From positions 11,033 to 75,032 of the forward strand of contig VMFZ01000001.1 of assembly GCA_007376285.1 (NCBI GenBank): a DNA stretch of 64,000 bases, written 5' to 3'. The notes beneath the pieces were generated by a model. The model worked only from the letters and a program-made list of their open reading frames with translations. It did no database searches and was not told the DNA's origin. The position numbers and the translations under genes were made by a program. This stretch comes from Parcubacteria group bacterium Gr01-1014_17 (GTDB lineage: Bacteria; Patescibacteriota; Minisyncoccia; Phycocordibacterales; UBA10002). How positions within the stretch are numbered: position 1 is the first letter of the stretch; the number at the start of each line of letters is the position of its first letter. Of the stretch, positions 1-64,000 are shown one piece after another.

Positions 1-20
1 TTATCTTAACATAATCTACT

Positions 21-293
21 ATGGCACATAAAAAAGCCGGCGGTTCGGCAAAAAATCTAACAAAACGAAACCCGCAATTCCTAGGCACGAAACTCTATGG
101 TGGCGAGGCGGCGCGTATTGGAAATATTATTGTGCGCCAGCGCGGCACGAAAATTATTCCGGGTAGGAACACCGGACTCGGCAAAGACCATACCATTTTT
201 GCATTGAAAGACGGCACGGTTGCATTCAAAGACAAACGCAAAACCCGCTACGACGGCAGTATTGTCGTCCGCAAAGTGGCCGAAGTTATTTAG
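21..293 (+). CDS. rpmA: 50S ribosomal protein L27
   Basis: 90 aa; N-terminal MAHKKAGGS...NLTKRN and GRD-type core typical of bL27. Confidence 0.93.
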
Positions 294-729
294 CGGTAAC
301 GACAACTGTACACGCACCTTTTGCATCTCCTGCAACAATTTCAATTGTGTGCTCGCCCACTGTTTTAATAGGATGCGCGGATTTAAGAAACTCTGGCGAT
401 ACGACGATGCCAGTTTTTTCTTTTATTGCCTTCGTGATTTCGCTTTCGTGAATAGCGGCAAAAAGGTGCCCTTGTTCATTTGCTTTTGCAGAAATCTCTA
501 CACGAACACCCTCAAGCGTTTTAAGATTTCTCGAGAGTGTTTCTGCGCTCGCGACTTTGTTTTCTTCGGAAAATTTGCGCGCCGCTTCGGCGCGCGTTAC
601 CGCGGAAGCCGTTGCGGCTTCTGCTAGGCGGCGCGGAATTAGGGAGTTCTGCGCAAAGCCGTCTGCGACATTTTTCACCTCCCATTTTTTCCCGACTTTC
701 GTGACATCTTGAAGTAAGATAACTTTCAT
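286..729 (-). CDS. rplI: 50S ribosomal protein L9
   Basis: 147 aa; [26 protein letters not shown]-domain motif of bL9. Confidence 0.9.
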
Positions 730-2000
730 AAATTCAGTAATTGTATCGCCTTATCCATCTGCGGGTCGCGACTTTTTTCTATATCCTCTTGCGTGAGCGC
801 AACTTCCACATCCGGCGTGAGCCCGTTTTTGGAAATAGAAACGCCGTTTGGAGTGAGCCATCGCGCAATTGTTACTTTAAGCGCCGTGTCAGGCGTTACA
901 TTCACCAGTTCTTGCACGCTCCCCTTCCCAAATGTCTTAACGCCAACGAGTTTTGCAATTCCATGCTCGCGCAAAGCACCGGCAAGAATTTCCGACGCTG
1001 ACGCTGAACCAGCATTCACTAGTATCGCCATTTTTAGATTTTTGTTGAATACATCATATCCATGGCTCCGATACACGCGATTCTCTCCATTGCCTCCATG
1101 GTCTTCCGTTACAATCGTCTCTCCGACAGGCAAAAAGAAACTGGCGAGGTCAACGGCAACTTCCAAAAAACCGCCTGGATTGCCACGCAAGTCAATTATG
1201 AGCTTCGTAGAGCGGCTTACGATGAAATCGCGGAGCGCATCGCGAAACATTTGCGGAGCCGCCGATGAGAAATTGTAGAGCTTGATGACAAACACACCGT
1301 TCTCGCGCAATCCGTTCCCTTGCGCAGTCGTGGTCGATGTATCTCCCGCTTTTTTCGGAGACGCCTTAAACTCTGTGTCAATTGTCGGAATCGTAATAAT
1401 ATCGCGCGTAACTGACACTTCGAACGGCGCGCGTTTGCCGTTTCGAATAATAGTTAGCCGCACGGCAGTGCCTTTCTTGCCGCGAATCAAGCGCACTGCT
1501 TGTTCCGTTTTAAGCCCTGCGGTTACCGTATCGTCAATTTTGATAATTTTGTCTCCCGGCTGGAGCCCCGCGGCGGCGGCCGGAGTGCCTTTCAGTGGTG
1601 CCACAATTACAATCACGCCATCGCGCGAATCAATTTCCATTCCGACGCCCTCAAAACTTCCGTTGATTTCGCTCTGAAACATTGCGGCTTCCTCTGGCGG
1701 CATAAACACGGTGTATGGGTCTTTAAGCGACGCGGCAAGACCTTCAATCGCTCCCCATACTTTTTCCTGCGATGTGGTAGTCGCATTCCCCACATACTTT
1801 TCATTCAAAACATTCCACGCTTTCCAAAACGGCGCGAAGTCGGTCTCGGCGGGTATTCCTTCTGTTTTGTTCGCAAGCTCAACCGCCTTTTCAATCGCCG
1901 GTCGGCGCGTCTCGCCAAACTTCGCTCCTGCAAAAAACAGCGCCGCCGCGAGCACGAGCGCAAACGCATACTGCGCCCCGCGATTCTTCTTTTGTTCCAT
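726..2000 (-). CDS. C-terminal processing (tail-specific) peptidase, S41 family, PDZ-containing
   Basis: PDZ-like GLQPGDKIIKID and S41 core LIIDLRGNPGGFL; N-terminal signal/TM segment. Confidence 0.85.
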   Translation of the reverse strand: MEQKKNRGAQYAFALVLAAALFFAGAKFGETRRPAIEKAVELANKTEGIPAETDFAPFWKAWNVLNEKYVGNATTTSQEKVWGAIEGLAASLKDPYTVFMPPEEAAMFQSEINGSFEGVGMEIDSRDGVIVIVAPLKGTPAAAAGLQPGDKIIKIDDTVTAGLKTEQAVRLIRGKKGTAVRLTIIRNGKRAPFEVSVTRDIITIPTIDTEFKASPKKAGDTSTTTAQGNGLRENGVFVIKLYNFSSAAPQMFRDALRDFIVSRSTKLIIDLRGNPGGFLEVAVDLASFFLPVGETIVTEDHGGNGENRVYRSHGYDVFNKNLKMAILVNAGSASASEILAGALREHGIAKLVGVKTFGKGSVQELVNVTPDTALKVTIARWLTPNGVSISKNGLTPDVEVALTQEDIEKSRDPQMDKAIQLLNL

Positions 2001-2041
2001 AGCGCTCTATTGTCGCAAAAAACCAAATGTAAGTCAAAAAA

Positions 2042-3247
2042 TTAATAGCTTTTCAATTTCTTCGCCTTATCGTGTTGTCGGATTTTTTCGTGCGCTTTCG
2101 CCTCAATTTGGCGAATGCGTTCGCGTGTGACGCCGAACTTTCCTCCAACCTCTTCTAAAGTGTGTGTGATGCCGTCGGTCAACCCATGCCGCATTTCCAA
2201 AATGCGGCGCTCTTTTTCCGATAATTCCCCCAAAATCTCGCGCACCTGGTCGCGCAAAATCCGACGCGATGACTCGTGGTCGGGCGAGAGAATTTTGTCA
2301 TCCGCCACAAAGTCGCCCAGGGTTGAGCGGTCGCTGTCACCGTCGTCGCCGACGGGCGTTTCCAGTGAGAGCGTGTCTTGGTCTATTTTTTCAATTTGGT
2401 ACACCTTCTCTGTTTCAATTCCCATTTCAGTCGCAATTTCTTCTGGCAACGGGTCGCGCCCTAAATCCATAGAAAGCCGGCGAAACACTTGCTTGTATTT
2501 TGAAATCGTTTCCACCATATGCACCGGCACGCGAATGGTGCGCGACTGGTCCGCAAGTGCGCGCGTAATCGCCTGCCGAATCCACCAGGTCGCGTAGGTG
2601 GAAAACTTATACCCTTTGGTCCAATCAAACTTTTCCACAGCCTTGAATAACCCTAGGTTACCTTCTTGAATCAAGTCAAGAAGCGTTAAATCAGGTGAGC
2701 GCCCAACATATTTTTTCGCAATAGAAACCACGAGCCGCAAGTTTGCTTTTGCAAGCAAGTTTTTCGCTTCAGTATCGCCGACCGCAATCCGCTTCGCCAA
2801 ATCCTTTTCTGCTTGTGCTCCGATAAGCGGGTACTGCCCGATTTCGCGGAGGTATATTTGAATTGAATCGTGCGATGAGCCGCTCTCTTCGTGCCTGCCG
2901 GCATACACAGGTTTTGCTGGAGCGCTTTCTGTCAAATTTAGCATTCCACCGCTTTCAAGCACATCCACGCCCGCCTGATGCAACCGTTCATACAGCGTAT
3001 CCAAAAAAAGAATATCTTCTTCTATATTAGGAAACTCGCGTAAAATCTCATCGTAGGTTACAAATCCGCGTTCCTTGCCCTTTGCCAAAAGGCGCTCCGC
3101 GCGCGCGCCACCATCTTTCTTGCGCGCCTGCGCTTTCGTCGGTGCCGAGCGCCGCCGCGCAGGCGTGCTCCTTTTTGCGTGCTTTCGTGTGGGGCGCGCC
3201 TTCTTTTTTAGGTGTTTTTTATTCGTCTTCTTCGCTTTTTTCATCAT
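2042..3247 (-). CDS. rpoD: RNA polymerase sigma-70 factor RpoD
   Basis: [13 protein letters not shown] region 2.4 motif, regions 3 and 4 present; directly downstream of dnaG (classic dnaG-rpoD pair). Confidence 0.95.
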
Positions 3248-3271
3248 AAAAAATGATTATAGCACAAACCA

Positions 3272-4993
3272 CTATGCCGATGAAGCACGCTTAATTTCCT
3301 CAATCCGCATACGAAGCGATTGAAGTTGCGTCAGAAGTTCCATTCGGCGCGCTTCGTCGGCAGTTCCTCGTTCCGTAACGGTAAGTTCGTTAAGTATTTT
3401 TGCGGATTTTCTTTCTAATTCTTCCTTTTCAATATGAAACAGTAGCACACGCACTTCTTTTTCAAGAGACGGCACCTCGGCGAATCGCGCTTCTGCTTCA
3501 AAAATATGCGTATCTCGCTCGTTTTCCCCGAGTGCCGAAAGCAATAATGAGAGTTTTCCTGAAATTGCGTTTATCTCTTCTTTTAATTTCTCCGTATCAA
3601 CTTTTCGCTCTCCCTCTGGAAGTTTCTCTTGCCAAAATATAATACCGGCAAGAAGACGAACTGCTTCTGGAACAGCGTTCCCGACTTTGTTTGTTGGGAG
3701 TTGGTTGTTGGGAGTTGGTTGTTGCACCGGCAAACGCTTCAAATCATCCCAAACCGCATCCTCGCGCACCTCAAGCGCTCCCGCAATTTCCTTCACAAAT
3801 TCCGCGCGCTCAATTGCGCTCTTGATGTCGCGTACAAACGGGAGCACTTCGTCGCGCAAAAGGCGCGCGCGCTCCCGCCCTGTTTTCGCGCGCGTAAGCG
3901 CGCGCTCAAAAAGAAACCGCACAAAATGCATACTGTTTTTAATCCCATGTGCAAAATCCGCCGGATTTTTCCAAATGATATCCGCTGGGTCTTTTCCGCC
4001 AGAGAGCGCCGCGATTTTCACCGCCATTCCCTTTTGCAGTGCCGCAGAAACCGCGCGGAGCGCTGCCTTTTCCCCAGCCGCATCCACATCGTATGCAAGC
4101 AGAAGATTTTCAGAAAACCGCCGCAGAAGATCTAAATGTTCGTGAGTCAGCGCTGTGCCGGATGCCGCGACTGCATTTTCAAACCCCGCCTGATGGCACA
4201 TAATCAAATCCACTTGACCTTCTACCAAAAGCGCGTAGCCGCGCTCGCGAATCTTGTGTTTTGCGCGGTGGATGCCGTAGAGCGCCGACGACTTGCGCCA
4301 CACTTCCGTCTCGGGCGAATTCACATATTTCGGAGTACCCTCTTCTTCTTTCCCAAAGATGCGCCCAGAGAACGCAATCACGCGACCTGCGGAATCAAAA
4401 ATCGGAAACATAATCCGATTGCGAAACACATCATATGGCTCGCCTTTTTTCTCAACCGACTGTTTAATAAGCCCCGCGCGAAAAAGCTCCTGCTCGGAAA
4501 ACTTTTTTGCAAGCAAATGCGCGCGAAGCGCGCGCCAAGAATCCGGCGCAAACCCAATGCGCCACATCTCTATAGTTTTAGGCAACACGCCGCGCTCAGT
4601 GAGATATTTGCGCGCGTCCGCGCGCAAAGCAAACTCTCCTTCAAAAAACCGTGTCGCTTCCTCAAGCGCTGCAAACAAACGGTCGCGGGCATCATTTTCT
4701 TGCGCGTGAAAGCGAGTAAGAGGCACACCAGCACGCTCGGCAAGAATTTTTAAGGCACCTTTGAAATCGACCCCCTCCATCTTTTCCACAAAAGAAAAGA
4801 TATCGCCTTTTTCCCCGCATCCAAAACAATAAAAAGAACCGCGCGATGTCGATACGAAAAACGACGCGGTCTTCTCGTGATGGAGCGGGCACTTTGCCTT
4901 CAAGTTCGCGCCAGCGCGCTCCAGCTTCAGATATGCTCCCACGACCTCTTCCGCTCCCAATCGCGCCTTTATTTCTTCAACAGGAGATGACAT
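3272..4993 (-). CDS. dnaG: DNA primase
   Basis: CHC2 zinc finger CPLHHEKTASF..FYCFGCGEKGD, TOPRIM core; 573 aa. Confidence 0.92.
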   Translation of the reverse strand: MSSPVEEIKARLGAEEVVGAYLKLERAGANLKAKCPLHHEKTASFFVSTSRGSFYCFGCGEKGDIFSFVEKMEGVDFKGALKILAERAGVPLTRFHAQENDARDRLFAALEEATRFFEGEFALRADARKYLTERGVLPKTIEMWRIGFAPDSWRALRAHLLAKKFSEQELFRAGLIKQSVEKKGEPYDVFRNRIMFPIFDSAGRVIAFSGRIFGKEEEGTPKYVNSPETEVWRKSSALYGIHRAKHKIRERGYALLVEGQVDLIMCHQAGFENAVAASGTALTHEHLDLLRRFSENLLLAYDVDAAGEKAALRAVSAALQKGMAVKIAALSGGKDPADIIWKNPADFAHGIKNSMHFVRFLFERALTRAKTGRERARLLRDEVLPFVRDIKSAIERAEFVKEIAGALEVREDAVWDDLKRLPVQQPTPNNQLPTNKVGNAVPEAVRLLAGIIFWQEKLPEGERKVDTEKLKEEINAISGKLSLLLSALGENERDTHIFEAEARFAEVPSLEKEVRVLLFHIEKEELERKSAKILNELTVTERGTADEARRMELLTQLQSLRMRIEEIKRASSA

Positions 4994-5011
4994 CGCACAT
5001 ACTATACCACT

Positions 5012-8000
5012 TTATTCTTTTTCTTCCACCGCCTCATACGCGGCTTCTTGCGCCGCGCGCCGCGCGGCGCGTTCGTTTTGCATCGCGGTAATGCGCGCGG
5101 TTTTGGGGCTGCCGGGAAAACCAGTGCCTGCGGGAATCAAACGGCCGATAATCACATTTTCCATAAGCCCCTGCAGGCGGTCCACGCTTCCGCGCGAAGC
5201 CGCGCTAATCAAGACGCGCGTCGTGTGCTGGAAAGACGCCGCGGCTAGGAAGTTGCGGCGTGAGAGCGACACTTCCGAAATACCCATCACTGCCGGTTCC
5301 GACTTTGCCTCACTTCCCCCACGCTTCACCACTTCCTCATTTTCCGCATCAAACTCGCGCTGGTCTACTATATCGTTTGCAGAGAAAGTCGTGTCGCCCG
5401 CGTCCTTCACCACAAGCCGCGAGAACATCTGACGGATAATCACTTCAATATGTTTGCGCGATACGCTCTCGCCCTGCAATTCGTACGGTTTTGAAATTTC
5501 CGCAATCAAATATTCCTGAGCGCGCTCCCTGCCTCCATATTTATACAGTTCGTCAATATCAGCTGAGCCGTCGGTCAATAAATCTCCACGCTTAACAATG
5601 CTCCCCACTTTCACTAAAGGCGTGCGACTCATACTGGTTTCATATTCCGCTACTTCGCTTTTTTTACCTTTTGCAGGTGCGTCGGGCATAAACACTATGA
5701 CACGATCTTTTCCGTCTTCTTTTATTTCAATTACCGTACCGTCCTCTGTAGCAATCACCGCTGGAATTTTTGGATGCCGCTTTTCAAACACTTCTTCAAC
5801 GCGCGGAAGCCCTTGCGTAATGTCGCCACCAACTGAGGCGGTACCGCCAGCATGGAAGGTGCGCATCGTCAGCTGGGTGCCCGGCTCGCCGATGGCTTGC
5901 GCCGCAATGGTCCCAACGGCTTCACCAAGAGCAATAATTCCGCCCTTGCCCAAATCCTCGCCGTAACAGCGCGCGCAAATACCGTGTCTTAGCGCACAAC
6001 GCAAGGGCGAGCGCACCCGAACTTCATTCACATGCGCTGCGTCCATAGAAAGGGCGTCTGACTTGGTAAGCAAATGCCCTTTTGAAAAAAGCTTTTCGCC
6101 GTCAGCACCTATAACATCAGCGGAAATCACTCGCCCTCGCGCGCTTTTTGCAAATGAAATCTCCATACCCGATGCGCCACCGCGGCTAATCACGATTGAT
6201 TCTTTGGTGCCACAATCCTCTTCGGTAATCACCGTGTCTTGCGCCACGACAAAAAGCTTGCGCGTCATATAGCCGGCCTTTGCGGTATTGAGCGCCGTGT
6301 CGGTCTGGCCTTTGCGCGCGCCGTGCGTCGTAATGAAATATTCAATCGGGGTGAGTCCTTGCTTCATAGACGACATAATCGGGATTTCAATCGTCTCCCC
6401 AGCCGTGTTCTGAATCAACCCCTTCATACCCACCATCTGCGTAATTTGCGAAAACGAACCGCGGGCGCCGGAATTTACCATGTCGTACACCGAGCCGTCT
6501 TTCGGCAAAGACGCGGGTATCAATTTTTCCACTTCATTTTTCGCCGCGTGCCATATTTCAATATTTTTCCGAATGCGTTCGCCTTCAGAAAGAAGCCCAT
6601 CGCCCCACTCCGAAAACACTCCGTCCGATTTCGCTTTTGCCTTTGCAATTACATCGCTCTTTTTCGCAGGCTCCAACACATCGTCAATACCCCAAGTTAC
6701 ACCCGACTTTGTCGCGTAGGAAAACCCGAACCCTTTTATCGCGTCCAATATTTCAGGGATGCGCGCACTTCCGTAACGCAAGATGAGGTCGTCCACCAGG
6801 GCTGCCATTCTCTTGCGGTCAACTCCTTCGTTAATAAACATATAGTCAGCAGGCAGTATTTCATTAAAGAAAATGCGTCCAGCGGTCGTCTCAAAAAATG
6901 CTCCAGTAAACGCCGCGTATTTCGGCCCTTCCTGCACACGAACTTTGATGGATGCGCGGTGGTCGATAATGTCGTGTTGGAGTGCGGCGATAACCTCTGT
7001 TGAATCGTTAAAATATAAACCGTTACCTCGTGCATTCGGTAATGCTTTTGTCACCCAATATACGCCGAGTATCATATCCAACCTATCTACTGATGCGACC
7101 ACATTACCACTTCCCGGCTTAAAGATATTTTTATCCGCCGCCATAAACTCGCGCGCCTCTAATTGCGCCTCATCCGACAAAGGCACATGCACCGCCATTT
7201 GGTCGCCGTCAAAGTCGGCATTAAACGCAGAACAGACGAGCGGATGTACTTGAATGGCGCTGCCTTCAATCAAGACCGGCTGAAACGCTTGAATGCCGAG
7301 CCTGTGCAAAGTCGGCGCGCGGTTCAATAGTACATATTTGCCGCGCGTGACTTCTTCCAAAATTGCCCACACTTCCGGAATTTGGTCTTCAATAAGCCGC
7401 CCCGCGCCGCGGATGTTGAACGCAAGTTCGCGCTTGATAAGCTCCGAGAGTACGAACGGGCGAAAGAGTTCCAGCGCCATATTTTTCGGCAAGCCGCACT
7501 GGTGGAGCTTGAGCTCCGGACCAACGACAATCACCGAGCGTCCAGAATAATCCACGCGTTTTCCCAAAAGATTTTGGCGGAAGAGACCGCGCTTCCCTTT
7601 CAAATTGTCGGCAAGCGACTTCAACTGGCGGCGCGCCGCCGGCCCTGTGCCGCCAGATGAGCTGTGTCGTATGGAATTATCTATGAGAGAATCAACCGCT
7701 TCCTGCAAAATGCGCTTTTCGTTGCGCAAAATAACTTCCGGCGCGTTTATTTCCTTCAATTTCTTCAAACGGTTGTTGCGGTTGATGACGCGGCGGTACA
7801 AATCGTTCACATCAGAAGTCGCATATCGGCCACCGTCCAAAGGCACCATCGGCCGTAGACCTGGCGGAATCACCGGAATGCGTGAAAGGAACATCCACTC
7901 GGGACGTATATCGGAAGCAATCATGCCACGCACGAGCGCCAAACGACGCGAAAGCCGCTCGCGCTCGCCGGCGCCGGCTTTTTCCTGCGCCGCTTCCAAT

Positions 8001-8710
8001 TCTACGCGAAGCGTTTCCAAATCAACATTTTTACACAAATTGTAAATCGCTTCCGCACCAATTTCCGCTTCAAAGCACGCACCGTATCGCATTGAGTAAC
8101 TATGGAACGACACCTCGTCCAACACGAGCCCGGGAACGATGCCGTCAATTTCGCGTTTCGCGCCAAGAAATCGCTCCTTGAGCGCTTCTTTTGTCTTCTC
8201 GTCGCCGAGCGACTTCACTTTTGTTTTGTATTCCGCATCAAGTTCTTTCAGAAGACGGCCGCGCTCCGCGTCGTTTACGCGCGTTACCAAGTATCCGGCA
8301 AAATAAATTACCCTTTCAACATCCAAAGAGGTCATACCGAGAAAAAGCGACAGTCGCGAAGGCAAACCGCGCAAAAACCAAATGTGGGACACCGGAGAGG
8401 CGAGGTCAATGTGCCCCATGCGTTCACGCCGTACGACCGCGCGCGTCAATTCCACGCCGCACTTTTCGCACACAATACCCTTGAAGCGGATGCCGCGGTA
8501 CTTTCCGCAATAGCATTCATAATCCTTTTCCGGACCAAAAATCTTTTCGTCAAAAAGCCCGTTGCGTTCGCTCCGTTGTGTGCGGTAGTTGATGGTCTCG
8601 GGCTTCGTTACCTCTCCTTGCGACCACTCTTTGATGCGCTCGGGTGAGGCAAGCCCGATGCGCACCGCGTCGAAGTCCAGAGGAATGCTTGATATTTGTG
8701 GACGGAACAT
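5012..8710 (-). CDS. rpoC: DNA-directed RNA polymerase subunit beta'
   Basis: 1232 aa; catalytic NADFDGDQMAVHVP motif, zinc-binding Cys clusters. Confidence 0.98.
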   Translation of the reverse strand: MFRPQISSIPLDFDAVRIGLASPERIKEWSQGEVTKPETINYRTQRSERNGLFDEKIFGPEKDYECYCGKYRGIRFKGIVCEKCGVELTRAVVRRERMGHIDLASPVSHIWFLRGLPSRLSLFLGMTSLDVERVIYFAGYLVTRVNDAERGRLLKELDAEYKTKVKSLGDEKTKEALKERFLGAKREIDGIVPGLVLDEVSFHSYSMRYGACFEAEIGAEAIYNLCKNVDLETLRVELEAAQEKAGAGERERLSRRLALVRGMIASDIRPEWMFLSRIPVIPPGLRPMVPLDGGRYATSDVNDLYRRVINRNNRLKKLKEINAPEVILRNEKRILQEAVDSLIDNSIRHSSSGGTGPAARRQLKSLADNLKGKRGLFRQNLLGKRVDYSGRSVIVVGPELKLHQCGLPKNMALELFRPFVLSELIKRELAFNIRGAGRLIEDQIPEVWAILEEVTRGKYVLLNRAPTLHRLGIQAFQPVLIEGSAIQVHPLVCSAFNADFDGDQMAVHVPLSDEAQLEAREFMAADKNIFKPGSGNVVASVDRLDMILGVYWVTKALPNARGNGLYFNDSTEVIAALQHDIIDHRASIKVRVQEGPKYAAFTGAFFETTAGRIFFNEILPADYMFINEGVDRKRMAALVDDLILRYGSARIPEILDAIKGFGFSYATKSGVTWGIDDVLEPAKKSDVIAKAKAKSDGVFSEWGDGLLSEGERIRKNIEIWHAAKNEVEKLIPASLPKDGSVYDMVNSGARGSFSQITQMVGMKGLIQNTAGETIEIPIMSSMKQGLTPIEYFITTHGARKGQTDTALNTAKAGYMTRKLFVVAQDTVITEEDCGTKESIVISRGGASGMEISFAKSARGRVISADVIGADGEKLFSKGHLLTKSDALSMDAAHVNEVRVRSPLRCALRHGICARCYGEDLGKGGIIALGEAVGTIAAQAIGEPGTQLTMRTFHAGGTASVGGDITQGLPRVEEVFEKRHPKIPAVIATEDGTVIEIKEDGKDRVIVFMPDAPAKGKKSEVAEYETSMSRTPLVKVGSIVKRGDLLTDGSADIDELYKYGGRERAQEYLIAEISKPYELQGESVSRKHIEVIIRQMFSRLVVKDAGDTTFSANDIVDQREFDAENEEVVKRGGSEAKSEPAVMGISEVSLSRRNFLAAASFQHTTRVLISAASRGSVDRLQGLMENVIIGRLIPAGTGFPGSPKTARITAMQNERAARRAAQEAAYEAVEEKE

Positions 8711-8740
8711 ATTTTTTAAATATTTAAATCTTTAAATTTC

Positions 8741-11700
8741 TTAAGAACGGGTGCGGGGACGGGAACGAGGACGCAAACCAGCATCATTGTCGCCTTTCTT
8801 ACCGCCCTGCAAATCAGCATCAAGCGCAAGCCCGCGCAAGTTGTTCAAAAGCACGCTGAAAGATGCCGGCACGCCGCTGTAGGAAATCGGCTCGCCTTTG
8901 ACAATTGAATCAAATGCCGCGGCGCGTCCCGGAATGTCGTCAGACTTGATGGTAAGCATCTCGCGCAAGGTGTACGCCGCGCCGTGCCCCAAAAGCGCCC
9001 ACACTTCCATTTCACCGAAACGCTGACCTCCGCCTTGCGCTTTGCCGCCGAGCGGCTGTTGGGTAATCATTGAATAAGGTCCTATGGAACGCATATGAAT
9101 TTTATCTTCCACCATATGGTGGAGCTTCATAATGTACATCGTGCCGACCGCGATGTCTTGCGCAAACGCCTCGCCCGTGCGGCCGTCGTGCAACTTCATT
9201 TTCCCGCTCCGCTGAAAACCCGCCTTCTCAAGTTCGTCTTTTATTTCTGCATCCGTCGCGCCAGCAAACGGCGGCACGATCGCTTGATAGCCGAGCGAGC
9301 CCGCGGCAAGCCCTAAGTGCAATTCCAAAATTTGCCCGAGGTTCATACGCGACGGAACGCCAAGCGGGGTAAGTATGAGGTCAATCGGAGTGCCATCTTC
9401 TGTAAACGGCATTTCCTCAACCGGCAGGATTTTTGAAATCACGCCTTTGTTGCCGTGCCGCCCCGCGAGCTTGTCGCCGACCGACACTTTCCGCAATTCC
9501 GCAACTTCAATATGAATGCGCTTCAAAATGCCGCTCTCCAATTTGTCGCCGTGCTCGCGCGAAAATACTTTCACGCTGATGATGCGTCCGCGCTTGCCAC
9601 CTTCCATACGCTTTGAAGTATCTTTCACATCGCGCGCTTTTTCTCCAAACAGCGAACGCAATAGCCGTTCTTCGGGCGTCAGCTGGGTTTCGCCTTTTGG
9701 CGTAATCTTGCCGACCAAAATATCTCCTGGGCGGACTTCTGCGCCGATGCATATCACACCGTCTTCATCAAGATTTTTGAGCTTCGCTTCTCCAACATTT
9801 GGAATATCGTGCGTCGTGATTTCGGGTCCGAGCTTAGTGTCGCGCACATTTACCACAAATTCTTCAATATGGATGGAGGTGAATTTACTCTCGCGCACTA
9901 ACCGTTCTGAAATGATAATTGCGTCTTCGTAGTTCGCACCTGCCCACGACATAAACGCAACAAGCACATTGTGTCCAAGCGCCATCTCTCCACCCTCGCT
10001 TGAAGAGGTATCTGCGAGAAGTCCTCCTTTCTTTACTTTGTCGCCTACGGACACCGCAGGCCTCTGATGAAACGCAGTAAAGCCGTTGGTCCGCTGGAAC
10101 GGCACAAGTGGGTACGAGCGTTCCTTTCCTTTCACATTTTTCACAGATACGCGCCGCGCGTCTACAAATGACACAACTCCTTCTTCTTCCGCAAGCACAA
10201 GGCGCCCGGTGTCGCGCGCCGCCTTGCCTTCAATGCCGGTAGCGACCAGAGGCGCCTCGGGCACGAGACATGGCGTCGCTTGCTTTTGCATGTTTGAACC
10301 CATCAGTGCGCGGTTCGCGTCATCGTGATTCAAAAACGGAATCATTGAGGTCGTAATGGAAAACGCCTGATTGGTCGCTACATCAATCAAATTCACATCA
10401 GTCGCACGCACCATCGCCGGCGCGCCGTTTACGCGCACTTCCAATTCTTGCTCAAGTAAGCGGCCGTGTTCGTCGCGGAGCGATGCCGCGTGCGCAATCT
10501 TGTGGCCCTCTTCTTCCGATGCGCCGAAATAAACAATCTCTTTAGTAATCACGCCATCTTTCACCCGCGCGTACGGTGTTTCAATCATACCGAACTCATT
10601 CAACCGCGCATAATTTGACAAACGCAAAATGAGTCCGATGCTTCCGCCCTCAGGTGTTTGGATGGGACACAACCGCCCGTAGTGCGATGGGTGCACATCG
10701 CGCACTTCAAACCCTGCGCGCTCGCGCGTCAGGCCTCCGGGTCCAAGAGCAGACACCGTACGCAAATGCTCAATTTCCGCGAGAATATTTTCCTGTTGCA
10801 TAAATTGCGACAACTGGTTGGTCGTGAAAAACTCACGAATCCGCGCCTGTAGGGGCTTTGGGGAAATGAACTGTGACGGGAGCGTTAGGTCGGATTCAAC
10901 TGTGGACATTCTGTCTTGCAAATTGCGCTTCATTTGCGTCATACCCACGCGCACTTTTTGCTCCAGAAGCTCGCCGACAAAGCGCACGCGCCGGCTTCCA
11001 AGGTGGTCAATATCGTCTTCCACAGCGCCCGGCGTGGTGGAAAGTTTTCCGACATGCGTAACGGCGGTTACCACATCATCAAGCGATAAAGTCATTCGTT
11101 CCGACTCTTTGTCGGTCATCAGTTTTTCGAACCGGCGATTAAAACGAAACCGCCCAACCTTGGAAAGGTTATACCGGTCAACATCAAAAATTGATTTCAC
11201 AAAAGTGCGCGCGGTATCTGGTGTGGCGATCTCGCCGTCGCGGAGACGCTTGTAAATTTCCAGATACGCTTGCGATACTTCTTTTGCGTGGTCTTTCGCA
11301 AGCGTGGCCGTGATAAAGGACTCCACTGCAGTGCCGGCAAAAAGCGCCTTGATTGCATCGTCGGTTTCCGCACCCAAAATACGGAATAAAGAAGAGAGCG
11401 GGAACTTGCGCTTGCGGTCAATGCGCACATAGATGGCTCCGTCAGGGTCGGTGTCTATCTCAATCCACGCGCCGCGCGCGGGCATAATCTTTGCGCCAAA
11501 ATATTTTTTACCCTTCGCTTCTTCCGCAGTAAAAAAGACACCGAACGAGCGCGCGAGTTGCGGCACGATGACGCGTTCAACACCGGAAATAACAAAAGTC
11601 CCATGGTTGGTCATTAGCGGCACATCCGACATAAAAATCTCCTGCTCTTTTTCGGTACCCGCGAGTTTGTTTTTCAACCGCACGACAGCTTTGATAGATG

Positions 11701-12001
11701 CCTCATACGAGAGCTTGTTCGATTTTGCGGAATGTTCATCGCATTTCGGCTCCGAGATTGTAATACCGGAAAATTCTAGTTCAAACTTTTTGCTAGAATA
11801 ATCGCGTATCGGAGAAAACTCCTTAAACACTGACTTTAGACCCTTTTCCAAAAACCAGCGGAATGAATCCAGTTGGGGTTCAACAAAGTTTGGGTATTTC
11901 GCGAGCGGCTCGCGAAAATTCCCGAAATACTTCTTAGGACGCTTTGCAACGCCCGCGACATCAATGGCAATTCCCATATAATTGGAACGCAATAAAAACA
12001 A
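8741..12001 (-). CDS. rpoB: DNA-directed RNA polymerase subunit beta
   Basis: 1086 aa; conserved rpoB blocks (GRHGNKGV, NMQRQA-like); immediately upstream of rpoC. Confidence 0.98.
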   Translation of the reverse strand: MFLLRSNYMGIAIDVAGVAKRPKKYFGNFREPLAKYPNFVEPQLDSFRWFLEKGLKSVFKEFSPIRDYSSKKFELEFSGITISEPKCDEHSAKSNKLSYEASIKAVVRLKNKLAGTEKEQEIFMSDVPLMTNHGTFVISGVERVIVPQLARSFGVFFTAEEAKGKKYFGAKIMPARGAWIEIDTDPDGAIYVRIDRKRKFPLSSLFRILGAETDDAIKALFAGTAVESFITATLAKDHAKEVSQAYLEIYKRLRDGEIATPDTARTFVKSIFDVDRYNLSKVGRFRFNRRFEKLMTDKESERMTLSLDDVVTAVTHVGKLSTTPGAVEDDIDHLGSRRVRFVGELLEQKVRVGMTQMKRNLQDRMSTVESDLTLPSQFISPKPLQARIREFFTTNQLSQFMQQENILAEIEHLRTVSALGPGGLTRERAGFEVRDVHPSHYGRLCPIQTPEGGSIGLILRLSNYARLNEFGMIETPYARVKDGVITKEIVYFGASEEEGHKIAHAASLRDEHGRLLEQELEVRVNGAPAMVRATDVNLIDVATNQAFSITTSMIPFLNHDDANRALMGSNMQKQATPCLVPEAPLVATGIEGKAARDTGRLVLAEEEGVVSFVDARRVSVKNVKGKERSYPLVPFQRTNGFTAFHQRPAVSVGDKVKKGGLLADTSSSEGGEMALGHNVLVAFMSWAGANYEDAIIISERLVRESKFTSIHIEEFVVNVRDTKLGPEITTHDIPNVGEAKLKNLDEDGVICIGAEVRPGDILVGKITPKGETQLTPEERLLRSLFGEKARDVKDTSKRMEGGKRGRIISVKVFSREHGDKLESGILKRIHIEVAELRKVSVGDKLAGRHGNKGVISKILPVEEMPFTEDGTPIDLILTPLGVPSRMNLGQILELHLGLAAGSLGYQAIVPPFAGATDAEIKDELEKAGFQRSGKMKLHDGRTGEAFAQDIAVGTMYIMKLHHMVEDKIHMRSIGPYSMITQQPLGGKAQGGGQRFGEMEVWALLGHGAAYTLREMLTIKSDDIPGRAAAFDSIVKGEPISYSGVPASFSVLLNNLRGLALDADLQGGKKGDNDAGLRPRSRPRTRS

Positions 12002-12263
12002 AAGAAAACAAAAGCCCTCGCCAAGGCCTTTGTGGTGTGCTGCTAATTGTTATTTAGTTGTTCGAACGCAAAATGGCGCTCTATTGCTTACTAAAAAGCG
12101 TCCCGCGGAACTCAATCGTGTATATATCAAATGTACTCGGGCAGTATATACCCACTCATATTTTCTGTCAAATGCAAGTTTGGAGGGTGTGGATAACTCC
12201 CCCACTCGCAAAAACAGCCGAGTGCGCGGTCGGTTGTTTTTTTGTTCTTTCCCGCATCCGTCT

Positions 12264-12291
12264 ATACAGACATTTTGCAAAATGTCTGTAT
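12264..12291. promoter_or_regulatory. perfect 28-bp palindrome ATACAGACATTTTGCAAAATGTCTGTAT, copy 1, between arsR stop and the rpoB leader
   Basis: exact inverted repeat read in the sequence; identical copy at 12625-12652. Confidence 0.5.
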
Positions 12292-12325
12292 GACAAATGG
12301 CGATAAATGTTCTGTAATTAAACAA

Positions 12326-12604
12326 TTAGTTTTCCGACAGTTCTTTGCAGAAAGAGAGCACCGCTTCCGCCCGCTCGGTTATCTTGTGCCGCACCTCTTT
12401 TCCTTGATACCGTTTCAACACCAAACCCGCAATCGCAAGTTTTCGGATGTGGTCGGAAGTATTTTCATAATTTGAATCAAACGCTCTCGCAATTTCTATA
12501 ACGGACAGTTCCGGTTTTTTCTTAAGCAATGCCAAAATTGCTAATCGCCGATGGTTTGCAAAGCCCTTGATAATTCGCTCCAGTGGTCGCCCTTCAATAC
12601 TCAT
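12326..12604 (-). CDS. ArsR/SmtB-family winged-HTH transcriptional regulator
   Basis: 92 aa; HANHRRLAILALL..LSVIEIARAF..NTSDHIRKL HTH signature. Confidence 0.8.
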   Translation of the reverse strand: MSIEGRPLERIIKGFANHRRLAILALLKKKPELSVIEIARAFDSNYENTSDHIRKLAIAGLVLKRYQGKEVRHKITERAEAVLSFCKELSEN

Positions 12605-12624
12605 GTTGTCTTTATCTTACTCTT

Positions 12625-12652
12625 ATACAGACATTTTGCAAAATGTCTGTAT
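12625..12652. promoter_or_regulatory. perfect 28-bp palindrome, copy 2, 21-48 bp upstream of the arsR start (candidate autoregulatory operator)
   Basis: identical to 12264-12291; 12-2-12 architecture typical of ArsR-family operators. Confidence 0.5.
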
Positions 12653-12661
12653 ATACCACAG

Positions 12662-12728
12662 ACACCCGATGTTTGCCGCCTATTCCGCCTCATCGGCGGA
12701 TCGCCGAAAAGGAGACAACATTGGGTGT
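12662..12728. repeat. GC-rich nested palindromic element (family H: ACACCCGATGTTTGCC..CGCCTCATCGGCGG.TCGCCGA..GACAACAT.GGGTGT)
   Basis: long hairpin; family members at 21924, 23229, 31789, 32761, 35328, 37280, 46531, 54121. Confidence 0.7.
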
Positions 12729-12887
12729 TGGGTGGTTTTGAGTTATCAACACCCGGTTGTAATTTTCATGTAGACAGTATATACTGTTTGCGTGTCTGCG
12801 GGACGTCAGTCCTATCTAGCCATATTCTGCGCTGGAGACAGGCACACTAAAGGACACCGCTTATCGCGGTGTTTTTTAGTACCTCTT

Positions 12888-14372
12888 CTACTTCGGTCGC
12901 AAAGTCGGAAAAAAAATCACATCCCGAATATTATGAGAATCAGTGAGAAGCATCACGAGGCGTTCAACGCCGATGCCGACACCGCCGGCGGGCGGCATAC
13001 CGTATTCAAGCGCTTCCAGAAATGATTCATCGGATGGTTCGGCTTCCGCGTCCCCCGCTTTGCGCCTGCGTTCTTGCTCTTCAAATCGCGCGCGCTGTTC
13101 TATGGGGTCATTCAATTCTGAAAACGCTTTAACAAGCTCAACACCTCCTGCATAGAGTTGGAATGCATCAACGAGTGCTGGGTTTTCTTCTTTGTTTTTT
13201 GCAAGCGGGAGCATATCTTTCGGATAATCAATTACAAATGTCGGCTGAATGAGCTTTGGCCGCACCGTGCGCTTAAAAAGCGCGTCAAGAATTTTTTCGC
13301 GCGTATCCCCTTCTTTTACTGAAGCGCCAAGCCGCTTTCCGGCAAGCAGAAGCGCATCGGAAGATGCTCCGGCTGGATTTGGAATAAGCGCATAGCGTTC
13401 AATCAATTCAAAGTAGGAGGCAGTTGCAAATGGTTTGCTAAAATCAATCTCAACTCCTTCGTGTGATATTTTTGTTTTTCCAAGCGCCACCTTCACCACC
13501 GTTTTCAATACTTCCTCGACAAACGCGCGCTGGCGCGCGGCATCGCTATACGCTTCGTACCATTCCACAGTGGTAAATTCTGGATTGTGCGTAACATCAA
13601 TACCCTCGTTTCTGAAGCTCCTGCCGATTTCAAACACTTTCGGAAACCCTCCGATAAGCAACTTTTTCAAATCAAGCTCTGGCGCAATGCGTAAAAACAA
13701 GCCGACGCCCAAAGCATTATGATGCGTCTTAAATGGCTCTGCGTTGGCGCCTCCAGGAATTGGCTGAAGCATTGAGGTTTCAACTTCCAAAAACCCGTCA
13801 TCGTTTAAAGAGCGCCGCAATTCCGACACAATGCGCGAACGCAAAATAAATCGCGTGCGCGATTCTTCATTCATTAAAGTATCAAGATAACGCTTGCGGA
13901 ACTGTTCTTCCGTATCGGTAAGCCCAGCCCATTTTTCTGGAAGCGGGCGAAGCGCTTTCGCAAGCATCCGCCATGATGCAACTTGCAGTGTTTCTTCCCC
14001 GCTTTTTGTTTTGAAGAGAGTACCGCTCGCTTCTACAAAATCCCCAATATCTACCACTTCATTCCACAGTTCAAACGCTTCTGTTATATCGTCTTTTTTA
14101 AGCAATCCTTGGAAATTACCCGTGCCGTCATTAAAGTCAAAGAAAATTAGCGCGCCCTGCGCGCGCATCCCCATCACGCGCCCAGCAAGTGTTACGGACT
14201 TTTTCTTCGCCAGCGCCGCGAATTTTTTGCGCGCGTCCACAAGCGCGCAGTCAGGACGCGCGGAAATTGGATACGGCGAAACTCCGCGCTCGCGGAGCAA
14301 CTGCAATTTTTTCAGGCGCACTGCGCGCAATTCTTCAAATGAAGACATAGATAATTTATTAAAATTATTCAA
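12888..14372 (-). CDS. lysS: lysine--tRNA ligase (class II)
   Basis: 494 aa; N-terminal OB anticodon-binding domain and class II catalytic motifs. Confidence 0.93.
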   Translation of the reverse strand: MNNFNKLSMSSFEELRAVRLKKLQLLRERGVSPYPISARPDCALVDARKKFAALAKKKSVTLAGRVMGMRAQGALIFFDFNDGTGNFQGLLKKDDITEAFELWNEVVDIGDFVEASGTLFKTKSGEETLQVASWRMLAKALRPLPEKWAGLTDTEEQFRKRYLDTLMNEESRTRFILRSRIVSELRRSLNDDGFLEVETSMLQPIPGGANAEPFKTHHNALGVGLFLRIAPELDLKKLLIGGFPKVFEIGRSFRNEGIDVTHNPEFTTVEWYEAYSDAARQRAFVEEVLKTVVKVALGKTKISHEGVEIDFSKPFATASYFELIERYALIPNPAGASSDALLLAGKRLGASVKEGDTREKILDALFKRTVRPKLIQPTFVIDYPKDMLPLAKNKEENPALVDAFQLYAGGVELVKAFSELNDPIEQRARFEEQERRRKAGDAEAEPSDESFLEALEYGMPPAGGVGIGVERLVMLLTDSHNIRDVIFFPTLRPK

Positions 14373-14835
14373 CGCTTATTATCTCATATTCGCTCTCGCC
14401 TGTCGGGGTCTTTACGGAAAATGCATCGCCAGCTTTTTTTCCCACCATTGCCTGCGCGAGCGGAGAATCAAGAGACACGCTCCCTCCCGCCACATCGCCT
14501 TCTTCCGAACCCACAATTCTATATGAAAGCTCTTTCCCGTCTTTTCCGCGCTTCAAAAACACTTGCGAGCCGATGCCGACGGTATCTCCCTGCGCGCGCT
14601 TTTCAAGAATGCATGCGCTTTTAAGCAAGTAATCCAGCTTTGCAATCCGGTCTTCCAACTGCGCCTGCGCCGCGCGCGCTTCGTGATACTCGGCATTTTC
14701 AGACAAATCGCCGAGCGATTTCGCATACTCAAGATTTTCCGCAACCTCCTTGCGGCGCGCGGTTTTGAGCGACTGAAGCTCTTCCGAAAGCTCGTCAAAC
14801 TTTTCTTTTGTCAGACGGACGGTGGTGTCAGTCAT
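14365..14835 (-). CDS. greA: transcription elongation factor GreA
   Basis: 156 aa; N-terminal coiled coil with DLSENAEY, C-terminal FKBP-like domain. Confidence 0.9.
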   Translation of the reverse strand: MTDTTVRLTKEKFDELSEELQSLKTARRKEVAENLEYAKSLGDLSENAEYHEARAAQAQLEDRIAKLDYLLKSACILEKRAQGDTVGIGSQVFLKRGKDGKELSYRIVGSEEGDVAGGSVSLDSPLAQAMVGKKAGDAFSVKTPTGESEYEIISVE

Positions 14836-14902
14836 AAAAATTAAAAAACAGATTTTTAATAACCCTATAGTACCCCAAGAACAAATAAAATAACAGGCAC
14901 GA

Positions 14903-16609
14903 CTATTTCAAATACTCCGGTGCGTTGAGAAAGAGCCACTCAAAAAACTGTTTCATTACATACACACCACCGACAGTGTTCTCGCGCGGACCTTTTTCCA
15001 ATAAGACGACAAATGCATAGCGCGGCGCTTCGTATGGGAAAAATCCGACCACCCACGAATGCACGCGCTTTTTTGCAATTCCCACTTCAGCGGTCCCTGT
15101 TTTTGCCGCAACTGATAAGAACGGAAAATAGAGCCCGCTCGCCGTGCCTTCGGTTACCGCAAGCCGCATTCCCTCGCGCACCACGCGTAAATTCTTTTCC
15201 AACACTGGCACGCTCTGTTCGTCCGCTTTTTCTCCTGCAATCAGAGTCGGCTGAAGCAATCTACCTCCGTTTGCAACCGCAGAAACAGCGCGAAGCATTT
15301 GCAATGGCGTTACTAACATTCCGTATTGCCCGATAGAAGTGTTATAGGTATCGCCGATTCTCCATTGGTCGTCCGGAAACTCAATTTTTTTCCAATCCGG
15401 ACCCGGAATCGTGCCAATTGCGCCGCCCAAAAGAGGGTCTGCGAGCATCTCACCCATTCCGAACAAACGCAGATATTTTTCCATGCGCGCAATGCCAAGT
15501 CCTTTCTGATTTTCAAACCCGCCTCCGATTTCATAAAAATATACATCAGACGACACCGCGAGCGCCTGTCGCATATCCACCCATCCATGCGCTTTCCAAT
15601 CGTTAAATACGGATGTGCGTTTCGGGTCGTATGGGTTCGGAATTGAAATAGAGCCGGTGCTCAAGATTTTCTGTTCCGGAGAAATTACTTTTTCTTCAAG
15701 CGCTGCGGCTGCTAAAAGCGGCTTCACAATAGAACCGGGCGCATAGAGCCCAGCAGTAGCGCGGTCCAAAAATGGTTTCTTCGTGTCGTTCACAAAACTC
15801 GCAATGCGCGACGCGGGAGCGCCATCCGAGAGAATCTGCGGGGCATATTCGGGCGCGCTCGTCAGTGCAATCACTTCTCCGTTTGACACATCCATAAGCG
15901 CCGCCGCTCCACCTTCAAACCCTACTGCACGCATACGCTCCATAAGCAATCCGTAAAGTATTTCGTTCAAACGCGCATCAATTGAAAGCTGTAAATCATT
16001 ACCTTTGCGCGGCAAGTTCACAACACTTTCAGACACTACCGTGCCGCGGACATCTAGTTCAAGAGTTCGTACGCCGTTCTCGCCAGCAAGCGCTTCATTG
16101 TATACACTCTCAGCACCAGCGACTCCTTTGAAATCGTCTCTCACATAAAAACCACTAGAATCCTTGCTAGGATATTTAAGAAAACCAATAGTATGCGCAG
16201 AGCCGGAGCGCGGCGCGTAGCGCCGCGCTAAAAATTCTGAATGCGCTACATCAGGCACATTCCACGCCAGTGGCTCTCCGTTTCGGTCAAGCAGTCGCCC
16301 GCGCTCCGCAAACAATGGAGTTGTCTTGAGCGTATTATCACGACTCCTTTCTGCATATTGTTTCCCTTCTGCAATCTGAATCTGCCAGAGGCGCGCGCCA
16401 AATAGAACGACTATAAATGTAAAAAAAACACCGAGTGCGAGCGCGGAGCCGGCGCCAAGCGGCCTCTCAATACGCCCTTCAAATTGTGATTTATCAAACG
16501 CGGGCAGGTTGACATCGTCAAGAAAAATCTCGTCGGGAGAGATTTCTACGCCAAATTTCTTTTTTTTTAATTTCTGGAATACCATCGCAGTGATTTTTTT
16601 AACCGCCAT
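14903..16609 (-). CDS. mrdA: penicillin-binding protein 2 (peptidoglycan D,D-transpeptidase)
   Basis: SxxK-containing SIVKPLLAAAAL, SIGQYG, KTG(T) motifs; downstream of mreBCD. Confidence 0.85.
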   Translation of the reverse strand: MAVKKITAMVFQKLKKKKFGVEISPDEIFLDDVNLPAFDKSQFEGRIERPLGAGSALALGVFFTFIVVLFGARLWQIQIAEGKQYAERSRDNTLKTTPLFAERGRLLDRNGEPLAWNVPDVAHSEFLARRYAPRSGSAHTIGFLKYPSKDSSGFYVRDDFKGVAGAESVYNEALAGENGVRTLELDVRGTVVSESVVNLPRKGNDLQLSIDARLNEILYGLLMERMRAVGFEGGAAALMDVSNGEVIALTSAPEYAPQILSDGAPASRIASFVNDTKKPFLDRATAGLYAPGSIVKPLLAAAALEEKVISPEQKILSTGSISIPNPYDPKRTSVFNDWKAHGWVDMRQALAVSSDVYFYEIGGGFENQKGLGIARMEKYLRLFGMGEMLADPLLGGAIGTIPGPDWKKIEFPDDQWRIGDTYNTSIGQYGMLVTPLQMLRAVSAVANGGRLLQPTLIAGEKADEQSVPVLEKNLRVVREGMRLAVTEGTASGLYFPFLSVAAKTGTAEVGIAKKRVHSWVVGFFPYEAPRYAFVVLLEKGPRENTVGGVYVMKQFFEWLFLNAPEYLK

Positions 16610-16842
16610 ACCGCTAGTAAAGATGCCGCTATTAGAACTGTATATACAAACTGAAACCCAAACCAGCGCGGCTCAGGTGTGGCGTAAAGCGCATCCAATA
16701 CAACACCAATGACAACCGCTTCCCAAAACCGCGGAAAGAAAAAAGCCGCTCCGACCGCCGCTGCGGCGATTGCGGCCTGCGGCGCAACCGCCGCTCCGAT
16801 GAGAAGTGCAACAACGGCCAGTATCCTATAAAAACGCATCAT
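16567..16842 (-). CDS. mreD: rod shape-determining protein MreD-like small polytopic membrane protein
   Basis: 91 aa, hydrophobic, positioned between mreC and pbp2. Confidence 0.55.
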   Translation of the reverse strand: MMRFYRILAVVALLIGAAVAPQAAIAAAAVGAAFFFPRFWEAVVIGVVLDALYATPEPRWFGFQFVYTVLIAASLLAVWRLKKSLRWYSRN

Positions 16843-17669
16843 AAATTTAAATCACCCACCTCCACCATTCGCAACTCAAAGATATTCACAGGCAGGCGGA
16901 GATACAATTTAGATACTCCTTCGCCTGCTTCCATTATCGCGTCCACAATCGCAAACAATTTCGGAGAAATGCTTACAGCAAAGGCCCCGTCTCCCACCGA
17001 TATCGGAATATCTTTCGCTATTTCCGCCTCAAAGGTCCCGCCTCCATTACCTACAAGTTCAACAGGAAACTTTCCAGAAATCTGCGTAATTGTTTTCTTG
17101 CCTGCGGTTGAATAGAGCGAAACAAGCGAAGTAGCGCCGCGTACTTCCGCAACCTCTCCAATCACAAATCCAAACGTGGATACCGGCATACCGATATGTA
17201 CACCATCGTCATACCCTGCGCCGATAATAAGCGTGTCGTACACGCTCCAGCGCGGCCGCGACAACACAGCTGCCACCAGAACCACATTCGTGCTCGGTTG
17301 CTGTAATATTTCATCAGGCACTGCGGAAATGGACCTTAAAAACTCATTCTCGGACTTTACGCGCGCGAGATCTTCCTCAAGCGCCGCGATTTCATCGGAA
17401 AGCGCGGCACGCGAACTAAAAAACGCACCAATAGGAGCAGATGCGGTGAGCGCGCTATCGCGCGCGTAAAACAGGGGTTCTGCAATCCCGGATGCAATTG
17501 GTGAGGAAATATTGGGCGCGAGCCATTGCAATACAAAAATTGTGAGCGCGAAAACAGCTGCGCCGGTGAATGCGTGGAAGTACGCGGCGCGGGATTTTTT
17601 ACGCTGGAGGAGGAAGTTCATTGGAATCAGGTTCAACAAGTAAATCCGAAAACTCGTCAAGCCGTTCAA
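16839..17669 (-). CDS. mreC: rod shape-determining protein MreC
   Basis: N-terminal TM and coiled coil, C-terminal beta domain. The likelier start is Met17 at 17621 (ATGAACTTCCTC), which overlaps the mreB stop by 23 nt. Confidence 0.75.
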   Translation of the reverse strand: MNGLTSFRIYLLNLIPMNFLLQRKKSRAAYFHAFTGAAVFALTIFVLQWLAPNISSPIASGIAEPLFYARDSALTASAPIGAFFSSRAALSDEIAALEEDLARVKSENEFLRSISAVPDEILQQPSTNVVLVAAVLSRPRWSVYDTLIIGAGYDDGVHIGMPVSTFGFVIGEVAEVRGATSLVSLYSTAGKKTITQISGKFPVELVGNGGGTFEAEIAKDIPISVGDGAFAVSISPKLFAIVDAIMEAGEGVSKLYLRLPVNIFELRMVEVGDLNL

Positions 17670-18666
17670 GAATCACGCCTGCGCCGCGCGCGACTGCGGT
17701 CAAGGGCTCCTCGCCAATATGCACCGGAATCTTCATATGCTCTTCAATCAATGCATCAAGTCCGCGGAGAAGCGCCCCACCACCGACTAAGTACATGCCG
17801 CGGTGCATAATGTCTGCGACGAGTTCCGGCGGGGTCGTTTCCAGCACCCCGCGGATTGATTCAAGTAAAATATCAAGCGATGGCGCGAGCGCGTCGCGCA
17901 CATCCGAATCTGTAATGACGGCTTCGCGCGGAAGTCCGGTGATAATGTCGCGCCCGCGCACGGCGGTTTGCAAAAGTTCCCGCTGGGGCATTGCCGAACC
18001 GATTGCAATTTTAAGTCCTTCCGCGGTCTTCTCACCGATAAGCACTTTGTATTCGCTCCGCACGAAACTGATGATGTCATTGTTGAAACGGTCTCCTGCG
18101 ATTTTCAAACCCTTTGAACGCACGACACCGCCCATAGATATCACGACGATATCGGATGTGCCGCCGCCAATATCCACCACCATAGTACCGACCGGTTCTT
18201 TGATGGGAAGACGCATCCCGACTGCGGCGGCAATCGCCTCGTCTACGAGAAACACTTCACGCGCGCCGCGGCTTTCGGTCGCGTCACGCACCGCGCGCGT
18301 TTCAACATTCGTAACGCCTGCAGGCACGCCGACAATCACGCGTGGCCCGAGCATGGCGCGCTGACCCCCTTCGGCGCGGCGCATCAAGTACGCGAGCATC
18401 TCTTCCGTTACTTCAAAATCGGAAATCACGCCGCCAACCATTGGCTTCACTGCTATGATGTGCGGCGGGGTGCGCCCGAGCATTTCCTTTGCCGCGGAGC
18501 CGACTGCGACCACTTGGTTTGTTTTTTGGTTCACGGCAACAACCGACGGCTCGTTAATAACGATGCCCCTGCCGCGCACATACACCAAAGTATTCGCGGT
18601 GCCGAGGTCAATCGCAATGTCGTTTGAAAACCGCCGCCTGAGTTTGTTCCAGTAGGTTTTGAACAT
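17599..18666 (-). CDS. mreB: rod shape-determining protein MreB (actin homologue)
   Basis: IAIDLGTANTLVYV phosphate-1 motif; start set at Met55 of the 409-aa ORF, the upstream extension has no homology. Confidence 0.93.
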   Translation of the reverse strand: MFKTYWNKLRRRFSNDIAIDLGTANTLVYVRGRGIVINEPSVVAVNQKTNQVVAVGSAAKEMLGRTPPHIIAVKPMVGGVISDFEVTEEMLAYLMRRAEGGQRAMLGPRVIVGVPAGVTNVETRAVRDATESRGAREVFLVDEAIAAAVGMRLPIKEPVGTMVVDIGGGTSDIVVISMGGVVRSKGLKIAGDRFNNDIISFVRSEYKVLIGEKTAEGLKIAIGSAMPQRELLQTAVRGRDIITGLPREAVITDSDVRDALAPSLDILLESIRGVLETTPPELVADIMHRGMYLVGGGALLRGLDALIEEHMKIPVHIGEEPLTAVARGAGVILERLDEFSDLLVEPDSNELPPPA

Positions 18667-18860
18667 AGGAGAATGGTGCAGACAGTATGCCTGTTTTTCC
18701 GACAAATGAAAACGCTTGACATAATTTAACTTAACCAATATACTTATATTCCGAAGCAAAAGTATCGCTAAATGCGCTCGACGCGCACGCCGCATGGTTC
18801 GCCCAGCGGCTTTTTTTATTCCCCCCAACCCATTTCTTTTTTTTATTCCTTCTTCTCCAA

Positions 18861-18898
18861 CTATTCCAACTACTTGCTATAGCAGATAAATGGAAGAG
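18861..18898. repeat. 38-bp imperfect palindrome CTATTCCAACTACTTGCTATAGCAG.TAA.TGGAA.AG, copy 1
   Basis: centre TTGCTATAGCAA is a perfect palindrome; copies at 19510-19549 and 37213-37250. Confidence 0.7.
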
Positions 18899-18901
18899 GT
18901 G

Positions 18902-19483
18902 TTATTTCTTGAGTTCAAAATGACGGAGCAACTCGGCTTCGTGAGAGATAGTAGAAAGCGTTGCATAACGGACAAAATACCGCACATTGAAAAATGTGGC
19001 AATAAAATCAATCTCGTCACGGCAAGGATACGGATGTACGAACACCGACTTTTGCCAATGATAAAAGTCCAAATCGTACAGTTTCAATCGAAGCGACTCG
19101 CGCGCGGTTTTCCAGCCCTCGGGAATATCAAAAAAAACCGCGTGCCATATCCCGTCCCATTGTGTTGGCTTCGCTATCTCCATTTTGTGCAGATGAAAGG
19201 TGAGCGCCCGCTTTTTTCCGCGTTCCAAAAGAACCACGGTTCGTGTTCCGCCTTCATCTTCTTCTATACTGACTAATTGTTCATCTTCAAATTCCCGAAT
19301 AATACGATAGAGATAGGCGCGGTTAATCTGTTTCCATTCTTTCGCCAACTCTTCAAAAATCCGAAACTGCCGTGGTAGGGTTCCGGCAAAACTAAGCGCC
19401 ACGCCCGCTTGCAGTAACAGAAGCACTTTCTGCTTGACGGGACTAGAGATGCGTCTTTTGCGTACAAAGATTGTTTTTCTCAT
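18902..19483 (-). CDS. PaaX-like regulator (N-terminal wHTH plus C-terminal Cas2-fold PaaX_C-like domain), flanked by inverted repeats
   Basis: 193 aa; C-terminal DGIWHAVFFDIPEGWKTARESLRLKLYDLDFYHWQKSVFVHPY resembles the PaaX C-domain. Confidence 0.5.
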   Translation of the reverse strand: MRKTIFVRKRRISSPVKQKVLLLLQAGVALSFAGTLPRQFRIFEELAKEWKQINRAYLYRIIREFEDEQLVSIEEDEGGTRTVVLLERGKKRALTFHLHKMEIAKPTQWDGIWHAVFFDIPEGWKTARESLRLKLYDLDFYHWQKSVFVHPYPCRDEIDFIATFFNVRYFVRYATLSTISHEAELLRHFELKK

Positions 19484-19509
19484 TTCTTTTATCTTATTTT
19501 ATTTTGATA

Positions 19510-19549
19510 CCTCTCCCAACTACTTGCTATAGCAAGTAACTGGAATAGG
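19510..19549. repeat. 38-40-bp imperfect palindrome, copy 2, 27 bp upstream of the PaaX-like start
   Basis: CCAACTACTTGCTATAGCAAGTAACTGG. Confidence 0.7.
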
Positions 19550-19571
19550 TCACCATTACACCAATAAGTTG

Positions 19572-20825
19572 TTACGGGAGGTGAAATGTTTTTAGAAATT
19601 CATTTACCGATACAATCCGCACAGTGTCGCTTGTTCGCTTTTTTATTTCAACCTTTCCAGCCGGCGTTTTCTCTGATATCACGGCGCGGAACGGAATGCC
19701 GATGAGGTCGGCATCCGCAAACTTTTCGCCGGCGCGCGCGTCGCGGTCGTCGTAAAGTGTTTCAATACCGGCTTTTTGAAGTTTTTCGTAAAGCGCATCC
19801 GCATCCTTCCCTGCTTTGCTCTTTCCTGCACCAGCGAGAGAAACAAGATGCACCGAAAATGGCGCGATACTCTCGGGCCACACAATTCCTTTTTCGTCTG
19901 AAAATAATTCAACGGCAACACCCATTGTCCGCCCCGGTCCAATACCGTAACTTCCCATAAACACGGACATCTCTTTCCCCGTCTCGTCGCGGTACTGCAA
20001 ACCAAGCGCATCGGAAAACCTCGTGCCTAGCGTAAAGATATTGCCAACTTCAACCGCCTTCTCGCGCGCAAACTGTGCGTTCCCGCACTGAGGGCATGCT
20101 GTTTGTTCTGTAATAATCTCGTCATTCACCGCAATGCGGCACTTTTCGCACAGATGTATCGCGTCTTCTCCTGCGGCGCAGATGGTCTGAAACTCGTGCG
20201 AATATTTACTAAATGAACCACCGGAGGCGAAGGTAAGAACTGTCTTTTCTCCAATCCCGATGCGCTTGAAAATAGCGTGATATGCTTTTTTTACCTGTTC
20301 GTAAAAAGGCATATGCTCGGCTTCGTTTTTGCTAAACGAATATAAGTCCTTCATCAAGAATTCTCTTCCTCGGATAATGCCGCTCCGTGCGCGCAGTTCG
20401 TTCCGAAACTTCACCTGAAATTGGTACGGATATTTCGGGAGGTCTTTATAAGAAGAAATATGGTCACGCATGAGCGCGGTCAGCGGCTCCTCGTGCGTAA
20501 ACGCAAGCCCTGTCTCCGCGCCTCCTTTGAGTTCGGTTTTGAACCACGAATCCACCGCGCGCTCGTCCCAGCGACCTGTCTTTTCCCACACCGCCTTGTC
20601 TTGCAGGGCGGAAAGAAAGAGTTCCTGTCCGCCAATCGCATTAATTTCTTCGCGAATAATTCCGATAATTTTATTCAGCACGCGAAATCCAAGCGGTAAA
20701 TATGAATACACGCCTGCCATTTCTTTATGAATAAACCCCGCGCGAATCAAAAGTTTCGCGTTTTGCGACACTTCGTCTTTCGGCGCATCACGCCGCGTCT
20801 TGGTAAAAAGAAATGATTGCTTCAT
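19572..20825 (-). CDS. proS: proline--tRNA ligase, short bacterial type lacking the INS editing domain
   Basis: 417 aa; class II motifs; a Cys4 insert (CEKC...CPQC) sits where the editing domain normally is. Confidence 0.88.
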   Translation of the reverse strand: MKQSFLFTKTRRDAPKDEVSQNAKLLIRAGFIHKEMAGVYSYLPLGFRVLNKIIGIIREEINAIGGQELFLSALQDKAVWEKTGRWDERAVDSWFKTELKGGAETGLAFTHEEPLTALMRDHISSYKDLPKYPYQFQVKFRNELRARSGIIRGREFLMKDLYSFSKNEAEHMPFYEQVKKAYHAIFKRIGIGEKTVLTFASGGSFSKYSHEFQTICAAGEDAIHLCEKCRIAVNDEIITEQTACPQCGNAQFAREKAVEVGNIFTLGTRFSDALGLQYRDETGKEMSVFMGSYGIGPGRTMGVAVELFSDEKGIVWPESIAPFSVHLVSLAGAGKSKAGKDADALYEKLQKAGIETLYDDRDARAGEKFADADLIGIPFRAVISEKTPAGKVEIKKRTSDTVRIVSVNEFLKTFHLP

Positions 20826-20846
20826 TTTTTACAGTATAACCTGTTT

Positions 20847-20917
20847 TGGACCATGGGAGAATCGGACTCCCGTCCCCCGGATGCAAACCGGGTGCACTAC
20901 CACTATGCTAATGGCCC
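20847..20917 (-). tRNA. tRNA-Ala (anticodon UGC)
   Basis: cloverleaf GGGCCAT..TTTGCAT anticodon loop..ATGGTCC with G3:U70 identity pair; T-loop reads TCCGATT (C at position 55); no encoded CCA. Confidence 0.7.
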
Positions 20918-20921
20918 TTAT

Positions 20922-21902
20922 TCACTTCCCCGCTACCGCCAAATCTAGCACATGTTCCAGAAACTCGGAAAGCGACGAACCGACGGCCGTAAGCGACTTC
21001 GGCAAGAGCGATTCGGGAGTGAGCCCAGGTAGCGTATTTACTTCAAGAAAATACATACCGCGGCGCTGGTGGAGTATAAAGTCAGAACGCGAATAATGGC
21101 GCAAACCGAGCGTTCGGTGGACATGCGCCGCCACCTTCTGCAATTCCGCGCTCTCTTCTGCCGTGAATCTTCCTGGGCAAATTTCTTGCGACTGTCCGCC
21201 GTACTTCGCATCATAATCAAAAAACTGCGAGCCCTCTGCCGGCACAATCTCAATCGGAAGCAAAGAATATAGTTCTTGTCCGCGGAATCCTTCCACCACG
21301 CCGACCGTCGCCTCTTTGCCAACAATATATTCCTCAACGAGCGCCGTGTCGGACACCGCGAACGCGCGCTCCAGCGCATCCGCAATTTCTTGTACGGTGC
21401 GCACGATTGATACGCCAACCGAGGAGCCAAGCCCCACTGGTTTTATAACCGAGGGCTGTGGAAACGAACGATGAAGCGCAACCGCGCTATCCCCCACTGT
21501 ATCTCCACGATACAAAACGCGCCACACTGGAGTTTTCACTCCATATTTCTCAAGCACTGATTTTGCAAACGATTTTTGCATCGCGAGGCGCGATGCAAAC
21601 CTACCCGAGCCGGTGTAGCGCGCGCCGAATGCGTCCAGTATCTCCTGCACACCGCCATCCTCTCCCCACTCCCCATGGAGAGCATTAAATGCAACACCGG
21701 CGTTGCGCAAAATCACTTCTGGTCGGCGCGCAAGCCCATTTTCATACCATACGCCAGCGCGGTCTATAAACACATCAAAGGGCTCAAAGCGCTCGCGCGG
21801 AATGTGCGCGAGCGCCGCGGCGCCGGTTTTAAGCGACACTTCGTATTCAGAAGACGGCCCGCCGCGCAGTACCGCGACGCGTATTTTCTCGCTCTCGTGC
21901 AT
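20922..21902 (-). CDS. ddl: D-alanine--D-alanine ligase
   Basis: IRVAVLRGGPSSEYEVS N-domain and ATP-grasp core; start set at Met21, the first 20 codons of the ORF are palindrome-derived. Confidence 0.88.
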   Translation of the reverse strand: MHESEKIRVAVLRGGPSSEYEVSLKTGAAALAHIPRERFEPFDVFIDRAGVWYENGLARRPEVILRNAGVAFNALHGEWGEDGGVQEILDAFGARYTGSGRFASRLAMQKSFAKSVLEKYGVKTPVWRVLYRGDTVGDSAVALHRSFPQPSVIKPVGLGSSVGVSIVRTVQEIADALERAFAVSDTALVEEYIVGKEATVGVVEGFRGQELYSLLPIEIVPAEGSQFFDYDAKYGGQSQEICPGRFTAEESAELQKVAAHVHRTLGLRHYSRSDFILHQRRGMYFLEVNTLPGLTPESLLPKSLTAVGSSLSEFLEHVLDLAVAGK

Positions 21903-21923
21903 AGCGCCATTATACAAGAAAAA

Positions 21924-21960
21924 GGCACCCGATGTTTGCCGCCTATCAACATCGGGTGCC
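21924..21960. repeat. family-H short palindrome GGCACCCGATGTTTGCCGCCTATCAACATCGGGTGCC in the ddl/MFS divergent region
   Basis: perfect inverted arms read in the sequence. Confidence 0.7.
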
Positions 21961-21984
21961 ATACCGCTATGCTACAATATATAC

Positions 21985-23151
21985 ATGCAGAACACAGTGA
22001 AAAAAGCGGGCGTGTTTTTTCCTTTCTATCTTTTGGCGTTCGTGTTTACGCTCCATGTCGCCTCCCCCGCCTATATCAATTCCACTTTTCTTTCCGGAAA
22101 AATCGGCCAGGGTTCAGTTGGTTTGATTTATGCTGGAGCATCCGCAGTAACTCTTATTGCATTTTTCTTTATCGGCTCGCTTCTCAAAAAGCGCGGCGAC
22201 TACGACTTGACGCTCACATTGATGGCGCTTGACTTTATGGCGACCATCGGGCTCGCCGCGCTCAAACACCCATACGCGATTATCGCCGCATTTGCCGTGA
22301 ACTTCATTACTATTTCCTTGATTGCCTTTGATTTTGATTTGCTTCTTGAGAGCTTTTCCAAAAACAGCCGCACGGGGACACTACGCGGCAACTACCTCAC
22401 GGTCGCAAACTTGGGATGGATCGCGGCTCCGGCGATTGCCGGACTCGCGCTTAAAAACGGCGATTATTGGCGCATCTATCTTATCTCTCTTATATTTTTG
22501 CTCGTCGCTTTCGTCATTTTCAGAAAATTCTTCAGGGGCTTTGAAGACCCCGAGTACAAAGCATTGCCATTTTTCGCTACTTTGCGCGCGATTGTGCGAA
22601 AGCGTAATATCCGGTTGATTTTCGGCGCCTCATTCGTCTTGCAATTTTTCTTCGCGCTTATGGTCATCTACACTCCACTCTACTTGCACGACTACATCGG
22701 CTTCGGCTGGCAAGACATTGGTATTATGTTTTCAATTATGCTTTTGCCCTTCCTTCTTTTGGAAGGGCCGCTCGGAAGAATTGCGGACAAGTGGCTCGGT
22801 GAGAAAGAATTCCTTGCCGCTGGGTTTGTAATCACCGCAGTCGCGACCGCGCTCATTGCATTTCTGCGTGAGCCCTCGTTTATCCTCTGGACGAGCGTGT
22901 TATTCGCGACGCGCGTCGGCGCATCAATGATAGAAGTGATGAGCGAGACCTACTTTTTCAAGAAAATAAGCGCGGGCGACGCGGATGTCGTCGCTTTCTT
23001 CCGCGCCGTGCGACCATCAGCGTATGTCGTCGCGCCTGCATTCGCGGCGCTCTTGCTCTCTTTTATTTCGCTCTCGCACCTATTCCTTGCGCTCGCCGTA
23101 ATCGTACTCGCCGGGCTTGCGTTTACGATTCCACTGAAAGATACTAAGTGA
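21985..23151 (+). CDS. MFS transporter
   Basis: about 12 TM segments. Extended -10 TGCTACAAT lies 7 nt upstream of the ATG, suggesting a leaderless mRNA. The 482-aa ORF upstream part is antisense to ddl. Confidence 0.78.
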   Translation: MQNTVKKAGVFFPFYLLAFVFTLHVASPAYINSTFLSGKIGQGSVGLIYAGASAVTLIAFFFIGSLLKKRGDYDLTLTLMALDFMATIGLAALKHPYAIIAAFAVNFITISLIAFDFDLLLESFSKNSRTGTLRGNYLTVANLGWIAAPAIAGLALKNGDYWRIYLISLIFLLVAFVIFRKFFRGFEDPEYKALPFFATLRAIVRKRNIRLIFGASFVLQFFFALMVIYTPLYLHDYIGFGWQDIGIMFSIMLLPFLLLEGPLGRIADKWLGEKEFLAAGFVITAVATALIAFLREPSFILWTSVLFATRVGASMIEVMSETYFFKKISAGDADVVAFFRAVRPSAYVVAPAFAALLLSFISLSHLFLALAVIVLAGLAFTIPLKDTK

Positions 23152-23228
23152 ACATTACTGCCACACCCCCTCTCCCCGACTATCGTCGGGGCTTCTCCCA
23201 CTTATCAAGGGGGAGATTAGGTCAGCCA

Positions 23229-23263
23229 GGCACCAGATGTCTGCAATTTAGACATCTGGTGCC
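23229..23263 (+). terminator. hairpin GGCACCAGATGTCTGCAATTTAGACATCTGGTGCC followed by TTTTAT (family-H variant) after the MFS gene
   Basis: perfect 14-bp arms plus T-run. Confidence 0.55.
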
Positions 23264-23381
23264 TTTTATGCAAAGTAATTGAAAAACACGAACGCTGCGG
23301 CAACTGCTACAACTATCGCGAGTCCGATTTCTAGAGTTTTCTTATTCATGGCTCTATTATCTGACAGTACGACGAAATGCG

Positions 23382-23951
23382 CTACTCGCGGGTGTTGATA
23401 ACAAAATTGTATTTCTTCAGCGACTGGCGGCGCGTGCGCCAATCGGGAATGAGTTGCTCCACTAGCGCCCAAAAGGCGGACGAATGGTTATGCTCTCTGC
23501 AGTGCGCCGTTTCGTGCGCAACAATATATTCAAACAACTCGTCCGGAAGCGCGCGCAAGGAGTCGCTAAACGATAACGCACCGCGGGCAGAGCAGCTCCC
23601 AAATCGGCTCCGCATAATTCGGACTTTAAATTGCGGGGTTGGTATGTTTAGCGACCGCGCGGCGCGCTCAACAGCGTCGGCAAGTTTCTTTTCTAAAAAA
23701 CCGCGTTCTGAATAGGTTGCGGCAGGCAATGCAATCGGTTTCGGTAAGCGCGAAAAATACGAGACCGCGCGCGCGATGCGGCGCGCTCTCTCCTTAAAAA
23801 ATGTCTCAACGGCGTTTTCCGAAAACCGCGCAGGCGCGGTAACAAAAATCTCTCCGCCTGCGCGTACCATAACAGAAATCCTCCGCGCCCGCGCCGTTCT
23901 CCGGAGCGCGTACGCAAATACTCCCGCACTCGTTTGAATTTCGTACTGCAT
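23382..23951 (-). CDS. YgjP-like metal-dependent hydrolase (DUF45/M48-like HExxH)
   Basis: YIVAHETAHCREHNHSSAFWALVEQLIPDW matches the DUF45 signature; start at Met20 because the ORF extension runs through a tRNA. Confidence 0.75.
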   Translation of the reverse strand: MQYEIQTSAGVFAYALRRTARARRISVMVRAGGEIFVTAPARFSENAVETFFKERARRIARAVSYFSRLPKPIALPAATYSERGFLEKKLADAVERAARSLNIPTPQFKVRIMRSRFGSCSARGALSFSDSLRALPDELFEYIVAHETAHCREHNHSSAFWALVEQLIPDWRTRRQSLKKYNFVINTRE

Positions 23952-24022
23952 TCGGGCTGCCGGGAATTGAACCCGGGTCTCATGACCCCCAGCCATGAAT
24001 AATACCATTATACGACAGCCCG
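23952..24022 (-). tRNA. tRNA-Pro (anticodon GGG)
   Basis: CGGGCTG acceptor with C1:G72, anticodon loop CTGGGGG, canonical T-loop TTCAATT. Its 3' end directly abuts the start codon of the downstream CDS. Confidence 0.75.
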
Positions 24023-24027
24023 ATAAT

Positions 24028-24894
24028 TTACCGCGAAGCGGATTTTATCCTTTCCACCGCCGATTTCAAGAGCGTTGATGGTAGGTAGCGGCTTTTCTCA
24101 TAACGAAACGGACCGGCGTTGATGCCTATCACTTCGCCTGTCAAATTTACCAAAACCGTTCCCGACAAAGACGAAGCCGCCTCGCGGTCAGTGTAAATCG
24201 CGGTAACGGATTTGTCTGGTGTTTCTTTTTGCGCCAGATTGGCGACAATGCCAGTCGCCACGGCGTTGTCTTTTTCTCCGCCGATGGAGATGACGGTCTG
24301 CCCGAGCTTCATTTTATCTGCATCGCCAAATTCCGCTGGCGTGATGTCCAGTGCCGTATTCGCAGGCGAAATTGCGGAAAAAAGCGAGATGCCGCTTTCT
24401 TCGTCAATGCCAATAAATTTAAGTTCAGCGACTGCACCGCCAGAAAGCATCGCCAAAAAACTGCGAGGAATCGCGCTCCCGTATGCGTCAAACTGCCGTT
24501 CCAGAACCCCTGCATCAGCCGCAATAAGCCCATCTTTTGAAATCACGATGCCGATTCCCACGAGCACTTCGTTGCGCTTGTCGCCGACACCCTCCACGCG
24601 CTTCACGCGTACGATGCTTTTCGCATTTTTCTCAATCGCGGCAACCGCAAGATCGTCGGAACGCACTATGACTGTTTCTTTAGTCACAATCGATGCCTTC
24701 TGGCTGTCGGCTGGAACCACGCGCTCTACCGTCTTTTCAATTACGCGATTAATGGTTTGCGTCATTGTCTTCGGCGCATCCTCCATAAGCGAAACCGTCA
24801 CGATGCCGGTCGCAATGGAAGTGACGAATGAAAGAAGAAGCGCAAGAAGTACGAGTTGCTGTTTAGTAAGACCTTCCATAATTGCATATATCAT
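24028..24894 (-). CDS. membrane-anchored trypsin-like (HtrA-like S1) peptidase-domain protein
   Basis: LVNLTGEVIGIN resembles the HtrA GNSGGxLVNxxGExIGIN block; the catalytic His is not evident (LIAADAGV). Confidence 0.45.
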   Translation of the reverse strand: MIYAIMEGLTKQQLVLLALLLSFVTSIATGIVTVSLMEDAPKTMTQTINRVIEKTVERVVPADSQKASIVTKETVIVRSDDLAVAAIEKNAKSIVRVKRVEGVGDKRNEVLVGIGIVISKDGLIAADAGVLERQFDAYGSAIPRSFLAMLSGGAVAELKFIGIDEESGISLFSAISPANTALDITPAEFGDADKMKLGQTVISIGGEKDNAVATGIVANLAQKETPDKSVTAIYTDREAASSLSGTVLVNLTGEVIGINAGPFRYEKSRYLPSTLLKSAVERIKSASR

Positions 24895-24921
24895 ACACTA
24901 TCGCCTTTTTTTCTGAAATGC

Positions 24922-24950
24922 TTGACGACTCATAAGTGCTATGCTATGCT
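24922..24950 (+). promoter_or_regulatory. sigma-70-type promoter TTGACG-N17-(TGC)TATGCT upstream of the REC gene
   Basis: -35/-10 hexamers with a TG-extended -10; same architecture recurs at 28434, 46593, 48065 and 50260. Confidence 0.45.
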
Positions 24951-24997
24951 TTGTCATAGAAAAACAACAGCTAACTGTTGGCTGTAGAAAGGTAAAA

Positions 24998-25384
24998 ATG
25001 TCCAAAAAAATCTTGATTATTGATGATGACCGAGAGCTTGCGGAATTGTTTGGAGGATTTTTGCAAACATTCGGCTATCCGCCTCCATGTTATGCTGGCG
25101 ACGGTCGCGAAGGATTGTTCCGCCTTGAAAGAGATGAAAGCATTTCACTGGTAATAACCGACCTTGAAATGCCAAATCTGAATGGTCAGGAGTTTATTAA
25201 CGCATGCCGGAACCTGTATCCAGATAAAAAGATCATCCTTATGAGCGGCGAGTTCTTTCCAGACGACGACCTTATCGCGACTGCAAAGCGATACAGTGCT
25301 GACGCCGTACTCCCAAAACCGTTCCTGCCGCACAAGGTCTTGGATGCGCTCACTATTGCGGGTGTTAGTCCAAAAATGTTTTAG
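24998..25384 (+). CDS. single-domain response regulator (CheY-like receiver)
   Basis: ILIIDDD..DLEMPNLNG..KPF receiver signature; 128 aa from ATG at 24998. Confidence 0.8.
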   Translation: MSKKILIIDDDRELAELFGGFLQTFGYPPPCYAGDGREGLFRLERDESISLVITDLEMPNLNGQEFINACRNLYPDKKIILMSGEFFPDDDLIATAKRYSADAVLPKPFLPHKVLDALTIAGVSPKMF

Positions 25385-25432
25385 TGAGCGTTCCAGTGCC
25401 GAAACCAGCCGATCTCACAATCGGCTGGTTTT

Positions 25433-26260
25433 TTATTTCAACTTCGCCTCGCGGAGCACGATTTGTATTTCATTCACAATTTCGTCAAGCGAAGCGGTCG
25501 CTTTGATTAAAAAGCGGTTTGCGCCGAGCTGTTTTCCTTTATCAATATCGCTTTTCTGTCCTAGATTGGAAAGAAGAATCACCGGAAGCGCCTTGGTTTC
25601 TGGTTTTGCGCGAATCTGCCGGAGCACTTCAAACCCGTCCTGACCGGGAAGGAGAATATCAAGAAGCACTATGTCAGATTTTTCATTCCGCAGGGATTCA
25701 AACGCCTCGCCACTGTCCGTTGCATGCAAAAGTTTCGCGCCAGCGCCCGAGAGCTTGCGCACCAAAATATCATGGAGGAACGCATCGTCCTCAACCACAA
25801 GCACGGCTTTGCCGGATAGACTGTCCCCTGCTGTTGTGTCCACTTTTTTCTCTTCACTATCTATTTCCACCGTATGGCTTGCGCCCGTGCGGTCAAGCTG
25901 AAGCCGGATTTTCGCGAGTACCTCTTCTGGGCTAAACTGCGCCTTAACGATGTAATCGCGCACGCCGAGTGACAGCGCGCGGTTAATCTCTACCGGTTGT
26001 CCGGAGTTGGAAATGATAATAGTCGGAATGGAAGCAATACCTGCGTCATTCACCTTTTCTTCCAGAATTTCGTACCCGCCCATGGTCGGAAGCACGATAT
26101 CTAAAAGAAGCAAATCGGGCTTCATTTCCCGGAGCTTTTTCAAGCCCTCGCCGCCGTCGCGCGTGAGCGCGACGGTGTACCCTTCGCCTTTGAGCTTCTG
26201 GACAAGCACATCGCCCAAAAACACATCGTCTTCAATAATCAAAATTCGTTGATTCGCCAT
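25433..26260 (-). CDS. response regulator with two tandem receiver domains
   Basis: two REC modules (ILIIEDD..LLLDIVLP and VLVVEDD..VLLDILLP), no output domain. Confidence 0.8.
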   Translation of the reverse strand: MANQRILIIEDDVFLGDVLVQKLKGEGYTVALTRDGGEGLKKLREMKPDLLLLDIVLPTMGGYEILEEKVNDAGIASIPTIIISNSGQPVEINRALSLGVRDYIVKAQFSPEEVLAKIRLQLDRTGASHTVEIDSEEKKVDTTAGDSLSGKAVLVVEDDAFLHDILVRKLSGAGAKLLHATDSGEAFESLRNEKSDIVLLDILLPGQDGFEVLRQIRAKPETKALPVILLSNLGQKSDIDKGKQLGANRFLIKATASLDEIVNEIQIVLREAKLK

Positions 26261-26274
26261 AATAAAAATAAGAA

Positions 26275-27147
26275 TTAATGTTTAGCGGTGTTTGAAAACG
26301 GAATCGTAAAATAAAACGAGCTTCCGTGCCCCGTACCTTCGCTTTCAAACCAAATCCTGCCGCCGTGTTTCTCTACAATCGTTTTTGCAATGAAAAGCCC
26401 GAGTCCCGAGCCGTTCGTTTCTGCCTTCACGGCATTCTTTGCGCGGAAAAGCCGGTTGAAAATATATGGCTGCTGCTCCTTCGGAATCCCGATGCCGTTG
26501 TCCGCAACCGTAAACTCAATTTCTTTTTCGCGCGCCTCAACCGCGAGGCGAATAAGGCCCCCTTCCATTGTATACGCGATAGCATTCTCCAGCAAATTCT
26601 GGAACACGACACGCATGCGCTCAGGGTCTGCGGAAACAGGCGGCAGTGTTGTCGGACGCTTTTCAAAACGTATCGCAAGCTTTTTTTTATTTGCCTGCGG
26701 AAGCACTTCGTAGAGCACCTTATCAAGGAGATCCAAAAGGTTTGTCGGCGTAAACATAAACAAGAACCGACCCGATTCAATGCGGTCCGCAGAAAGCATG
26801 TCATTGATAAGAAGAATCATGCGCTCGGTGCTCTCGTACGCTTTCATTAAAAATGTTTTCTGCTCATTGCCGAGTTTGCCAAGCTCGCCACTCACGAGCA
26901 TGTCAATCGCCCATTTAATTGCGGAAAGCGGCGTGCGAAGCTGGTGCGCCGCGACCGATACGAATTCGCTCTTCAGGCGGTCAAGCTCGCGGAGCTCTTC
27001 GTTTGCGAGCGACAGCTTAAAATCGCGCTGGACAAGGCCTTTGGCGATTTTGTCCAGCTCCGCGAGTGCCCCCTTCTGCGCTTCAAGCGCCGCACGGCAT
27101 TTCGCGAGTTCTCGCCGAAGCGTTTCGTTTTCTGAAGAAGCAGTCAT
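26275..27147 (-). CDS. cytoplasmic sensor histidine kinase (HisKA + HATPase_c)
   Basis: H-box AAHQLRTPLSAI; N, G1 and G2 boxes (GGRIWFESEGTGHGSSF); no TM segments. Confidence 0.85.
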   Translation of the reverse strand: MTASSENETLRRELAKCRAALEAQKGALAELDKIAKGLVQRDFKLSLANEELRELDRLKSEFVSVAAHQLRTPLSAIKWAIDMLVSGELGKLGNEQKTFLMKAYESTERMILLINDMLSADRIESGRFLFMFTPTNLLDLLDKVLYEVLPQANKKKLAIRFEKRPTTLPPVSADPERMRVVFQNLLENAIAYTMEGGLIRLAVEAREKEIEFTVADNGIGIPKEQQPYIFNRLFRAKNAVKAETNGSGLGLFIAKTIVEKHGGRIWFESEGTGHGSSFYFTIPFSNTAKH

Positions 27148-27149
27148 GT

Positions 27150-28340
27150 TTAATCACCCACGACGACAAGAGTCATTGTTTCGTTGTGGAAGTAAGCTGG
27201 TGTTCCTTTTTTACCGAGGAGCGGCCCCTGCTCGCCGTAGGTGTAAAAGCCGATCATAGGAACCTCGTTACCGATAATCGTATTCACAGCGTCGTTTTCT
27301 TCATGACAACGCACACCGAGCAACTTGTTGCGCGCCATACAGTTGAACATAAGGATGAACCGCGGAATCGCCCCTTCCAACTGCTCTTTCGCGCGCTCCG
27401 CCGCCCATTTAGCGGCACCAATCGCCTTTTCGCGGTCACCAATCATGAGGCGGATAGAAGAACCTTCCGGAATTTTTGCCGCAACCGTAATCTCGCCTTT
27501 CTCGTTAGCGACGACCGGATCGCGGATAAGGAATTCGTCACTCCCTTCAACCGCCATACCGAGAGGATAGGTGTATGCCATGCGCGCCAAGGGTTCCTTC
27601 ACGAGTTCGCTCGCCTCTTTGCCGAAATAACCTTCGTATACTGCGAGCGCCGGTTTTCCATCAATTTCTTTAATCACAGCCCCTTCCGCTTTCGTTACCT
27701 TAAGCGGCAAACCGACTGGCTCCCAACCGTGGCGTATGCCGAAGCCGTAGGAAAATTTCCCCGCCATACCAATGCCAACCACCGCATCCGTAAACACCTG
27801 GTCTCCGTAATACTCAAAGGTTTTTTTAAACAGGTAGTCGTCACCTGCCGAGCCGCCGATAATCGGAAAGTTCTCGCCTAACACCGACTGCGCGCCGCGC
27901 ACGATTTCTGCGCCATCTCCCGTCATGCCGTCCGGAATCATAAAAAAGAGTCCGATTTTCTCCTTGCCCGCGGCTTTGAGCACTGCTTTTGCCGCATCCG
28001 CCCCTGCTTTGGAACTGTTTTTTGACACTCCTTCGCCGTAGCCCGTGAAAAACCGCACGGACGGTGCAGCAGTAATTGCCATCGCATTTACTGCGTCAAA
28101 TTCGGTTGCCCATGAGGTAATTTCCCCTGCCGCGCTTCCGCCAACCACAAATGCGCCTCCCGCTGCCTTGTTCGCGCCCTTAAGCACTGCTTCTTGGTCG
28201 TATTTAATGGAAGAAAAAACAAACACAATATCCGGCTTCCGCTCCCCAAGTTTTGAAGCCGCTTCTGCGACAGCCTCGTAACCGGCATCAAAATGACTGC
28301 CGAGATTTTTTGACATGCCCACGCCTGCTTGTATTGACAT
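27150..28340 (-). CDS. FIST-domain signal-transduction sensor protein
   Basis: 396 aa with the FIST_N/FIST_C architecture; C-terminal GFYTYGE motif; immediately upstream of the HK. Confidence 0.7.
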   Translation of the reverse strand: MSIQAGVGMSKNLGSHFDAGYEAVAEAASKLGERKPDIVFVFSSIKYDQEAVLKGANKAAGGAFVVGGSAAGEITSWATEFDAVNAMAITAAPSVRFFTGYGEGVSKNSSKAGADAAKAVLKAAGKEKIGLFFMIPDGMTGDGAEIVRGAQSVLGENFPIIGGSAGDDYLFKKTFEYYGDQVFTDAVVGIGMAGKFSYGFGIRHGWEPVGLPLKVTKAEGAVIKEIDGKPALAVYEGYFGKEASELVKEPLARMAYTYPLGMAVEGSDEFLIRDPVVANEKGEITVAAKIPEGSSIRLMIGDREKAIGAAKWAAERAKEQLEGAIPRFILMFNCMARNKLLGVRCHEENDAVNTIIGNEVPMIGFYTYGEQGPLLGKKGTPAYFHNETMTLVVVGD

Positions 28341-28433
28341 AAAAGAATAGAGGGATTAGAGAATAAGCAGTAGTATAACAAAAAATGGGTACGCGGGCTA
28401 CAACCATTGTGCATAAACCAAAACACACCTCAT

Positions 28434-28471
28434 TTGCCAAACATTCGGCTTCTTTCTACAATAGAGCAATG
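28434..28471 (+). promoter_or_regulatory. promoter TTGCCA-N17-TACAAT ending 6 nt before the LOG ATG (leaderless-type start)
   Basis: hexamers read in the sequence. Confidence 0.4.
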
Positions 28472-29161
28472 ACAAACAATATAAATGAAAATGGACATTC
28501 CGTTTCGCCTCTTACAAAAGAAGACGCACAGCAAATTATTGACGCGCGAATTGAACATATAAATGCGGAATTTAAAGTCGCGTTTGAGTTGATTAAAAAT
28601 TATCCGCGTTCTGTATCCATATTCGGTTCTGCGCGAGTGGAAGAAGAGAATCCGCACTATGAACGGGCGCGGGCGCTTGCGGCGCGCATTGTGAAAGACC
28701 TCGGCTACGCGGTTATTACTGGAGGAGGCGGAGGTATTATGGAAGCAGCCAACCGTGGTGCGCGCGAGGTTGGCGGACAGTCAGTCGGGTTAAATATCCG
28801 GCTTCCGAAAGAACAGCAGAAAAACGACTATACGACCGACAGTATGGAATTTTCGTATTTTTTCGTGCGCAAAGTCGCGCTTTCGTTTGCCGCCGAAGCG
28901 TACATCTTTTTTCCAGGTGGTTTTGGAACCTTAGATGAGTTTTTCGAAATTCTGACACTCATACAAACGCACAAAATCAGACGCGTACCTATTATCCTTG
29001 TAGGCCGCGATTATTGGGAAGAACTGAACGATTTTCTTTTTAGAAATGCATACCGCACTGAACACGCGATTAGCAAAGAAGATATGGACCTCTACAAAAT
29101 CACCGACGACGATAACGAAATCATTGAAATAATCAAAAAAGTACCGATTAAACAAGGGTGA
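28469..29161 (+). CDS. LOG-family (TIGR00730) cytokinin riboside 5'-monophosphate phosphoribohydrolase-like protein
   Basis: SVSIFGSAR, GGGGGIMEAANRGA and PGGFGTLDE motifs; start at Met29 of the ORF. Confidence 0.85.
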   Translation: MTNNINENGHSVSPLTKEDAQQIIDARIEHINAEFKVAFELIKNYPRSVSIFGSARVEEENPHYERARALAARIVKDLGYAVITGGGGGIMEAANRGAREVGGQSVGLNIRLPKEQQKNDYTTDSMEFSYFFVRKVALSFAAEAYIFFPGGFGTLDEFFEILTLIQTHKIRRVPIILVGRDYWEELNDFLFRNAYRTEHAISKEDMDLYKITDDDNEIIEIIKKVPIKQG

Positions 29162-29164
29162 TAT

Positions 29165-30064
29165 TCAAAACTCCAGCGTCCGCAATACCTCTGCGTCCAC
29201 GACGGACCATTCTGCTTCGCGTATCGCTCCGTAAAAACGGACGATATCGCCCGCCACAAAGCGCTGGAGCGTCGTCTTTGCTTTATCCTTCCGCAGTATA
29301 AGCGTTTTCTCAGGAAGATATACCGTAAATTCTTTTCCATTCACCACTACTGCCGCAACAGTCGGGAGCGTAACGCTATCAAGCCGAGTGAGCTTTCCCT
29401 CAAAATTGCGTGACGAAAACTTTTGCTTATCTTGAAAGATTTTTACAGAGTCCGCAGAAAGGGAGCGGTCCAAATGGTTATACACACCAGTGGTTTCAAG
29501 AACGCGGTCGCCGAGCGCAATCGCAGAAGGTGGAATGGCTACGATTCCGCGAATGACGGTTGAGGTCGCTTTCGGTTTTATAAAGACCGTGCTCCCGTCT
29601 CCAATTTGTAAAATAAACGCGCCGCTTTGGTCGGGCGCAGACGCTACGGTTCCAGCAAACGAAGAACCTTCGGTGGATACCGACCAATTTTTTATGGATT
29701 TTGCGTCTACGCCAAGAGAATCAGAACTCCCGTTAAAAACCCCTTCAACACTGATAAAATGCCCGAGTGCAAATTGAGCAAGTACGATGGGGTTTCCAAA
29801 CCGATGCTTAAGCGATGTTTTAGCATCCGTGCGAATAATCCAGCGCACAGGAAGCATTCCCCAATGTTGAGAAGCAAAAATAGTTGAACCAGTAATTTGG
29901 GTGATGCGCGCGCCTTCCACAATCGTATCTCCGTTTTCTTCAATAGTGAGAGCAAGCGGCGCACCGACTGTTTTAGGTGATGGAATCTCCGGCGCAAGTG
30001 CATAGGCGCTGTATCCTACACAGAAAATAATCGCCAAAGCAAAAAGAAAACCGGCTATTTTCAT
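29165..30064 (-). CDS. secreted or lipoprotein-like hypothetical protein with repeated beta-rich modules
   Basis: signal peptide MKIAGFLFALAIIFCVGYSAYA; no recognised catalytic motif. Confidence 0.5.
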   Translation of the reverse strand: MKIAGFLFALAIIFCVGYSAYALAPEIPSPKTVGAPLALTIEENGDTIVEGARITQITGSTIFASQHWGMLPVRWIIRTDAKTSLKHRFGNPIVLAQFALGHFISVEGVFNGSSDSLGVDAKSIKNWSVSTEGSSFAGTVASAPDQSGAFILQIGDGSTVFIKPKATSTVIRGIVAIPPSAIALGDRVLETTGVYNHLDRSLSADSVKIFQDKQKFSSRNFEGKLTRLDSVTLPTVAAVVVNGKEFTVYLPEKTLILRKDKAKTTLQRFVAGDIVRFYGAIREAEWSVVDAEVLRTLEF

Positions 30065-30129
30065 ACAGAAAGGTATAGCACAGTGTAGAAAAAACACCAG
30101 AGGCGGGATACCACTCTGGTGTTAGTTGT

Positions 30130-30552
30130 TTATTGACGCGCCGACAAGAATTTTTCTGTCTTCAGTCGTAGCGAATTCATAAACACAGAAATTTCCGCAA
30201 TTTCTCTCGCGGAAATCTTTGGAGAATATTCTGGATTCTGTCCGTTGCGCCGAAGAATTGAAATATCACTATTCACGAGCGTGAACGAGAAACCTCCCTC
30301 GTTCCGCACACGAGGAATAAATTCAATTTCTTCAACAACAATTTTCTTACCGGCTTTTCCTTTCTCCCTATCGTACGATAATGTTCCTAAAGCATTCTCT
30401 ATAATCACGCCGAAACTTCCATCATTGGACAATGTGGAACATACCCCCTCGCGCATGTTCCCATCAAGGAACCTCAAAAGGTCTTTGAAAAACGGCTCCG
30501 GCTTAAAAAATGAAAAATGCTCCTGCAACCACAGCGCAATGCGACTATTCAT
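30130..30552 (-). CDS. hypothetical protein
   Basis: 140-aa ORF with correct spacing; no recognisable domain. Confidence 0.4.
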   Translation of the reverse strand: MNSRIALWLQEHFSFFKPEPFFKDLLRFLDGNMREGVCSTLSNDGSFGVIIENALGTLSYDREKGKAGKKIVVEEIEFIPRVRNEGGFSFTLVNSDISILRRNGQNPEYSPKISAREIAEISVFMNSLRLKTEKFLSARQ

Positions 30553-30628
30553 CTTTTTGTCCTTTCTTTATCAAACGAACAAACTGTTTTCCGCCACCTA
30601 TACTACGCCTGTTTTATAGAAAAATCAA

Positions 30629-30699
30629 CTGGGGGACTTGGAATCGAACCAAGATACTGGGCTTCAAAGGCCCATGTCCTACCGTTAGACGATCCCCCA
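30629..30699 (-). tRNA. tRNA-Gln (anticodon UUG)
   Basis: UGGGGGAUCG...anticodon loop CUUUGAA...UUCGAUU T-loop, U1:A72 and G73 as in bacterial tRNA-Gln; close match to E. coli tRNA-Gln. Confidence 0.85.
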
Positions 30700-30713
30700 A
30701 TACATCCAAAATA

Positions 30714-31766
30714 TCATTTATTTTGAGTATCGCAAAGTTTGATGATTGCCAATTCAATGGGAAGGTGTGGAAGGTGCGAGCGGCCGATGAGGTCATAGTA
30801 TTCAAGAAAAGTAAGAAGTGTCTGCGAAGTAAGCCCGCTTGCGGGAATCTTTTTCAGAAACGCAAAGTCGGCTTCGGAAAGTTCGCGCGAGATTTCTTTT
30901 TCCATATCCGGCGCGATGCGCAAGAGAAGCGCGAAGCGCATTTTTTGCAAAATAAGCTTCGCAAACACTTTCATATCGGTATGCGCCTCCGTCGCTTCTA
31001 CGACTGCCGACAACCCATCCTCCGCATTACGTTCAACAAGCGCCGCAATCACGCGGTTCGCAAGCTCACCTTTGGGCGCGCCGGTCACGCGAAGCACTTC
31101 TTCTTCTGAAATCTTTTTATCAGCAGAAATGGAAATTACTTTCTGCAAAATGCCGTACGCATCGCGGAACGAGCCGTCTCCCAAAAGCGCAATGAGTTCT
31201 GCTGACGCATGGCTCATCTCGTACCCTTCTCTCTTTCCGGCGCGGGCGATAATTTCGGCAAGCGTCTTCTGGCTCGGCTTCCGAAACGAGTGTAGCTCAC
31301 AGCGGGAAATAATGGTTTCCGGCACTTTATCAAGCTCGGTTGTTGCAAGAATAAAAACAACATGCGCGGGCGGCTCTTCCAATGTCTTGAGAAGCGCGTT
31401 AAACGCTTCTTTGGTAAGCATGTGCACTTCATCAAGAATGTAGACCTTGTAAGGCGATTCAAACGGAAGCGAGAGCACCGTCTCACGAAGCTCGCGCGCG
31501 TCTTCAATCTTGCGGCTGGACGCCGCGTCAATTTCTTGCAAATCAATATCGGCAGTTTTAAGAGAATGTGCGAGAATTCTTGCGACTGATGTTTTCCCAG
31601 TCCCGCGCGCGCCGGCAAACAGGTACGCGTGCGAAACTCTACCAAGCGCCAAAGCGCCAGTGAGCGCTTCCACTACATGCTCTTGCCCTACCACTTCGTT
31701 CCACTTTTGCGGACGGTATTTCCGATACAGCGCGGAAAATGATTCTTGCTTTTCTTTTGAATTCAT
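30714..31766 (-). CDS. dnaX: DNA polymerase III subunit gamma/tau
   Basis: YRKYRPQKWNEVVGQEHVV..GARGTGKTS Walker A, SRC motif; start at Met45 (ATGAATTCAAAAGAA). Confidence 0.9.
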   Translation of the reverse strand: MNSKEKQESFSALYRKYRPQKWNEVVGQEHVVEALTGALALGRVSHAYLFAGARGTGKTSVARILAHSLKTADIDLQEIDAASSRKIEDARELRETVLSLPFESPYKVYILDEVHMLTKEAFNALLKTLEEPPAHVVFILATTELDKVPETIISRCELHSFRKPSQKTLAEIIARAGKREGYEMSHASAELIALLGDGSFRDAYGILQKVISISADKKISEEEVLRVTGAPKGELANRVIAALVERNAEDGLSAVVEATEAHTDMKVFAKLILQKMRFALLLRIAPDMEKEISRELSEADFAFLKKIPASGLTSQTLLTFLEYYDLIGRSHLPHLPIELAIIKLCDTQNK

Positions 31767-31788
31767 ACAGAAAGAATAACACAGAAAA

Positions 31789-31856
31789 GACACCCGATGT
31801 CTGCCCGCCCGTACCGAATGGTACATTCGGGCGGGCAATTTAGACATCGGGTGTCG
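31789..31856. repeat. 68-bp palindrome ACACCCGATGTCTGCCCGCCCGTACCGAATGGTACATTCGGGCGGGCA..AGACATCGGGTGT in the dnaX upstream region
   Basis: nested inverted repeats read in the sequence. Confidence 0.7.
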
Positions 31857-31945
31857 GATTACCCCAAAACTTGACAGTGTATTTTTTGCATGTATCATCT
31901 GTAGTAGAACAGTAAAATAATATAGAAACGATGCGAAGGAGTATC

Positions 31946-32383
31946 ATGAGTAATCCGTTTGAGAAAATAAAAGAGAAAAACGCACAGTTTCCGCAAATTC
32001 GCAAACAAGCAGAAGCTCGTTATGACGAACTTGTAATGAGTGTGCTCCGCGAACTCCGAAATGCACTTTATCCTCATAGCCCCACAGTATCTAGTCCAGT
32101 AAGTGGGCTTTTGGGAGTTGGAGGGGATGTGGAGGTTTTTTCTGGATGGCACATTTGTGGATATTTTCCCCAACATCCTGACCCGAGCAAGCCGTGGGAG
32201 AACCCTCCCCGCGGTGTCAATACAGGCGTGTCTGTCTCTTTGATTTTTGACTCAAATAATTGCCCAACCAGCTTTTTGTGTACTATTTCGCAAGACTGGT
32301 TCTATGAACCATCAAAAAGTGGGCGGACGCGCGGTCTAACGCGCCACGAGTTGACTGAAGTTCTTGCACGAATGCATTCCTAG
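31946..32383 (+). CDS. hypothetical protein (145 aa)
   Basis: AGGAG Shine-Dalgarno 8 nt upstream of the ATG; Rho-independent terminator follows. Confidence 0.5.
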   Translation: MSNPFEKIKEKNAQFPQIRKQAEARYDELVMSVLRELRNALYPHSPTVSSPVSGLLGVGGDVEVFSGWHICGYFPQHPDPSKPWENPPRGVNTGVSVSLIFDSNNCPTSFLCTISQDWFYEPSKSGRTRGLTRHELTEVLARMHS

Positions 32384-32401
32384 CTGTGTCATTTAAATCT
32401 T

Positions 32402-32440
32402 CCCGCGACTTGAAATATAGTCGCGGGTTTTCTTTTTTTC
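32402..32440 (+). terminator. Rho-independent terminator CCCGCGACTTGAAATATAGTCGCGGG + TTTTCTTTTTTT
   Basis: perfect 8-bp stem plus T-run. Confidence 0.7.
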
Positions 32441-32830
32441 CGCTTTTATACAAACATTTTGCCCTCCTCATCGGCGGGCAAGCAAAATGACTGGATACAC
32501 TATCTTTGGCGGTCGCAAAGTTTAGTGTATATAGAAAGTTCTACCATACTACAAAGTATGAGAGAAGAAATTAGAGCGAACGAAACTCGTTGAGGCGCGC
32601 AGGTTTGCAAACATGGGTAAGGCACGAAGCGAAATGCTTTTTCAAAATGTCTGGAGCGAGTGGTCGCATTGCAGCGACCCGAGCGTTACCGAGGACTTTT
32701 GTAAAAAGCATTTTGCGGAGTGTCTTCCTTTCAATGCGCGCCGAGAAAGAGTTCTAAGAGACACCAGATGTTTGCCATCTATCCCGCCTCATCGGCGGGT
32801 CGCCGAGGAGGAGACAACATCTGGTGTCAA
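32440..32830. repeat. mosaic repeat island A with four modules: ATTTTGCC..GGCAAAAT hairpin (32456-32488), ACACTATCTTTGGCG..AGTGT (32497-32528), AGAGCGAACGAAACTCGTTGAGGCGCGCAGGTTTG (32573-32607), family-H palindrome (32761-32828)
   Basis: modules shared in the same order and orientation with island B (37100-37530) and partly with 59604-59660. Confidence 0.7.
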
Positions 32831-35316
32831 CTATGCAACTCCTCGGGCGAGAGTTCTACGCGCGAGCCGGGGCGGATTTCGCCGCGCAGGATCTTATCAG
32901 CAATCGCGCGCTCTACGCTGTCGTTTATAGCGCGTTGCATCGCGCGCGCGCCGAATTGCGGGTCGGCACCAGCTTCCGCCACAAAATCAACTAACCGTTG
33001 GGTCGGCACAAACATCACGCCGCGCTCGCTCAAGCGCTTCGCAAGTTTCTGGAGCATAAGAACTGCGACCGCGCGCAAGTTCTTGCCCGTAAGCGGTTGG
33101 AACAAAACCACTCCGTCAAAACGGTTCAGAAGCTCCGGCGTAAAGGACCCGCGTTCCACGAGCGCGTCAGTAATACGCTTCTTTTCGTCCGACAAATCAT
33201 TCCCTTGCCGCACCGCGTTCCAGATAAGGTCGCTCCCTGCGTTTGAAGTCGCGATAATTAAAAGATTCCGGCAATTCACGCGCTTGCCAGCAGCGTCCGT
33301 GAAAAACCCTTCGTCAAGCACCTGCAAAAACAAATGCCGGATTTCCACGGTCGTTTTCTCAAACTCATCCAGAAGCAAAACGCCGTAGGGTTTTTCGCGT
33401 AGAAGCGAAGCAAGCACACCCGGCTTCCCCGCCGTAAACGAACCAATGAGCCGTTCGAGCGCATCCGCGGTCTGGTATTCCGATAAATCAAGCCGATGCG
33501 TCGCATCTTCGCTTCCGAAAAATGAGGATGCGAGCGCTTTTGCGGTTTCTGTTTTGCCGACACCAGTCGGGCCCAAAAAGAGGAACGAGCCAAACGGGCG
33601 ATTCGGGTTCGCAATCCCAGAACGCGCGCGGCGCAAAGCCGCCGCGACAGTTGCAAGCGCCTCGTCTTGCCCAACCACGCGCGCGCGAAGCGCGCTTTCA
33701 AGCGTAAGGAGCGTCGCGCGTTCGGATTCCTTAAGCGCCCCGACTGGTACTCCCGTTCGCTTTTCAACCACCGACAAAACATCTGAAGGGAGTACCGCAA
33801 TCCGTTTCGCCTTTTTCACGGCGCTCGCGGCTTCGTACAATACATCAACTGCTTTATCCAAAAGCGATTCGCCCATAAAATATCGCGCGCTTGCTTTCAC
33901 CGCCGCTTCAACTGCCGGAAAGGTGAAAAACAATTTGCTTCCCGCCTCAATCCGCACCGCTTCGTCTTCAAGGTACGGCAACACTGCGCGTTCGTCTGGC
34001 GCCGGTACCAAAATCCGCTCAAAGCGCTTCATCAGTTCCGCATTTGGTTCAATGGTGCGATGAAAAGCGCCGGTCTCCGCAAGCGCAATGAGCTGAATGC
34101 GCGTGGATGCGAGAAACTCGTCCAAAAGGCGCCCAGCATCGCTCCCAAGTGTCGCTGCGCTTTCTAAAAACGCCGGAAAATCCGGAAGCACGACAATCAA
34201 ATTACCCGCCGATTCAATTTCTTTAAACAAACGGAGTAGCTCGCTTTCAAACGCAATTTTTGTCTTTGTTTCTGCGATAAAAGAATTTGTGTCAAAAAGT
34301 ATAAGCCGTTTATGCTCTAATTGCGGAAGCACGGAGCCATCCCGAATGCGTGAGAGAACAAACGCAATGGCAGCTTCGCGCGGAGAACCAGCATCACCCA
34401 CCAAAAGCGCGTTCGCCTCGCGTACGCGAGAAAGCACCGCTTCCGCTTGTTCTCCGGCGCCCGCCGCAAGGAGCGCTTCTGCGGAAGACACGCGCGCAAA
34501 CGCAGGGATTTGCGCAATATCCTTGCCGTAACGCGACAATCGCCACGCCGAGCCGTACGCCCAGTCCTTGCCGATGCCTTGAATCCTCCCCAGCCGTTCG
34601 CGACCCAATGCGCGTGCCCCGCGGCGCATATTTACCAAGCAGCGCTCCACCCACCCAGCTGCTTCGGCTGCGACTCCTGCAGATACGCTCTGTTCAGCAA
34701 GAAAAAGCGCAGCATCTTGGTCAACAGAAAAAATTGCCATTACGATGTCAGAAAGAGAAATGGGCGCGCCGTTCCGCGCTGAAACAGAAAGCGAATCCGA
34801 TGTAAGAGAGTGCCGCGGTTTATTTACAAACGCGCGCACTGCCGCACTGGAAATGCCGAGCCGCAAGAAAATCTGCTTGCCTAAAAAACTCTTGGAAAAG
34901 CTTCTGAATATATCCGCACCGGAAATCTCCGACACTGAAACAGCCGCGTCAAAAGAAATAAGAAGCGGTTCTCTTTTCCAAAACGGTTCGCGGAGCAAGA
35001 GCGGAAACCCGCGGCACGCGGAAGAGTAGTAGCAGGCATTCACAGAAAACAACGCAAGATACAGCGCAAGCGCAATATAAAATAAACCAGGAACGAACTG
35101 GAGCAGTGCGAGAAGTCCTGAGGAAACAGAAAGACGCTCCGCAAACGAGGGGCTCGCGGTGAAGATTGAAAATAGAAGTGCACCGCACAGAAAGATAACA
35201 ACAAGAAAGCCAAGTGAGCGCGCAAGCCGCAACCGTTTCGGCAAGGGCAGAAACCGTTCAATCAAAACCCCCAACTTAAAAACTGAAGTAGATTGTTGTA
35301 GTTCTTGAAATGTCAT
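32827..35316 (-). CDS. membrane-anchored ClpA/ClpB-family AAA+ ATPase with degenerate D1 and intact D2
   Basis: N-terminal about 100 aa with 2 TM helices; D1 keeps only its C-terminal half (no Walker A); D2 has Walker A GPTGVGKT, Walker B LLLDEFEK and a sensor-2 region. Family-H palindromes flank both ends of the gene. Confidence 0.7.
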   Translation of the reverse strand: MTFQELQQSTSVFKLGVLIERFLPLPKRLRLARSLGFLVVIFLCGALLFSIFTASPSFAERLSVSSGLLALLQFVPGLFYIALALYLALFSVNACYYSSACRGFPLLLREPFWKREPLLISFDAAVSVSEISGADIFRSFSKSFLGKQIFLRLGISSAAVRAFVNKPRHSLTSDSLSVSARNGAPISLSDIVMAIFSVDQDAALFLAEQSVSAGVAAEAAGWVERCLVNMRRGARALGRERLGRIQGIGKDWAYGSAWRLSRYGKDIAQIPAFARVSSAEALLAAGAGEQAEAVLSRVREANALLVGDAGSPREAAIAFVLSRIRDGSVLPQLEHKRLILFDTNSFIAETKTKIAFESELLRLFKEIESAGNLIVVLPDFPAFLESAATLGSDAGRLLDEFLASTRIQLIALAETGAFHRTIEPNAELMKRFERILVPAPDERAVLPYLEDEAVRIEAGSKLFFTFPAVEAAVKASARYFMGESLLDKAVDVLYEAASAVKKAKRIAVLPSDVLSVVEKRTGVPVGALKESERATLLTLESALRARVVGQDEALATVAAALRRARSGIANPNRPFGSFLFLGPTGVGKTETAKALASSFFGSEDATHRLDLSEYQTADALERLIGSFTAGKPGVLASLLREKPYGVLLLDEFEKTTVEIRHLFLQVLDEGFFTDAAGKRVNCRNLLIIATSNAGSDLIWNAVRQGNDLSDEKKRITDALVERGSFTPELLNRFDGVVLFQPLTGKNLRAVAVLMLQKLAKRLSERGVMFVPTQRLVDFVAEAGADPQFGARAMQRAINDSVERAIADKILRGEIRPGSRVELSPEELHS

Positions 35317-35327
35317 ATTTATTCTCT

Positions 35328-35396
35328 GGCGCCCGATGTTTGCCGCCTATCCCGCCTCATCGGCGGGTCGCCGAGGAGGAGACAACATCGGGTGCC
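35328..35396. repeat. family-H palindrome immediately upstream of the ClpA/B-like start codon
   Basis: GGCGCCCGATGTTTGCCGCCTATCCCGCCTCATCGGCGGGTCGCCGAGGAGGAGACAACATCGGGTGCC. Confidence 0.7.
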
Positions 35397-35398
35397 TC

Positions 35399-35764
35399 TT
35401 ACAATGCACGGACACCAATAATAATCAGAAACACAATCACGAACGGCAACACGAGCCACAGAAGAAGCACGACAAGCGCGGCTAGAAACGCCGCCGCAAA
35501 TGCGAACGCGGCGAGTGCGAATAGCGCGAGCCGCGCAACAATACCGATGGCGCGCATCGCAGCACCGACAATCATGCGCCCGACAAACGACCCTTGCGCT
35601 TCACCGAGCCGCTTCCACGGCACGAAAAATGAGCGCGCGAGAAGCTCTATGGAAAAGAAATGCCAGAGAAACCAAAAGAGATTTGAAACCGCGCGCGCTA
35701 AATCAACTAGCGCCGCGCTGTAGTGCCACAAAATGTACTGCGGCAAAAAAACAACAAAGTTCAT
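35399..35764 (-). CDS. hypothetical polytopic membrane protein
   Basis: hydrophobic 120-aa product; start set at Met33. Confidence 0.4.
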   Translation of the reverse strand: MNFVVFLPQYILWHYSAALVDLARAVSNLFWFLWHFFSIELLARSFFVPWKRLGEAQGSFVGRMIVGAAMRAIGIVARLALFALAAFAFAAAFLAALVVLLLWLVLPFVIVFLIIIGVRAL

Positions 35765-35786
35765 ACCAGAATTATACCACGCGGCG

Positions 35787-36608
35787 CTACCGGCGCTTAA
35801 ATACAACTTGGTCCTTAAAACGAACATCAAAATACTGGAGCGCTGGTGAGACGGAACCACCAGAGATTTTCAGATTCGCGGCAGCGAGTGTTGCCGGCAG
35901 TTCCAAAAAGAGCTCAGGTGTTTTCTGCGAGAGCACAAAGCGCGCTTCGGCGCTGTCTGCAAGCAAGAGCGCAAAATCATTCCCTTCTGCTCGCACCACT
36001 TTTTTAATTGCCAAACCAACTCTTTCTGCAGAGGAAATAATATTGCGAAGCAGAGCAAACTTCTCGAGCGGTAGGTAGCGCGCACCAGAGTCCGCGCCCC
36101 AACCCTCAAACACAAGACGAGACAGCGGCGGCGCATCGCCTTTTGCCTGCGCAAAACCGAAGCCGCTTTCGTCAATAAAAACGCACTCGCCGGCAGAGGG
36201 GCACCACTCCGCAAATGGCTTCCGTTCCGACACGGCGATAATTACCAGAGCACCGCCCCGCATCGCATCAACTGATGCGATGCGGGGCGAAGTTGATGCG
36301 ACCGCGCCTACAAGCACCGTTCGCGGATAAAGTAATTGGTGAGTAAAAGAAAACAAGCGCACACCGACATCAGTAAACGCGCGCGCAACCGCAGCTTCCG
36401 CGCGAAGTTCCTCCACGCGCGCGGAACTGTTTATGCCGACAATAGTAACTTTTCCAATTTGAAACGGCGTGTAAAACGAAAACAACGACAGACCGAAAAA
36501 GAGTAGCGCGAGCGCGGACATACCGAAAAACGCTCGCCACGCAAATCGTCGCATCTTGCTTGGACGGCGTTTGCGTCGTAACCCCTGCAATTCTGCTCGA
36601 TACGGCAT
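35787..36608 (-). CDS. FtsQ/DivIB-like cell-division protein (TM plus POTRA-like domain)
   Basis: single TM followed by IGKVTIVGINSSARVEELRA POTRA-like segment; start at Met49 (ATGCCGTATCGA). Confidence 0.5.
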   Translation of the reverse strand: MPYRAELQGLRRKRRPSKMRRFAWRAFFGMSALALLFFGLSLFSFYTPFQIGKVTIVGINSSARVEELRAEAAVARAFTDVGVRLFSFTHQLLYPRTVLVGAVASTSPRIASVDAMRGGALVIIAVSERKPFAEWCPSAGECVFIDESGFGFAQAKGDAPPLSRLVFEGWGADSGARYLPLEKFALLRNIISSAERVGLAIKKVVRAEGNDFALLLADSAEARFVLSQKTPELFLELPATLAAANLKISGGSVSPALQYFDVRFKDQVVFKRR

Positions 36609-36703
36609 AGAGATAGTATAATATAAAAATAGGAATACTAACGGACTATGGACATATTTATTATTTCGTGTATTATGATTTCTGGATATAAAGAAAGAAT
36701 TAC

Positions 36704-37045
36704 ATGAAAATACAAAGACCTCCGCGGAAAGAGTTTGTTGAGTATCTTGCATCAGAAAATCCTCAAGACATGGGTATTATCTCTCATGTTGGACTCACGC
36801 GTGAAAAAGCCTGTGAAATTTGTGAGTTGCTTTTACGCGAGGGCGAGTGGATGATTGAAGTCGGGCAACGCAGAGAAAAGTTTCTAGCATGGTTGCTAGA
36901 CAAGAAAACCAATGAAATCGTCTGGGTTACTCCACCGATTTTTGACTCGCGTAATCAAGCGAAAAATTATTTGGAAGAATATACCAGTTGGATACAAAAA
37001 GTATACCTTACAAATTGGGTCGCATCTGGTTGTCCCCGTCCTTGA
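36704..37045 (+). CDS. hypothetical protein (113 aa)
   Basis: ORF followed by terminator AAGCCGTTCGCAAGAACGGCTTTTTCTTTT (37058-37090). Confidence 0.45.
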   Translation: MKIQRPPRKEFVEYLASENPQDMGIISHVGLTREKACEICELLLREGEWMIEVGQRREKFLAWLLDKKTNEIVWVTPPIFDSRNQAKNYLEEYTSWIQKVYLTNWVASGCPRP

Positions 37046-37099
37046 GCACTCTTTACCAAGCCGTTCGCAAGAACGGCTTTTTCTTTTGTCTATTCTCTT

Positions 37100-37530
37100 A
37101 TTCTCACGAATTAGTCCATACAAGTATTTTGCCCGCCTCATCGGCGGACAGGCAAAATACTGAAATACACTATCTTTGGCGACCTCTAGAGATAGTATGG
37201 GTATTCGCCTGACTATTCCAACTACTTGCTATAGCAGTTAATTGGAATAGTGAATAGTAATAGTGATAAAAATCACGGAGGCACCAGATGTCTAAATTGC
37301 AGACATCTGGTGCCGAAAAAAGAGCGAGCAAACTCGTTGAGGCGCGCAGGTTTGAGACGCCCTTGCGCAATCTGAAAACACGAAAGCGAGGAAGTACCTA
37401 TGCCGAGACGGCGAGGAGGCGAACGGCCATGGACTCCCGAGCGAAGCGAGGGAGGAGTGAGCCGAGCGGATAAGGCAAAATTCCTCGGAGGGGAATTTTG
37501 CCGGTCTCGGCAGAGGTAGCTTCCGAGCGC
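37100..37530. repeat. mosaic repeat island B: ATTTTGCC hairpin (37126-37158), ACACTATCT element (37167-37197), PaaX-type palindrome copy 3 (37213-37250), GGCACCAGATGTCT hairpin (37280-37314), AGAGCGAGCAAACTCGTTGAGGCGCGCAGGTTTG (37321-37354), GGCAAAATTCCTCGGAGGGGAATTTTGCC hairpin (37474-37502)
   Basis: direct-repeat partner of island A. Confidence 0.7.
37288..37473 (+). CDS. putative 61-aa highly basic small protein (weak resemblance to the ribosomal protein S21 C-terminal half)
   Basis: GGAGG 8 nt upstream of an ATG that lies inside the hairpin arm; K/R-rich; a decayed fragment of the same ORF occurs in island A. Confidence 0.3.
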   Translation: MSKLQTSGAEKRASKLVEARRFETPLRNLKTRKRGSTYAETARRRTAMDSRAKRGRSEPSG

Positions 37531-38701
37531 TATTTTATTTCCCCCTTCCCCAAATACGGCACCAGCACGGGTGGAACGACGATACTTCCGTCTGCGCGCT
37601 GGTTGTTTTCCAACAAAGAAATCAGAAGGCGTGGCGTAGGCGCGGCGGTGCAATTCAGTGAATGCGCGAACTTTTGTTTTCCGTCCTTTTCTTTGTAACG
37701 AATGTTAAGTCGCCGCGTTTGAAAATCGTGGAAGTATGAGGCAGAACTTATTTCCCGATATCGCTTTTCTGATGGCACCCACAGGTTAATATCATATTTT
37801 TTCACTTGTCCGAGCCCGAGGTCTCCGCCGCAATTAGTAACCGTCTGGTACGGAATACCGAGCGCTTCCATAAACTCCTCTTCGTTGCGATTCATTTCTT
37901 CATGAAAGCGCACTGAGGTCTGGTGGCTCGCTTCGCAAAGCACTACTTGTTCACATTTAAAGAATTCATGCACGCGCATCAAGCCCTTCGTATCTTTGCC
38001 GTGGCTCCCCGCCTCACGCCGGAAACAAGGCGAGAACGCGATGAGCTTTTTTGGGAGTTCTTCCGCAGAAAACATGCTGTCCGCGAAATACGACATCACC
38101 GGCACTTCGGCAGTGCCTGCAAGATAATCGCCGTCCTGTGTTTTATACAAATCGTCTTCGCCCTGCGGAAGGTAACCGGTGCCGAGAAGCGCTTCGCGCC
38201 GAACGAGAGAAGGCGCCAGCATTGGCGAAAAACCTTTCTTCACAAAGAAATCAAAACAAAACTTCCAAAGCGCGAATGATAAAAGCGCGCCATCGTTTTT
38301 CAGAAAGTACCCGCGGAAACCAGATACCGCCGCGCCGCGCTCAAAATTCGCCATATCGTTTTTCAAAAGCAAATCAATATGGCTTTTCGGTTCAAAAGCA
38401 AACGCTGGCTTCTCGCCCCAACTTCGCACTTCGGCATTGTCCGCATCGCTTCCTCCTTCCGGTACGGAAATATCGGGCACATTCGGCACTTGGAGCATCA
38501 GTGTCTGCCATTGTTGCGTCGCTTTTTTCAGACGCCGCTTTTGCGATTCTGCTCCGCGCGCTTGTTTTCAACAACCGTGAGAAGTGCGCGGCGCTCGTCG
38601 TCTACGGCAATAAGTTCTTCCACTTTGAAATCGACGCACTTCTTCCGCGCCGCCTCGGCAACAAGTTCTTTGTTTTCTCGGATGAATTTTATATCCAACA
38701 T
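37530..38701 (-). pseudogene. serS: serine--tRNA ligase gene interrupted by a +1/-1 frameshift at an A6 tract (N-terminal 57 codons 38528-38701; catalytic part 37530-38498)
   Basis: N-fragment MLDIKFIRENKELV...AEQNRKSGV* matches the SerRS N-terminus, and the 322-aa ORF is the class II catalytic core starting near VPNVPD. Frames differ by 1 nt around GTCTGAAAAAAGCG. Confidence 0.8.
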
Positions 38702-38727
38702 ATTATGAATAATGATACCATAAAGAA

Positions 38728-39591
38728 GTGTCGTCCATTACCGTAATAAAACCGCCACAATTCCCGCGTCGATTGCGCGAAATACCAGACCCGCCGGAGA
38801 AACTCTGGGTGGAGGGGCCGCTTCCACCCGAAGAATATAAATGGCTCGCCGTGGTCGGCTCGCGCCGCTATTCGCAATACGGTCGCGAAGCGTGCGAGAA
38901 ACTAATTGCTGGATTGTACGGCCACCCCGTCGTTATCGTGTCGGGCCTTGCGCTCGGGATTGACTGCATTGCGCACCGCGCCGCGCTTGAAGCAAAATTA
39001 AAATGCGTCGCGGTGCCAGGCTCCGGCATCAGCCGAAAGGTCTTGCATCCGTCGGCAAACCGACCGCTGGCGGAAAAAATACTTGAGGACGGTGGCGCGC
39101 TCCTCTCGGAATTTCCTCCAGAGTTCCGCGCGACGCTCTATAGTTTCCCACAACGAAATCGCGTGATGGCAGGGCTCTCGGATGCCGTGCTTGTCATAGA
39201 AGCCGAGAAGAAATCCGGCACGCTCATCACCGCGCGGCTTGCCTCCGAATACAACCGCGATGTGCTCACCGTACCTGGCTCCATTTTCTCCGGCGCGACG
39301 GAAGGCCCTCACCTTTTGATGCGCCTCGGCGCAACACCAGTCAGAAATGCCGATGAACTTCTCGTGGCGCTTGGGTTTAAGGCGATATCCGACTCGGAAC
39401 GAAAAAATCGCAATTATTCTGATTGTTCGCCGGAAGAAATAAAAATCCTAGAACTTTTGACTGTTCCAATGGAGCGCGACGCGCTCATTGCCGCGGCGAA
39501 ACTTCCTGTAAGCAAAACCAACGCCGTCCTCTCGCTCCTTGAAATCAAGGGTTTTATTTCCGAGGGTATGGGCGAGATTCATTTAATCTGA
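38728..39591 (+). CDS. dprA: DNA processing protein DprA/Smf
   Basis: Rossmann-like core LAVVGSRRYSQYG..VIVSGLALGIDCIAHRAAL; GTG start only 26 bp from the divergent serS start. Confidence 0.85.
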   Translation: MSSITVIKPPQFPRRLREIPDPPEKLWVEGPLPPEEYKWLAVVGSRRYSQYGREACEKLIAGLYGHPVVIVSGLALGIDCIAHRAALEAKLKCVAVPGSGISRKVLHPSANRPLAEKILEDGGALLSEFPPEFRATLYSFPQRNRVMAGLSDAVLVIEAEKKSGTLITARLASEYNRDVLTVPGSIFSGATEGPHLLMRLGATPVRNADELLVALGFKAISDSERKNRNYSDCSPEEIKILELLTVPMERDALIAAAKLPVSKTNAVLSLLEIKGFISEGMGEIHLI

Positions 39592-39972
39592 TTTTTCTTT
39601 GTCTTTTCCGTTCTTGAAATCAAGCATCTGTTTTAAGAAAACCGACACCGAGCCGTTTCGAGGCGCGGTTGGCTCTTTGCCGCGGAGAAGCCGCGCCGCC
39701 TGCCGCATCTCTCGAATGCACCACTCAAAACCCCCCGTAATCGCCTCGCGCGCCGCCTCCCCCGCTTTCTTTATTGCCGGCTTTATATGAATGTGGTGCA
39801 CCTCCTTGCTCTTGCGCGCGAGCGTTTTCTTGCCACGCGAAAGGAGCTCGTCGCCGCGGCTTGAGAACGACGCGAGCGGCGTCTCCCTCCCGCCCATTTC
39901 AGAAAGCTTCAGCGCAAACAGCGCCACAAGCCCAACGATTGAAATAATGAAAATTGTAAGTGCGTGGAACAT
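39583..39972 (-). CDS. hypothetical membrane protein
   Basis: single TM; start set at Met29 to avoid overlap with tsf. Confidence 0.35.
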   Translation of the reverse strand: MFHALTIFIISIVGLVALFALKLSEMGGRETPLASFSSRGDELLSRGKKTLARKSKEVHHIHIKPAIKKAGEAAREAITGGFEWCIREMRQAARLLRGKEPTAPRNGSVSVFLKQMLDFKNGKDKEKSD

Positions 39973-39988
39973 AAGTAAGTAAAACGCC

Positions 39989-40438
39989 CTACGCCGCGAA
40001 GCGCGTGAAGTCGGCGACTTCAATGCGCTCGCCGAATTTTTGTATTGCTTTTTCAATCAGACCGCGCACCGTTTCATCCGGCGTTTTGATAAACGGTTGG
40101 TCTAACAGCGCACCCTTTTCCGGATTCATTGCCGCCACATGCATCGCAATGTCGCGCGCGAGCGCTTGGAACTCGGGGTTACGCGACACGAAGTCGGTCT
40201 CGGAAGAAAGCAAAACCAAAGCGCCTACCGTTGCGCCAGGGTGGATGTAGGACGCGACCGCGCCTGCCCCGAGCGCGCGTCCTGACTTTTTCGCCGCCGC
40301 CTCCGCACCGCGCTTTTTCAAAATGAGCAACGCTTTTTCGGCATCCCCGCCCGCCTCGGTGAGCGCCTTGCGGCACTGCATTACCGATACACCCGTCTTA
40401 TCGCGCAACGCTTTGATTTGGTCAGTAGTAATTTCCAT
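39989..40438 (-). CDS. tsf: elongation factor Ts, short form (149 aa)
   Basis: N-terminal UBA-like ITTDQIKALRDKTGVSVMQCRKALTEAGGDAEKAL; downstream of rpsB. Confidence 0.85.
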   Translation of the reverse strand: MEITTDQIKALRDKTGVSVMQCRKALTEAGGDAEKALLILKKRGAEAAAKKSGRALGAGAVASYIHPGATVGALVLLSSETDFVSRNPEFQALARDIAMHVAAMNPEKGALLDQPFIKTPDETVRGLIEKAIQKFGERIEVADFTRFAA

Positions 40439-40439
40439 A

Positions 40440-41156
40440 TTAAACCTTCGCTGTCGTTATTTTCCCTTCATTATACGCCTTCACAATTTCATTCACAAAA
40501 TGCCGGATGCTCCCCATAGACGAATCATTCGCGATAATCGGATGCGCAATATCGGAAATATCGCAATCCGAACTCGCGAGCGCGACCACCGGAATTTTAA
40601 GCCGCTTCGCTTCGCTCGCGGCGGTCTTCTCTTCTTTCGGGTCAACGATAAAAAGCGCGGCGGGAAGCGCTTTCATACCCACCAACCCGCCAAATAATTC
40701 TTCCAGCTTTTCAATGTCGCGGCTAATCAAGAGCTGTTCTTTCTTTGTATATTTCGCCAAATCGCCCTGTTCACGCTTTGCCTTAAGGTCAAGAAGCATA
40801 TCCACGCGCGAGCGGATTTGCGCGAAGTTGGTCAGCGTGCCGCCGATCCAGCGCCCAGACACATTGGGCATACCTATTTCCATCGCGCCCTGCCGCACCG
40901 CGTCCGCGGCTTCGTGCTTGCCGCCGACAAAGAGGATTATTTTGCCTTCCGCACCGAGTGTTTTTACAAACACTTTCGCCGCTTCCAAGAGTTCCTTGGT
41001 TTGTTCCAAATTGATAATTTCTACGCGGTTTTTCAAGCCCAAAATATAGGACGCGGTGGAGGGGTGGCGGCGCGTCTTTGCGTAGCCGTAATGCGCTCCA
41101 ACCTTAAACAGCGCGTCAATAACTGGGTCGCTCGCTGGTTCCTTTGTCTCTGTCAT
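40440..41156 (-). CDS. rpsB: 30S ribosomal protein S2
   Basis: LFKVGAHYGYAKTRRHP..VEIINLEQT bS2 N-terminal signature; start at Met28. Confidence 0.92.
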   Translation of the reverse strand: MTETKEPASDPVIDALFKVGAHYGYAKTRRHPSTASYILGLKNRVEIINLEQTKELLEAAKVFVKTLGAEGKIILFVGGKHEAADAVRQGAMEIGMPNVSGRWIGGTLTNFAQIRSRVDMLLDLKAKREQGDLAKYTKKEQLLISRDIEKLEELFGGLVGMKALPAALFIVDPKEEKTAASEAKRLKIPVVALASSDCDISDIAHPIIANDSSMGSIRHFVNEIVKAYNEGKITTAKV

Positions 41157-41178
41157 AAAATAAAGTGTAACAAGTTTT

Positions 41179-42144
41179 TTACGAGGAAGCAACCGCTTCT
41201 TTTTCCGCCTGTTCCAACGCTTCAACAATCTCCTCAAGGCCGCCGGCTAAAATGGCGGGAATATTGTGCCATGATTCCTTGATACGGTGGTCGGTAATGC
41301 GATCTTGCAGAATGTTGTAGGTGCGGATTTTCTCGCTCCGGTCGCCGGTGCCGATTTGCGCGCGCCGCGTATCGGCGCTTTTCTTCGCCGCCGCCTCAAT
41401 GGAAAGAACTTCAAGTTTTGCGGAGAGAATCTGGAGCGCTTTCTCGCGATTACGGCTCTGGCTGCGCTCCGCGGTAGAGCGCACCACGAGGCCTGTCGGC
41501 TTATGGAAAATTCGCACTGCGGTCTCTACTTTGTTTACATTCTGCCCGCCCTTCCCGCCGGCGCGCGAAAACTCCACTTCAAGGTCGGCAGGGTTCACCT
41601 CAAAGCGCGTCCCCGAGCGGATGGGCATAATCGCGACGGAAGCGGTTGAAGTATGCACGCGACCCATCTTTTCCGTCTCGGGCACGCGTTGGATGCGGTG
41701 CACGCCGGTTTCAAACCGCAGAAGTTTGTAACAACCCTTCCCTTTAATTTCAAACGACGCTTCTTTGTACCCGCCGATGCCGTTTTCGGAAATATCAACT
41801 GCCGACCACGACCATCCGCGATGCTCCGCAAACGCGTGGTACATATCGGAAATCTCGCGCGCAAAAAGCGCTGCTTCATCGCCACCAACCCCTGCGCGCA
41901 CTTCCAAAATAAGTTCGTTCGGAAACGCCTCTTCCTCTTTCGCCGCTTCCGCAACACCATGCATCTGTGCTAAGAGCGCCGCTTTTTGTTCAACAAACGA
42001 TGCGAGTTCTTTGTCAGCCATTTCTTTCATTGCAGAGTCGCGCTCCGTGAGCGCGCGTAATTCCGTTTCCTCTTTTTCAATTCGCTCAAACGACTGCGCA
42101 AGATGCGCTGTCCGCGGATTTTTTTTGTACACGCTCAAATCCAT
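41179..42144 (-). CDS. prfA: peptide chain release factor 1
   Basis: GGQ motif ([14 protein letters not shown]) and PET tripeptide ([14 protein letters not shown]) of the RF1 type. Confidence 0.85.
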
Positions 42145-42416
42145 TTACTTTTTCCGCCTCCTCGGCGGGTCGCCTTTGAGGCGATTTTGCGCGGCTTTGC
42201 GGCGGTTTTCGCCATTTTTGTCTTAAAGCGCTCCACGCGGCCCGCCGTGTCTACAATCTTTTCGGCACCCGTATAGAATGGGTGGCAGTTGCCGCAAATT
42301 TCAACTTGTAATTCCGGCTGTGTTGAGCCCACAGCAAAAACCGCGCCGCAGGCGCACGAAACCTTCGCTGACGGATAGTATTTTGGGTGGATTTCTTTTT
42401 TCACGAATAAAATCAT
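42135..42416 (-). CDS. rpmE: 50S ribosomal protein L31 with a repeat-encoded C-terminal extension
   Basis: [24 protein letters not shown] zinc-ribbon bL31 core. The last about 25 aa include palindrome 42154-42183 translated in frame; the stop overlaps the prfA start. Confidence 0.85.
42154..42183. repeat. palindrome CCGCCTCCTCGGCGGGTCGCCTTTGAGGCG inside the rpmE 3' coding region (encodes ..[11 protein letters not shown]..)
   Basis: same CGCCTCATCGGCGGGTCGCCGA..GGCG core as copies at 46663, 50324 and 56879. Confidence 0.7.
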
Positions 42417-42497
42417 AGCAGAAACGCCCAAAAACAGCAAACCAAGCAAAAAGAAAAGGTTTGCCGTCTTGCGACAGCAAACCTTTTGTGAGCCAAC

Positions 42498-43130
42498 CTA
42501 GTTGGCGGCGATGTACTCCATAATTTCGTCCTTTTTCTCCTGCGGAATCTTCTTCTCGCGAACGAAAAAGTCCAGCATTTCGCCAAGCCGCGCTACTGCG
42601 CAAACCTTTCGACCTGTGCGGTTGAGTTCCTCAAGCCCACCCTGCTCGCGGTCGTACAACACTAGTGTGCCTACTACCTCAAGCCCATTTTCCTCAACCG
42701 ACTGAATTGCCTCCCGTTTGGTGTCCGCCTTGGTAATCAAGTCATCAACCAACACAACTTTCTTTCCTTTTTCAAACTGGTCCAGAATGTTGGAGGTGAT
42801 TTTGCGCCCGTCTTGCCCTTCAATCTTCTCGATCCGAAGTAGTGGTTTATTGACGGCTTTTGCAAACGCGCGTCCGATCGGCTCGCCGGCTTTCGGAATC
42901 CCGATGACATAGTCAAAATCGGGAATATTTTCCAGAACAACCAAGTCGTGGAGTATGTCACCAGCAAGGGTATATACCCACTCCGGCAACTCCCGAATAT
43001 TGAGGTATATCGGCGACAAGGGAGCGTCAGGATTTTTCTCGTGAAGTTTCAGCTTGAATGCCCCAAACTTGATTTTTCTAAGATCAAATAAACTCGCGTG
43101 GAAATGTTCTATTTTGTTTTTTGTTTTCAT
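42498..43130 (-). CDS. type I phosphoribosyltransferase, orotate PRTase-like
   Basis: LRKIKFGAFKLKLHEK..PIYLN N-terminus and VVLVDDLITKADTKREAI PRPP-binding loop; 210 aa from Met204 of the ORF, the upstream 203 codons are antisense to polX. Confidence 0.7.
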   Translation of the reverse strand: MKTKNKIEHFHASLFDLRKIKFGAFKLKLHEKNPDAPLSPIYLNIRELPEWVYTLAGDILHDLVVLENIPDFDYVIGIPKAGEPIGRAFAKAVNKPLLRIEKIEGQDGRKITSNILDQFEKGKKVVLVDDLITKADTKREAIQSVEENGLEVVGTLVLYDREQGGLEELNRTGRKVCAVARLGEMLDFFVREKKIPQEKKDEIMEYIAAN

Positions 43131-43226
43131 TATCAATCTCCATTTTCTATATCTATGAAGGATACTACTGTCGCATAAGAAAAAAGCAAGTTTTCCAATC
43201 GCCAAACCCATGCGATACTGTTTAAT

Positions 43227-44897
43227 ATGAAATCCCTTTCCAACGCGCGGATTGCGGAACTGCTTGGTGAAACGGCGGCGCTGTATGAAATAGAAAACGA
43301 GCCGTTTAAGCCGCGCGCCTACGAGCGCGCGGCGCTTGCGATTGAAGCGCGCGAGGAGCCGCTCTACGAAACAATGGCGCGCGGCGGACCTAAAGCGCTT
43401 CAAGAAATCCCCGGCATCGGGGCAGGCATTGCGGCACACCTTGCGGAGCTCCTCGCGCGCGGCACCTTTGCGGAATACGAACGGCTCAAAAAAAAGACGC
43501 CAGTTGCCGTTGGCGAACTTGTTGCCGTGGAAGGCATCGGACCGAAAACCGTTAAAACGCTTTGGGAGAAATTGAAAATAAAAAATCTGGACGAACTGGA
43601 GGCAGCGGCGCGCGGAGGCAAGCTCCGCGCGCTCGCGGGCTTCGGGGAAAAAAGCGAGGAAAAAATCCTCAAAGGTATTGCGTTCCGGCGCACCGTTGGC
43701 GGGAGAATGATTTTGGGCGCAGTGCTTCCAGTGGCGCATGCGTTAGAAAATAAACTTCGCGCATTCCAAGAAGTAAAAAACGCGATTGTCGCGGGCTCCA
43801 TCCGCAGGATGAAAGAAACCGTGGGTGATATTGACTTACTCGTCGTATCAGAAAAACCAGAAGAGACAATGAAAAAAATTGCGGGGCTTCCCGAAATAGA
43901 GCATGTCAATGTGCACATCGTCCAGCCAGAGTCGTGGGGCGCAGCGCTTAATTATTTTACTGGTTCAAAAGCGCATAACATCGCACTTCGCGAGATTGCG
44001 ATTAAAAAAGGGTGGGAATTAAATGAGTATGGATTACTTAAAACAGAAAAAGAACTTTATGAAAAACTTGGGCTTAAATACATTGAACCGGAATTACGCG
44101 AAATGACTGGGGAAATTGAGGCAAGTAAGAATGGGAAACTCCCACATCTTGTCGGTTACAACGACTTAAAAGGCGACCTACAGGCGCACTCAACTTGGAC
44201 TGACGGCACGCGTTCTATTGAAGAAATGGCGCGTGCCGCGGCAGAGCTTGGCTTGGAATACATTGCAATGACCGACCACACGCAAGGGCTTGCGATGACC
44301 GGCGGAATGAACGAAAAAGAATTTGCGGAACAAGCGAAGGAAATTGACGCGCTTAATGATAGATTCAAGAAACAAGAAACACGATTCAAGATACTAAAGA
44401 GCGCGGAAGTTAATATAAAAAAAGACGGCTCGCTTGACCTTGCGGACGAAGCGCTCGCGCAAATGGACTTTGCCGGCGCGTCCGTGCACAGCCACTTTGA
44501 ACTTTCGGTTAAAGAACAGACGAAACGGCTTATTAAGGCGATTGAACATCCGCTTATTGACATCATCTTCCACCCAACAGCGCGCCTCTTAAACAAGCGG
44601 CCTGGAATTTCTGCGGATTGGAGCGAGGTGATTGCCGCGGCAAAAGAAAACGTCACCGCGCTTGAGATTGACGCAGCGCCGGAGCGCCTTGACCTGCACG
44701 ACGAGCTCATACGGCAGTGCGTAAACGCGGGAGTGATGCTCTCTATTGGATCTGACGCTCACTCGCCCGATGGGTTTAGGGCGCTCAAACTCGGCATTGC
44801 GCAAGCCCGCCGCGGCTGGGCGGAAAAGAAAAATATCGTGAATGTGCTACCGGTAGAGAAGATGCTTAAAATGCTAAAGAGGAATCGAGAAAAATAA
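43227..44897 (+). CDS. DNA polymerase X family protein (Pol beta-like core plus C-terminal PHP phosphoesterase domain)
   Basis: helix-hairpin-helix IPGIGAGIA, nucleotidyltransferase GDIDLLV, PHP motifs HTQGLAMTGG / HSHF. Confidence 0.88.
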   Translation: MKSLSNARIAELLGETAALYEIENEPFKPRAYERAALAIEAREEPLYETMARGGPKALQEIPGIGAGIAAHLAELLARGTFAEYERLKKKTPVAVGELVAVEGIGPKTVKTLWEKLKIKNLDELEAAARGGKLRALAGFGEKSEEKILKGIAFRRTVGGRMILGAVLPVAHALENKLRAFQEVKNAIVAGSIRRMKETVGDIDLLVVSEKPEETMKKIAGLPEIEHVNVHIVQPESWGAALNYFTGSKAHNIALREIAIKKGWELNEYGLLKTEKELYEKLGLKYIEPELREMTGEIEASKNGKLPHLVGYNDLKGDLQAHSTWTDGTRSIEEMARAAAELGLEYIAMTDHTQGLAMTGGMNEKEFAEQAKEIDALNDRFKKQETRFKILKSAEVNIKKDGSLDLADEALAQMDFAGASVHSHFELSVKEQTKRLIKAIEHPLIDIIFHPTARLLNKRPGISADWSEVIAAAKENVTALEIDAAPERLDLHDELIRQCVNAGVMLSIGSDAHSPDGFRALKLGIAQARRGWAEKKNIVNVLPVEKMLKMLKRNREK

Positions 44898-44899
44898 AT

Positions 44900-44950
44900 C
44901 ACCCCCTCACCCTACCCTCTCCCCCTTATGAAAAGGGCGAGAGGGGTTTT
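44900..44950 (+). terminator. GC-rich hairpin CCCTCTCCCCCTTATGAAAAGGGCGAGAGGGG + TTTTTCTTTTTTT; a second hairpin CCCT..AGGG follows (bidirectional)
   Basis: stem plus T-run after the polX stop. Confidence 0.65.
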
Positions 44951-45000
44951 TCTTTTTTTACCCTGCCCTTAACCTAAGGGGAGGGAAAGGAAGGGGTGTA

Positions 45001-45339
45001 TTATACGGCAACCCGCCGCACATTGAACAAGCGCGAGACGCGCGTTAAGTCGCGCACGGCAAACACGGAGAGAACTGCGAGCGCGAGTGAGAGCGCTTGA
45101 ACAGTGAGTTCGGTATTAAGAAACGCTGAGAGCACAAATTTGCCGAATGCCGCAAACTCTGCCGGAGACGGCATATTGCCGAACACATTTTGCACCGACA
45201 CAAACGCAGTCGCGACAAGCGCGAGCGCCGCGACCGAGCCCATTTTCAAAAGAAACGGCTTCACCACTTTACGCAAAAAGAAGACCACATACACGCGCCG
45301 CATCACATCGCGCCTTACTGATTGAATATATTCAGCCAT
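45001..45339 (-). CDS. putative anti-sigma factor-like membrane protein
   Basis: 112 aa with 2 TM helices; 2 nt downstream of the ECF sigma gene in the same operon. Confidence 0.35.
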   Translation of the reverse strand: MAEYIQSVRRDVMRRVYVVFFLRKVVKPFLLKMGSVAALALVATAFVSVQNVFGNMPSPAEFAAFGKFVLSAFLNTELTVQALSLALAVLSVFAVRDLTRVSRLFNVRRVAV

Positions 45340-45341
45340 AG

Positions 45342-45749
45342 TTATTGTGAAATAAGTATTTTCTTCATTGCCTGCTTGGCGCGGTGCACCCGCGCCCGCA
45401 CCGCCCCCTCTGAAATCCCCACTGCGCGGGCGACTTCACGCTGAGGCTTGCCTTCAAGAAAATGCAACTCCACAACCCGTACCAATGTTACGGGCAATTT
45501 GGACATAAGCGAAACAATTGTGTCTCTGTCAAAGCGCGCTTCGCGCTCTATTTCTGCGCCTGCGTCGCGCACGAGCTCCATCAATTCCGGGTCTAGAAGC
45601 GAATTAAACTCTCTATCACGCTTTCCTTTTTTCCACGCGGTAAAACAGAGGTTCACGAGCACCTTGTACATCCACGACTTGACGGACGCGCCCGGCATCG
45701 GCTGGTAGCGCGCCGCGTTCAAGTAGATTTTTACAAACGCATCTTGCAC
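45342..45749 (-). CDS. ECF-type sigma-70 family factor (short region 2 plus region 4)
   Basis: DAFVKIYLNAARYQP..SWMYKVLVNLCFTAWKK region 2; VRVVELHFLEGKPQREVARAVGISEGAVRARV region 4 HTH; GTG start, with an upstream in-frame TGA limiting any N-terminal extension. Confidence 0.7.
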   Translation of the reverse strand: MQDAFVKIYLNAARYQPMPGASVKSWMYKVLVNLCFTAWKKGKRDREFNSLLDPELMELVRDAGAEIEREARFDRDTIVSLMSKLPVTLVRVVELHFLEGKPQREVARAVGISEGAVRARVHRAKQAMKKILISQ

Positions 45750-45869
45750 TACATCGAGCGCTTTTTCGTCGTCTTTCAGAATATAGCGCGCCTTGCGACA
45801 TCATCTAAAAACATAATGGGGTTTATAATAACACAAAATCTGTTTTTCCAAAAGAAAACCCACCCTCGA

Positions 45870-46160
45870 CTACTGTCGGGGTGGGTCATGCGGATTCGTC
45901 TTCGGATTCAGAAGGTTCGGGAGGAGGCGTCCCATTATTGTTGTTGAGAACCGCCTCCAAATACCCGACGACCGTGGACACTTTAATCCCGTGCCGCGGT
46001 TGCCGGCGATTCCATTCAAGAGATAACCAAGAATCAGAACAGCATCTGAATGCCTCAGTTCCGTATCGCTGTTGGCGATACCCGGAACCCACTTTCCTAT
46101 ATCTATCATCGCAGACATCACCTGCATCCGAATCCATCCGCGCGTGTATTTAGGTGTCAT
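45870..46160 (-). CDS. hypothetical protein (96 aa)
   Basis: AGGAG 8 nt upstream of the ATG; terminator hairpin AACCCACCCTCGACTACTGTCGGGGTGGGT + T-run spans the stop. Confidence 0.45.
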   Translation of the reverse strand: MTPKYTRGWIRMQVMSAMIDIGKWVPGIANSDTELRHSDAVLILGYLLNGIAGNRGTGLKCPRSSGIWRRFSTTIMGRLLPNLLNPKTNPHDPPRQ

Positions 46161-46338
46161 AAGACACTCCTTTCTTTTTGCGTATTTTTGATGTTTTTCA
46201 ACACAAAAACAATTCTGCCCGTACCCTATATCTAACCCATAAAAATGTCAACTATCCACATCTACCCTTGCGCGCCAATGAACAAACCATGCGATAATAG
46301 TGATGTCGCTTTTTTTATAAATAACTCTCATTACGCGT

Positions 46339-46512
46339 ATGTTTGAACAAGGACACAAAGGGCATTTGAGCATTATTCCCCTCTTAATGCTCCTCTTCGC
46401 GCTTGTATTTCTCTTTGATGCGCTTGGTTACATCTCGCCTGACACGACGGCGGTCGTCTGGCCGGTGATTGTGGGCGTGGCGGCAATCCTCAAGTTGGTT
46501 GGGGGAAGATAA
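46339..46512 (+). CDS. possible 57-aa two-TM membrane peptide
   Basis: ATG..TAA ORF that is hydrophobic throughout; below the ORF-track cutoff. Confidence 0.25.
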   Translation: MFEQGHKGHLSIIPLLMLLFALVFLFDALGYISPDTTAVVWPVIVGVAAILKLVGGR

Positions 46513-46592
46513 GCAAAAAGTGAAAAACCTCCCCGATGTTGATAGGCGGCAAACATCGGGGAGGTTTTTTCTTGGGCTAGAAAAAGGCGCGC

Positions 46593-46621
46593 TTGACTCC
46601 AAGCGCGCTTTGTGCTATGTT
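46593..46621 (+). promoter_or_regulatory. promoter A: TTGACT-N17-(TGC)TATGTT upstream of SPFH-A
   Basis: paralogous promoters at 48065 and 50260 with a conserved downstream leader TCyACACAGArrrTyA..yTTGACAAaAA. Confidence 0.5.
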
Positions 46622-46662
46622 TCTACACAGAAAGTCAGCGTTGGTTCGTTGACAAAAAAACA

Positions 46663-46695
46663 GTCGCCTCATCGGCGGGTCGCCGAAGAGGCGAC
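46663..46695. repeat. palindrome GTCGCCTCATCGGCGGGTCGCCGAAGAGGCGAC in the SPFH-A 5' UTR
   Basis: same family as 42154, 50324 and 56879. Confidence 0.7.
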
Positions 46696-46713
46696 AACAG
46701 AAAGGTGTAGAGT

Positions 46714-48003
46714 ATGTTTCCTATTATTGTGCTCCTCGCGGAGCTTGCATTTCTCGTTATTGCAACGCTTTTGCAGGGTATCCTTGCAGGTGTCGCAATG
46801 CTATTCGCCATCGGTCTTACCATCGTCTTCTTCTACTACGCCGCCAAGAACAAACAACAGGCGTCGTTTGTAAAGCAAGGCACGATCGAGTTTGTGGTTG
46901 CGGGTGAGACGCTTATCGATGTTTTGGAAAACATTGATGGTTGGCACTACCAAAAAAAGTCCGGCTGGTTCCCTTATCAAAAAAGAACAGGAAGAATGAA
47001 CCCTGATGGCACGCCGGAATTAATAGACGCATGGATAAAAGTTGAAGACGGCATAGTGCCAGACCAAAAAGGACCAACCACAACTCCGCCAACGAAGCCA
47101 AACGGAAAAAGTAGGGGTTCATTCCTTAAACGCAAATTCGGATTCTTCTGGGTAAGCGCTCTGTATCCGCTACGAAGGATTTACATCTTTCCTGTTACAC
47201 ATTTGCGACTGAAATCCGAAACTGCAATACCGCAAGACGCTAAACTGGAGGAATGGCTAGAAAGTTCTGTAAAAGACGCAAACGGTCAAACAATGAACAG
47301 CGACACCACTGAAGAAAAATTCCTCCTATGGAGGTTCCCGCGCCCCGTACTCGTTCGGAATGTGAAGTTCACCGACTTATTTGAAGTGAATATCCTCATT
47401 CTCGCCTATTTCCAGATCGTCAGCACGCGGCCGCTTGTGTTTGAGTACCGGGAAAAGTTCTTCCTGTTGCTCGAAAAAGCACTGCAGGCTGCGGCCATTG
47501 ACTATCTGCGAAAAAAAGAATACCAAAAATTCATCACTTCGGGCACGACTGGACATCAATCAGAGTTTTTCTGGGACGCCTTGGAAAAAATCAACTGGGT
47601 GGGAACTACCGCTGAATCAGGACGCGGGTTGGTCAAAGAGTTCGGCGTGTACTTGCAGAATGCCTGGGTTGTGCAAATTGAACTATCCAGACAAGACGAC
47701 AAAGCAAGAACCGCACTTAAGGCGCAAGAAATCGCGCGGTTAGAAGGAGAAGCGACGAAAACTACGGCAAAGGCGCAAGCAGAGGCAATTAAAACTGTTG
47801 CCGAAGCAGATGCTGAAGCACTTGAAAAACAAAAGACCGCTTCAAGCGAAGCGATACTCATTGCTAAATTACGCAAGGAGGCACTCTTGGGTACTAAACT
47901 CAGTACGCTTGTGGAAGGAGGAGGGAGCAGTAGAGTTACGGTGTCAACACCACCGCCTCCAACACCTCCACCACCTCCGACACCACCTACATCATCACCA
48001 TAG
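46714..48003 (+). CDS. SPFH/band-7 domain membrane protein A (divergent, with insertion; Pro-rich C-terminal tail)
   Basis: N-terminal TM helices; SPFH-like blocks FVKQGTIEFVVAGETLIDV / KFGFFWVSALYPLRRIYIFP; A/E/K-rich coiled coil; C-terminus STPPPPTPPPPPTPPTSSP. Confidence 0.55.
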   Translation: MFPIIVLLAELAFLVIATLLQGILAGVAMLFAIGLTIVFFYYAAKNKQQASFVKQGTIEFVVAGETLIDVLENIDGWHYQKKSGWFPYQKRTGRMNPDGTPELIDAWIKVEDGIVPDQKGPTTTPPTKPNGKSRGSFLKRKFGFFWVSALYPLRRIYIFPVTHLRLKSETAIPQDAKLEEWLESSVKDANGQTMNSDTTEEKFLLWRFPRPVLVRNVKFTDLFEVNILILAYFQIVSTRPLVFEYREKFFLLLEKALQAAAIDYLRKKEYQKFITSGTTGHQSEFFWDALEKINWVGTTAESGRGLVKEFGVYLQNAWVVQIELSRQDDKARTALKAQEIARLEGEATKTTAKAQAEAIKTVAEADAEALEKQKTASSEAILIAKLRKEALLGTKLSTLVEGGGSSRVTVSTPPPPTPPPPPTPPTSSP

Positions 48004-48064
48004 ACGGAGAATTGCGGAATTGTTCTTTAGAAACACACAACCAACCGGCGCTCCAAAGCGTCGG

Positions 48065-48093
48065 TTGACTTTTTATTACAGCTATGCTATATT
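48065..48093 (+). promoter_or_regulatory. promoter B: TTGACT-N17-(TGC)TATATT upstream of SPFH-B; overlaps the SPFH-A terminator hairpin
   Basis: hexamers plus extended -10 TG. Confidence 0.5.
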
Positions 48094-48160
48094 TCCACAC
48101 AGAAAATCAAGGATGAACCTTGACAATAAAAACGCAGAGAAACTTGAAAGGAATTGAGGT

Positions 48161-49402
48161 ATGAAGAAATGGTTGAAATCTATATACAGGAAAATCAAAC
48201 CCGCAAGAACATTCTGGACCACTGTTGCAATTGTCTATTTAACAGCGTTGTTTGTGATTATTATGACAAACAGCGACATGAAATTGCTGGGTACAGAACT
48301 ATCGTGGAATTGGGGACGAGCAACTTTCTGGACTTTGTGCTTTTACACATTGCTCAGTTTGCGCGTTGTGAAGGAAGATGAGGTTGGTGCACGGTTATTT
48401 TTCAGAAGACCGTTGCACAACCTTTCTTCCGGGCTTGTTTTCATTCCCCTTGGCTTTTGCCAAATCGTAAAAGAAACACGACTCATCATGCAGGACGAAC
48501 TGCCTGCGCCGCCGGAAAAAATCTGGCGAACTAAAAAAGGCAAGCGCGGCGAAGCATCACCAGAAGCAGATGTGGTGCCTGCCGATAAAGCAAAGGAGGG
48601 GTACAAACCTCCTATTAGGATAACATTCGGAGCACCGAATGTGGAATTACCAGAAAATACTACCGACAAGGTAGAACAAGAACAGAATATTGAAATCAAC
48701 AAACACATTAAGAAAATCAGGGAGGCGCAACAGGGAGAAAATGGTGTGCGTGACCCTTTTGATTTTCGAATGACCGCGGAAGTGTTTCTTATTATTCGGT
48801 GGAGAATAGACGACTTTGTTAGATTTATCTCCACTATCGGCACAATAGATAAAGCGCGGACTCAAATTGAGGATACGGCAACCGCAGCGGTTACTCGGGC
48901 TTTTGCAAAAATCAGCCCAGCAGTGGCGCTCGCGCATTTGGGGACTCAAAGCAAGTATTTACGCGCAGAAATTGAAGAGCGGATAAGCGGAAAGGGTGAG
49001 GAAAAAAAGAGGTTGCCGTGGGGAATAAAAATGGAAACAGCACAAATTAAGCTCATCAATTTCAGCCATGAGTTTAACGATGCGGTACAGGAACGAGCTG
49101 AGGCGGAAGCAATCGCACAAGTGAAAGCTACGGAAGGAAAGGGCGAGGGAGACAAAGAAAAACGGATACTGACTGGAAGGGCGGATGGGTTGAAGCATAT
49201 GGCGAAAGAACTCGGTGTATCATCAGCAGCAGTGCTTGCGTCTGAAACGGCGCGAGCCATTACGCAAAATCCCGGTCAGAAGACAATCATTGCCGGTTCG
49301 GGGGGCCTTGCAGATCTAATGGGAGTTGTTACGGCGTTAGGACAGACACTCGGCGGTGATAAAAACAAAACACAAGAAAAGAAAGGAGATACAAATGTTT
49401 GA
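48161..49402 (+). CDS. SPFH/band-7 (stomatin/HflK/C-like) membrane protein B
   Basis: VKEDEVGARLFFRRP..GLVFIPLGFCQIVK..TRLIMQDE canonical band-7 N-terminal blocks; AEAEAIAQVKATEG coiled coil. Confidence 0.8.
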   Translation: MKKWLKSIYRKIKPARTFWTTVAIVYLTALFVIIMTNSDMKLLGTELSWNWGRATFWTLCFYTLLSLRVVKEDEVGARLFFRRPLHNLSSGLVFIPLGFCQIVKETRLIMQDELPAPPEKIWRTKKGKRGEASPEADVVPADKAKEGYKPPIRITFGAPNVELPENTTDKVEQEQNIEINKHIKKIREAQQGENGVRDPFDFRMTAEVFLIIRWRIDDFVRFISTIGTIDKARTQIEDTATAAVTRAFAKISPAVALAHLGTQSKYLRAEIEERISGKGEEKKRLPWGIKMETAQIKLINFSHEFNDAVQERAEAEAIAQVKATEGKGEGDKEKRILTGRADGLKHMAKELGVSSAAVLASETARAITQNPGQKTIIAGSGGLADLMGVVTALGQTLGGDKNKTQEKKGDTNV

Positions 49403-50183
49403 ATTCATCATTCCAGCATTACTTGCGGCGGTTGTTTGGGCGGTATGGTTAAAGCCCACCACGACCAGTAGTGCAATCGCGGGTACAGAAGGACCACCCA
49501 CACCATCTGTTTCGTTGGATACTAAAGTTAAAACGATTGTGAAATGGGCGGTTGGAGTGCTTGGCGGATTGCTCATTATCTACGGCGTGTGGAGCGGGAA
49601 TTGGCGTGCATGGTGGAATGGTTCCGTCACTTATGTTGCAGACACATTGGGGCTATTTGGCCACTATTGGCTCATCGTGCTCGGTGCGGTCGTCTTGCTT
49701 CTTCTGCTTTGTTACGCGGGAGCAAGAGACGGCAAAACCGCTGGCGAGCGAATTGAAAAAGCAATGAAAATTGGTTTCTCCTTCGCAGTCCTTGCGGCGC
49801 TTCTCGCCGTTACCGCAGTGTTCGGCATAATCATTGTCGGACCGCGGTACTTCTGGGGCGAGCCGAGTGTGATTCAGGTTCAGCAACCGGCGACGCAAAG
49901 GCAAGCACAAACGCAGACTTCGTCGCGATCCTTCACCACAACAGCACATCCTGGCGATCCGCAAGACCCGCGCGCTCCGTGGAGCGCGTCAGTTGTCGTA
50001 AATGGCAGGCGTTTCAGCGCCGATGTGGTCGGCGCACAAAGCACGGTACCGATGGCGGTACTTGCAGATGGAGTGGTTCACATAATCGCTCCAGGATTGC
50101 GGCCGCACATTGGTGCGCCGCAAGAAATCCGGTTTCTATCGCTCACCAACTTTCCGCTTCATATAATCGGTACGATTGAGTGA
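49395..50183 (+). CDS. SPFH-associated 3-TM membrane protein D1 (NfeD-like by position only)
   Basis: 8-nt overlap with the SPFH-B stop (ATGTTTGA); paralogue of 51459-52145 (shared GPRYFWGEPSVIQVQQ, FLSLTN). Confidence 0.55.
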   Translation: MFEFIIPALLAAVVWAVWLKPTTTSSAIAGTEGPPTPSVSLDTKVKTIVKWAVGVLGGLLIIYGVWSGNWRAWWNGSVTYVADTLGLFGHYWLIVLGAVVLLLLLCYAGARDGKTAGERIEKAMKIGFSFAVLAALLAVTAVFGIIIVGPRYFWGEPSVIQVQQPATQRQAQTQTSSRSFTTTAHPGDPQDPRAPWSASVVVNGRRFSADVVGAQSTVPMAVLADGVVHIIAPGLRPHIGAPQEIRFLSLTNFPLHIIGTIE

Positions 50184-50204
50184 GTAAACACACAGGCGTT
50201 CGCT

Positions 50205-50235
50205 GAAAAGCGAACGCCTGATTTTTTATCCGCCT
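50205..50235 (+). terminator. Rho-independent terminator CAGGCGTTCGCTGAAAAGCGAACGCCTG + ATTTTTT (second weaker hairpin ATCCGC..GCGGATTTTT follows)
   Basis: perfect 10-bp stem plus T-run. Confidence 0.7.
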
Positions 50236-50259
50236 CGCATCTATAGAGCGGATTTTTAC

Positions 50260-50288
50260 TTGATAAAAAGCCCCGACTATGCTAATTT
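50260..50288 (+). promoter_or_regulatory. promoter C: TTGATA-N17-(TGC)TAATTT upstream of SPFH-C
   Basis: paralogous to promoters A and B; leader contains palindrome 50324-50356. Confidence 0.45.
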
Positions 50289-50385
50289 CCTACACAGAGT
50301 TAGACCTTTGACAAAAGACAACTGTCGCCTCATCGGCGACCCGCCGAAGAGGCGGGAACAAAACTGAAAGAACGGAAAAATTGTT

Positions 50386-51459
50386 ATGAAAATACCGAGA
50401 TTCTTGAAACGATCAACAAACATTTTACTTCTAATTCTTGCAAACCTGCTCGCAGTCCTGTTTGCACAAATCATTCTTCGGAGCGCCTTTGAACCTTCGT
50501 GGTTTCTGACACTTGTTATCAGCACGGTAATTATTCCCATACTGACAACTTCGGGACTCGTGGAAATCCCGATTCAACACGCAGGCGTACCGCTCATATT
50601 CGGAAAACGACAGAAAAACTGGCTTCTTGACGAAGGGCTTAACTGGATTCTTCCTACGCCGTTCATGGGGGTAGAAATTGTTGATGTGCAGGAAAAAACA
50701 ATCCGGATTCCAGCGTCAGAAATTGAAGAAGACGCAAGGCCTCTCATTATTCCCGCAATCAGAGGACTACCTGCTCTTTCAAAAGATGGCAAAGCGGAAG
50801 AAACAACTCTCAACGAAGAAATATGGGGAAAAATCAGGTTCGTGCAGATGAAAGTGCGGCTGGCAATCCGGTATCGGGTGGTTCATCCATACCAGTTTCT
50901 GAGCCAAGAACCCAGCGTGGTGGAACGAGGACTCGGCGATTTGACTATCAAAACGCTCCGACAGAAAGGTTCGGAGATGAGCGACATACAACTCATCCGG
51001 CTCAAAGACACCTTTGAGGCGGACATCATCAAAGAAATGAAAAAAGAACAAGCGTATGAAGGAAGTAAAAAGACAACAGAGGAAAGCCCTTTAGAAAGAT
51101 GGGGCGTTGTTGTTCATAATGTATTCATTCCGCGAATCCTCCACGCCGACCCGGAAATGACAAAAATGTACGAAGCCGCAATGCGTGAAGAACAACAGTG
51201 CACCTCAGAAAACATTGAACAAGAGTTCCTTACCGCAAGTATTGAACGATTGGTCAAAAAAGGACTCACAGCACAAGAGGCACTGCTTGCGATTCAAGCA
51301 GAACGCGGAAAGCTCACGCGGCGTGAAGTGATAATCACGAGCACAGGCGGAGGAGCTGTTGGAGACATTGCCAAAGCAGTTGCGACATACGCAGGACTAC
51401 TTGGCGACCAACCAAAAACAGAACAAAATGAGAATCAAAATCAGAAAGGAGATAACTAA
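50386..51459 (+). CDS. SPFH/band-7 membrane protein C
   Basis: IQHAGVPLIFGKRQKNWLLDEGLNWILPTPFMGVEIVDVQEKTIRIP band-7 N-terminal block; 357 aa. Confidence 0.75.
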   Translation: MKIPRFLKRSTNILLLILANLLAVLFAQIILRSAFEPSWFLTLVISTVIIPILTTSGLVEIPIQHAGVPLIFGKRQKNWLLDEGLNWILPTPFMGVEIVDVQEKTIRIPASEIEEDARPLIIPAIRGLPALSKDGKAEETTLNEEIWGKIRFVQMKVRLAIRYRVVHPYQFLSQEPSVVERGLGDLTIKTLRQKGSEMSDIQLIRLKDTFEADIIKEMKKEQAYEGSKKTTEESPLERWGVVVHNVFIPRILHADPEMTKMYEAAMREEQQCTSENIEQEFLTASIERLVKKGLTAQEALLAIQAERGKLTRREVIITSTGGGAVGDIAKAVATYAGLLGDQPKTEQNENQNQKGDN

Positions 51460-52145
51460 TGACCTTTGCAATCGATAAATGGAAAAAGAATGTGTGGAAA
51501 ATCGCTCTATGGAGCGCGTTTGGTCTTTTGGCAATTAAGTTTGCTATTTGGCCATTACTTCAGGGCACATACGACAAAGTCCGTTCGGTTGGAAAAAAAG
51601 AAATCGGGATTGTTGAATGGTTGCCGAACTTAGGTCCCTATTGGCTCGTAGCACTTGGTGCAGTCGTTTTGTTTCTCCTGCTCATATATGCAGGAGCGAA
51701 AGACGGCAAGACCGCAAGCGAGCGGCTCCAAAAAGCAATCAAGATTGGTTTTGCATTTGCTGGACTTGCGGCGCTTCTCGCCTTTACCGCGTTTCTCGGC
51801 ATTTTCATTGTCGGGCCGCGGTACTTCTGGGGCGAACCGAGCGTCATTCAGGTTCAACAACAGCCGGCGGCGCAGGTGCGGGCATCGGAATTTCCAAAAG
51901 AGTTCCGCGTGTCTGCGCTTCCGGGAAACCCGCAAGACCCAAACGCGCCGTGGAGCGCGCCGATACGGTTTGCAGGGCGGCGCGGAAGTTTCCAACTTGC
52001 GGGCGATTCTGCGCCAATCGCCGTAAAAACAGAAGTGGGCATCCACATAATTACAGTAGGGATGCCCCACCTGGGCACACCAGAGCGATTGCAGTTTCTA
52101 TCACTCACCAACCGCTCCCTTGAAATCACGGGGAGAGTTGAATGA
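51459..52145 (+). CDS. SPFH-associated 3-TM membrane protein D2 (paralogue of D1)
   Basis: start overlaps the SPFH-C stop; shared motifs with D1. Confidence 0.55.
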   Translation: MTFAIDKWKKNVWKIALWSAFGLLAIKFAIWPLLQGTYDKVRSVGKKEIGIVEWLPNLGPYWLVALGAVVLFLLLIYAGAKDGKTASERLQKAIKIGFAFAGLAALLAFTAFLGIFIVGPRYFWGEPSVIQVQQQPAAQVRASEFPKEFRVSALPGNPQDPNAPWSAPIRFAGRRGSFQLAGDSAPIAVKTEVGIHIITVGMPHLGTPERLQFLSLTNRSLEITGRVE

Positions 52146-52190
52146 GAAACACGACAGCCACGACGAAAGTGTCGGGGCTGTTTTTTGTTA

Positions 52191-52448
52191 TCAAAACGGA
52201 CACGCAACTCCTATTGTCCCGCAAATCACCCGCACAATACCTTTCGCTCCGAGCATCACTGCCATCCCGAGTACTCCCCAGAGCATTACCCATCCGCCTT
52301 TTTTGCGCTCCTCCTCGCTATCCAAGTGCGCCAAGAACATATACACCCCCCACGCGAAGGTGAGAGACGCGACCCCGAACATAAGATAAATCAGGGGGTT
52401 CAGAATATTCTCCCCGATTTTGTTGATGAAGGTGTTAATTGCAGCCAT
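52191..52448 (-). CDS. VirB2/TrbC-like small two-helix membrane protein P6 (divergent)
   Basis: two hydrophobic helices separated by DSEEERKKGG. Confidence 0.45.
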   Translation of the reverse strand: MAAINTFINKIGENILNPLIYLMFGVASLTFAWGVYMFLAHLDSEEERKKGGWVMLWGVLGMAVMLGAKGIVRVICGTIGVACPF

Positions 52449-52451
52449 TAA

Positions 52452-52808
52452 CTAAAAATTGAGCAAACCTGGAACATTCGGTAAGTTTTGACCAGCCCCC
52501 TGACCACCTCCGGTAAATGTGTTTTGCAAAAGCTTTACAAGACCAAAGATTGAAAAAGCAACGAACATACCGATAACCGCGTAAATCATAGTATTACGCG
52601 CTGAAGTTCGCTTTTCTTCATCTCCGCCAGAATTGACATATCCAATCACACCAACAAAGAAATAAATAAGCAAAAGTCCCCCTACAATAGGAATAACGAG
52701 GTTAATGATTTGTCCAACTGTCGTTGCCAAACCTCCTAGATTTCCCGTTTGCGCCAACGCCACAAATGGCACTGCATACAACGCCGCACTGACTAATACT
52801 TTTTTCAT
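52452..52808 (-). CDS. VirB2/TrbC-like pilin-family protein P5
   Basis: signal peptide + helix + SGGDEEKRTSARNTMIYAVIGMF + helix. Confidence 0.55.
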   Translation of the reverse strand: MKKVLVSAALYAVPFVALAQTGNLGGLATTVGQIINLVIPIVGGLLLIYFFVGVIGYVNSGGDEEKRTSARNTMIYAVIGMFVAFSIFGLVKLLQNTFTGGGQGAGQNLPNVPGLLNF

Positions 52809-52993
52809 AATATCCTTTTTAATAAACTAATAAATAATTATGACCTTTTTTTAATGACCGCTTTATATTATATACCATCCAAAAGACCTGCAACAGAGAT
52901 GCTGTGGACAACACCACTCCGCCTCGCTTCGCTCGGCACCCCTCCTCAGTTGAGGAGGGGAAAGGGGTGGTGGTGTTTGATATCGTGGACAAA

Positions 52994-53395
52994 TCAGGGA
53001 AGCCTCGGCACGATTGGGATATCGCCAGGGTTTAGGTGAATAAATGGACTACCGGGTAAGAAAAAGGTGTTGCGCACAAGATTTACTAACCCCCAAACGC
53101 TAAACATCACAAACATACCGATAACGGCATAAATCATATAACTGCGCGCCGCCGCCTGTTTTTCTTCATTGTCGGCTTTGAGGACATACTGGATAATTCC
53201 CCAGAAGAACCAAATGAGCGCCAAAGCGCCGACGATAAAACTGACTAAACTCAGAAGGTCTAGCAATATAAGAACAATGTTGCCGAGCGGGGTTCGCGCC
53301 GCAGGGTTGAGCAAGAGTTGAGTGCGAAGCGGTTGCGCGAATACAAAGAGAGGTAGAATAAATAACAAAAAAGAAGAAAAGATAAATTTTTTCAT
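52994..53395 (-). CDS. VirB2/TrbC-like pilin-family protein P4
   Basis: KADNEEKQAAARSYMIYAVIGMF loop between two helices; start at MKKFIF. Confidence 0.55.
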   Translation of the reverse strand: MKKFIFSSFLLFILPLFVFAQPLRTQLLLNPAARTPLGNIVLILLDLLSLVSFIVGALALIWFFWGIIQYVLKADNEEKQAAARSYMIYAVIGMFVMFSVWGLVNLVRNTFFLPGSPFIHLNPGDIPIVPRLP

Positions 53396-53399
53396 ATAT

Positions 53400-53720
53400 T
53401 TAATTGCAGTTGCCGGGGCCAAGCAAGCTTAAACAAATAATTTTGGCTGCGCCCCAATACACCAATAACGCCGCAAGACCGAGAACTCCGAAAAGCGCCG
53501 TTTGTTTGAACGCGCTCATTTTTTTCTCATCTCCACCGCCTCCCGCTCCGATATATCCGGCTATTTTTGCAAATACGACAAACCAAGCAAGAATGAGAAT
53601 GGCAAAAAGCGCCACATTAATATGGTCCAGCGTTAAATTAATCAACCCTTTAAAATCGGTTGGTGCGGCGAGGGCAAAAGATGGGGCAAATGCAAGAAGT
53701 GTTGGAAATAATTTCTTCAT
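53400..53720 (-). CDS. VirB2/TrbC-like pilin-family protein P3
   Basis: signal peptide MKKLFPTLLAFAPSFALA; GAGGGGDEKKMSAFKQTALFGVLG. Confidence 0.55.
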   Translation of the reverse strand: MKKLFPTLLAFAPSFALAAPTDFKGLINLTLDHINVALFAILILAWFVVFAKIAGYIGAGGGGDEKKMSAFKQTALFGVLGLAALLVYWGAAKIICLSLLGPGNCN

Positions 53721-53721
53721 T

Positions 53722-54102
53722 TTATTTCAACGAATTGATAGTGGTTTCCAAGATTGTTGCAAGCGCTTGCGCACCAAGCAATATCGCCGTGCCGATGACT
53801 GCGTATAAAATCGCTTTTTTTGCATCTTTGTGCTTTTCTTCGTTGCCGCCAGCGGTCACAAACAAAAATCCAGCGTAAATAATGAAAAATACTGCGACCA
53901 CGCCACCTATATCGGAAACAATCACGAGTATCTTCGCCGCAAGCGCTTGAAAGGTTGTGGTTGCACCGAGTGGGTTTGGTAAGGTGGTTAAACCCCCACC
54001 GGTAACTCCAGTACCTCCTCCGGTAACGCCTGTGTGTTGTGTAGCGGACGCCTCTCCAGCGGAAAGCAGAAACCCTATTATTACCCAAAATGTCTTTTGC
54101 AT
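53722..54102 (-). CDS. VirB2/TrbC-like pilin-family protein P2 (Gly/Thr-rich N-region)
   Basis: TAGGNEEKHKDAKKAILYAVIGTA loop motif; start at Met58; family-H palindrome 54121-54158 in the 5' UTR. Confidence 0.55.
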   Translation of the reverse strand: MQKTFWVIIGFLLSAGEASATQHTGVTGGGTGVTGGGLTTLPNPLGATTTFQALAAKILVIVSDIGGVVAVFFIIYAGFLFVTAGGNEEKHKDAKKAILYAVIGTAILLGAQALATILETTINSLK

Positions 54103-54176
54103 AGTGTTAAGTATATCACGAGGAGGCACCAGATGTTTGCCGCCTATCAACATCTGGTGCCACTTCCCTACCACAA

Positions 54177-54578
54177 TCAACCCCCAAGAAAAGAGAAGGC
54201 ACTTGGAACACCGAGTCCAATCAAAATCAATTTGACAATAAGCCATGCAGAAAGCATCCAGACAAAACCCCATACGACTGGCATAAACATTCCGCGTCCT
54301 TTTTCCATTTTGGATTCATTGCCCCCTGCGGTCAAAATGAGAAACCCGGCATAGGCAAACACCAGCGCGGCAATTGAACCGCCAATCATAATCAGAAAGT
54401 TAATGATATTATTGATGCCGATGATGAAGTGGCGAAATTCGCAGGGGTTTGAGATCTCTTCGTACGAACCAGTCGCACCAGTTACAGTCCGTGTCTCCGT
54501 TCCGCACGGCACGATTGGGGCGGCGTGGGCAAAGATAGGTAAAATCACAAAAATAGAAATTAGTGCGAGTATATACAT
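54177..54578 (-). CDS. VirB2/TrbC-like pilin-family protein P1
   Basis: TAGGNESKMEKGRGMF loop motif between helices; start at Met32, because the ORF's N-terminal 31 aa are a translation of repeat R1. Confidence 0.55.
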   Translation of the reverse strand: MYILALISIFVILPIFAHAAPIVPCGTETRTVTGATGSYEEISNPCEFRHFIIGINNIINFLIMIGGSIAALVFAYAGFLILTAGGNESKMEKGRGMFMPVVWGFVWMLSAWLIVKLILIGLGVPSAFSFLGG

Positions 54579-54660
54579 CCTCCGTCTCCCTACGGGAGAC
54601 ACCTCCCTCAAGGGAGGATTTTCTTTACTCCCCCTTTGAAGGGGGGTTGGGGGGATGTGA
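54578..54660. repeat. triple-hairpin GC repeat R1 (GTCTCCC..GGGAGAC / CCTCCCTCAAGGGAGG / CCCCCTTTGAAGGGGGG + TTGGGGGGATGT)
   Basis: about 85 nt; near-identical copies R2 (63303-63385) and R3 (63760-63850, inside a CDS). Confidence 0.75.
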
Positions 54661-54667
54661 TTTTTAT

Positions 54668-55948
54668 TCATCTTAATAATCTCTCTAACCCGCTCCGCAG
54701 GTCGCCGACGCCATTAGTAAGCTGTCCTCTACCGCCGGTAATATCTTCAACGACCGACTGGAATAATTTGGTCGTTTCGGTCGGATTCGGGTCAAGGAAA
54801 CTCCGCGCCTGTAAGGCCGCTTCGTAAAACACCGATTTCGCCGCGCTCTCTTGCTTGCGCTCTAAAAGCGCGCGGAGCGGCGGCACGGTGCCGAGTGCAT
54901 TGGCTAAGGTAACCGACCTTTGAGAATCCGCGAGTGCAAACCCGAGTCGTATCGCTCCGCCCGGATTTTTTCCGGTTTTCAGCGCAGCCAACCCCCATGT
55001 TTTGCCGAACGAAACCGTGAGCTTTGAATCCCGCGTCTGCGGAAACGGCGTTGCCGACATATTCAAATGCGGATTTTTCTCGCGAAGCCCTGCATATTCC
55101 GACGCAAAGCCGAAATAAAGCGCGAGGTCTCCAGACGCAAACATATTGTGCGATTGTGGAAGCCCGCGGTTCCAGGTGTAAAGCTTTTTTACTGGGTTCG
55201 CAAACTCCGTGAAAAACCCGAGTGCGCTTCCAGCATTTGCCCAGTCCTCAAGCGAAACCGCGAATCCTTCCGTTCCGCCCGCCTGTACGGGCAGGCGCGA
55301 AACAAGCTTGCCGCCGCTTTGGAAAAAGAGCGCCGAGAGAATCTCTTTTGCATTGGTAATGTTCCGAAATTCTCCAAGCGACACCGCCGCGCTCTGAATT
55401 TGCCCCAGCCGGTTGCGCACGACAAGCCGCGGCGTACCGGTAATCAATTCATCCCAATAGCGCGGCGGTCGCGCAATGTTTGCCGCACCAAACCGGTCGC
55501 GATTCCAATATGCGACCAGCGGGTCTACCGTAAGAGGGACCGCGATGGCTCCAGTTGTGCTCAAAAACACTTCTGCAGCTTCTACAAACGAGTCCTTAAA
55601 CTTCCGCTCCGAAAGCGTATCTAAAGGAATCGGCACAATTTTGTCGCCATGCCGCACCACGAGGTCGGATGGTAAAATAATTGCATCAGGACCTCTCCCT
55701 GCCGCGAGCGCTTCTATAAACTCCTGCTCAAACTTGTCTGCGCGAATCTCAGTGTATGTAAGCTTAAAATCATCTCCAGAAAAATCTGCTGTCGCGGTGG
55801 AAAACGCAGAACTCGGAAACGAGCCCCATACATCAAGCACCGCTGGTCCGCCACCCGCGGGCGTGCCTTTGAAAAGAGAAAAAGCAACCAGACCGCCAAT
55901 GGCGGCTATCACAAAAACAGCGAGCAAAATTATTTGAAATGGTCTCAT
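54668..55948 (-). CDS. membrane-anchored extracellular solute-binding protein (ABC-type SBP family 1-like)
   Basis: N-terminal TM anchor, 426 aa, two-lobe SBP-like composition; no specific substrate assignable. Confidence 0.55.
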   Translation of the reverse strand: MRPFQIILLAVFVIAAIGGLVAFSLFKGTPAGGGPAVLDVWGSFPSSAFSTATADFSGDDFKLTYTEIRADKFEQEFIEALAAGRGPDAIILPSDLVVRHGDKIVPIPLDTLSERKFKDSFVEAAEVFLSTTGAIAVPLTVDPLVAYWNRDRFGAANIARPPRYWDELITGTPRLVVRNRLGQIQSAAVSLGEFRNITNAKEILSALFFQSGGKLVSRLPVQAGGTEGFAVSLEDWANAGSALGFFTEFANPVKKLYTWNRGLPQSHNMFASGDLALYFGFASEYAGLREKNPHLNMSATPFPQTRDSKLTVSFGKTWGLAALKTGKNPGGAIRLGFALADSQRSVTLANALGTVPPLRALLERKQESAAKSVFYEAALQARSFLDPNPTETTKLFQSVVEDITGGRGQLTNGVGDLRSGLERLLR

Positions 55949-56472
55949 GGCTTACGGAAAATTATAGCATAATGATTAGAACCAGCCGCAATCTCTCTTT
56001 CAAACGCCAGACCCGCGCTCTCAAAAACCTCTTGCGCTTTTTGTTTGGAAACCACTGCAGAAGGCGCTGGCCCCGCACCGCCAAATGAGCCCGACCAATC
56101 AACCACGAGCGCTCTACCTCGCGGCTTTATAATGCGCGCGGCTTCGCGCGCAAGCCCTGTCTTGTCAAGCGCTTGAAACAAAATGTTCGCAATAATCGCG
56201 GCATCGCACGCGCCGCTAGCCAAGTGCGTCCCGTTTTCTTGCTCCGCATCGCCCCATACTGCTTCTATATTGTGCACGCTTTTTGAGCGCGCTTCGCGTT
56301 CAAGTCGCGACAAAAGTTCTTTCTGCACTTCCACAGCAAACACTTTGCCGTGCTCGCCAACTGCCTTTGCCGCGGCAAGCGCATACGCGCCACTCCCCGC
56401 GCCCACATCCGCCACACGCGAGCCGGATTGCAGGTCTAGTTGAGAAATGATTTTTTGTGGATTACTGAACAT
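55945..56472 (-). CDS. class I SAM-dependent methyltransferase
   Basis: motif I VADVGAGSGAYA, motif II, post-I acidic residue. Confidence 0.75.
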   Translation of the reverse strand: MFSNPQKIISQLDLQSGSRVADVGAGSGAYALAAAKAVGEHGKVFAVEVQKELLSRLEREARSKSVHNIEAVWGDAEQENGTHLASGACDAAIIANILFQALDKTGLAREAARIIKPRGRALVVDWSGSFGGAGPAPSAVVSKQKAQEVFESAGLAFEREIAAGSNHYAIIFRKP

Positions 56473-56567
56473 AAAGCTTTCGCTTTGCGCACCAGAAATT
56501 TCGTCCGCTTTACCCTCTCTACGGGGGTCCTACGCGATACGAAATTTCTGGTGCGCTTCGCTCAAGA

Positions 56568-59075
56568 TTATAGCACCGTCACCGACGCAATAGCATCGCC
56601 TTCGCGCAGTTTCATTATTCTAACACCTTGCGTTGCCCGCCCGAGGCGCGGAATTTCCGAAGCCGCAATCCGAATCACTTGGCTCTTCTTGGAAATCGCA
56701 ATTACTTCGTCCGTTTCTCCTTCGGAAAGCACGCGCGCGGCGATTACCCTGCCGGTCTTTGTTGTTACTTTTGCGGTCTTGATACCCGAGCCGCCGCGCT
56801 TTTGTGTTTTATACTCTTTAAAGTAGGTCGCCTTGCCGTACCCATTTTCAGACAGTATGAAAAGAGATGCTTGTCTTTCCGCCTCATCGGCGGATCGCCG
56901 AAGAGGCGATTTGACGACCACAACGCCCGCCACCGAATCGCCTTTTTTACCAAGCTTAATGGCGCGCACGCCACCGGCGCCGCGCCCCATCGCACGAATA
57001 TCGGACTCTCTAAATCGGATGGACTGTCCTGCTTCAGATACAACAGCGCATTCGTCGCCTTTTTCCACAAACGATGCGGAAATAAGCTCATCGCCGGCTT
57101 TCAGCGAAATCGCAATCAAGCCGCTTCGGCGCACATCATGGAAGCTCTCTGCCGCGATTTTCTTTCCGACTCCGTTTTTCGTCACCATCATCAACGCGAG
57201 CCCGGCGAGAGCTTTCGCCGCTTTTGGCATCGGCAAAATTGAAGTTACGCGTTCTTCGGATGAAAGCGAAAGAAAATTGGCGATGGATTTGCCGCGCGTC
57301 GCGCGTTTGCCTTCGGGAATTTCGTACATTTTCACCTTATACACCTTGCCGCGGTCGGTGAAAAACAAAAGGTCGCTGTGTGTCGTCGTGGAAAGCGTGC
57401 TCATTACAAAATCCTCTTCTTTCGTGTCCAAATCAACAACACCGACCCCGCCGCGCCGCTGCCGTTTATACTCATCGGGAGCGGTGCGCTTCACATAGCC
57501 GCCGCGCGTAAATACCAACACGCTTTCGTTGTCCGGAATCAAATCCTCGTCGGAAAGCTCGGCAACACCACCCTTAACAATTCTCGTGCGGCGTTCGTCT
57601 CCATACTTCTCGCCCACTTCCAACAGTTCTTTTTTAATAAGCGCGAGAATCTTTTTTGGGTGCGCGAGCAAATCAACAAGCTCGCCGATAAGCGTCTGCA
57701 CAGAAAGCAATTCATCTTCAATTTTCTTACGCTCCAAGCCCGCAAGCTTCTGCAGGCGCATTTCCAAAATCGCGTTCGCTTGTATTTCGGAAAGCTTGAA
57801 CGATTTCATCAAACCAGCGCGCGCCTCGTCTACATCCTTCGCATTCTTAATCAACTTCACAATCGCGTCAATGTTTTTGAGAGCAATCGTGAGCCCGAGC
57901 AAAATGTGCTCGCGCTCGCGGGCTCGCGCGAGGTCAAATTCGCTCCGGCGGCGCACCACTTCCTTGCGGTGCCCGATAAATGCTTCAAGAAACGCTTTAA
58001 GCGAAAGGGTTTCCGGCACGCCGCCGACAAGCGCGACACAATTGTAATGGAACGATTCCTCCAGTTGTGTATGCTTGTAGAGCGCATTTAGAATCTTTTC
58101 TGGGTACGCGCCTTGTTTTAGTTCAACCACCACCCGAATGTCTTTGGTTGATTCATCGCGGAGTCCCCGAATGCCTTCAAGTTTTTTGTCGCGCACCAAG
58201 TCCGCAATTCGCATAATAAGCTCTGCTTTGTTTACGCGATACGGAATGGAAGTAATGATAATCTGAAAGTGCCCCGCTTTTTCCTCAACTATTTCCGCCT
58301 CGCCTCGCACAACTACTGGCCCTTTGCCGGTTGCATACGCGTGCGCGATAGCTTTCGCGCCATAGGCAACGCCGCCAGTCGGAAAGTCAGGGCCTTTTAC
58401 GAATTGCAAGAGGTCTTCGGTGGTTGCGCTCGGATTTTCAATCAAATGCGCTGTTGCGCCCACGACTTCAGTTAAATTGTGCGGCGGAATGTTGGTCGCC
58501 ATACCGACGGCAATGCCGAGCGTGCCGTTCAACACCAAATTTGGCACCGCAGTCGGCAGAACGACTGGTTCTTTCCGCGTCGCATCATAGTTCGGTCGAA
58601 AATCAACCGTTCCTTTTTCAATGTCCCGCAACATATCCCCTGCGATACGCGACATTTTCGCCTCCGTGTACCGGTACGCCGCGGGAGCGTCGCCGTCTTG
58701 CGAACCAAAATTTCCTTGACCAATCACAAGCGTGTAGCGAAACGAAAATGTCTGCGCCATTTTGACCATTGCATCATAGACGGACACATCGCCGTGTGGG
58801 TGATACTTGCCGAGCACATCACCAACAACCGTCGCCGATTTTCTGGTCTTTGCGGCGGCCGTAAGCCCCATTTCGTGCATAGAAAAAAGAATGCGGCGAT
58901 GCACGGGCTTCAGCCCGTCGCGCACATCCGGAAGCGCGCGCGAGGTAATAACCGACATCGCATAGTCAAGATACGACTCGCGCATCTCCTTCACAATTTC
59001 GCGTCCCACCAGCTTTCCGCCAACCGGCACACCAGCTGGAAGTGGCCCACCTTTTGCCTTTTTAGCGTCTGACAT
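56568..59075 (-). CDS. gyrA: DNA gyrase subunit A
   Basis: [25 protein letters not shown] active-site region (Tyr-containing), GyrA-box beta-pinwheel C-terminal domain; 835 aa. Confidence 0.97.
56879..56908. repeat. palindrome CCGCCTCATCGGCGGATCGCCGAAGAGGCG inserted in frame in the gyrA C-terminal domain (encodes ..[11 protein letters not shown]..)
   Basis: same element as in the rpmE tail and the SPFH 5' UTRs. Confidence 0.75.
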
Positions 59076-59189
59076 ACCTGTTTATTATAGCATAAAAACA
59101 AAGCGGAAACACCAAGCATTTTTCTCCTTCTATTCTGGGACTTGACGGATTATTGACATAATGCTATTCTTCCTCATAGAAAACAGGAA

Positions 59190-59555
59190 GTGCACAAGAT
59201 ATGCAATATGCAAAACGAACAAAATGAGAAAATCAAGGCGGAATTGTCCTTTAGAAAAACATCCGACGGTTACGAAACAACTGTAATTCATATACCTGTG
59301 GAAAATACTTGCCGCGGAGATGAAATCAAAGGGATGTTTGTGACGCATCCTAGGGTTGTGGTTTCTTTTGAAATCTCCGGAACAAGCTATTCCCGAAGGA
59401 AAATTGAAGATCTTTCCAAGCCAGATATGGTGGAAAGACTGCTGGTGGCGGGACCAGTAGTAATTCGTATATCTCATACGCCAGGTGCACCAATACCAAA
59501 ACTATCTTGGTTTACAAGATTGTGGATCAAATTCTGGTTGAAGTGCAGCCGCTGA
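59190..59555 (+). CDS. hypothetical protein
   Basis: ORF followed by terminator GACCCGTAAGTACTTTTGTACTGCGGGTC + TGTTTTTT; start uncertain (Met1 or Met7). Confidence 0.4.
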   Translation: MHKICNMQNEQNEKIKAELSFRKTSDGYETTVIHIPVENTCRGDEIKGMFVTHPRVVVSFEISGTSYSRRKIEDLSKPDMVERLLVAGPVVIRISHTPGAPIPKLSWFTRLWIKFWLKCSR

Positions 59556-59730
59556 AAACCGACTCGCGACCCGTAAGTACTTTTGTACTGCGGGTCTGTT
59601 TTTTATACAGCTATTTTGCAAAATACTGAAATACACTATCTATGGCGACCGCAAAAGTTAGTGTGCACGCATTTAGCATTAAGATACGGCCGTAGCTTAT
59701 TGCTACAAAATCCTACCCCAACCCCCTCCT

Positions 59731-60099
59731 TTATAAAGGAGGGGGAAATTCAAAGGGAGTGGATTTTATATCTTCCTCCTGCCTCTGAAATTCCACGGGT
59801 TTGCCGAAATCAAATCCTTTCCACAAGTCCCCGATTTTGCGCACTTGACTGGCGAGAAATATCGCCGCATCTGCCATCTCCGCTCTGAAATTTGAAAGTG
59901 GCCCGGCGACATCATCTGCCGGCACGCTTGAGGTTGCTTGCACGGTCTCGGCTATGCGCGGAGTATCACCAGACGGACTTCCCGAAAAATAAAACCACGC
60001 GCCTCCGATCGCTCCAGTCAAAAGAAGTGCGACAACAAACGCAATGCGCTCGTGGTGAGCGTTCTCGGGGTCGTTGAGTTTTTCAAACAATCCAAACAT
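59731..60099 (-). CDS. hypothetical membrane protein
   Basis: 122 aa with one TM; the 3' end runs into the perfect palindrome CCCCCTCCTTTATAAAGGAGGGGG (59715-59745). Confidence 0.4.
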   Translation of the reverse strand: MFGLFEKLNDPENAHHERIAFVVALLLTGAIGGAWFYFSGSPSGDTPRIAETVQATSSVPADDVAGPLSNFRAEMADAAIFLASQVRKIGDLWKGFDFGKPVEFQRQEEDIKSTPFEFPPPL

Positions 60100-60747
60100 T
60101 TAGCTTATTTTCAAAACAACGACTTCGCCATCTTTGCCTTCCACATCCTTTTTCTTGAGGGTCAGTTTTTCAACTGGCGCTGTTTTTTCCGCGCCGCATT
60201 CCTTCAAAAAATGCGTCAGTTCCTTATTTCCGCCTGTGGTGAGCACAGTCGAACCATAATGCATCGGCACGATAAGCGCGGGTTCCAGTGCGACCGAGAG
60301 CTTGTACGCTTGTTCTGCATTCAGCACCCCGTCGCCGCCAACTGGTATAAAAAGCACATCCGCGCCTTCCAACGCCGATTTTGTTGTAGGTGGAAGCGCG
60401 CCATCCGAAAGCGCGCCCAAAAACACAAGCGTCATTCCCTCCAAAGAAACTTTATAGACCGTATTATTTCGTTTTTCTCCTCCGTAACGAGTGTCGGTCA
60501 CAAATCCCCGTGCCGTAATGCCCTTAAGTTCATATTCGCCAGCGCTTTGTATCACAAACGGCTTGCGCTCGCCGAAAGAAACGCTTTCAACTCCGTTCAA
60601 GTCAGGGTGTGCGGCGGAAACAAACGCCACATCAGCGCCAAACTTCGGCGCTTTGTGTGCCGAAGTTTTTCCTGGAGGATTGAACGCGAGCACCAAATCG
60701 CCAAACTGGATTTTGAAACACTCTAAACCGTAATAAGTGATGACCAT
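60100..60747 (-). CDS. MBL-fold metal-dependent hydrolase (COG2220-like)
   Basis: 216 aa from Met19; GADVLFIPVGGD and HYGST-type metal-ligand blocks. Confidence 0.65.
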   Translation of the reverse strand: MVITYYGLECFKIQFGDLVLAFNPPGKTSAHKAPKFGADVAFVSAAHPDLNGVESVSFGERKPFVIQSAGEYELKGITARGFVTDTRYGGEKRNNTVYKVSLEGMTLVFLGALSDGALPPTTKSALEGADVLFIPVGGDGVLNAEQAYKLSVALEPALIVPMHYGSTVLTTGGNKELTHFLKECGAEKTAPVEKLTLKKKDVEGKDGEVVVLKIS

Positions 60748-60769
60748 ACAACCATCGTAACATTTCTTA

Positions 60770-61159
60770 TTATTTCGTGCATCCGCCCTGCGTACATACA
60801 ATAGTCACAGTGGGAGTCTCACCTGTCGCATTTATGGAAAAACTGCCATCTGCTGCACTGGTATCTTGACCTCCACTTCCGTATGTCCAACCAGAAGGCA
60901 AAGCACCGTATTTCGTTAAACTACCGTCGCCACTTGCGCATATTGATGCGTTTACCACTGGTGAAGCTAAGTCAATTCCATCATTTGCGCACAACTGCAT
61001 TGCGGTAAGCATATTGCGCATACTGGACTGCGCCGCCGCAATGCGTGCGTTTTTCCGCTGTGGTCCAAGCGCCGCGAGCACGACCGTCGCCAACAAGCCG
61101 ATAATCGCAATGACCACCAAAAGTTCAATAAGTGTAAAACCTTTACGCATTCTTTTCAT
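60770..61159 (-). CDS. type IV pilin / pseudopilin (prepilin with class III leader)
   Basis: MKRMRKG|FTLIELLVVIAIIGLLA prepilin peptidase cleavage and N-methylation motif with Glu+5. Confidence 0.8.
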   Translation of the reverse strand: MKRMRKGFTLIELLVVIAIIGLLATVVLAALGPQRKNARIAAAQSSMRNMLTAMQLCANDGIDLASPVVNASICASGDGSLTKYGALPSGWTYGSGGQDTSAADGSFSINATGETPTVTIVCTQGGCTK

Positions 61160-61189
61160 ATATGTTTTTAAAAAGATAATAAACAATTA

Positions 61190-61396
61190 TTAGAAACTAC
61201 CAAGTCCTATCCGCGCGATAATCGTGGTAACAATCAAAACGCCAATAAGCACAATTATCAAAACTTGATTCGCCTGCTTTTCGTCAGCGGCAAATCCATG
61301 CTTGATTAACCACCCTGTCAAACCTTGCGCTGTGCCGCTACTGGACACTGTCTCGCGGCGCATCCGCTCTTCTTCATTAAAATCAACTTGGACCAC
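61190..61396 (-). CDS. small hypothetical membrane protein
   Basis: 68 aa with a C-terminal TM; just upstream of the pilin gene. Confidence 0.3.
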   Translation of the reverse strand: MVQVDFNEEERMRRETVSSSGTAQGLTGWLIKHGFAADEKQANQVLIIVLIGVLIVTTIIARIGLGSF

Positions 61397-61450
61397 AGCG
61401 GTATTCTAACACCCGATGTTCCAGGACTGCAAACATTGGGTGTTTATAAC

Positions 61451-62419
61451 TCAAACTATTAGATTCGGCGGTGTTTTACCTTCAAAAAACGAAATAAGAT
61501 TGCGTGCGGCGAGCTCAGCCATCTCTTTGCGCGCCAACTCGGTTGCTGAGGCGATGTGAGGAGTGAGTACAACATTCGGGAGTTTCGCCAGCCCTTTTGC
61601 GAGCTTCGGTTCAAATTCAAACACATCAAGCCCAGCGCCAGCTATCACTCCTCGCCGAAGCGCCTCCACGAGCGCGCACTCGTCAACTACGGGCCCGCGC
61701 GAAGTGTTTATAAGATAAGCGGTCTTTTTCATAATCGCCAATCTCTCTTTGTTCATCAGATGCCGTGTCGCGTCAGACAAAGGAACATGAAGCGAGACCA
61801 CATCGGCGACCCGGAGTACTTCTTCAACGGTCTGGTAAAACACGGCTCCGAAGTCCTTTTCAAGTTTTTCGTTGCGCACGATATCGTAATACGCCACCTC
61901 CATCATAAATCCATTTCTTGCCCGATGCGCCACATCAGCCCCGATGCGCCCCGTACCGATAATGCCGAGTGTTTTTCCGGCAAGATTCGTGCCGTGCAAA
62001 AGCATCGGGTCCCAACCCTTATACTTTCCTTTCTTTATATAGACATCCCCCTCCACGATACGGCAGGTGAGCGCAAGAATAAGCCCCCACGCATGCTCCG
62101 CTACTCGCTCTGCACCGCCACCTGGCGTGTTGGTAAGCGTAACGCCCCGCGCCTTCGCCGCCGCGAGGTCAAAATTGTTAAAGCCGATTGCATAATTCGC
62201 AAAAATCTTCACCGACGGCGCTGCATCCATCACCTCAGCGTCAATCGCATCAGTCAAAAGCGAGAGCACGCTGTCGTAGTTTCCTTTTCGGAGCACTTTA
62301 ATAAGCTCTCGTTTAGTGAGCGGACGATTTTTAGAAGACACATCAACCGCAAAGTCATTCTCGCGAAGCAGAGCGAGTCCGTTTTCCGGAATCCTGCGCG
62401 TGACGAAAATCTTTTTCAT
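61451..62419 (-). CDS. D-isomer-specific 2-hydroxyacid dehydrogenase (glycerate/hydroxypyruvate reductase-like)
   Basis: NAD-binding GIIGTGRIG, catalytic RG..H/E residues; 322 aa. Confidence 0.85.
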   Translation of the reverse strand: MKKIFVTRRIPENGLALLRENDFAVDVSSKNRPLTKRELIKVLRKGNYDSVLSLLTDAIDAEVMDAAPSVKIFANYAIGFNNFDLAAAKARGVTLTNTPGGGAERVAEHAWGLILALTCRIVEGDVYIKKGKYKGWDPMLLHGTNLAGKTLGIIGTGRIGADVAHRARNGFMMEVAYYDIVRNEKLEKDFGAVFYQTVEEVLRVADVVSLHVPLSDATRHLMNKERLAIMKKTAYLINTSRGPVVDECALVEALRRGVIAGAGLDVFEFEPKLAKGLAKLPNVVLTPHIASATELARKEMAELAARNLISFFEGKTPPNLIV

Positions 62420-63279
62420 GTGTTAAATATCTTTAGTTTTTCCTCAACTACCTTTACTACAGAGTGCATCGGCTCTTTGAGATATTTATACGGCGCAAGT
62501 TCGTCTTGATTTTCTTCCAAACCGCGCACGAGCCCTTTGCGATATGCCGCCCTCAACTCCGTGTTTATATGCACGACCGCGACCCCTGCCGCAATTGCCG
62601 CGCGAATATCTTCCGCACTGTTACCAGACGCGCCGTGAAGCACAAGCGGAACGCCAGCCGCTTCGCGAATCGCGCGGATGCGCGCGATGTCAAGCGCTGG
62701 GTCTGCGCCGCCCTCTAACATCCCGTGAATATTGCCTACCGCAGGAGCGAATAAATCCACTCCAGTTTCTTGCGCAAACCGCGCTGCATCCTCTGGTGCC
62801 GTTAAATATTCTGGAGATATTTTTACTCCATCAGGAATTTTCTTAAGTATCTGTGATGCTTTTCCGATAAACCCAAGCTCGCCCTCAACTACCACATCGC
62901 GCCCTGACGCGCGCGCATACGCGACACATTCTTTCGCCATAGCGGCATTTTCTGCAAACGGCAATCCAGCGCCATCTACAATAACAGCGTCAAACCCAAC
63001 ATCTACCGCCTCTTTTACTTTTTCAAAAGAATAGGAATGGTCTGCGTTTAAAAATATTGGGTGGCCGTATTCATCGCGGAAACTTCGCACGAGCGCAACG
63101 GCCTGTGCGAGCCCAACAAAACTGCGCTCGCCTTCGGACAAACCAACAATGACAGGCACACCGACCGCTCGCGCTGATTGAACGATAGCGCGTAGAGTTT
63201 CTAAATTGGAAAAATTGAAATGTCCAATGGCGCGTTTTGCCACCTCCGCTTCTGCGATACATTCCCGCAAGGTTTGCAT
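62416..63279 (-). CDS. fba: class II fructose-bisphosphate aldolase (FbaA/TBP aldolase family)
   Basis: HFNFSNLE..VPVIVGLSEGE..DHSYSFE Zn-ligand blocks; strong similarity to the short Gram-positive FbaA type. Confidence 0.85.
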   Translation of the reverse strand: MQTLRECIAEAEVAKRAIGHFNFSNLETLRAIVQSARAVGVPVIVGLSEGERSFVGLAQAVALVRSFRDEYGHPIFLNADHSYSFEKVKEAVDVGFDAVIVDGAGLPFAENAAMAKECVAYARASGRDVVVEGELGFIGKASQILKKIPDGVKISPEYLTAPEDAARFAQETGVDLFAPAVGNIHGMLEGGADPALDIARIRAIREAAGVPLVLHGASGNSAEDIRAAIAAGVAVVHINTELRAAYRKGLVRGLEENQDELAPYKYLKEPMHSVVKVVEEKLKIFNT

Positions 63280-63302
63280 GAGATATAGTATAGCACAATT
63301 AC

Positions 63303-63385
63303 ATCCCTCCCTCCGCCTACTGGCGGAGTACTCCCCTCAAGGGGAGATTTTCTGAATCCCCCTTGGAAGGGGGTTGGGGGGATGT
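63303..63385. repeat. triple-hairpin GC repeat R2 in the fba/pfkB divergent region, ending GGGGGGATGT + TATAAT 7 nt before the pfkB ATG
   Basis: copy of R1/R3 lacking the first hairpin. Confidence 0.7.
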
Positions 63386-63397
63386 TATAATCCTCTT

Positions 63398-64000
63398 ATG
63401 CAACCATTGAAAAAAGAAAAAGTAAATACGGAATTCATAACCGCACACAAGAATGCAAAAACAAATTACCACTTCGTGCTTTGGTACGGCGCCGAGCGCA
63501 CGATTCTTGTTAAACACGAGCCCTATCAATACGCTCTACCAACCTTGCCGCCCGCTCGCTGGCTCTACCTTTCCTCAATCGGAAGCGGTACCGAAAAATA
63601 TCACGAGGATATTGCCGATTATCTTGCGAAAAACCCGTCCGTAAAATTCGCATTCCAGCCGGGAACATTCCAGATTAAACTTGGCACAGAAAAACTGAAG
63701 GGTCTGTACGAGCGCGCGGAGGTGTTGTTTGTAAATCGTGAGGAAGCGGAAAGAATCACATCCTCCGTCTCCCTTCGGGAGACACCTCCCTCAAGGGAGG
63801 AATTAAAATCCCCCTTTCAAGGGGGTGCCCGAAGGGCGGGGGATGTAAAAACCCTCCTCACAAACCTCCACGCGCTCGGACCAAAAATCGTATGCGTTAC
63901 TGACGGACCGAAAGGCGCATATATGGCGGATGAAAGAGGCGCATACTTTATGCCTCCCTACCCCGACCCCAAGCCGCCTGTTGAGCGCACCGGGGCAGGT
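63398..64000 (+). CDS. PfkB-family carbohydrate/ribokinase-like kinase (partial, runs off the window) with an in-frame 30-codon repeat insertion
   Basis: ALPTLPPARWLYLSS..LGPKIVCVTDGPKGAY..VERTGAGD (DTxGAGD anion-hole motif). Absent from the ORF track because it has no stop in the window; 603 nt = 201 complete codons. Confidence 0.75.
   Translation, partial: MQPLKKEKVNTEFITAHKNAKTNYHFVLWYGAERTILVKHEPYQYALPTLPPARWLYLSSIGSGTEKYHEDIADYLAKNPSVKFAFQPGTFQIKLGTEKLKGLYERAEVLFVNREEAERITSSVSLRETPPSREELKSPFQGGARRAGDVKTLLTNLHALGPKIVCVTDGPKGAYMADERGAYFMPPYPDPKPPVERTGAG
63760..63850. repeat. repeat R3 translated in frame inside pfkB (..TSSVSLRETPPSREELKSPFQGGARRAGDVKT..)
   Basis: near-identical to R1; exactly 90 nt. 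Confidence 0.75.

Follow-up and report, generated by a model that had tools for sequence, protein, structure and literature searches.

The window (the whole 64-kb stretch of DNA that was analyzed) comes from Parcubacteria group bacterium Gr01-1014_17, and its minus strand carries a gene for an 829-aa Hsp100/Clp-like ATPase with a predicted N-terminal membrane anchor (Table 1). A sequence-only reading of this DNA had described a membrane-tethered ClpA/B-like AAA+ protein with a non-functional first ring (D1) and a functional second ring (D2). The ORF is real, and this core description holds and is conserved in a large family. The product is 100% identical to the NCBI entry "Clp protease ATP binding subunit" from the same bacterium. 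Public annotations of the ATPase read "ATP-dependent Clp protease ATP-binding subunit (ClpC)", which is probably a misleading label for the family. The ORF starts at the first ATG following a stop codon, and the N-terminal sequence MTxxEL is common to all homologues. A start farther upstream that would restore a canonical D1 was ruled out on these grounds, and the idea is also moot because D1 aligns as a complete domain anyway.

Upstream on the same strand are a gene for a small membrane protein (referred to here as the partner) and a gene for an FtsQ/DivIB homologue. Profile A5 of the latter matches FtsQ structures (E 2e-6), and its orthologues match the Pfam families POTRA_1 (12/15) and FtsQ_DivIB_C (8/15). 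Its true start is probably near 36605, and it is possibly in the same operon as the partner and the ATPase.

Table 1. Features of the ATPase locus (positions in the window)
Feature	Position	Strand	Basis
Putative membrane-anchored Hsp100/Clp-like ATPase gene, 829 aa	32827..35316	-	ORF; Pfam AAA_2, ClpB_D2-small, AAA_lid_9
Predicted N-terminal membrane module, aa 1-100	35017..35316	-	Hydropathy, AF2 helices, charge bias
TM1 hydrophobic core, aa 35-53	35158-35214	-	Kyte-Doolittle 19-residue mean 2.61
TM2 hydrophobic core, aa 74-92	35041-35097	-	Kyte-Doolittle 19-residue mean 2.12
Putative divergent Clp_N-fold domain, aa ~120-243	34588..34959	-	Fold comparison
Family-specific linker motif R235..R239..LGR244..G247..K250.W252.YG255	34549..34614	-	Conserved columns, profiles A1 and A2
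D1, complete AAA+ fold, predicted pseudo-ATPase, aa ~257-505	33802..34548	-	Full-length alignment to ClpB and ClpA D1
D1 Walker A remnant GDAGSPRE	34375-34398	-	Motif comparison
D1 Walker B remnant IVVLPDFP	34174-34197	-	Motif comparison
D2 AAA+ module and D2-small domain, aa ~530-821	32854..33729	-	Pfam, family conservation, ClpA/B/C comparison
D2 Walker A GPTGVGKT	33550-33573	-	Pfam, motif comparison
D2 Walker B LLLDEFEK	33355-33378	-	Pfam, motif comparison
Upstream partner gene, 121-aa membrane protein	35399..35764	-	Synteny, fusions; no known family
FtsQ/DivIB homologue, upstream of partner gene	35787..36752	-	Profile A5, orthologue Pfam matches
63-nt palindromic repeat between partner stop and ATPase start	35332..35394		RNA fold -40 kcal/mol, z -3.3
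63-nt palindromic repeat immediately past ATPase stop codon	32764..32826		RNA fold -38.4 kcal/mol, z -5.1

The palindromes reported at both ends of the ATPase gene were confirmed. The two copies are 94% identical, a 39-nt core has two occurrences against zero expected, and the repeat has 11 core copies in the window. Rfam at the gathering threshold identified only three tRNAs in the window and neither palindrome. The sequence shows no U-tract after the hairpins, which rules them out as canonical intrinsic terminators. A role for the palindromes in the biology of the gene was rejected because they are absent from orthologous loci at 76-85% protein identity. They are copies of an apparently genome-wide repeat inserted here and are not specific to the ATPase gene.

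Domain architecture of the ATPase

The N-terminal membrane module is predicted to consist of an amphipathic helix (aa 3-22) followed by a TM hairpin. The sequence-only reading had proposed two TM segments here, in agreement with hydropathy, family conservation, and AlphaFold2 (AF2), which renders them as long helices (H25-54 and H75-100). Both hydrophobic segments recur in every one of 16 close relatives, and exactly two such segments are present in 104 of the 113 full-length members of the family. The K+R content per 15 aa is 3.8 ahead of TM1 and 1.2 in the hairpin loop of ~18 aa, a bias in line with the positive-inside rule that fits an N-in/loop-out/C-in arrangement. We infer this topology from hydropathy, charge bias, and AF2 helices.

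A Clp_N-like segment had also been proposed. Fold comparison suggests a divergent Clp_N fold in this region, but the sequence signal expected of such a domain did not appear with Pfam on the ATPase, with Pfam on 46 N-domains, or in a profile search of the PDB. The linker motif between the N-domain and D1 (also written R..W.R..LGR..GIGK.W.YG) has invariant or near-invariant columns in both profiles, and AF2 pLDDT is low at residues 244-253.

Comparison with PDB sequences and profiles, Foldseek (~580 columns), and Pfam indicate a two-ring Clp-clade architecture with a C-terminal D2-small domain. ATPase residues ~257-505 align with the whole of ClpB D1 (151-396) without large gaps, and residues 253-822 match ClpA 163-734 contiguously. 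Foldseek aligns ~570-590 columns, covering both AAA modules, to ClpC, ClpB, and ClpA chains, with ClpC chains best. D1 had been described as half-deleted, which is not borne out: the whole domain aligns to ClpA/B/C, and only the catalytic and pore motifs have decayed. The lack of a D1 Walker A was read correctly, with GDAGSPRE at the position of ClpB GEPGVGKT. The Walker B FIDELH is replaced by VLPDFP, and the pore loop KYRG has become KTKI with loss of the Tyr. Among the 113 family members, a canonical D1 Walker A is found in one, the Walker A Lys in 29, the following Ser/Thr in about five, the Walker B Glu in eight, and the pore Tyr in none. Mean distances within the family are 0.72 for D1 and 0.44 for D2 (0.66 and 0.57 in canonical Hsp100s), and we count this faster divergence of D1 as support for its degeneration. 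By alignment, D1 is thus structurally complete but degenerate in its catalytic motifs. Because about a quarter of members retain the Walker A Lys, nucleotide binding by D1 may persist in some lineages.

D2 is complete, as had been claimed, and the evidence from its Walker motifs, sensor-1 N692, Arg finger R732, sensor-2 R791, and Pfam (AAA_2, 6.8e-36; ClpB_D2-small, 3.3e-19) agrees. Every one of the 113 members keeps the Walker A Lys, the Walker B Asp-Glu pair, the sensor-1 Asn, the Arg finger, and the sensor-2 Arg. The D2 pore-1 loop reads LIGSF, four residues short of GAPPGYVGY, and has an aromatic residue in 69/113 members; therefore, classical polypeptide threading is not guaranteed. Two features of other Hsp100 proteins are absent. 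The family has a gap where ClpB-like comparators have the M-domain (~120-170 residues), and the D2 helix-loop-helix insertion with [IVL]G[FL] is absent from the window protein and five other aligned family members, while it is present in the ClpC/ClpA-like comparators P0020, P0024, and P0026 and in Escherichia coli ClpA (IGL). With neither a ClpP-docking loop nor a DnaK-coupling M-domain, the ATPase should act on its own.

Partner protein, gene neighborhood, and family

The partner has a conserved N-terminal region (Y..WHY...PWKR) and a predicted C-terminal TM hairpin (aa ~64-121), and there is one copy in the window. It has no Pfam match, and all 74 of its homologues are annotated as hypothetical and are domain-less. 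Homology to the TM region of the ATPase was considered and ruled out (hhalign probability 0.2%). In 35/37 loci the partner gene is the next gene upstream of the ATPase gene, in the same orientation, and the other two loci end at contig edges. This pairing spans ATPase N-terminal identities down to ~22-25%, and the reading frames share 4 nt in relatives L002 and L006, where no palindrome separates them. Two distant members that are 34% identical to each other (P0019, the only fusion among the 150 best representatives, and L035, from a genome scan) have the partner fused to the ATPase in place of its own TM hairpin, with no separate partner gene upstream. Gene order and fusions argue that the partner is an obligate companion of the ATPase. 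Other recurring neighbors of the ATPase are serS, dnaX, dus-like, and dprA genes; no peptidase was noted among the genes recurring beside it, and no T6SS genes were found among its neighbors, which include ftsQ, serS, and dnaX.

The family was defined by the N-terminal module (profile A2) and includes at least 525 clusters at 50% identity, matched at E<=1e-3; ORFs are intact (~800-840 aa) in most of them. The window protein, the family seed, has the N-terminal module, the conserved linker, and the upstream partner gene. In simple NJ trees of D1 and of D2, the family is monophyletic against 18 canonical Hsp100s. The ATPase scores below every NCBIfam cutoff, including TIGR03346 (ClpB equivalog; 394.2 bits, cutoff 1232.1), TIGR02639 (ClpA; 333.6 bits, cutoff 993), and TIGR03345 (ClpV/TssH; 313.7 bits, cutoff 885). 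Named loci of the ATPase family are almost all from CPR, and among these loci the ATPase-partner pair appears restricted to CPR (Patescibacteria). Neither a membrane-anchored bacterial Hsp100 nor this CPR family turned up in a search of the full-text literature, and the bacterial Hsp100/Clp unfoldases described so far are, to our knowledge, all soluble. The pair seems undescribed, although absence from the texts searched is not proof of novelty.

Comparison with known AAA+ systems

ClpB/Hsp104 has the order of Clp_N fold, D1, D2, and D2-small also seen in the ATPase, where the Clp_N fold is putative, and likewise lacks a ClpP-docking loop, and the best sequence match of the ATPase is its D2 (258 bits to E. 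coli ClpB D2). The ATPase differs in lacking the coiled-coil M-domain, and thus the DnaK coupling of ClpB, in the loss of the D1 Walker A/B motifs and pore Tyr, and in the shorter D2 pore loop. It also adds the N-terminal TM hairpin and the apparently obligate small membrane partner. ClpA/ClpC resemble the ATPase in the contiguous alignment to ClpA over all of D1 and on to the C-terminus and in having no long M-domain; unlike them, the ATPase has no IGL/VGF ClpP-binding loop and no active D1, and it is predicted to be membrane-anchored.

Among membrane-associated systems, FtsH is held to the cytoplasmic membrane by an N-terminal TM pair, at the side of its hexameric AAA+ ring where substrate enters, and, as in the task we propose here, it extracts membrane proteins. 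However, FtsH is a single classical-clade AAA module with an M41 peptidase, while the ATPase is a two-ring Hsp100-clade protein in which Pfam detects no peptidase domain (M41 included). PEX1/PEX6, which are type-II AAA+ proteins, combine a non-hydrolysing D1 scaffold, a D2 motor, and a membrane partner (PEX26/PEX15), and they act in extraction from the membrane. The proposed geometry would resemble FtsH and Msp1/ATAD1, and the division of labor between rings would resemble PEX1/PEX6. The likeness to PEX1/PEX6, and loosely to Msp1/ATAD1, is functional, with no homology past the AAA+ fold; PEX1/PEX6 belong to another AAA+ clade, are eukaryotic, and are recruited peripherally, while the ATPase has its own predicted TM helices. 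Skd3 (human CLPB) and Torsins are also derived from Hsp100 D2, with a single active ring and N-terminal hydrophobic membrane association, and Torsins need a TM cofactor, as the ATPase has a small TM partner. These are eukaryotic organellar or ER proteins without D1 and Clp_N, and Torsins have no Arg finger, in contrast to its invariance in the ATPase family. ClpI of Actinomycetota sets a precedent for a third class of double-ring Clp unfoldases defined by bioinformatics and confined to one lineage; its N-domain is variable, and one of its sub-classes has no LGF loop (PMC10149685). ClpI differs from the ATPase in having both ATPase modules intact and an M-domain, and no membrane anchor is mentioned for it (PMC10149685).

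Proposed function and rival explanations

We propose, with middling confidence, that the ATPase is a D2-driven, ClpP-independent hexameric unfoldase, specific to CPR, that works with the partner to pull membrane or membrane-proximal proteins into the cytoplasm. In Hsp100 enzymes, substrates enter at the N-domain/D1 face. This is the face that would be tethered to the membrane here, so the most likely job of the ATPase is taking up membrane-embedded or membrane-proximal polypeptides. The TM hairpin would anchor each subunit with both ends in the cytoplasm, and the putative divergent Clp_N domain may bind substrate or an adaptor. The dead D1 ring would serve as scaffold and assembly platform, leaving the D2 ring as the sole, fully competent motor. 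The partner, probably present 1:1 with the ATPase, would contribute a second TM hairpin and its conserved, cytoplasmic N-terminal region. ATP hydrolysis in D2 would thread polypeptides from the membrane into the cytoplasm, which would make the assembly a protease-less extractase or dislocase. Clues to the substrate are limited to the membrane location and the frequent ftsQ neighbor.

An unlikely alternative is a membrane-localised stand-alone disaggregase, autonomous like ClpG, ClpL, or ClpK and serving general proteostasis in reduced CPR genomes, with the anchor merely concentrating it at the periphery. The best sequence matches (ClpB D2 and ClpC), the scores of 287-311 bits to ClpK and ClpG models, and the need to act autonomously without M-domain and ClpP loop would fit, as would the finding that phmmer and BLASTP with E. 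coli proteins detected no ClpP, ClpX, or Lon in the window. However, known autonomous disaggregases have two active rings with aromatic pore loops in both, while D1 here is predicted to be dead and its pore Tyr is missing throughout the 113 members. A role on soluble aggregates also leaves the partner and the fusions unexplained, and a hexamer held on at least 12 TM helices would have poor reach to cytosolic aggregates. It is very improbable that the ATPase is the unfoldase part of a protease, acting like ClpA/ClpC or a split FtsH with ClpP by a non-canonical contact or with another membrane protease. Such a role would agree with the public ClpC annotation and with the end-to-end alignment to the ClpA model (292-822), but the [IVL]G[FL] insertion of the ClpC/ClpA comparators is absent from all six family members aligned, no peptidase was noted in the protein or its recurring neighbors, and the scores are far under the ClpA, ClpB, and ClpV cutoffs.

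The position of the FtsQ/DivIB gene, 22 nt upstream of the partner gene, raises the possibility that the pair is a cell-division or envelope-assembly factor that remodels or recycles FtsQ, its partners, or envelope proteins. In other bacteria, FtsZ is a substrate of the AAA+ unfoldase ClpX, and membrane proteins are substrates of FtsH. This function would account for the conserved ftsQ-partner-ATPase gene order; an upstream ftsQ in the same orientation occurs in 19/34 loci and is the immediate neighbor wherever inspected. Nevertheless, 15/34 loci and the fused forms have no ftsQ nearby, and synteny with CPR housekeeping genes may be inherited rather than functional. We consider a division function quite improbable, and it would fall within the extractase model and not truly compete with it. 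Loss of the D1 catalytic motifs and shortening of the D2 pore loop could also mark a decaying, non-enzymatic relic or a mere scaffold. The chance of this is negligible: the D2 catalytic residues are invariant over deep divergence, ORFs are intact in most clusters, and the operon structure is conserved, a pattern that effectively refutes decay as judged from sequence.

For the extractase model, a doubtful further step is a 6:6 ATPase-partner assembly with 24 TM helices round the axis of the Hsp100 ring, which would amount to a bacterial ATP-driven membrane dislocase or retro-translocon of a new class. If true, its role could extend beyond quality control to recycling of envelope, divisome, or pilus proteins, or to import of exogenous polypeptide by bacteria that depend on a host and are poor in biosynthesis. 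The extraction of membrane proteins in bacteria is credited to FtsH, and a widespread, lineage-specific, membrane-integral Hsp100 would represent a new solution to membrane proteostasis. With one ring predicted to work and no expected need for ClpP or DnaK coupling, the family is a natural experiment on ring specialization, and it tests how much D1 decay and pore-loop change a double-ring unfoldase tolerates while still working. The proposed role would also provide a defined function, open to testing, for two families that are currently annotated as "hypothetical" or wrongly as "ClpC". In the sampled lineages, tiny CPR genomes keep this two-gene module almost universally, suggesting an important, possibly essential role.

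Domain architecture and family

The ATPase encoded in the window belongs to the Hsp100/Clp superfamily by its fold and by D2, the second of its two AAA+ modules. A GenBank protein of the metagenome-assembled Parcubacteria group bacterium Gr01-1014_17, annotated as "Clp protease ATP binding subunit," matches it at 100% identity. NCBIfam models for ClpB, ClpA, ClpV, ClpK, and ClpG match it, all with scores far below curated cutoffs (394 bits for ClpB, cutoff 1232). The AlphaFold2 model has a pLDDT of 85.1.

The sequence-only reading had proposed an N-terminal region with two transmembrane (TM) segments, and this is upheld. Kyte-Doolittle hydropathy is above the usual threshold in two segments, residues 35-53 and 74-92; both are found in 16/16 close homologues and are modeled by AlphaFold2 as long helices (pLDDT ~85-91). 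Exactly two such segments occur in 104 of the 113 full-length family members. Lysine and arginine average 3.8 in the 15 residues preceding the first segment versus 1.2 in the ~18-residue connecting loop, the pattern expected for the predicted N-in/loop-out/C-in topology. The Clp_N-like segment of the same reading is supported at the fold level only, because sequence methods give no Clp_N signal in the N-domain. Proteins listed for its fold-level likeness are Plasmodium HSP101 and ClpB, ClpA and ClpC, Hsp104, ClpD, E. coli ClpB, Leishmania Hsp100, SMAX1, ClpT, and ClpV. The linker from this domain to D1, modeled with low confidence, carries the motif R..W.R..LGR..GIGK.W.YG, which is more conserved than any other feature of the N-terminal half. 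This basic/aromatic motif is family-specific, with no equivalent in ClpA/B/C, and may serve in partner binding or in contacts with substrate or membrane.

D1 is complete in fold, and its loss is confined to catalytic and pore motifs. It had been read as half deleted, but the whole module aligns. In phmmer searches against PDB chains, residues 293-502 match E. coli ClpB 192-403, and residues 265-823 match ClpA 174-734 contiguously. A 16-member family profile lengthens the D1 alignment, pairing residues 257-503 with T. thermophilus ClpB 151-396 (the entire NBD1), and aligns to ClpA 163-734 as a single piece. Foldseek aligned ~570-590 columns of the AlphaFold2 model with ClpC, ClpB, and ClpA chains (target-normalised TM-scores 0.65-0.73). 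Walker A is indeed missing, with GDAGSPRE in place of ClpB GEPGVGKT; Walker B is IVVLPDFP (ClpB ILFIDELH), and the pore loop is TKTKIAFE (ClpB AKYRGEFE). No upstream start restores a canonical D1: an in-frame stop precedes the reading frame, which already opens at the first start codon past it.

D2 is complete, as first read, with GPTGVGKT, LLLDEFEK, sensor-1 Asn692, Arg732, and GAR sensor-2. The ATPase was aligned with E. coli ClpA and ClpB and with ClpB-, ClpC-, and ClpA-like proteins that the same search had retrieved. In this alignment the M-domain of ClpB-like proteins (~120-170 residues) falls opposite a gap in the family, and the ATPase lacks the helix-loop-helix insertion with the [IVL]G[FL] ClpP-docking tripeptide. 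That insertion is present in ClpC- and ClpA-like sequences (RVGFG, MGFSHG, IGFGSG; E. coli IGL). Four residues are missing from the D2 pore-1 loop (LIGS----F versus GAPPGYVGY). Phe627 lies opposite the pore tyrosine in the HMMER alignment, and an aromatic residue is not always present in the shortened loop across the family.

The family is large and lineage-restricted. Among 1.84 billion representative proteins, 525 clusters match a profile built from the first 262 residues at E<=1e-3, and 163 of them reach E<=1e-30; most of the matches are ~790-860 residues long and align from residue 1. One peptide pattern specific to the family, scanned over one genome for each GTDB species, gave 31 loci. 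Their record titles name Parcubacteria/Paceibacterota, Taylor-, Nomura-, Yonath-, Sung-, and Berkelbacteria, generic "Patescibacteria" or "Saccharibacteria" bins, three bins called just "bacterium," and one labelled Gammaproteobacteria. All D2 catalytic residues are invariant in 113/113 full-length members. In D1, the Walker A lysine is kept in 29 of these, the following Ser/Thr in ~5, the Walker B glutamate in 8, and the pore-loop tyrosine in none. Simple neighbour-joining trees were built for D1 and D2 separately from 36 sampled members and 18 canonical Hsp100s, two of them the E. coli ClpA and ClpB; in both, the members form one clade with canonical Hsp100s outside. By these sequence comparisons, D1 is relatively more diverged than D2 inside the family (0.72 versus 0.44; canonical set 0.66 versus 0.57).

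The partner protein and gene fusions

The gene directly upstream encodes a membrane protein, the partner, with a conserved N-terminal region (Y..WHY...N..WF...FS..L...F.PWKR) and an unbroken ~57-residue hydrophobic stretch that is probably a TM hairpin. No Pfam family matches it, and all 74 homologues found for it are named "hypothetical." In 35/37 loci the ORF immediately preceding the ATPase gene, in the same orientation, matches the partner profile; the other two loci begin at a contig end. There is a 4-nt overlap between the two genes in L002 and L006, relatives' loci whose ATPases are 76 and 85% identical, respectively.

In two distant members (34% mutual identity), P0019 and an 819-residue ORF on L035, the partner is fused to the ATPase N-terminus in place of the ATPase's own TM hairpin, and neither locus has a separate upstream partner gene. 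The partner is not detectably homologous to the TM region of the ATPase itself. The pairing and fusions are the strongest evidence that ATPase and partner act as one machine, and the partner is obligate. The D1 Walker A motifs of the fusions are nearer canonical (GQPGIGRHT, GDAGIGKM). One fusion comes from a bin labelled "uncultured Gammaproteobacteria," probably a mislabel.

Proposed action of the ATPase

The ATPase is a two-ring Clp-clade enzyme in which D2 only is predicted to hydrolyze ATP. Alongside a probable Clp_N-fold domain, we count the conserved N-terminal TM hairpin and the obligate TM partner as established architecture. Hsp100 enzymes form hexameric rings that take substrate in at the N-domain/D1 face and release it at D2. 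By analogy, the substrate-entry face would be held against the membrane, and the ATPase would thus draw polypeptides in or near the membrane toward the cytoplasm. It would act autonomously, as an extractase or unfoldase, because it has no ClpP loop, M-domain, or peptidase domain.

Such geometry resembles that of FtsH and Msp1, and the division of labour between rings resembles PEX1/PEX6. The ATPase falls outside four known classes: ClpB by the M-domain and NCBIfam cutoff, ClpA/C by the ClpP loop and cutoff, ClpV by cutoff and gene context, and FtsH by its peptidase, which the ATPase lacks. The literature searched, including the ClpI report and a CPR protein-family survey, describes neither a membrane-integral bacterial Hsp100 nor the present family. 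The motor domain itself is ordinary; the architecture around it, conserved and lineage-specific, is unusual, and the partner has no known family.

Neighbouring genes and palindromic repeats

Coordinates of features at the ATPase locus and of the fusions
Feature	Position	Strand	Remark
tRNA gene	30629-30699	-	after dnaX
dnaX ORF	30714-31898	-	listed 394 aa; orthologues 350 aa
dnaX-to-ATPase spacer	31767-32826		~1 kb
G01um101417_42	31931-32383	+	NCBI hypothetical
Repeat copy in spacer	32455-32478		
Further small spacer ORF	32613-	+	
63-nt element, copy 1	32764-32826		abuts ATPase stop codon
ATPase ORF	32827..35316	-	829 codons
Linker motif	34549-34614	-	aa 235-256
AAA_lid_9	aa 467-504		Pfam, short match
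AAA_2	aa 573-734		Pfam, E 6.8e-36
ClpB_D2-small	aa 742-821		Pfam, E 3.3e-19
63-nt element, copy 2	35332-35394		between partner stop and ATPase start
Partner gene	35399..35764	-	121 codons
FtsQ/DivIB homologue	35787-36752	-	22 nt upstream of partner
15-nt core copies	5029, 12685, 32463, 32784, 35352, 37133, 42154, 46664, 50325, 50341, 56879		
Fusion, L035	3650-6109	+	819 residues
Fusion P0019, L039	4001-6472		

Among 34 loci, the recurring neighbours are ftsQ upstream (19; named from profile and Pfam), serS (17; Pfam in L002), a dus-like gene downstream (17; reading of the sequence), and dprA (13; Pfam in L002). The FtsQ/DivIB orthologue profile matches FtsQ structures (E 2e-6), and 12/15 orthologues match POTRA_1. 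The window's own FtsQ/DivIB is divergent, without a Pfam match alone and recognised only through this profile; two cysteines, C135 and C141 (alignment numbering), are invariant. No ClpP, ClpX, or Lon homologue lies within the 64-kb window.

In the Taylorbacteria-like clade dnaX comes next, and in relatives it follows within ~20-35 nt. The true dnaX start here is probably an internal methionine near 31766 (MNSKEKQ...). The ~1-kb spacer and its nearly orphan plus-strand gene, G01um101417_42 (one other homologue in 5.8 billion proteins), are absent from orthologous loci of close relatives. The spacer may have been inserted along with the palindromes.

Palindromes at both ends of the ATPase gene, noted in the sequence-only reading, are present as 63-nt copies that are 94% identical (RNA folding -38 and -40 kcal/mol; z-scores -5.1 and -3.3). 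Against 0.16 expected, the window has 11 copies of their core hairpin, CCGCC-GATGA-GGCGG (10 on the minus strand). A second 5-bp hairpin, CGCC-TCTTC-GGCG, usually precedes the core, the two halves being mutually complementary, and at three positions (12685, 32784, and 35352) the core is part of the larger 63-nt element, which has an outer stem. The repeat has no Rfam match and looks like a REP- or MITE-like intergenic family. A place in the conserved biology of the ATPase gene was considered and rejected: orthologous loci of close relatives lack the 63-nt elements, and copies are dispersed in the window. Therefore, the palindromes are a dispersed repeat of the Gr01-1014_17 genome, inserted by chance at both gene ends. 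The copy between the partner and ATPase cistrons may alter their coupling.

Strand patterns across the window fit a single replichore whose genes are co-oriented. GC skew is negative over nearly its whole length, and the minus strand carries three tRNA genes, the genes examined near the ATPase, and most repeat copies.

Follow-up and report, generated by a model that had tools for sequence, protein, structure and literature searches.

A seryl-tRNA synthetase gene with 91 missing bases in a Parcubacteria metagenome-assembled genome, most likely an ordinary serS interrupted during assembly

Introduction

Bacterial-type seryl-tRNA synthetases (SerRS, class IIa), among them the solved enzymes of Aquifex aeolicus (2dq3) and Thermus thermophilus (1ser), carry a two-helix N-terminal arm and a class II catalytic core. 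A catalytic SerRS lacking the coiled-coil arm is found in protostome mitochondria, where the SerRS2-alpha/SLIMP system associates an arm-less catalytic SerRS with an arm-bearing inactive paralogue (PMC10817482). The two form a conserved in-frame pair in which the paralogue supplies the arm.

For a gene that continues in another frame, two other systems are of relevance. The first is dnaX-type -1 frameshifting, with a slippery heptamer (X XXY YYZ) before the 0-frame stop and a two-frame arrangement conserved in related genomes. The second is the group of mis-assembly and scaffold-join errors of the assembler idba_ud. Going by titles and term counts, other groups routinely fix 'scaffolding errors' in idba_ud assemblies with ra2.py; since ra2.py, idba and 'scaffolding errors' are named together in several studies, such errors are evidently a recognised problem.

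Here we describe serS of Parcubacteria group bacterium Gr01-1014_17 in a 64-kb window, the whole stretch of DNA analysed. Outside one lesion the window DNA is 100% identical to an intact allele having the same two-helix N-terminal arm and class II core as the bacterial-type enzymes. In contrast, the window copy is without residues 56-86 and out of frame, so that it encodes a stub of 57 aa and, separately, a core of 322 aa without the arm. A catalytic SerRS without the coiled-coil arm is also what SerRS2-alpha/SLIMP has, but in the window there is no paralogue and no conservation, and the arm remnant is frameshifted.

Results

serS as it stands in the window

As presented in the window, serS comprises the following parts, all on the minus strand:

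38528..38701, minus strand: N-terminal serS fragment, 57 codons, from ATG 38701 to TGA 38530-38528 (ORF list)
37530..38534, minus strand: remainder of serS in the -1 frame, equal to codons 87-420 of the intact protein (RLKKATQQWQTLMLQVPN...GEIK and stop)
37530..38498, minus strand: deposited CDS, 322 aa, with the internal ATG 38498 corresponding to Met99 of the intact protein

The earlier note on this DNA, made from the letters, had taken the first 57 codons for the SerRS N-terminus, and the match of this ATG-initiated ORF with Pfam Seryl_tRNA_N (PF02403; profile positions 1-56 of 108, E=1e-12) bears this out. The protein reads MLDIKFIRENKELVAEAARKKCVDFKVEELIAVDDERRALLTVVENKRAEQNRKSGV; authentic SerRS is limited to codons 1-55 of the stub (MLDIKF...NRKS); after them come G and V, both read out of frame, and the premature TGA. 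The catalytic core was likewise correctly placed in an offset frame. In a three-frame translation, the -1 frame is open from 38570 to the stop at 37530, reading ...RLKKATQQWQTLMLQVPNVPDISVPEGG..., and it contains the complete class II core (tRNA-synt_2b, PF00587, E=6.5e-32).

The closest database protein (P0001) is encoded by an ENA contig, ERZ27284378:k139_288377 (L001), and the comparison with this contig covers window 27530-45242. Stub DNA down to 38536 is 100% identical to the contig. Residues 82-420 of the contig protein match the -1 frame remainder at 98.5% (tblastn), with the DNA again 100% identical. The 322-aa CDS is deposited at NCBI as TSC85181.1, 'seryl-tRNA synthetase [Parcubacteria group bacterium Gr01-1014_17]' (100% identity; contig of 85,230 nt), and this core is 100% identical to the matching part of the 420-aa intact allele. 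Joined, the two frames would encode ~389 aa, whereas the intact protein has 420 aa: the arm is thus ~30 aa short, as the note had estimated, with ~30 arm codons absent.

The window copy has a class II core with SerRS-specific sequence; a complete Seryl_tRNA_N in frame with the core is present in the ENA allele and absent from the window. The locus was also rightly described as the sole SerRS signature of the window, since tblastn with the intact SerRS matched this locus alone and revealed no second serS within the 64 kb. The 322-aa core, the 57-aa stub and a 61-aa downstream ORF had no exact match among recorded products, and tRNA and Rfam scans detected nothing near serS. From established knowledge of the enzyme, serS as written should be non-functional for charging.

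A single 91-nt block is missing from the arm

The difference between window and ENA contig within the gene comes down to one position:

38535..38536, minus strand: deletion junction, where 91 nt of the ENA contig (5945-6035) are absent (pairwise alignment A1, blastn)

The absent 91 nt, AGCAGATTACGCG...GGAGGAGGAGGA, begin at the second base of codon 56 and end at the second base of codon 86 in the intact allele. On one side of the junction, contig 6036-17041 aligns with window 38535-27530 over 11,006 nt without a mismatch (blastn). On the other side, contig 2039-5944 corresponds to window 42440-38536 (blastn), and the first difference occurs only at 40956, 2.4 kb away. Over window 27530-40955 (13.4 kb), the 91-nt block is therefore the sole difference from the contig, without a single SNP.

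Since 91 = 3x30+1, the frameshift and the ~30-aa-short arm, presented in the earlier note as two separate features, reduce to one lesion. Loss of the 91 nt removes residues 56-86 and at the same time shifts the frame, giving the 57-codon stub ending in TGA and the core in the -1 frame. The lesion has to lie upstream of this TGA, within the ~42 nt open in both frames. By this comparison of sequences, the split of serS is caused by 91 missing bases in the middle of the arm and not by a slip in the A6 run.

A repeat scan found no microhomology at the junction 38536|38535. We rejected slipped-strand deletion between direct repeats: the only flanking repeat, AAAAGCGA, is spaced 107 nt and predicts another product. 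A move of the block elsewhere in the window was also discarded, the block being absent from the rest of the window. A modest hairpin is located inside the 91-nt block (z=-2.15); the breakpoints do not fall at its arms.

The intact allele and its relatives carry full arms

The intact allele is a canonical SerRS of 420 aa, which aligned end to end with the solved SerRS structures 2dq3 (E=8.6e-98) and 1ser (E=5.2e-92). Full-length proteins among the top 120 matches measure about 406-443 aa. A GTDB genome scan returned relatives and not the source MAG: in 77 related genome loci the SerRS query was matched through the arm in a single frame, bar contig ends and one scaffold gap. The closest relatives, at 76-90% identity to the intact allele (alignment A2), all have full arms, and in a DNA alignment the 91-nt block is conserved coding sequence in seven relatives.

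Hence the shortened arm and the split have no parallel among the relatives compared (seven aligned, 77 loci, top 120 proteins), where no split or short-armed serS was encountered. Nor was an in-frame short arm shared across the clade. Judged on these sequences, the short arm is not a trait of the lineage.

The scaffold gap concerns the locus on CAYORD010000066.1 (L077). About 330 nt into its own serS, this scaffold shows a 10-N gap followed by ~30 nt of unrelated sequence, and the frame is broken. This is unambiguously a scaffolding artefact, in the same gene of another assembly.

The deletion is lopsided with respect to the arm tip

AlphaFold modelling of the intact allele (mean pLDDT 88.6, pTM 0.86) gave arm helices at residues 27-60 and 64-99, on either side of the tip (61-63). 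Deletion of residues 56-86 takes 5 residues of helix 1, the turn and 23 residues of helix 2; after an in-frame fusion, 29 residues of helix 1 would face 13 of helix 2. The loss being lopsided around the tip, no tidy mini-arm or shorter hairpin would be left.

Strain mixture and neighbouring genes

A segment of ~770 nt (window 42450-43235) is absent from the ENA contig compared above. It carries a gene on the minus strand (42498-43130) encoding a 210-aa phosphoribosyltransferase domain protein (PF00156, E=5.7e-11). A second contig of the same ENA assembly (L084, 1,253 nt) is 100% identical to window 42285-43537. The presence of the window haplotype on this separate contig is a sign that the ENA sample contains two closely related strains, and hence that the assembly graph branched here.

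Identity to the first ENA contig is a mosaic: it amounts to 100% over 27530-40955, is interrupted by two SNPs (40956/40959) and by SNP clusters at 42404-42437 and 43238-43436, and falls to 87% at window 45024-45242. This looks like strain recombination or a mixed-strain consensus. A PolX-like gene (contig 355-2202 versus window 43227-44897) is called as 615 aa in ENA. Counted from a conserved ATG it is 556 aa in contig and window alike, so that the longer call looks like an over-extended start and no real difference.

On the other side of serS, a 14-nt perfect inverted repeat (GGCACCAGATGTCT ... AGACATCTGGTGCC, window 37280-37314) lies between serS and a convergent 113-aa gene without Pfam match; it is probably a bidirectional terminator. 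A Logan contig (L080) ends at 37241, beside this repeat.

Two further synthetase genes around serS are undamaged, a class IIb synthetase at 12888-14372 and a class II aminoacyl-tRNA synthetase at 19572-20825 (minus strand; 417 aa, PF00587 and HGTP anticodon domain), both intact. The latter, with its HGTP anticodon domain, is not a SerRS.

Origin of the missing block

Because a near-identical public contig carries the intact gene, the break in serS is most likely either an assembly error or a defective allele. Of the two, we favour, as moderately likely, a local fault of assembly or a wrong scaffold join as the origin of the missing block. Two contigs would then have been butted together without Ns during idba_ud assembly or scaffolding of a mixed-strain sample; alternatively, a local mis-assembly would have been left in without Ns. 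A branched assembly graph joined by a scaffolder would be a setting where a short block can be lost, and the organism itself would have the intact 420-aa gene, as in the near-identical contig.

This reading finds support in the junction, which shows no microhomology while the only flanking repeat predicts a different deletion, and in the fact that the sole change in 13.4 kb inactivates a normally essential, single-copy gene. No other broken genes were evident in a greedy ORF map of the 64-kb window. The resemblance to idba_ud errors of the type addressed by ra2.py consists in a precise block missing from an otherwise perfect match, again with no microhomology, and in a pipeline that, by the genome's name, used default scaffolding without curation.

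As to the source, the designation Gr01-1014 agrees with a sample of Danczak et al. from Greene County, October 2014 (0.1-um filter), a link by name only. That study sequenced on the Illumina HiSeq 2500 and built its contigs and scaffolds with idba_ud at default settings; no curation of scaffolding errors is described. The probable source reads are those of BioProject PRJNA512237 (PMC6730927). An uncurated idba_ud scaffold made from Illumina reads therefore fits the window, through the name Gr01-1014 alone.

Against an artefact, the window is free of the Ns expected at a scaffold gap and of other visible marks of a join, which distinguishes it from typical idba_ud errors. Where a gap is estimated at zero or below, idba_ud may link contigs without inserting Ns. 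De Bruijn assemblers, though, normally seldom invent a junction that has neither read support nor a scaffolder join behind it. Moreover, the strain differences between the two assemblies include a gene-sized indel, and a real allelic deletion is possible.

Such a deletion is the one rival to which we assign real, if minor, weight. The 91-bp loss would be a very recent allele of the population, i.e. a pseudogenisation, which the assembler followed; its carrier would be a subpopulation, or one chromosome copy of a multi-copy cell. Recent pseudogenisation had been proposed in the earlier note, and the idea survives as a 91-bp deletion, not as the 1-nt slip then envisaged. Consistent with it, the junction is clean, made of unique sequence and free of Ns, and closely related strains with structural differences do co-exist. 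As the 13.4 kb of flanks contain no SNPs, the deletion allele would have to be extremely young. This has to be set against an essential enzyme with no second copy in the window, a lesion that shifts the frame and, in addition, takes out the arm tip asymmetrically, a junction devoid of the microhomology that spontaneous bacterial deletions usually leave, and an independent assembly in which the gene is intact.

The per-run Logan contigs of SRR8863434 reproduce the window at 100% identity in three stretches (12264-18318, 18289-20873 and 35360-37241), and none on record crosses serS; the one carrying the 113-aa gene stops at window 37241. The absence of any recorded Logan contig over 37241-39600 would fit a branch or a coverage break, as a real allele might produce. 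The DprA and EF-Ts neighbours were matched on the ENA contig alone. When the N-terminal 163 aa or the C-terminal 218 aa served as query, the protein collection yielded no partial SerRS at 100% identity from another assembly, the NCBI entry excepted. In the JGI metagenomes, neither a 31-mer from the left flank nor a 32-mer from the right flank had a match, the species not being in that collection.

Every reading beyond an artefact and a real young deletion is, by our estimate, highly improbable. Among them is a split gene that functions, either through the arm-less core (ATG 38498) alone, through this core aided by the 57-aa peptide or a different tRNA-binding partner, or through a -1 recoding fusion. 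It can draw on a core ORF that has its own ATG and retains the whole class II catalytic domain, and on the precedent of SerRS2-alpha/SLIMP in protostome mitochondria (PMC10817482). We nevertheless hold it to be very improbable: no slippery heptamer is found where both frames are open and A AAA AAG comes after the TGA, no relative has a split or short-armed gene, a fusion would keep 29 against 13 helix residues and form no shorter hairpin, and the window contains no SerRS paralogue. Equally hard to credit is a deletion that is real and fixed, in a cell living on the arm-less core from ATG 38498 with tRNA-Ser recognised in trans; this recognition may then come from the host, from a paralogue encoded outside the window or from the 57-aa peptide.

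The A6 run does not account for the split

The earlier note had located the frameshift at an A6 homopolymer. This run and the stop codon next to it are as follows:

38523..38528, minus strand: A6 run, unchanged in the intact allele and in the CAYORD010000066.1 locus, where it reads CTG AAA AAA GCG (LKKA) in frame
38528..38530, minus strand: premature TGA, which in the intact reading is the TG of the Leu88 codon plus the first A of the Lys89 codon (CTG AAA)

The run is A6 in both alleles and the alignment puts the lesion at 38536|38535, so that the frameshift cannot be assigned to the homopolymer. The first A of the run is also the third base of the TGA, the 0 frame reading GTC TGA AAA AAG. Since the run lies at or after the TGA, a change of its length cannot repair the gene; an added A still leaves GTC TGA. 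Illumina HiSeq rarely miscounts a run of six A. With equal run lengths in window and intact allele, at or after the stop, there is no length correction that would restore the frame, and the homopolymer sequencing error suggested in the note was abandoned.

Programmed slippage, its third suggestion, fares no better. With dnaX-type frameshifting the locus shares the presence of A AAA AAG and a downstream frame of -1. However, the window heptamer stands after the 0-frame TGA, whereas a slippery heptamer before the 0-frame stop is expected; three-frame translation revealed no X XXY YYZ heptamer in the stretch open in both frames (about 38570-38528). Furthermore, relatives read plain Lys-Lys within one ORF, the two-frame arrangement is not conserved in the 77 related loci, and 30 codons are physically absent in the window. 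UGA as a sense codon (code 25) was rejected as well, given another TGA ten codons on in the 0 frame and a window that reads well under code 11.

Thus the A6 run does adjoin the frame change, but a one-base miscall (A6 versus A7) or programmed slippage on it has a practically negligible probability, the run being A6 in the intact allele too, the TGA preceding and overlapping it so that no change of length restores a frame, and the true difference being the 91-nt block.

Discussion

If the deletion were real and fixed, it would challenge the indispensability of the SerRS arm; nothing here supports this. Similarly, were the arm-less core to be taken as true, it would be a bacterial counterpart of SerRS2-alpha/SLIMP.

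The locus is most likely the ordinary bacterial-type serS of a Parcubacteria (CPR) MAG with a 91-bp hole made by assembly. A frameshift that sits beside a homopolymer can thus be a larger deletion located elsewhere. For data quality, the consequence lies in the deposited entry: TSC85181.1 (322 aa) could be counted as a missing or partial marker gene, and readers might take it for a CPR enzyme whose arm is reduced or absent.

Follow-up and report, generated by a model that had tools for sequence, protein, structure and literature searches.

Operons that pair an SPFH-type membrane protein with NfeD are known from diverse prokaryotes, e.g. Pyrococcus PH1511/PH1510, E. coli QmcA-YbbJ and YqiK-YqiJ, and B. 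subtilis FloT/YuaG-YuaF, and the C-terminal domain of NfeD is a five-stranded OB-fold β-barrel (e.g. PDB 2EXD). The CPR/Patescibacteria rely on cell-surface machinery for life on host cells; VirB2-like pilin arrays are abundant in them and, in one case, essential. In the typical NfeD layout, roughly three hydrophobic stretches at the N terminus are joined by a short hydrophilic linker to a soluble C-terminal domain that is all-β; duplicated SPFH genes are already known within SPFH-NfeD operons, and in model bacteria FtsH is an interaction partner of SPFH-NfeD pairs (PMC2636767). Among the pilins, 441 tandem, highly divergent VirB2-like arrays have been described (PMC12102498).

Here we analyze a locus that touches on both kinds of system, in a 64-kb window (the whole stretch of DNA analyzed, 64,000 nucleotides) of the metagenome-assembled genome (MAG) of Parcubacteria group bacterium Gr01-1014_17, an ultra-small groundwater bacterium of the Candidate Phyla Radiation. 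Our favored reading, which we hold with modest confidence, is that the locus is a hypervariable slot for cassettes of an SPFH gene and a small partner gene beside a VirB2-like pilin array in Paceibacteria/Parcubacteria, with three cassettes stacked in this genome.

Organization of the locus

Five plus-strand ORFs, A, B, D1, C and D2, make up the locus (Table 1), and the reading frames first annotated for the three SPFH-type proteins hold, including the Pro-rich tail of A. By sequence inspection, the ORFs fall into three independent transcription units with terminators and promoters between them: A by itself, B–D1 and C–D2. Every unit ends in a terminator of its own and starts from a strong extended -10 promoter of the sigma-70 type, followed by a short leader. 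The 57-aa ORF on the left is 100% identical to its counterpart at the related locus L008 and 98% to that at L001; its LiaI/LiaF-like transmembrane (TM) match is weak (PF18917, 19.3 bits, below the cut-off). The terminator hairpin that follows it belongs to a family with the conserved loop GATAGGCGGCAA, further members of which lie at 21926 and 54127.

Table 1. Features of the SPFH-partner locus and its flanks (window coordinates)
Feature	Position	Strand	Remarks
Left-flank small ORF	46339..46512	+	57-aa membrane ORF; left edge of cassette slot
Terminator hairpin of 57-aa ORF	46528..46570	+	followed by T-run; predicted from sequence
Promoter of A	46593..46621	+	TTGACT-N17-TG-n-TATGTT
Leader hairpin of A	46634..46653	+	GTCAGCG-TTGGTT-CGTTGAC
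Palindromic element in leader A	46664..46694	+	inserted; absent from orthologous L008 leader
A	46714..48003	+	429 aa; 2-TM; own transcript; Pro-rich tail; Ala/Glu/Lys-rich helical region
Terminator of A	48042..48067	+	3' arm reaches into -35 of promoter B
Promoter of B-D1	48065..48093	+	TTGACT-N17-TG-n-TATATT
Leader hairpin of B	48107..48123	+	TCAAGG-ATGAA-CCTTGA
B	48161..49402	+	413 aa; stomatin-like SPFH; 2-TM hairpin; inferred cytoplasmic SPFH domain
D1	49395..50183	+	262 aa from ATG; 4 hydrophobic segments; C-terminal β domain
Gene-conversion tract in D1	49656..49895	+	79% nt identity with D2 tract; TM2-TM3 and GPRYFWGEPSVIQVQQ
Two tandem terminator hairpins 3' of D1	50193..50253	+	predicted from sequence
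Promoter of C-D2	50260..50288	+	TTGATA-N17-TG-n-TAATTT
Leader hairpin of C	50299..50312	+	weak; GTTAG-ACCT-TTGAC
Palindromic element in leader C	50325..50355	+	inserted; absent from orthologous L001 leader
C	50386..51459	+	357 aa; SPFH type, sole one in slot of L001, L002, L004-L007
D2	51459..52145	+	228 aa; 3-TM; Q/P-rich linker; C-terminal all-β domain
Gene-conversion tract in D2	51630..51869	+	second copy of the D1/D2 tract
Terminator-like hairpin and T-run 3' of D2	52161..52187	+	predicted from sequence
Six small VirB2-like pilin genes	52191..54671	-	PF18895; convergent; conserved right flank of slot

Three anciently diverged SPFH types

The first-pass annotation had described A, B and C as three paralogous SPFH proteins. 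The SPFH assignment stands for B and C, which score 34.6 and 43.8 bits against the Band_7 HMM (PF01145; gathering score 23.6 bits). A scores 16.5 bits (E 0.0094), under the gathering score; its family matches Band_7 weakly in four of four members (best E 0.0073), and in hhalign it reaches 4.6% with the B family and 0.5% with the C family. Thus, A is only an SPFH candidate, probably a very divergent SPFH protein; its single-sequence AF2 model was unusable. Profile searches against solved structures relate the B family to PH1511 stomatin (3bk6, E 2.7e-11), as well as to human stomatin, prohibitin, QmcA and HflK, whereas the C-family and A-family profiles matched no solved SPFH structure. The C family is nevertheless tied to the B family by hhalign (85% probability, E 5.8e-6).

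Recent paralogy fared less well, with pairwise BLASTP among the three being non-significant (E 0.016-0.3). B, which has 53 homologs in Patescibacteria, has its closest relatives in other genomes at 75% identity; C has orthologs elsewhere at 62-71%, and A at L008, L009, L010 and L033 at 51-63%. The three are anciently diverged types. Both observations, i.e. proteins that BLASTP cannot align and much closer orthologs in other genomes for each of them, speak against the origin first proposed for the locus, in which a single SPFH-partner unit and its regulatory DNA would have been duplicated recently, in tandem and in situ, and would then have diverged.

Partner proteins with an NfeD-like architecture

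D1 and D2 are small membrane proteins in the position usually occupied by NfeD in SPFH operons, as first noted. Their proposed translational coupling to B and C is borne out by overlapping stop and start codons (8 nt in B/D1, ATGTTTGA; 1 nt in C/D2, TAATG) and by AAAGGAGA upstream of both starts; the listed 275-aa GTG start of D1 lies upstream of the ATG start used here. Comparable overlaps between the SPFH gene and D recur at L001-L007 and L034, while a promoter of its own precedes D at L008-L010 and L033, where the SPFH-type gene upstream is A-like. Both partners had been called 3-TM proteins, which is right for D2, with three hydrophobic segments, and not for D1, with four; their topology is that given by the positive-inside rule alone.

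The paralogy of the two partners was correctly recognized: they align over 182 aa with 55% identity (E 1e-50), and GPRYFWGEPSVIQVQQ and FLSLTN are common to both. They are, however, recombinant mosaics rather than simple duplicates. Their likeness is concentrated in one 240-nt tract, at 79% nucleotide identity, and their ends match different orthologs at 90-93%. The N-terminal half of D1 is similar to the D encoded with B-like genes (L034); its C-terminal half matches the D found with A-like genes (L008), at 87% (nt) and 90% (aa) identity. In D2, residues 1-56 are 93% identical to the type-I D, positions 51764-51874 are 85.6% identical to the D gene of L008, and the middle part has been converted towards D1. 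The overall D1/D2 identity and the shared tract are what a tandem duplication would leave, but the confinement of the likeness mainly to that tract, between ends with different affinities, counts against it.

An AF2 model of D2, built on 12 sequences (whole-chain pLDDT 67.7), predicts three helices (3-42, 61-81, 86-122), then a disordered linker (125-142) and finally six strands (147-227; pLDDT 82-91). The modelled protein has the NfeD-like arrangement of N-terminal helices, linker and all-β domain, but the predicted C-terminal domain resembles small cupins or double-stranded β-helices and not the five-stranded OB-fold β-barrel that had been suggested as a check. The earlier statement that no NfeD motif is recognizable is upheld by the NfeD HMM (PF01957), which found no match in 12 D-family members (threshold E 10), nor in 10 partners of other lineages (threshold E 1). 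The D partner is highly lineage-restricted, with 17 clusters among 1.84 billion representatives.

Promoters, leaders and a dispersed palindrome

All three SPFH genes had been said to share one extended -10 promoter and a conserved leader. Related promoters and leaders are indeed present: TGCTANNTTNCYACACAGA occurs exactly three times in the 64 kb against 0.06 expected, only upstream of A, B and C, and the leader motif is thereby significant. The promoter of C departs from the common form (TTGATA-N17-TAATTT instead of TTGACT...TATrTT), and the -35/extended -10 pair, which recurs at 24922 and 59142, represents a strong promoter of a generic type. Promoter A, the -35 of which is part of the loop enclosed by the palindrome GCGCGCTTG...CAAGCGCGC, is kept at L001, L002 and L008. 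When aligned, the three upstream regions show 66% mean column identity and have only short exact words in common.

Each leader runs from a 5'-proximal hairpin through an A-rich tract to the ribosome-binding site. In the hairpin, 94% of cells are paired, two of the seven pairs show compensatory change, and the covariation score is higher than in any of 500 shuffles or any slid control. Since the outer 4 bp (GTCA/TGAC) are invariant, the hairpin might instead be a protein-binding inverted repeat. Rfam covariance models found no match in 46450-52250 at E up to 1, and at the gathering score they recovered three tRNAs only in the whole window. Near-identical leaders precede A-like (L033), B-like (L034) and C-like (L003) genes; the promoter/leader motif tracks genome lineage, irrespective of which gene type it precedes.

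The palindrome reported in two of the leaders is there, but it is no leader-specific feature: it is a dispersed 31-nt element, present in seven copies in the window, that folds as a 14-bp hairpin. Its sites are intergenic hairpin loops, leaders and, once, an in-frame position inside gyrA, where it accounts for eight additional GyrA residues relative to L004. All seven copies have one orientation, on the plus strand. It is absent from the orthologous leaders and was inserted secondarily and independently into leaders A and C.

Within the window, the promoter/leader motif is confined to A, B and C, as would be expected of duplicated regulatory DNA. Against this, the palindrome is a dispersed element missing from orthologous leaders, D1 and D2 are mosaics, A, B and C have their nearest relatives in other genomes, and sister slots contain a single type. 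We therefore consider tandem duplication largely refuted, its probability being negligible. The case is also cautionary: what resembled duplicated regulatory DNA is a lineage-wide constant leader combined with a small dispersed palindromic element.

One slot, alternative cassettes

A search for the cassette in related genomes, which had been proposed at the outset, recovered it in the same slot of sister genomes as single units, either A-like + D or C-like + D; the stack of three is absent from the sister genomes. L001, L002 and L004-L007 have C-like + D; with the same ECF-sigma/57-aa ORF segment on one side and the pilins on the other, L008 has A-like + D. In L003 (C-like) and L033 (A-like), the cassette comes directly 3' of one and the same tRNA. 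Relative to these relatives, flank proteins are mostly 85-100% identical, whereas the SPFH proteins are 53-67% and D 41-58% identical. Three very different units stacked here against one in close relatives look like a recombining, fast-evolving cassette site and not like simple duplication. On these comparisons the locus appears to be a hypervariable slot with three alternative types stacked in Gr01-1014_17, and recombination has given rise to the mosaic D genes and the D1/D2 conversion tract.

The stack might conversely have been created in silico, by concatenation in the MAG of three strain-specific alleles of a single-cassette locus, as the metagenomic source of the bin and the one cassette per slot in close relatives would allow. 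Yet the junctions hold unique terminator-plus-promoter sequence, and the short exact words at 66% mean column identity leave no long repeat upstream of A, B and C to mislead an assembler. Moreover, D1 is an in-frame recombinant, its 5' half following B and its 3' half matching the L008 backbone, which concatenation would not yield. Such an artefact is very improbable.

Strong divergence of the cassette proteins between well-conserved flanks, replacement of one type by another in one slot, and mosaic genes are also what a conflict or defence cassette would display, i.e. a fast-evolving membrane module engaged in an arms race with phage or the host organism (e.g. in superinfection exclusion or abortive infection) and swapped by recombination. 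PADLOC, however, matched none of the five proteins, the pair lacks an enzymatic effector domain, and its occurrence in every related genome examined is more like that of a core function; a defence role is accordingly quite doubtful.

Constant adjacency to a pilin array

The adjoining pilin-like array reported earlier is genuine: against PF18895 (T4SS_pilin; gathering score 26.6 bits), four of the six array ORFs pass clearly (29.9-44.7 bits), one scores 26.5 bits and one has no match. It is kept in all related loci. At L011-L016 a B-like SPFH gene, an overlapping partner with 2-4 TM segments and a convergent pilin array occur in conserved order; all 15 informative genome loci, from Kaiserbacteria, Wolfebacteria, Paceibacterota and other groups, show it as well. 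A solute-binding protein is often encoded beyond the array in the B-like loci. The left flank of the pair varies by lineage (ECF sigma, tRNA, IF2/RbfA, RNase J, UvrA) while the pilin adjacency is constant; this link is one of conserved synteny only, and high synteny is the rule in small genomes such as these.

The adjacency could accordingly be inherited synteny around a generic membrane-protein quality-control module, HflK/C- or QmcA-YbbJ-like and acting with FtsH. The affinity of the B family to stomatin, prohibitin, QmcA and HflK, the FtsH interaction of SPFH-NfeD pairs (PMC2636767) and the lack of VirB4, the T4SS ATPase, or other T4SS machinery among the ten large window ORFs checked all suit this reading. 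It sits less easily with a pair that always adjoins the pilins despite the changing left flank, and variability far above that of the neighboring genes would be surprising in a housekeeping quality-control factor; we regard it as rather unlikely.

Mechanistic interpretation

Returning to the cassette-slot reading, analogy to stomatin, QmcA, HflK/C and flotillin suggests that each SPFH protein would insert via a 2-TM hairpin and build a ring or cage on the cytoplasmic membrane face. Co-translated D, with 3-4 TM helices and a probably extracytoplasmic β-sandwich domain, may be built into or enclosed by this assembly, taking the role of NfeD in classical SPFH operons without homology to it. The 5' leader hairpin could stabilize the mRNA. 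The module is predicted to organize or quality-control membrane proteins of the cell surface apparatus, the most plausible client being the pool of membrane-resident VirB2-like pilins from the array next to it.

More speculatively, and with low probability, the pair may be a swappable module that determines specificity or compatibility in the VirB2-like pilus surface apparatus of episymbiotic Paceibacteria, with mutually unalignable cassettes exchanged between strains by homologous recombination. The constant promoter/leader would then be the left anchor, doubling as expression signal and recombination anchor, and the conserved middle of D or the pilin flank the right one; genomes like Gr01-1014_17 would stack several cassettes, one promoter each.

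A scaffold-plus-partner operon always beside a pilin array provides a concrete candidate for a factor in pilin assembly or quality control. As the pair evolves much faster than its neighbors and has interchangeable types, the slot is also a natural place for studying strain-level diversification.

Comparison with known systems

The 31-nt element is multi-copy, dispersed, hairpin-forming and insertion-polymorphic, as are REPs (repetitive extragenic palindromes) and RPEs (Rickettsia palindromic elements). RPEs are much longer, however, and the copies here share one orientation. The locus resembles stomatin–NfeD operons through the matches of its B-family profile to PH1511 and human stomatin. It differs from them in a partner without NfeD signal in 22 proteins, with a modelled β domain that is small and cupin/jelly-roll-like, and with an extremely restricted lineage distribution, as well as in being polymorphic for three unrelated-looking SPFH types. 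The partner slot of an SPFH operon can hold an NfeD-like architecture with a different predicted fold and no detectable NfeD homology. The array shares with the VirB2-like pilin arrays of Patescibacteria (PMC12102498) its PF18895/TrbC-type small pilins, tandem and highly divergent, and differs in not being beside VirB4 among the ORFs checked. SPFH genes have no occurrence in the text of that study (PMC12102498), and the convergent SPFH-partner operon is a new neighbor for such arrays.

Organization of the locus

The three SPFH or SPFH-candidate genes (A, B and C) and the two genes for small membrane proteins that partner B and C (D1 and D2, respectively) constitute three transcription units, namely A, B-D1 and C-D2, since a sigma-70-type extended -10 promoter precedes each of A, B and C and a terminator-like hairpin with a T-run follows each of A, D1 and D2. 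The B/D1 overlap is 8 nt and the C/D2 overlap 1 nt, and AAAGGAGA lies upstream of both D starts, inside the last codons of the respective SPFH gene. These genes fill a slot between a 57-aa membrane ORF and a pilin array. To the left of the slot are an ECF-type sigma factor gene and, 3' of it, a gene for a 112-aa membrane protein that is likely an anti-sigma factor. This regulator is of the envelope-stress type; the SPFH promoters look sigma-70-type.

Features of the SPFH locus and associated repeats in Parcubacteria group bacterium Gr01-1014_17 (window positions)
Feature	Position	Strand	Details
ECF-type sigma factor and downstream membrane protein	45001-45749	-	membrane protein 112 aa
Membrane ORF bordering the slot	46339-46512	+	57 aa; LiaI/LiaF-like
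Palindrome around the -35 of A	46587-46608		
A	46714-48003	+	429 aa
Terminator-like hairpin with T-run after A	48042-48067		
B	48161-49402	+	413 aa; G01um101417_62
D1	49395-50183	+	262 aa counted from ATG; G01um101417_63
Terminator-like hairpin with T-run after D1	50193-50220		plus second hairpin
C	50386-51459	+	357 aa
D2	51459-52145	+	228 aa; G01um101417_65
Terminator-like hairpin with T-run after D2	52161-52174		
Six small ORFs 3' of D2	52191-54671	-	mostly PF18895 T4SS_pilin (VirB2-like)
Pilin ORF as listed	54177-54671		164 aa
gyrA	56568-59075	-	
31-nt element in gyrA	56879-56909		in frame
240-nt direct repeat (79%)	49656-49895, 51630-51869		in D1 and D2
Terminator-like hairpins, 31-nt element nested in loop	12660-12728, 32759-32827, 35327-35395		
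Terminator-like hairpins, element-free	21923-21961, 54124-54162, 46528-46564		last one reverse complement
47-nt repeat (96% identical)	54575-54621, 63758-63804		
Other short repeat families	18831-18928, 19481-19550, 37183-37280; 12263-12291, 12624-12652, 59604-59632		

Affinities of the SPFH proteins and their partners

Against the Pfam SPFH model Band_7 (PF01145; cut-off 23.6 bits), B and C score 34.6 and 43.8 bits, whereas A reaches 16.5 bits, and the same weak match recurs in 4/4 members of the A family. A profile of 25 B-like proteins matches solved stomatins (PH1511, E 2.7e-11; human stomatin), prohibitins, QmcA and HflK, and profile-profile comparison with hhalign unites the C and B families (85% probability, E 5.8e-6). 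The same comparison links the A family to neither (4.6% with B, 0.5% with C); a PDB profile search with A gave no match, and its single-sequence AF2 model (pLDDT 46.8) is too low in confidence for use. Compared pairwise by BLASTP, A, B and C show no significant similarity (E 0.016-0.3). By these comparisons B and C are distant SPFH proteins, the membership of A is plausible yet unproven, and none of the three is a recent paralog of another. The first-pass annotation of three paralogous SPFH proteins can hence be retained for the SPFH character of B and C, but not for the sub-threshold A or for a close kinship of the three.

D1 and D2, 55% identical (E 1e-50), are true paralogs and at the same time mosaics. 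Residues 1-56 of D2 share 93% identity with P0002, the partner of a C-like gene, vs 22% with D1, while residues 57-137 share 74% with D1 and 54% with P0002; the C-terminal third of D1 is 90% and its N-terminus 28% identical to P0006, from locus L008 described below. By these segment-wise identities, the 240-nt direct repeat in D1 and D2 is a tract of intragenomic conversion. Members of the D family are very few: 12 turned up in a word-indexed search of 5.8 billion proteins, and 17 clusters when a full profile was run against 1.84 billion representatives; one of the clusters, P0083 (966 aa, repetitive), looks spurious. In position, as first annotated, and also in architecture, D resembles an operon partner of the NfeD (PF01957) type, which usually accompanies SPFH genes, yet it fails the tests for belonging to that family. 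From the positive-inside rule, we infer that the D β domain faces outward and the SPFH domains the cytoplasm.

A polymorphic slot and a composite locus

The cassette of SPFH gene plus D, which the first-pass annotation had proposed to seek in related genomes, was indeed found there in the same slot. Six loci (L001, L002, L004-L007) share with the window a left flank of PolX, anti-sigma, ECF sigma and a 57-58-aa membrane ORF, and, as right flank, the pilin array, which in L004 continues as in the window into a solute-binding protein, a methyltransferase and GyrA; each carries one C-like SPFH gene (62-67% identity to C) whose partner D gene overlaps it. L008 has the window's flanks, yet an A-like gene inside (53% identity to A), with the D gene about 100 nt 3' of it under its own promoter, and L009, L010 and L033 have a similar arrangement. 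As D is uncoupled in translation and separately promoted after the A-like genes in these four loci, its coupling depends on the cassette type. The D-specific promoter, located in the region between the two genes (a region spanning 3281-3381 in L008), has the form TTGACT-N17-TGCTATAAT, and the D leader hairpin in all four loci is of another kind, GTTGC...GCRAY. A further locus, L034, combines a B-like gene (75% identity to B) with an overlapping D whose N-terminus is D1-like. The C-like gene of L003 and the A-like gene of L033 each lie directly 3' of the same tRNA 3' end.

Flank proteins among these genomes are mostly 85-100% identical (ECF sigma 85-93%, 57-aa ORF 76-100%, first pilin 80-91%), the ECF sigma, 112-aa protein and 57-aa ORF being mostly 85-100% identical in L001, L002, L004 and L008. 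The cassette proteins are less alike (SPFH 53-67%, D 41-58%). That such cassettes serve conflict or defense is improbable in our estimate: PADLOC returned no match. Our literature search on SPFH with CPR/Patescibacteria or with anti-phage defense found nothing relevant.

Comparison by blastn apportions the window locus among different relatives. Positions 45014-46661 track L008 at 80-85% identity as far as an inserted palindrome; the match is gone across most of A and returns at 49780-50193 (86.7%; the 3' half of D1) and in the first pilin. In turn, 48302-49453 (B and the 5' part of D1) correspond to L034 at 74%, and 50487-51725 (C and the 5' part of D2) to L001 at 72%. On this map the window is a composite on an L008-type backbone (A...D, type II), in which B with the 5' half of its associated D gene took the place of the promoter and 5' half of the backbone D, and a whole L001-type C-D cassette was added afterwards, ahead of the pilins. 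This refutes simple in-situ duplication, and the earlier proposal of a whole-unit duplication including the regulatory DNA is not supported; despite the paralogy of D1 and D2, we consider a recent duplication scarcely credible. An assembly artifact seems to us only marginally less improbable.

Promoters and leaders

The window contains three copies of the -10/start motif TGCTANNTTNCYACACAGA, vs 0.06 expected, and they lie only at A, B and C. Its similarity was first read as one promoter and leader shared by all three genes, which holds for this motif but less so for the promoter itself: the -35 with its extended -10 is of a generic strong kind, also present at 24922 and 59142 and, in similar form, in distant Paceibacteria, and C has a weaker version (TTGATA ... 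TAATTT). Promoter A has its -35 hexamer within the loop of a GC-rich 9-bp palindrome (GCGCGCTTG-ACTC-CAAGCGCGC), which is kept upstream in L001, L002 and L008; this palindrome might terminate transcription of the small ORF a second time, or act as an operator that overlaps the -35.

The leaders contain, 3' of YAGAA, a hairpin of the form (G)TCA-stem-loop-stem-TGAC, and after it an A-rich tract and then the ribosome-binding site. When 11 sequences are aligned, 94% of the hairpin cells pair, vs 17-51% in slid controls, and its covariation score of 0.242 (shuffled mean 0.109) was exceeded by 0/500 shuffles; two-sided changes affect 2/7 pairs, one of which appears as GC, GU, AU and CG. The loop varies from 4 to 6 nt, favoring a nucleic-acid hairpin over a fixed-spacing operator, though the invariance of the outer four pairs would also be compatible with a protein-binding inverted repeat. 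We read the hairpin as a putative 5' stabilizer. The leaders have no match in Rfam. An attenuator or terminator was rejected, as the tract that follows is A-rich and not U-rich, and so was a second promoter at the leader TTGACA, as no ortholog has a -10-like element at the right spacing.

CCCGATAGAACCGTCAAGGTCnGnACTTTGACATAA is common to the leaders of L033 (A-like), L034 (B-like) and L003 (C-like), and the leader of A is nearly identical to that of L008 though the proteins are as divergent as noted. Leader sequence thus goes with lineage and not with gene, and so sharp a leader/gene boundary is in keeping with a constant leader that is either a site of recombination or under strong selection. 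Scanning metagenomes with the leader pattern yielded only two further L004-type loci.

Dispersed repeats

The palindrome YCGCCTCATCGGCGGRTCGCCGARGAGGMGA, previously noted in two of the leaders, is a dispersed 31-nt element present seven times in the window, always in one orientation on the + strand. The leaders of A and C carry one copy each; there the element folds as a 14-bp hairpin and does not occlude the ribosome-binding site, and it is absent from their orthologs in L008 and L001. Being dispersed and missing from orthologous leaders, it is no evidence that the leaders of A and C descend from a common one. Three copies are nested in hairpin loops of a terminator-like family whose stem (CACCMGATGTT / AACATCKGGTG) and loop (TGCCGCCTATC) are both conserved. 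One lies in frame in the part of gyrA for the GyrA C-terminal domain, resembling the in-frame insertions of Rickettsia palindromic elements (RPEs); the window's GyrA is 8 residues longer there than that of the closely related L004 (K--KSAE--K).

A 47-nt repeat comprises two short hairpins, TCCGTCTCCCTACGGGAGAC and CCTCCCTCAAGGGAGG, and as the listed 164-aa pilin ORF has the first copy in its 5' part, the N-terminal extension of that ORF is probably non-coding. Similar hairpins of the CCCCTTGAGGGG type occur upstream of the promoter in L001 and L002. Further repeats include the promoter-like family ACTATTCCAACTACTTGCTATAGCAG, with TTGCTATAG, and the perfect palindrome TATACAGACATTTTGCAAAATGTCTGTAT, two copies of which lie 361 nt apart. 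Such small dispersed repeats are unusually abundant for a reduced CPR genome.

Neighborhoods across Patescibacteria and a possible function

B-like SPFH proteins are common in Patescibacteria (53 matches, 28-75% identity). We surveyed three metagenome loci (L011, L013 and L015, plus duplicates) and 15/15 informative genome loci from Kaiserbacteria, Wolfebacteria, Paceibacterota and bins labelled Saccharibacteria. All encode, after the SPFH gene, a 127-257-aa partner with 2-4 TM segments; its start overlaps the SPFH stop codon or lies right beside it. An opposite-strand array of 2-7 pilin genes comes next, immediately or, in some loci, past one to three ORFs; beyond this array many continue into SBP_bac_1, methyltransferase and GyrA, and the left flank differs by lineage. 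The partners belong to several families, mutually undetectable by sequence, with this layout in common. In other lineages, the proteins that partner B-like SPFH genes go undetected by the D-family HMM (best E 0.0035 in a 17-sequence database, bit scores below 7). VirB2-like arrays have been described in Patescibacteria without mention of SPFH (PMC12102498), and our non-exhaustive literature search found no paper tying SPFH to these arrays.

We lean, by a modest degree, towards a conserved Paceibacteria module of SPFH scaffold and partner, physically linked to the pilin array and lodged in a hypervariable slot of recombination-exchanged cassettes, three of which are stacked here. Generic quality control of the FtsH type, with no connection to the pilins, strikes us as rather unlikely. 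Under the pilin-linked reading, the SPFH proteins would, by analogy with stomatin, QmcA, HflK/C and flotillin, form a ring or cage assembly enclosing the partner, and the module, as synteny also hints, would organize or quality-control membrane proteins such as pilin precursors. The locus is a variant of the known SPFH-operon-partner theme, unexpected in its cassette polymorphism, mosaic partner genes, lineage-tracking leader and conserved adjacency to pilins.

Follow-up and report, generated by a model that had tools for sequence, protein, structure and literature searches.

The pilin-like array and its surroundings

The stretch of DNA analysed here, a 64-kb window (positions 1-64000), comes from Parcubacteria group bacterium Gr01-1014_17, a member of the class Paceibacteria (Patescibacteria), and holds six minus-strand ORFs at 52191-54578 with products of 85-133 aa. 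A large part of the uncultured bacterial diversity belongs to Patescibacteria, which live attached to host cells and have Paceibacteria as their largest class. The six neighbouring genes of the original prediction were all recovered and are numbered P1 to P6 by ascending coordinate (Table 1), opposite to the order of transcription and hence to that of the prediction, whose second gene, with its Gly/Thr-rich N-region, corresponds to P5. From P6 to P1 the intergenic spacers measure 74, 1, 4, 185 and 3 nt; the predicted range of 1-75 nt thus holds for four of them and fails for P3-P2.

Upstream of the array lie genes for a binding protein and a methyltransferase, and gyrA; convergent SPFH genes lie downstream. 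The methyltransferase matched Pfam Methyltransf_31/25, UbiE and PCMT, with no specific NCBIfam equivalog. Its gene opens a conserved module and shares 4 nt with the binding-protein gene, stop overlapping start. In the AlphaFold2 model of the binding protein (pLDDT 93), residues 3-26 form an N-terminal helix, after which comes a MalE-like fold, and the top Foldseek matches were oligosaccharide-binding proteins and UgpB, with E about 1e-20. In sequence the binding protein shows 100% identity to a protein of Parcubacteria Gr01-1014_17. Neither the window nor the annotated flanks of relatives contained an ABC permease or ATPase partner for it.

Table 1 Features of the array and its upstream genes. 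Positions are those of the window.
Feature	Positions	Strand	Basis or remark
Terminator-like hairpin, then U-rich tract	52155-52180		-19.3 kcal/mol, z -4.4; between array and convergent plus-strand genes
P1, pilin-like hairpin, 85 aa; last gene of the array	52191-52448	-	PF18895, 26.5 bits
P2, pilin-like, 118 aa	52452-52808	-	PF18895, 44.7 bits
Internal spacer P3-P2, 185 nt	52809-52993	-	Sequence and fold
P3, pilin-like, 133 aa; most conserved paralogue	52994-53395	-	PF18895, 44.8 bits
P4, divergent pilin-like paralogue, 106 aa	53400-53720	-	hhalign
P5, pilin-like, 126 aa	53722-54102	-	PF18895, 43.3 bits
18-bp stem-loop in the 74-nt P6-P5 spacer	54120-54166	-	Inverted repeat; -27.8 kcal/mol, z -3.2
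P6, pilin-like, 133 aa	54177-54578	-	ORF remains open as far as 54671
Repeat-element copy, about 85 nt, three GC-rich hairpins	54580-54667		Between binding-protein stop and P6 ATG at 54578
Membrane-anchored family-1 solute-binding-protein-like, 426 aa	54668-55948	-	Pfam SBP_bac_1 and SBP_bac_8
Class I SAM-dependent methyltransferase, 175 aa, cytoplasmic	55945-56472	-	Pfam

The start of P6 is ambiguous (54578 or 54671) because a repeat element lies in frame before the ATG. The extension to 54671 consists of one copy of a palindromic repeat and is not conserved in the orthologue of the related genome L084; however, the start remains ambiguous because the 4-nt overlap with the binding-protein stop that results from 54671 is typical of relatives. 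One public gene call shortens P6 to 70 aa. An N-terminal extension of P5 to 54273 was discounted, since it would overlap P6 by 97 nt. The repeat (54580-54667) aligns to 63757-63830 and 63340-63400, has a fold energy of -44.9 kcal/mol (z -5.0), and its pattern CCYCCYNNNNRGGRGG occurs 5 times against 0.01 expected.

Within the P3-P2 spacer we found a 9-bp GC hairpin at 52939-52960 and a candidate promoter, TTGCAG-N15-TATAAT, at 52867-52893, 58 nt 5' of the P2 ATG. This site, in which the match to the consensus was read by eye, was not listed by the promoter scan because the scan limited the spacer to 16-18 nt, and it may function as a promoter. Relatives, too, tend to have a long spacer ahead of the penultimate gene (median 98 nt; at least 80 nt in 45 of 62), against 4-19 nt at the other array junctions. 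Rfam and tRNA scans gave no match in the region.

Membership of the T4SS pilin family

Profile comparisons showed all six proteins to be members of the T4SS pilin family PF18895, which comprises 86,792 cluster representatives, and on these scores their similarity to the family is far above chance. The family cut-off of 26.6 bits was passed by P2, P3, P5 and P6 with E-values of 1.3e-11 to 3.6e-7, the weakest being P6 (30.6 bits, E 3.6e-7), and P1 fell short of it by 0.1 bit. No Pfam match was obtained for P4 in the profile search. When compared by hhalign with family profiles built without the respective protein, P4 gave 96.4% probability (E 1.1e-9) and P1 97.2% (E 4e-11). The VirB2/TrbC pilin-like identity proposed from the sequence was thus borne out, curated profiles giving the T4SS pilin family and not an unrelated one.

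The relation to the TrbC/VirB2 family itself (PF04956; VirB2, TrbC, TraA) is more distant. None of the six proteins reached its gathering score of 27.9 bits, the highest value being 23.6 bits for P5 (E 6e-5), with 14.3 bits for P1. Among 98 members of the family, 52 matched PF04956 at E ≤ 1e-3 (best 8e-10), and with the six proteins themselves below the threshold, homology to TrbC/VirB2 is supported only transitively, through these relatives. The array proteins share with TrbC/VirB2 the small size, the signal peptide, the two hydrophobic helices and the short charged loop. They differ from the Gram-negative proteins in coming from a monoderm, in having no adjacent virB3 or virB4 and in forming a fixed set of several paralogues, of which P1 lacks a signal peptide. 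Similarity was also found to NCBIfam NF045849, the Mbov_0395 family of pilin-like conjugal transfer proteins of Mycoplasma ICEs (P5, 32.7 bits, E 4.5e-8; P2, 27.9 bits, E 1.4e-6; P1, 16.0 bits), with none of these three reaching the 40-bit cut-off. The Mbov_0395 proteins are likewise small, form a hairpin and belong to conjugation in a monoderm, but they reside on mobile elements, whereas the array of Gr01-1014_17 lies in a housekeeping part of the chromosome. A profile search of PDB sequences returned no solved VirB2, TraA or TrwL chain, only chance matches to subunits of respiratory complexes.

All six proteins contain a two-helix hydrophobic hairpin with a short charged loop of the GG(D/N)EEK form. 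Hydropathy analysis gave three hydrophobic segments for P2-P6, a Sec-type signal peptide and two helices, each signal peptide terminating in an AxA-type site, and two segments for P1, which has no signal peptide. Only P2 and P5 carry the full loop motif GG(D/N)EEK...YAVIG unchanged; in P1, P3, P4 and P6 it is degenerate. Individual subunits have features of their own: P6 (signal peptide end AHA|AP, loop GGNESK) has an exposed N-region of 35 aa with two Cys, P5 (loop GGNEEK) an exposed Gly/Thr-rich N-region, P4 (loop GGGGDEKK) a Cys pair at the C-terminus, and P2 (loop SGGDEEK) an exposed Gly/Gln-rich C-tail. In the AlphaFold2 model of P2 (pLDDT ~90) the signal-peptide helix spans residues 2-18 and the hairpin helices residues 24-59 and 64-102.

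Conservation, selection and distance from secretion genes

Homologous arrays were found at the equivalent genomic position in 66 of 80 related genomes, where the order, kept in 66-69 of the 80, is gyrA, methyltransferase, binding protein and then 4-8 pilin genes. The methyltransferase gene adjoins the binding-protein gene in 69 of the 80 loci (median junction 3 nt), and the latter lies directly 5' of the first pilin gene with a median gap of 1 nt (≤30 nt in 58 of 66); many of the module junctions are 4-nt overlaps of stop and start. These results show that the pilin genes close an operon in which the methyltransferase and the anchored MalE-like binding protein come first, and that this operon is conserved across the class Paceibacteria.

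The positions in the array are orthologous between genomes and the order of paralogues is kept, even though GyrA is only 61-71% identical. The best match of the last array gene is P1 in 47 of 66 relatives, most such last genes lacking a signal peptide, and in distant relatives array members seldom have P4 as their best match. Orthologues of P6, at the first position, have large N-terminal extracellular domains. Among relatives, extracellular domains are fused to the hairpin at the N- or C-terminus, in one case in a protein of 2153 aa, and single polypeptides with 6-17 tandem hairpins exist.

Identity among the six paralogues is 20-46% (mean 26%), and P3 is 89% identical to its orthologue in L084, with dN/dS of 0.05. 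Purifying selection acts on each of the six genes (dN/dS 0.05-0.15), the ratios being approximate because dS (1.0-2.2) is near saturation. The diversifying selection among the paralogues that the original prediction proposed to look for was not what we found: no gene-wide positive selection was detected in any of the six, and substitutions cluster in the signal peptides and termini, the hairpin cores being strongly conserved.

The statement that VirB4, VirD4 and VirB6 are missing from the window proved correct. A profile scan of the 40 larger neighbouring ORFs revealed none of these, nor PrgI, and no T4SS gene was found within 52 kb of the array on one side and 9 kb on the other. Among the 80 relatives, no Walker-A family of VirB4 size was recurrent within 10 kb of gyrA, and clustering of all ORFs of at least 450 aa in these flanks yielded only GyrA, IF-2 and singletons. 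Equivalents of virB3, virB4 or virB6 alongside the pilins were thus found neither in the scanned window ORFs nor in the gyrA flanks of relatives, so that the pilin genes here are not physically linked to a T4SS.

Possible function of the array

From the available evidence, we consider it probable that the six paralogues of the Patescibacteria VirB2/TrbC-type pilin-like protein (PF18895) are differentiated and non-redundant, and that a T4SS would build them into a heteromeric filament or conduit, so that the proteins may form a T4SS-dependent pilus. After cleavage of the signal peptide, each protein would reside in the cytoplasmic membrane, both termini facing outwards and the loop inwards. VirB4, VirB6 and PrgI would be encoded elsewhere in the genome, the machinery drawing subunits from the membrane pool, and the resulting surface filament or conduit may be used in contact with the host cell. 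P2 and P1, which stand behind their own promoter-like spacer, could be the bulk subunits, and P5 and P6, whose exposed N-regions become large extracellular domains in relatives, the adhesive or tip subunits. The binding protein, co-translated with the pilins, may be a receptor for a glycan from the host or may aid assembly.

Arrays of this kind are known. VirB2-like pilins are widespread in Patescibacteria as tandem arrays of 2-11, whose members are 25% identical on average and 54% at most (Quinonero-Coronel et al. 2025, PMC12102498); pilin genes were found near virB4 in 1135 of 1948 assemblies of the phylum (PMC12102498), and PF18895 arrays of the phylum were also published in PMC12857230. 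In Southlakia, an essential six-gene PF18895 array (SEML1_0014-0019) lies within a T4SS cluster (Wang et al. 2023, PMC10633639), adjoining VirB4-, PrgI- and VirB6-like genes (PMC10633639). The present array agrees with these in family, phylum, tandem layout and low paralogue identity, and since such arrays have been published (PMC12102498, PMC10633639), it is not a new kind. In the published work, arrays were counted where they lay within 20 genes of virB4 (Fig. S9 legend, PMC12102498), and Microgenomatia and Saccharimonadia were reported to have the most (PMC12102498), whereas the array of Gr01-1014_17 belongs to Paceibacteria and has no virB4 in the window. The Southlakia cluster also differs in being without the methyltransferase and the MalE-like binding protein that abut or overlap the array here. 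Apparently, the only new point is the location of the array in a widely conserved methyltransferase/binding-protein operon, apart from secretion genes.

This separation leaves room for another reading, which we regard as possible but unlikely, namely that the hairpins remain in the cytoplasmic membrane as a fixed hetero-oligomer that is independent of a T4SS and is never extruded by VirB4 as a pilus. Together with the anchored MalE-like protein, such an envelope complex might sense or take up host compounds, or simply anchor surface domains. The lack of T4SS genes near the array, in the window as in the 80 relatives, is consistent with it, as are the fixed number and order of the paralogues, the tight joining of the first pilin gene to a binding-protein gene without an ABC partner, and the use of hairpins as C-terminal anchors of large surface proteins; the chains with 6-17 hairpins would suit a fixed membrane complex no less than a filament. 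Against it stand the homology of the family to TrbC/VirB2 and to the pilin-like protein of Mycoplasma ICE, the membership of the essential Southlakia array in the same Pfam family, and the frequent proximity of virB4 to pilin genes in Patescibacteria assemblies. More tentatively still, the whole operon could be a self-contained surface module of Paceibacteria, in which a glycan-type receptor and a fixed assembly of VirB2-like hairpins serve host recognition or capture, independently of VirB4 or loosely tied to it, with the hairpin loops perhaps methylated. If true, the conjugative-pilin fold would have a second use besides T4SS pili.

The multiplicity of paralogues had been taken to suggest antigenic or functional diversification, and only the functional part fits our data well. 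It seems highly improbable that a single major pilin was multiplied into interchangeable versions so as to vary the surface that is exposed. P2, P5 and P6 do diverge faster at their exposed termini than in the cores, and the VirB2 paralogues of Bartonella and Anaplasma, likewise tandem multiplications of a T4SS pilin gene, offer an analogy, being read as antigenic or host-range variation (as cited in PMC12102498). The copies in Gr01-1014_17, in contrast, are ancient: the array positions correspond one by one to orthologues in other genomes, and this orthology together with the purifying selection on every gene argues against an antigenic-variation cassette. The paralogues are also far apart in sequence, P1 lacks a signal peptide, and no long repeats, recombination sites or invertible segments were found in the region. 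Chance ORFs or mis-called genes, to which the ambiguous start and the shortened public call of P6 might point, are already refuted by the profile matches, the conservation in 66 genomes, the purifying selection and the size of the family.

The comparison indicates that pilin multiplicity reflects division of labour rather than antigenic variation, and it yields predictions as to which subunits are bulk and which adhesive. For Paceibacteria, a sharply defined, near-universal candidate module of host interaction is obtained, with a methyltransferase, a glycan-type binding protein and 4-8 positionally conserved pilins. To our knowledge, no pilus has been seen for the PF18895 family in any monoderm. 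A T4SS pilus here would be the first pilus-like T4SS structure in one (PMC12857230). Genetic tests, made in one species, showed the T4SS and its six-gene pilin array to be essential for the host-attached lifestyle (PMC10633639), and in cultured Paceibacteria T4SS-pilin genes are among the most highly expressed genes of unknown function (PMC10936435).

A 228-aa protein encoded on the opposite strand at 51459-52145 has a hairpin ('IYAGAKDGK...') that resembles the pilin loop by eye. As a seventh pilin it was rejected (HMMER 0.1 bit, hhalign probability 0.8%). Its gene and that of a paralogue at 49356-50183 each lie after an SPFH gene.

Family membership and architecture of the array

The region 52191–54578 holds six consecutive genes, all on the minus strand, as the original prediction had it. 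They are numbered P1 to P6 by rising coordinate and are therefore transcribed from P6 to P1. In this order the spacers measure 74, 1, 4, 185 and 3 nt; the anticipated range of 1–75 nt fits four of them and fails only between P3 and P2. Hydropathy analysis gave three hydrophobic segments for each of P2–P6, namely a signal peptide with an AxA-type site at its end, followed by two long helices. The proposed topology of a signal peptide or hydrophobic helix, a loop and a second helix includes a signal peptide in P2–P6, P1 having two hydrophobic helices only. The short charged loop between the helices carries the motif previously assigned to it, (S/T/A)GG(D/N)EEK, in P2 (SGGDEEK) and P5 (AGGNEEK), and is degenerate in the remaining four. 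The AlphaFold2 model of P2 (pLDDT ~90) comprises a signal-peptide helix and a hairpin of helices 24–59 and 64–102.

P2, P3, P5 and P6 scored 30.6–44.8 bits against the Pfam T4SS_pilin profile PF18895 (cut-off 26.6 bits), P1 scored 26.5 bits, and P4 gave no match in the Pfam profile search. Against a profile built from PF18895-positive relatives only, with P4 and P1 left out, P4 matched with 96.4% probability (E 1e-9) and P1 with 97.2% (E 4e-11). Since four proteins pass PF18895 and the other two match the independent profile, all six are members of the family, and the reading as T4SS pilins is upheld by HMM search. It is a very large family, its cluster representatives numbering 86,792 at E ≤ 1e-3. 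Its tie to the classical TrbC/VirB2 family (PF04956) is weaker: P5 reached 23.6 bits, short of the 27.9 cut-off, and 52 of 98 family members matched at E ≤ 1e-3. Sub-threshold NCBIfam matches of P2 and P5 to NF045849, the Mbov_0395 pilin-like conjugal transfer protein of a Mycoplasma ICE and part of a monoderm conjugation system, hint that a related pilin-like component is present in monoderm MPF-FATA-type systems; this similarity is relevant to the origin of Patescibacteria pilins. Solved structures, searched by sequence profile and by fold, returned nothing informative.

The operon and its conservation

Upstream of the array, on the same strand, lie genes for an SBP_bac_1 solute-binding protein (100% identical to a Parcubacteria group bacterium Gr01-1014_17 protein), a SAM-dependent methyltransferase and gyrA. 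We searched 80 genomic loci around GyrA relatives, which are Paceibacteria, using a profile built from all six paralogues. A same-strand pilin-like array, mostly of 4–8 genes, was found downstream of gyrA in 66/80 loci, the binding-protein gene in 69/80 and the methyltransferase gene in 71/80, and public gene calls confirmed the arrangement. In these relatives the methyltransferase stop is followed by the binding-protein start at a median of 3 nt, and the binding-protein stop by the first pilin start at a median of 1 nt; 4-nt ATGA overlaps are frequent among these junctions, whereas the distance from gyrA to the methyltransferase is looser (median 112 nt, up to 4.6 kb). What is conserved as a unit is thus the methyltransferase, the binding protein and the pilins, with gyrA simply a frequent neighbour.

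The spacer ahead of the penultimate gene is also long in relatives (median 98 nt, at least 80 nt in 45/62) against 4–19 nt at the other junctions. The 185-nt P3–P2 spacer contains a 9-bp GC hairpin and TTGCAG-N15-TATAAT 58 nt upstream of P2, from which we infer a putative internal promoter serving P2 and P1. An 18-bp stem lies in the P6–P5 spacer and a terminator-like hairpin with a U-rich tail 3' of P1; all these promoter-like, stem and terminator-like signals are consensus or energy matches only. A repeated element (hairpins CATCCTCCGTCTCCC..GGGAGAC, CCTCCCTCAAGGGAGG and CCCCCTTTGAAGGGGG) has a pattern found 5 times where 0.01 occurrences would be expected. One of its copies lies between the end of the binding-protein gene and P6, in frame, and supplies the GGAGG-ATG taken as the P6 start.

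Features of the window, related loci and database proteins
Feature	Position	Strand	Length or remark
P1	52191–52448	−	85 aa
P2 match to NF045849	52452–52808
P5 match to NF045849	53722–54102		E 4.5e-8
P6	54177–54578	−	133 aa
Repeated element	54580–54667; 63757–63830; 63340–63400		~85 nt, three GC-rich hairpins
Binding protein	54668–55948	−	426 aa
Methyltransferase	55945–56472	−	175 aa
Two consecutive pairs, each SPFH/Band_7 then multi-pass membrane protein	46714–52145	+	converge on array from downstream side
Type IV pilus prepilin	60770–61186	−	N-terminal motif KGFTLIELLVVIAIIG; 6 kb upstream of array
DprA	38728–39591
Response regulator, histidine kinase, FIST-domain sensor protein, in a row	25433–28340	−
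Hairpin with large N-terminal extracellular domain (locus L039)	14284–15444		386 aa
Hairpin with large N-terminal extracellular domain (locus L081)	12531–13751		406 aa
Hairpin with Cys-rich C-terminal extension (locus L080)	9790–11205		471 aa
Hairpin at C-terminus of surface protein (locus L025)	9747–16207		at least 2153 aa
Poly-pilin P0241			820 aa; one signal peptide, 8 tandem pilin-like hairpins
Poly-pilin P0242			552 aa; one signal peptide, 6 tandem pilin-like hairpins
Poly-pilin P0252			1775 aa; one signal peptide, 17 tandem pilin-like hairpins

Pilin arrays of Patescibacteria have already been described (Wang et al. 2023; Quinonero-Coronel et al. 2025), so the finding belongs to a published kind. 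Of 1,948 Patescibacteria assemblies reported to carry VirB2-like pilins, 1,135 have them near virB4; the same study describes 441 arrays of 2–11 pilin genes, the array ring of its Fig. S9 representing arrays near virB4 (PMC12102498). Mean identity was 25% in those arrays and is 26% here (range 20–46%). Southlakia epibionticum likewise has six PF18895 genes (SEML1_0014–0019), all essential for epibiotic growth, but within a T4SS cluster, adjoining VirB4-, PrgI- and VirB6-like genes (PMC10633639), whereas none of the VirB4, VirB6, VirD4 and PrgI families was found among the scanned ORFs of the window, in keeping with the absence of the first three noted originally. Taken by itself the array is ordinary for this phylum; the useful new lead lies in its conserved operon context alone. 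The literature compared contained no description of the coupling to binding protein and methyltransferase or of the positional orthology, though a report elsewhere is possible.

Paralogue roles and possible function

The last array gene best matches P1 in 47/66 relatives and, like P1, mostly lacks a signal peptide. Across genomes the two preceding genes resemble P2 or P3 most, the fourth-last gene P5, and the first ones P5 or P6; P4 is hardly ever the best match. Compared with the closest array-bearing relative (GyrA 87% identical), identity is 89% for P3, 86% for P1, 84% for P4, 68% for P2 and P6 and 63% for P5. Substitutions concentrate in the signal peptides, in the stretch ahead of helix 1 of P5 and P6, and in the C-tail of P2, whereas the hairpin cores are nearly invariant. 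The dN/dS ratios, approximate because dS is near saturation, are 0.05–0.15 in all six genes and 0.07 in gyrA. On these comparisons the paralogues are old and not exchangeable. Diversifying selection, proposed earlier as something to check for, is not borne out by these ratios, and antigenic variation, one of the two kinds of diversification suggested earlier from the multiplicity of paralogues, is, given old paralogues in fixed positions, very improbable.

The likeliest reading, to which we give moderate credence, is a heteromeric filament or conduit made of subunits that a T4SS extracts. The hairpins would enter the membrane with both termini outside, be pulled out by a T4SS encoded elsewhere and build the structure, its body consisting of conserved bulk subunits and variable subunits with extra domains being exposed for host contact. 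A 2025 review (PMC12857230) credits Patescibacteria T4SSs with the potential for elaborating conjugative pili and names them as the only case reported among Gram-positive (monoderm) T4SSs, which otherwise lack VirB2-type pilins. In cultured Paceibacteria, T4SS-pilin genes rank with the most strongly expressed genes of unknown function (PMC10936435). The main rival, a T4SS-independent membrane complex acting with the binding protein, we regard as rather unlikely. It gains from the missing T4SS linkage (no family of VirB4 size bearing a Walker A motif recurs in the flanks of the 80 loci) and from database polypeptides with 6–17 hairpins per chain. Tandem hairpins on one chain imply that differing hairpins would be packed side by side, both termini outside, and such poly-pilins do not fit easily with a simple homopolymeric pilus. 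In its AlphaFold2 model (pLDDT 93) the binding protein has a membrane helix at the N-terminus and a MalE-like fold complete with both lobes, best matched by oligosaccharide-binding proteins and UgpB (E ~1e-20, 14–20% identity); neither the window nor the annotated flanks of relatives contain an ABC permease or ATPase.

Other features of the window

The window is housekeeping chromosome (rpoB, rpoC, dnaG, sigma-70, mreB, mreC, PBP2, gyrA and several aminoacyl-tRNA synthetases), and the response regulator, histidine kinase and FIST-domain protein form a compact signalling module amid it. The type IV prepilin belongs to a filament system distinct from the VirB2-like array. The SPFH-paired membrane proteins (49356–50183 and 51459–52145) are paralogues with a long identical motif in common; as pilin homologues they were ruled out (hhalign probability 0.8%). 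A pair of similar size (~230 aa and a Band_7 protein) comes after the array in many relatives.
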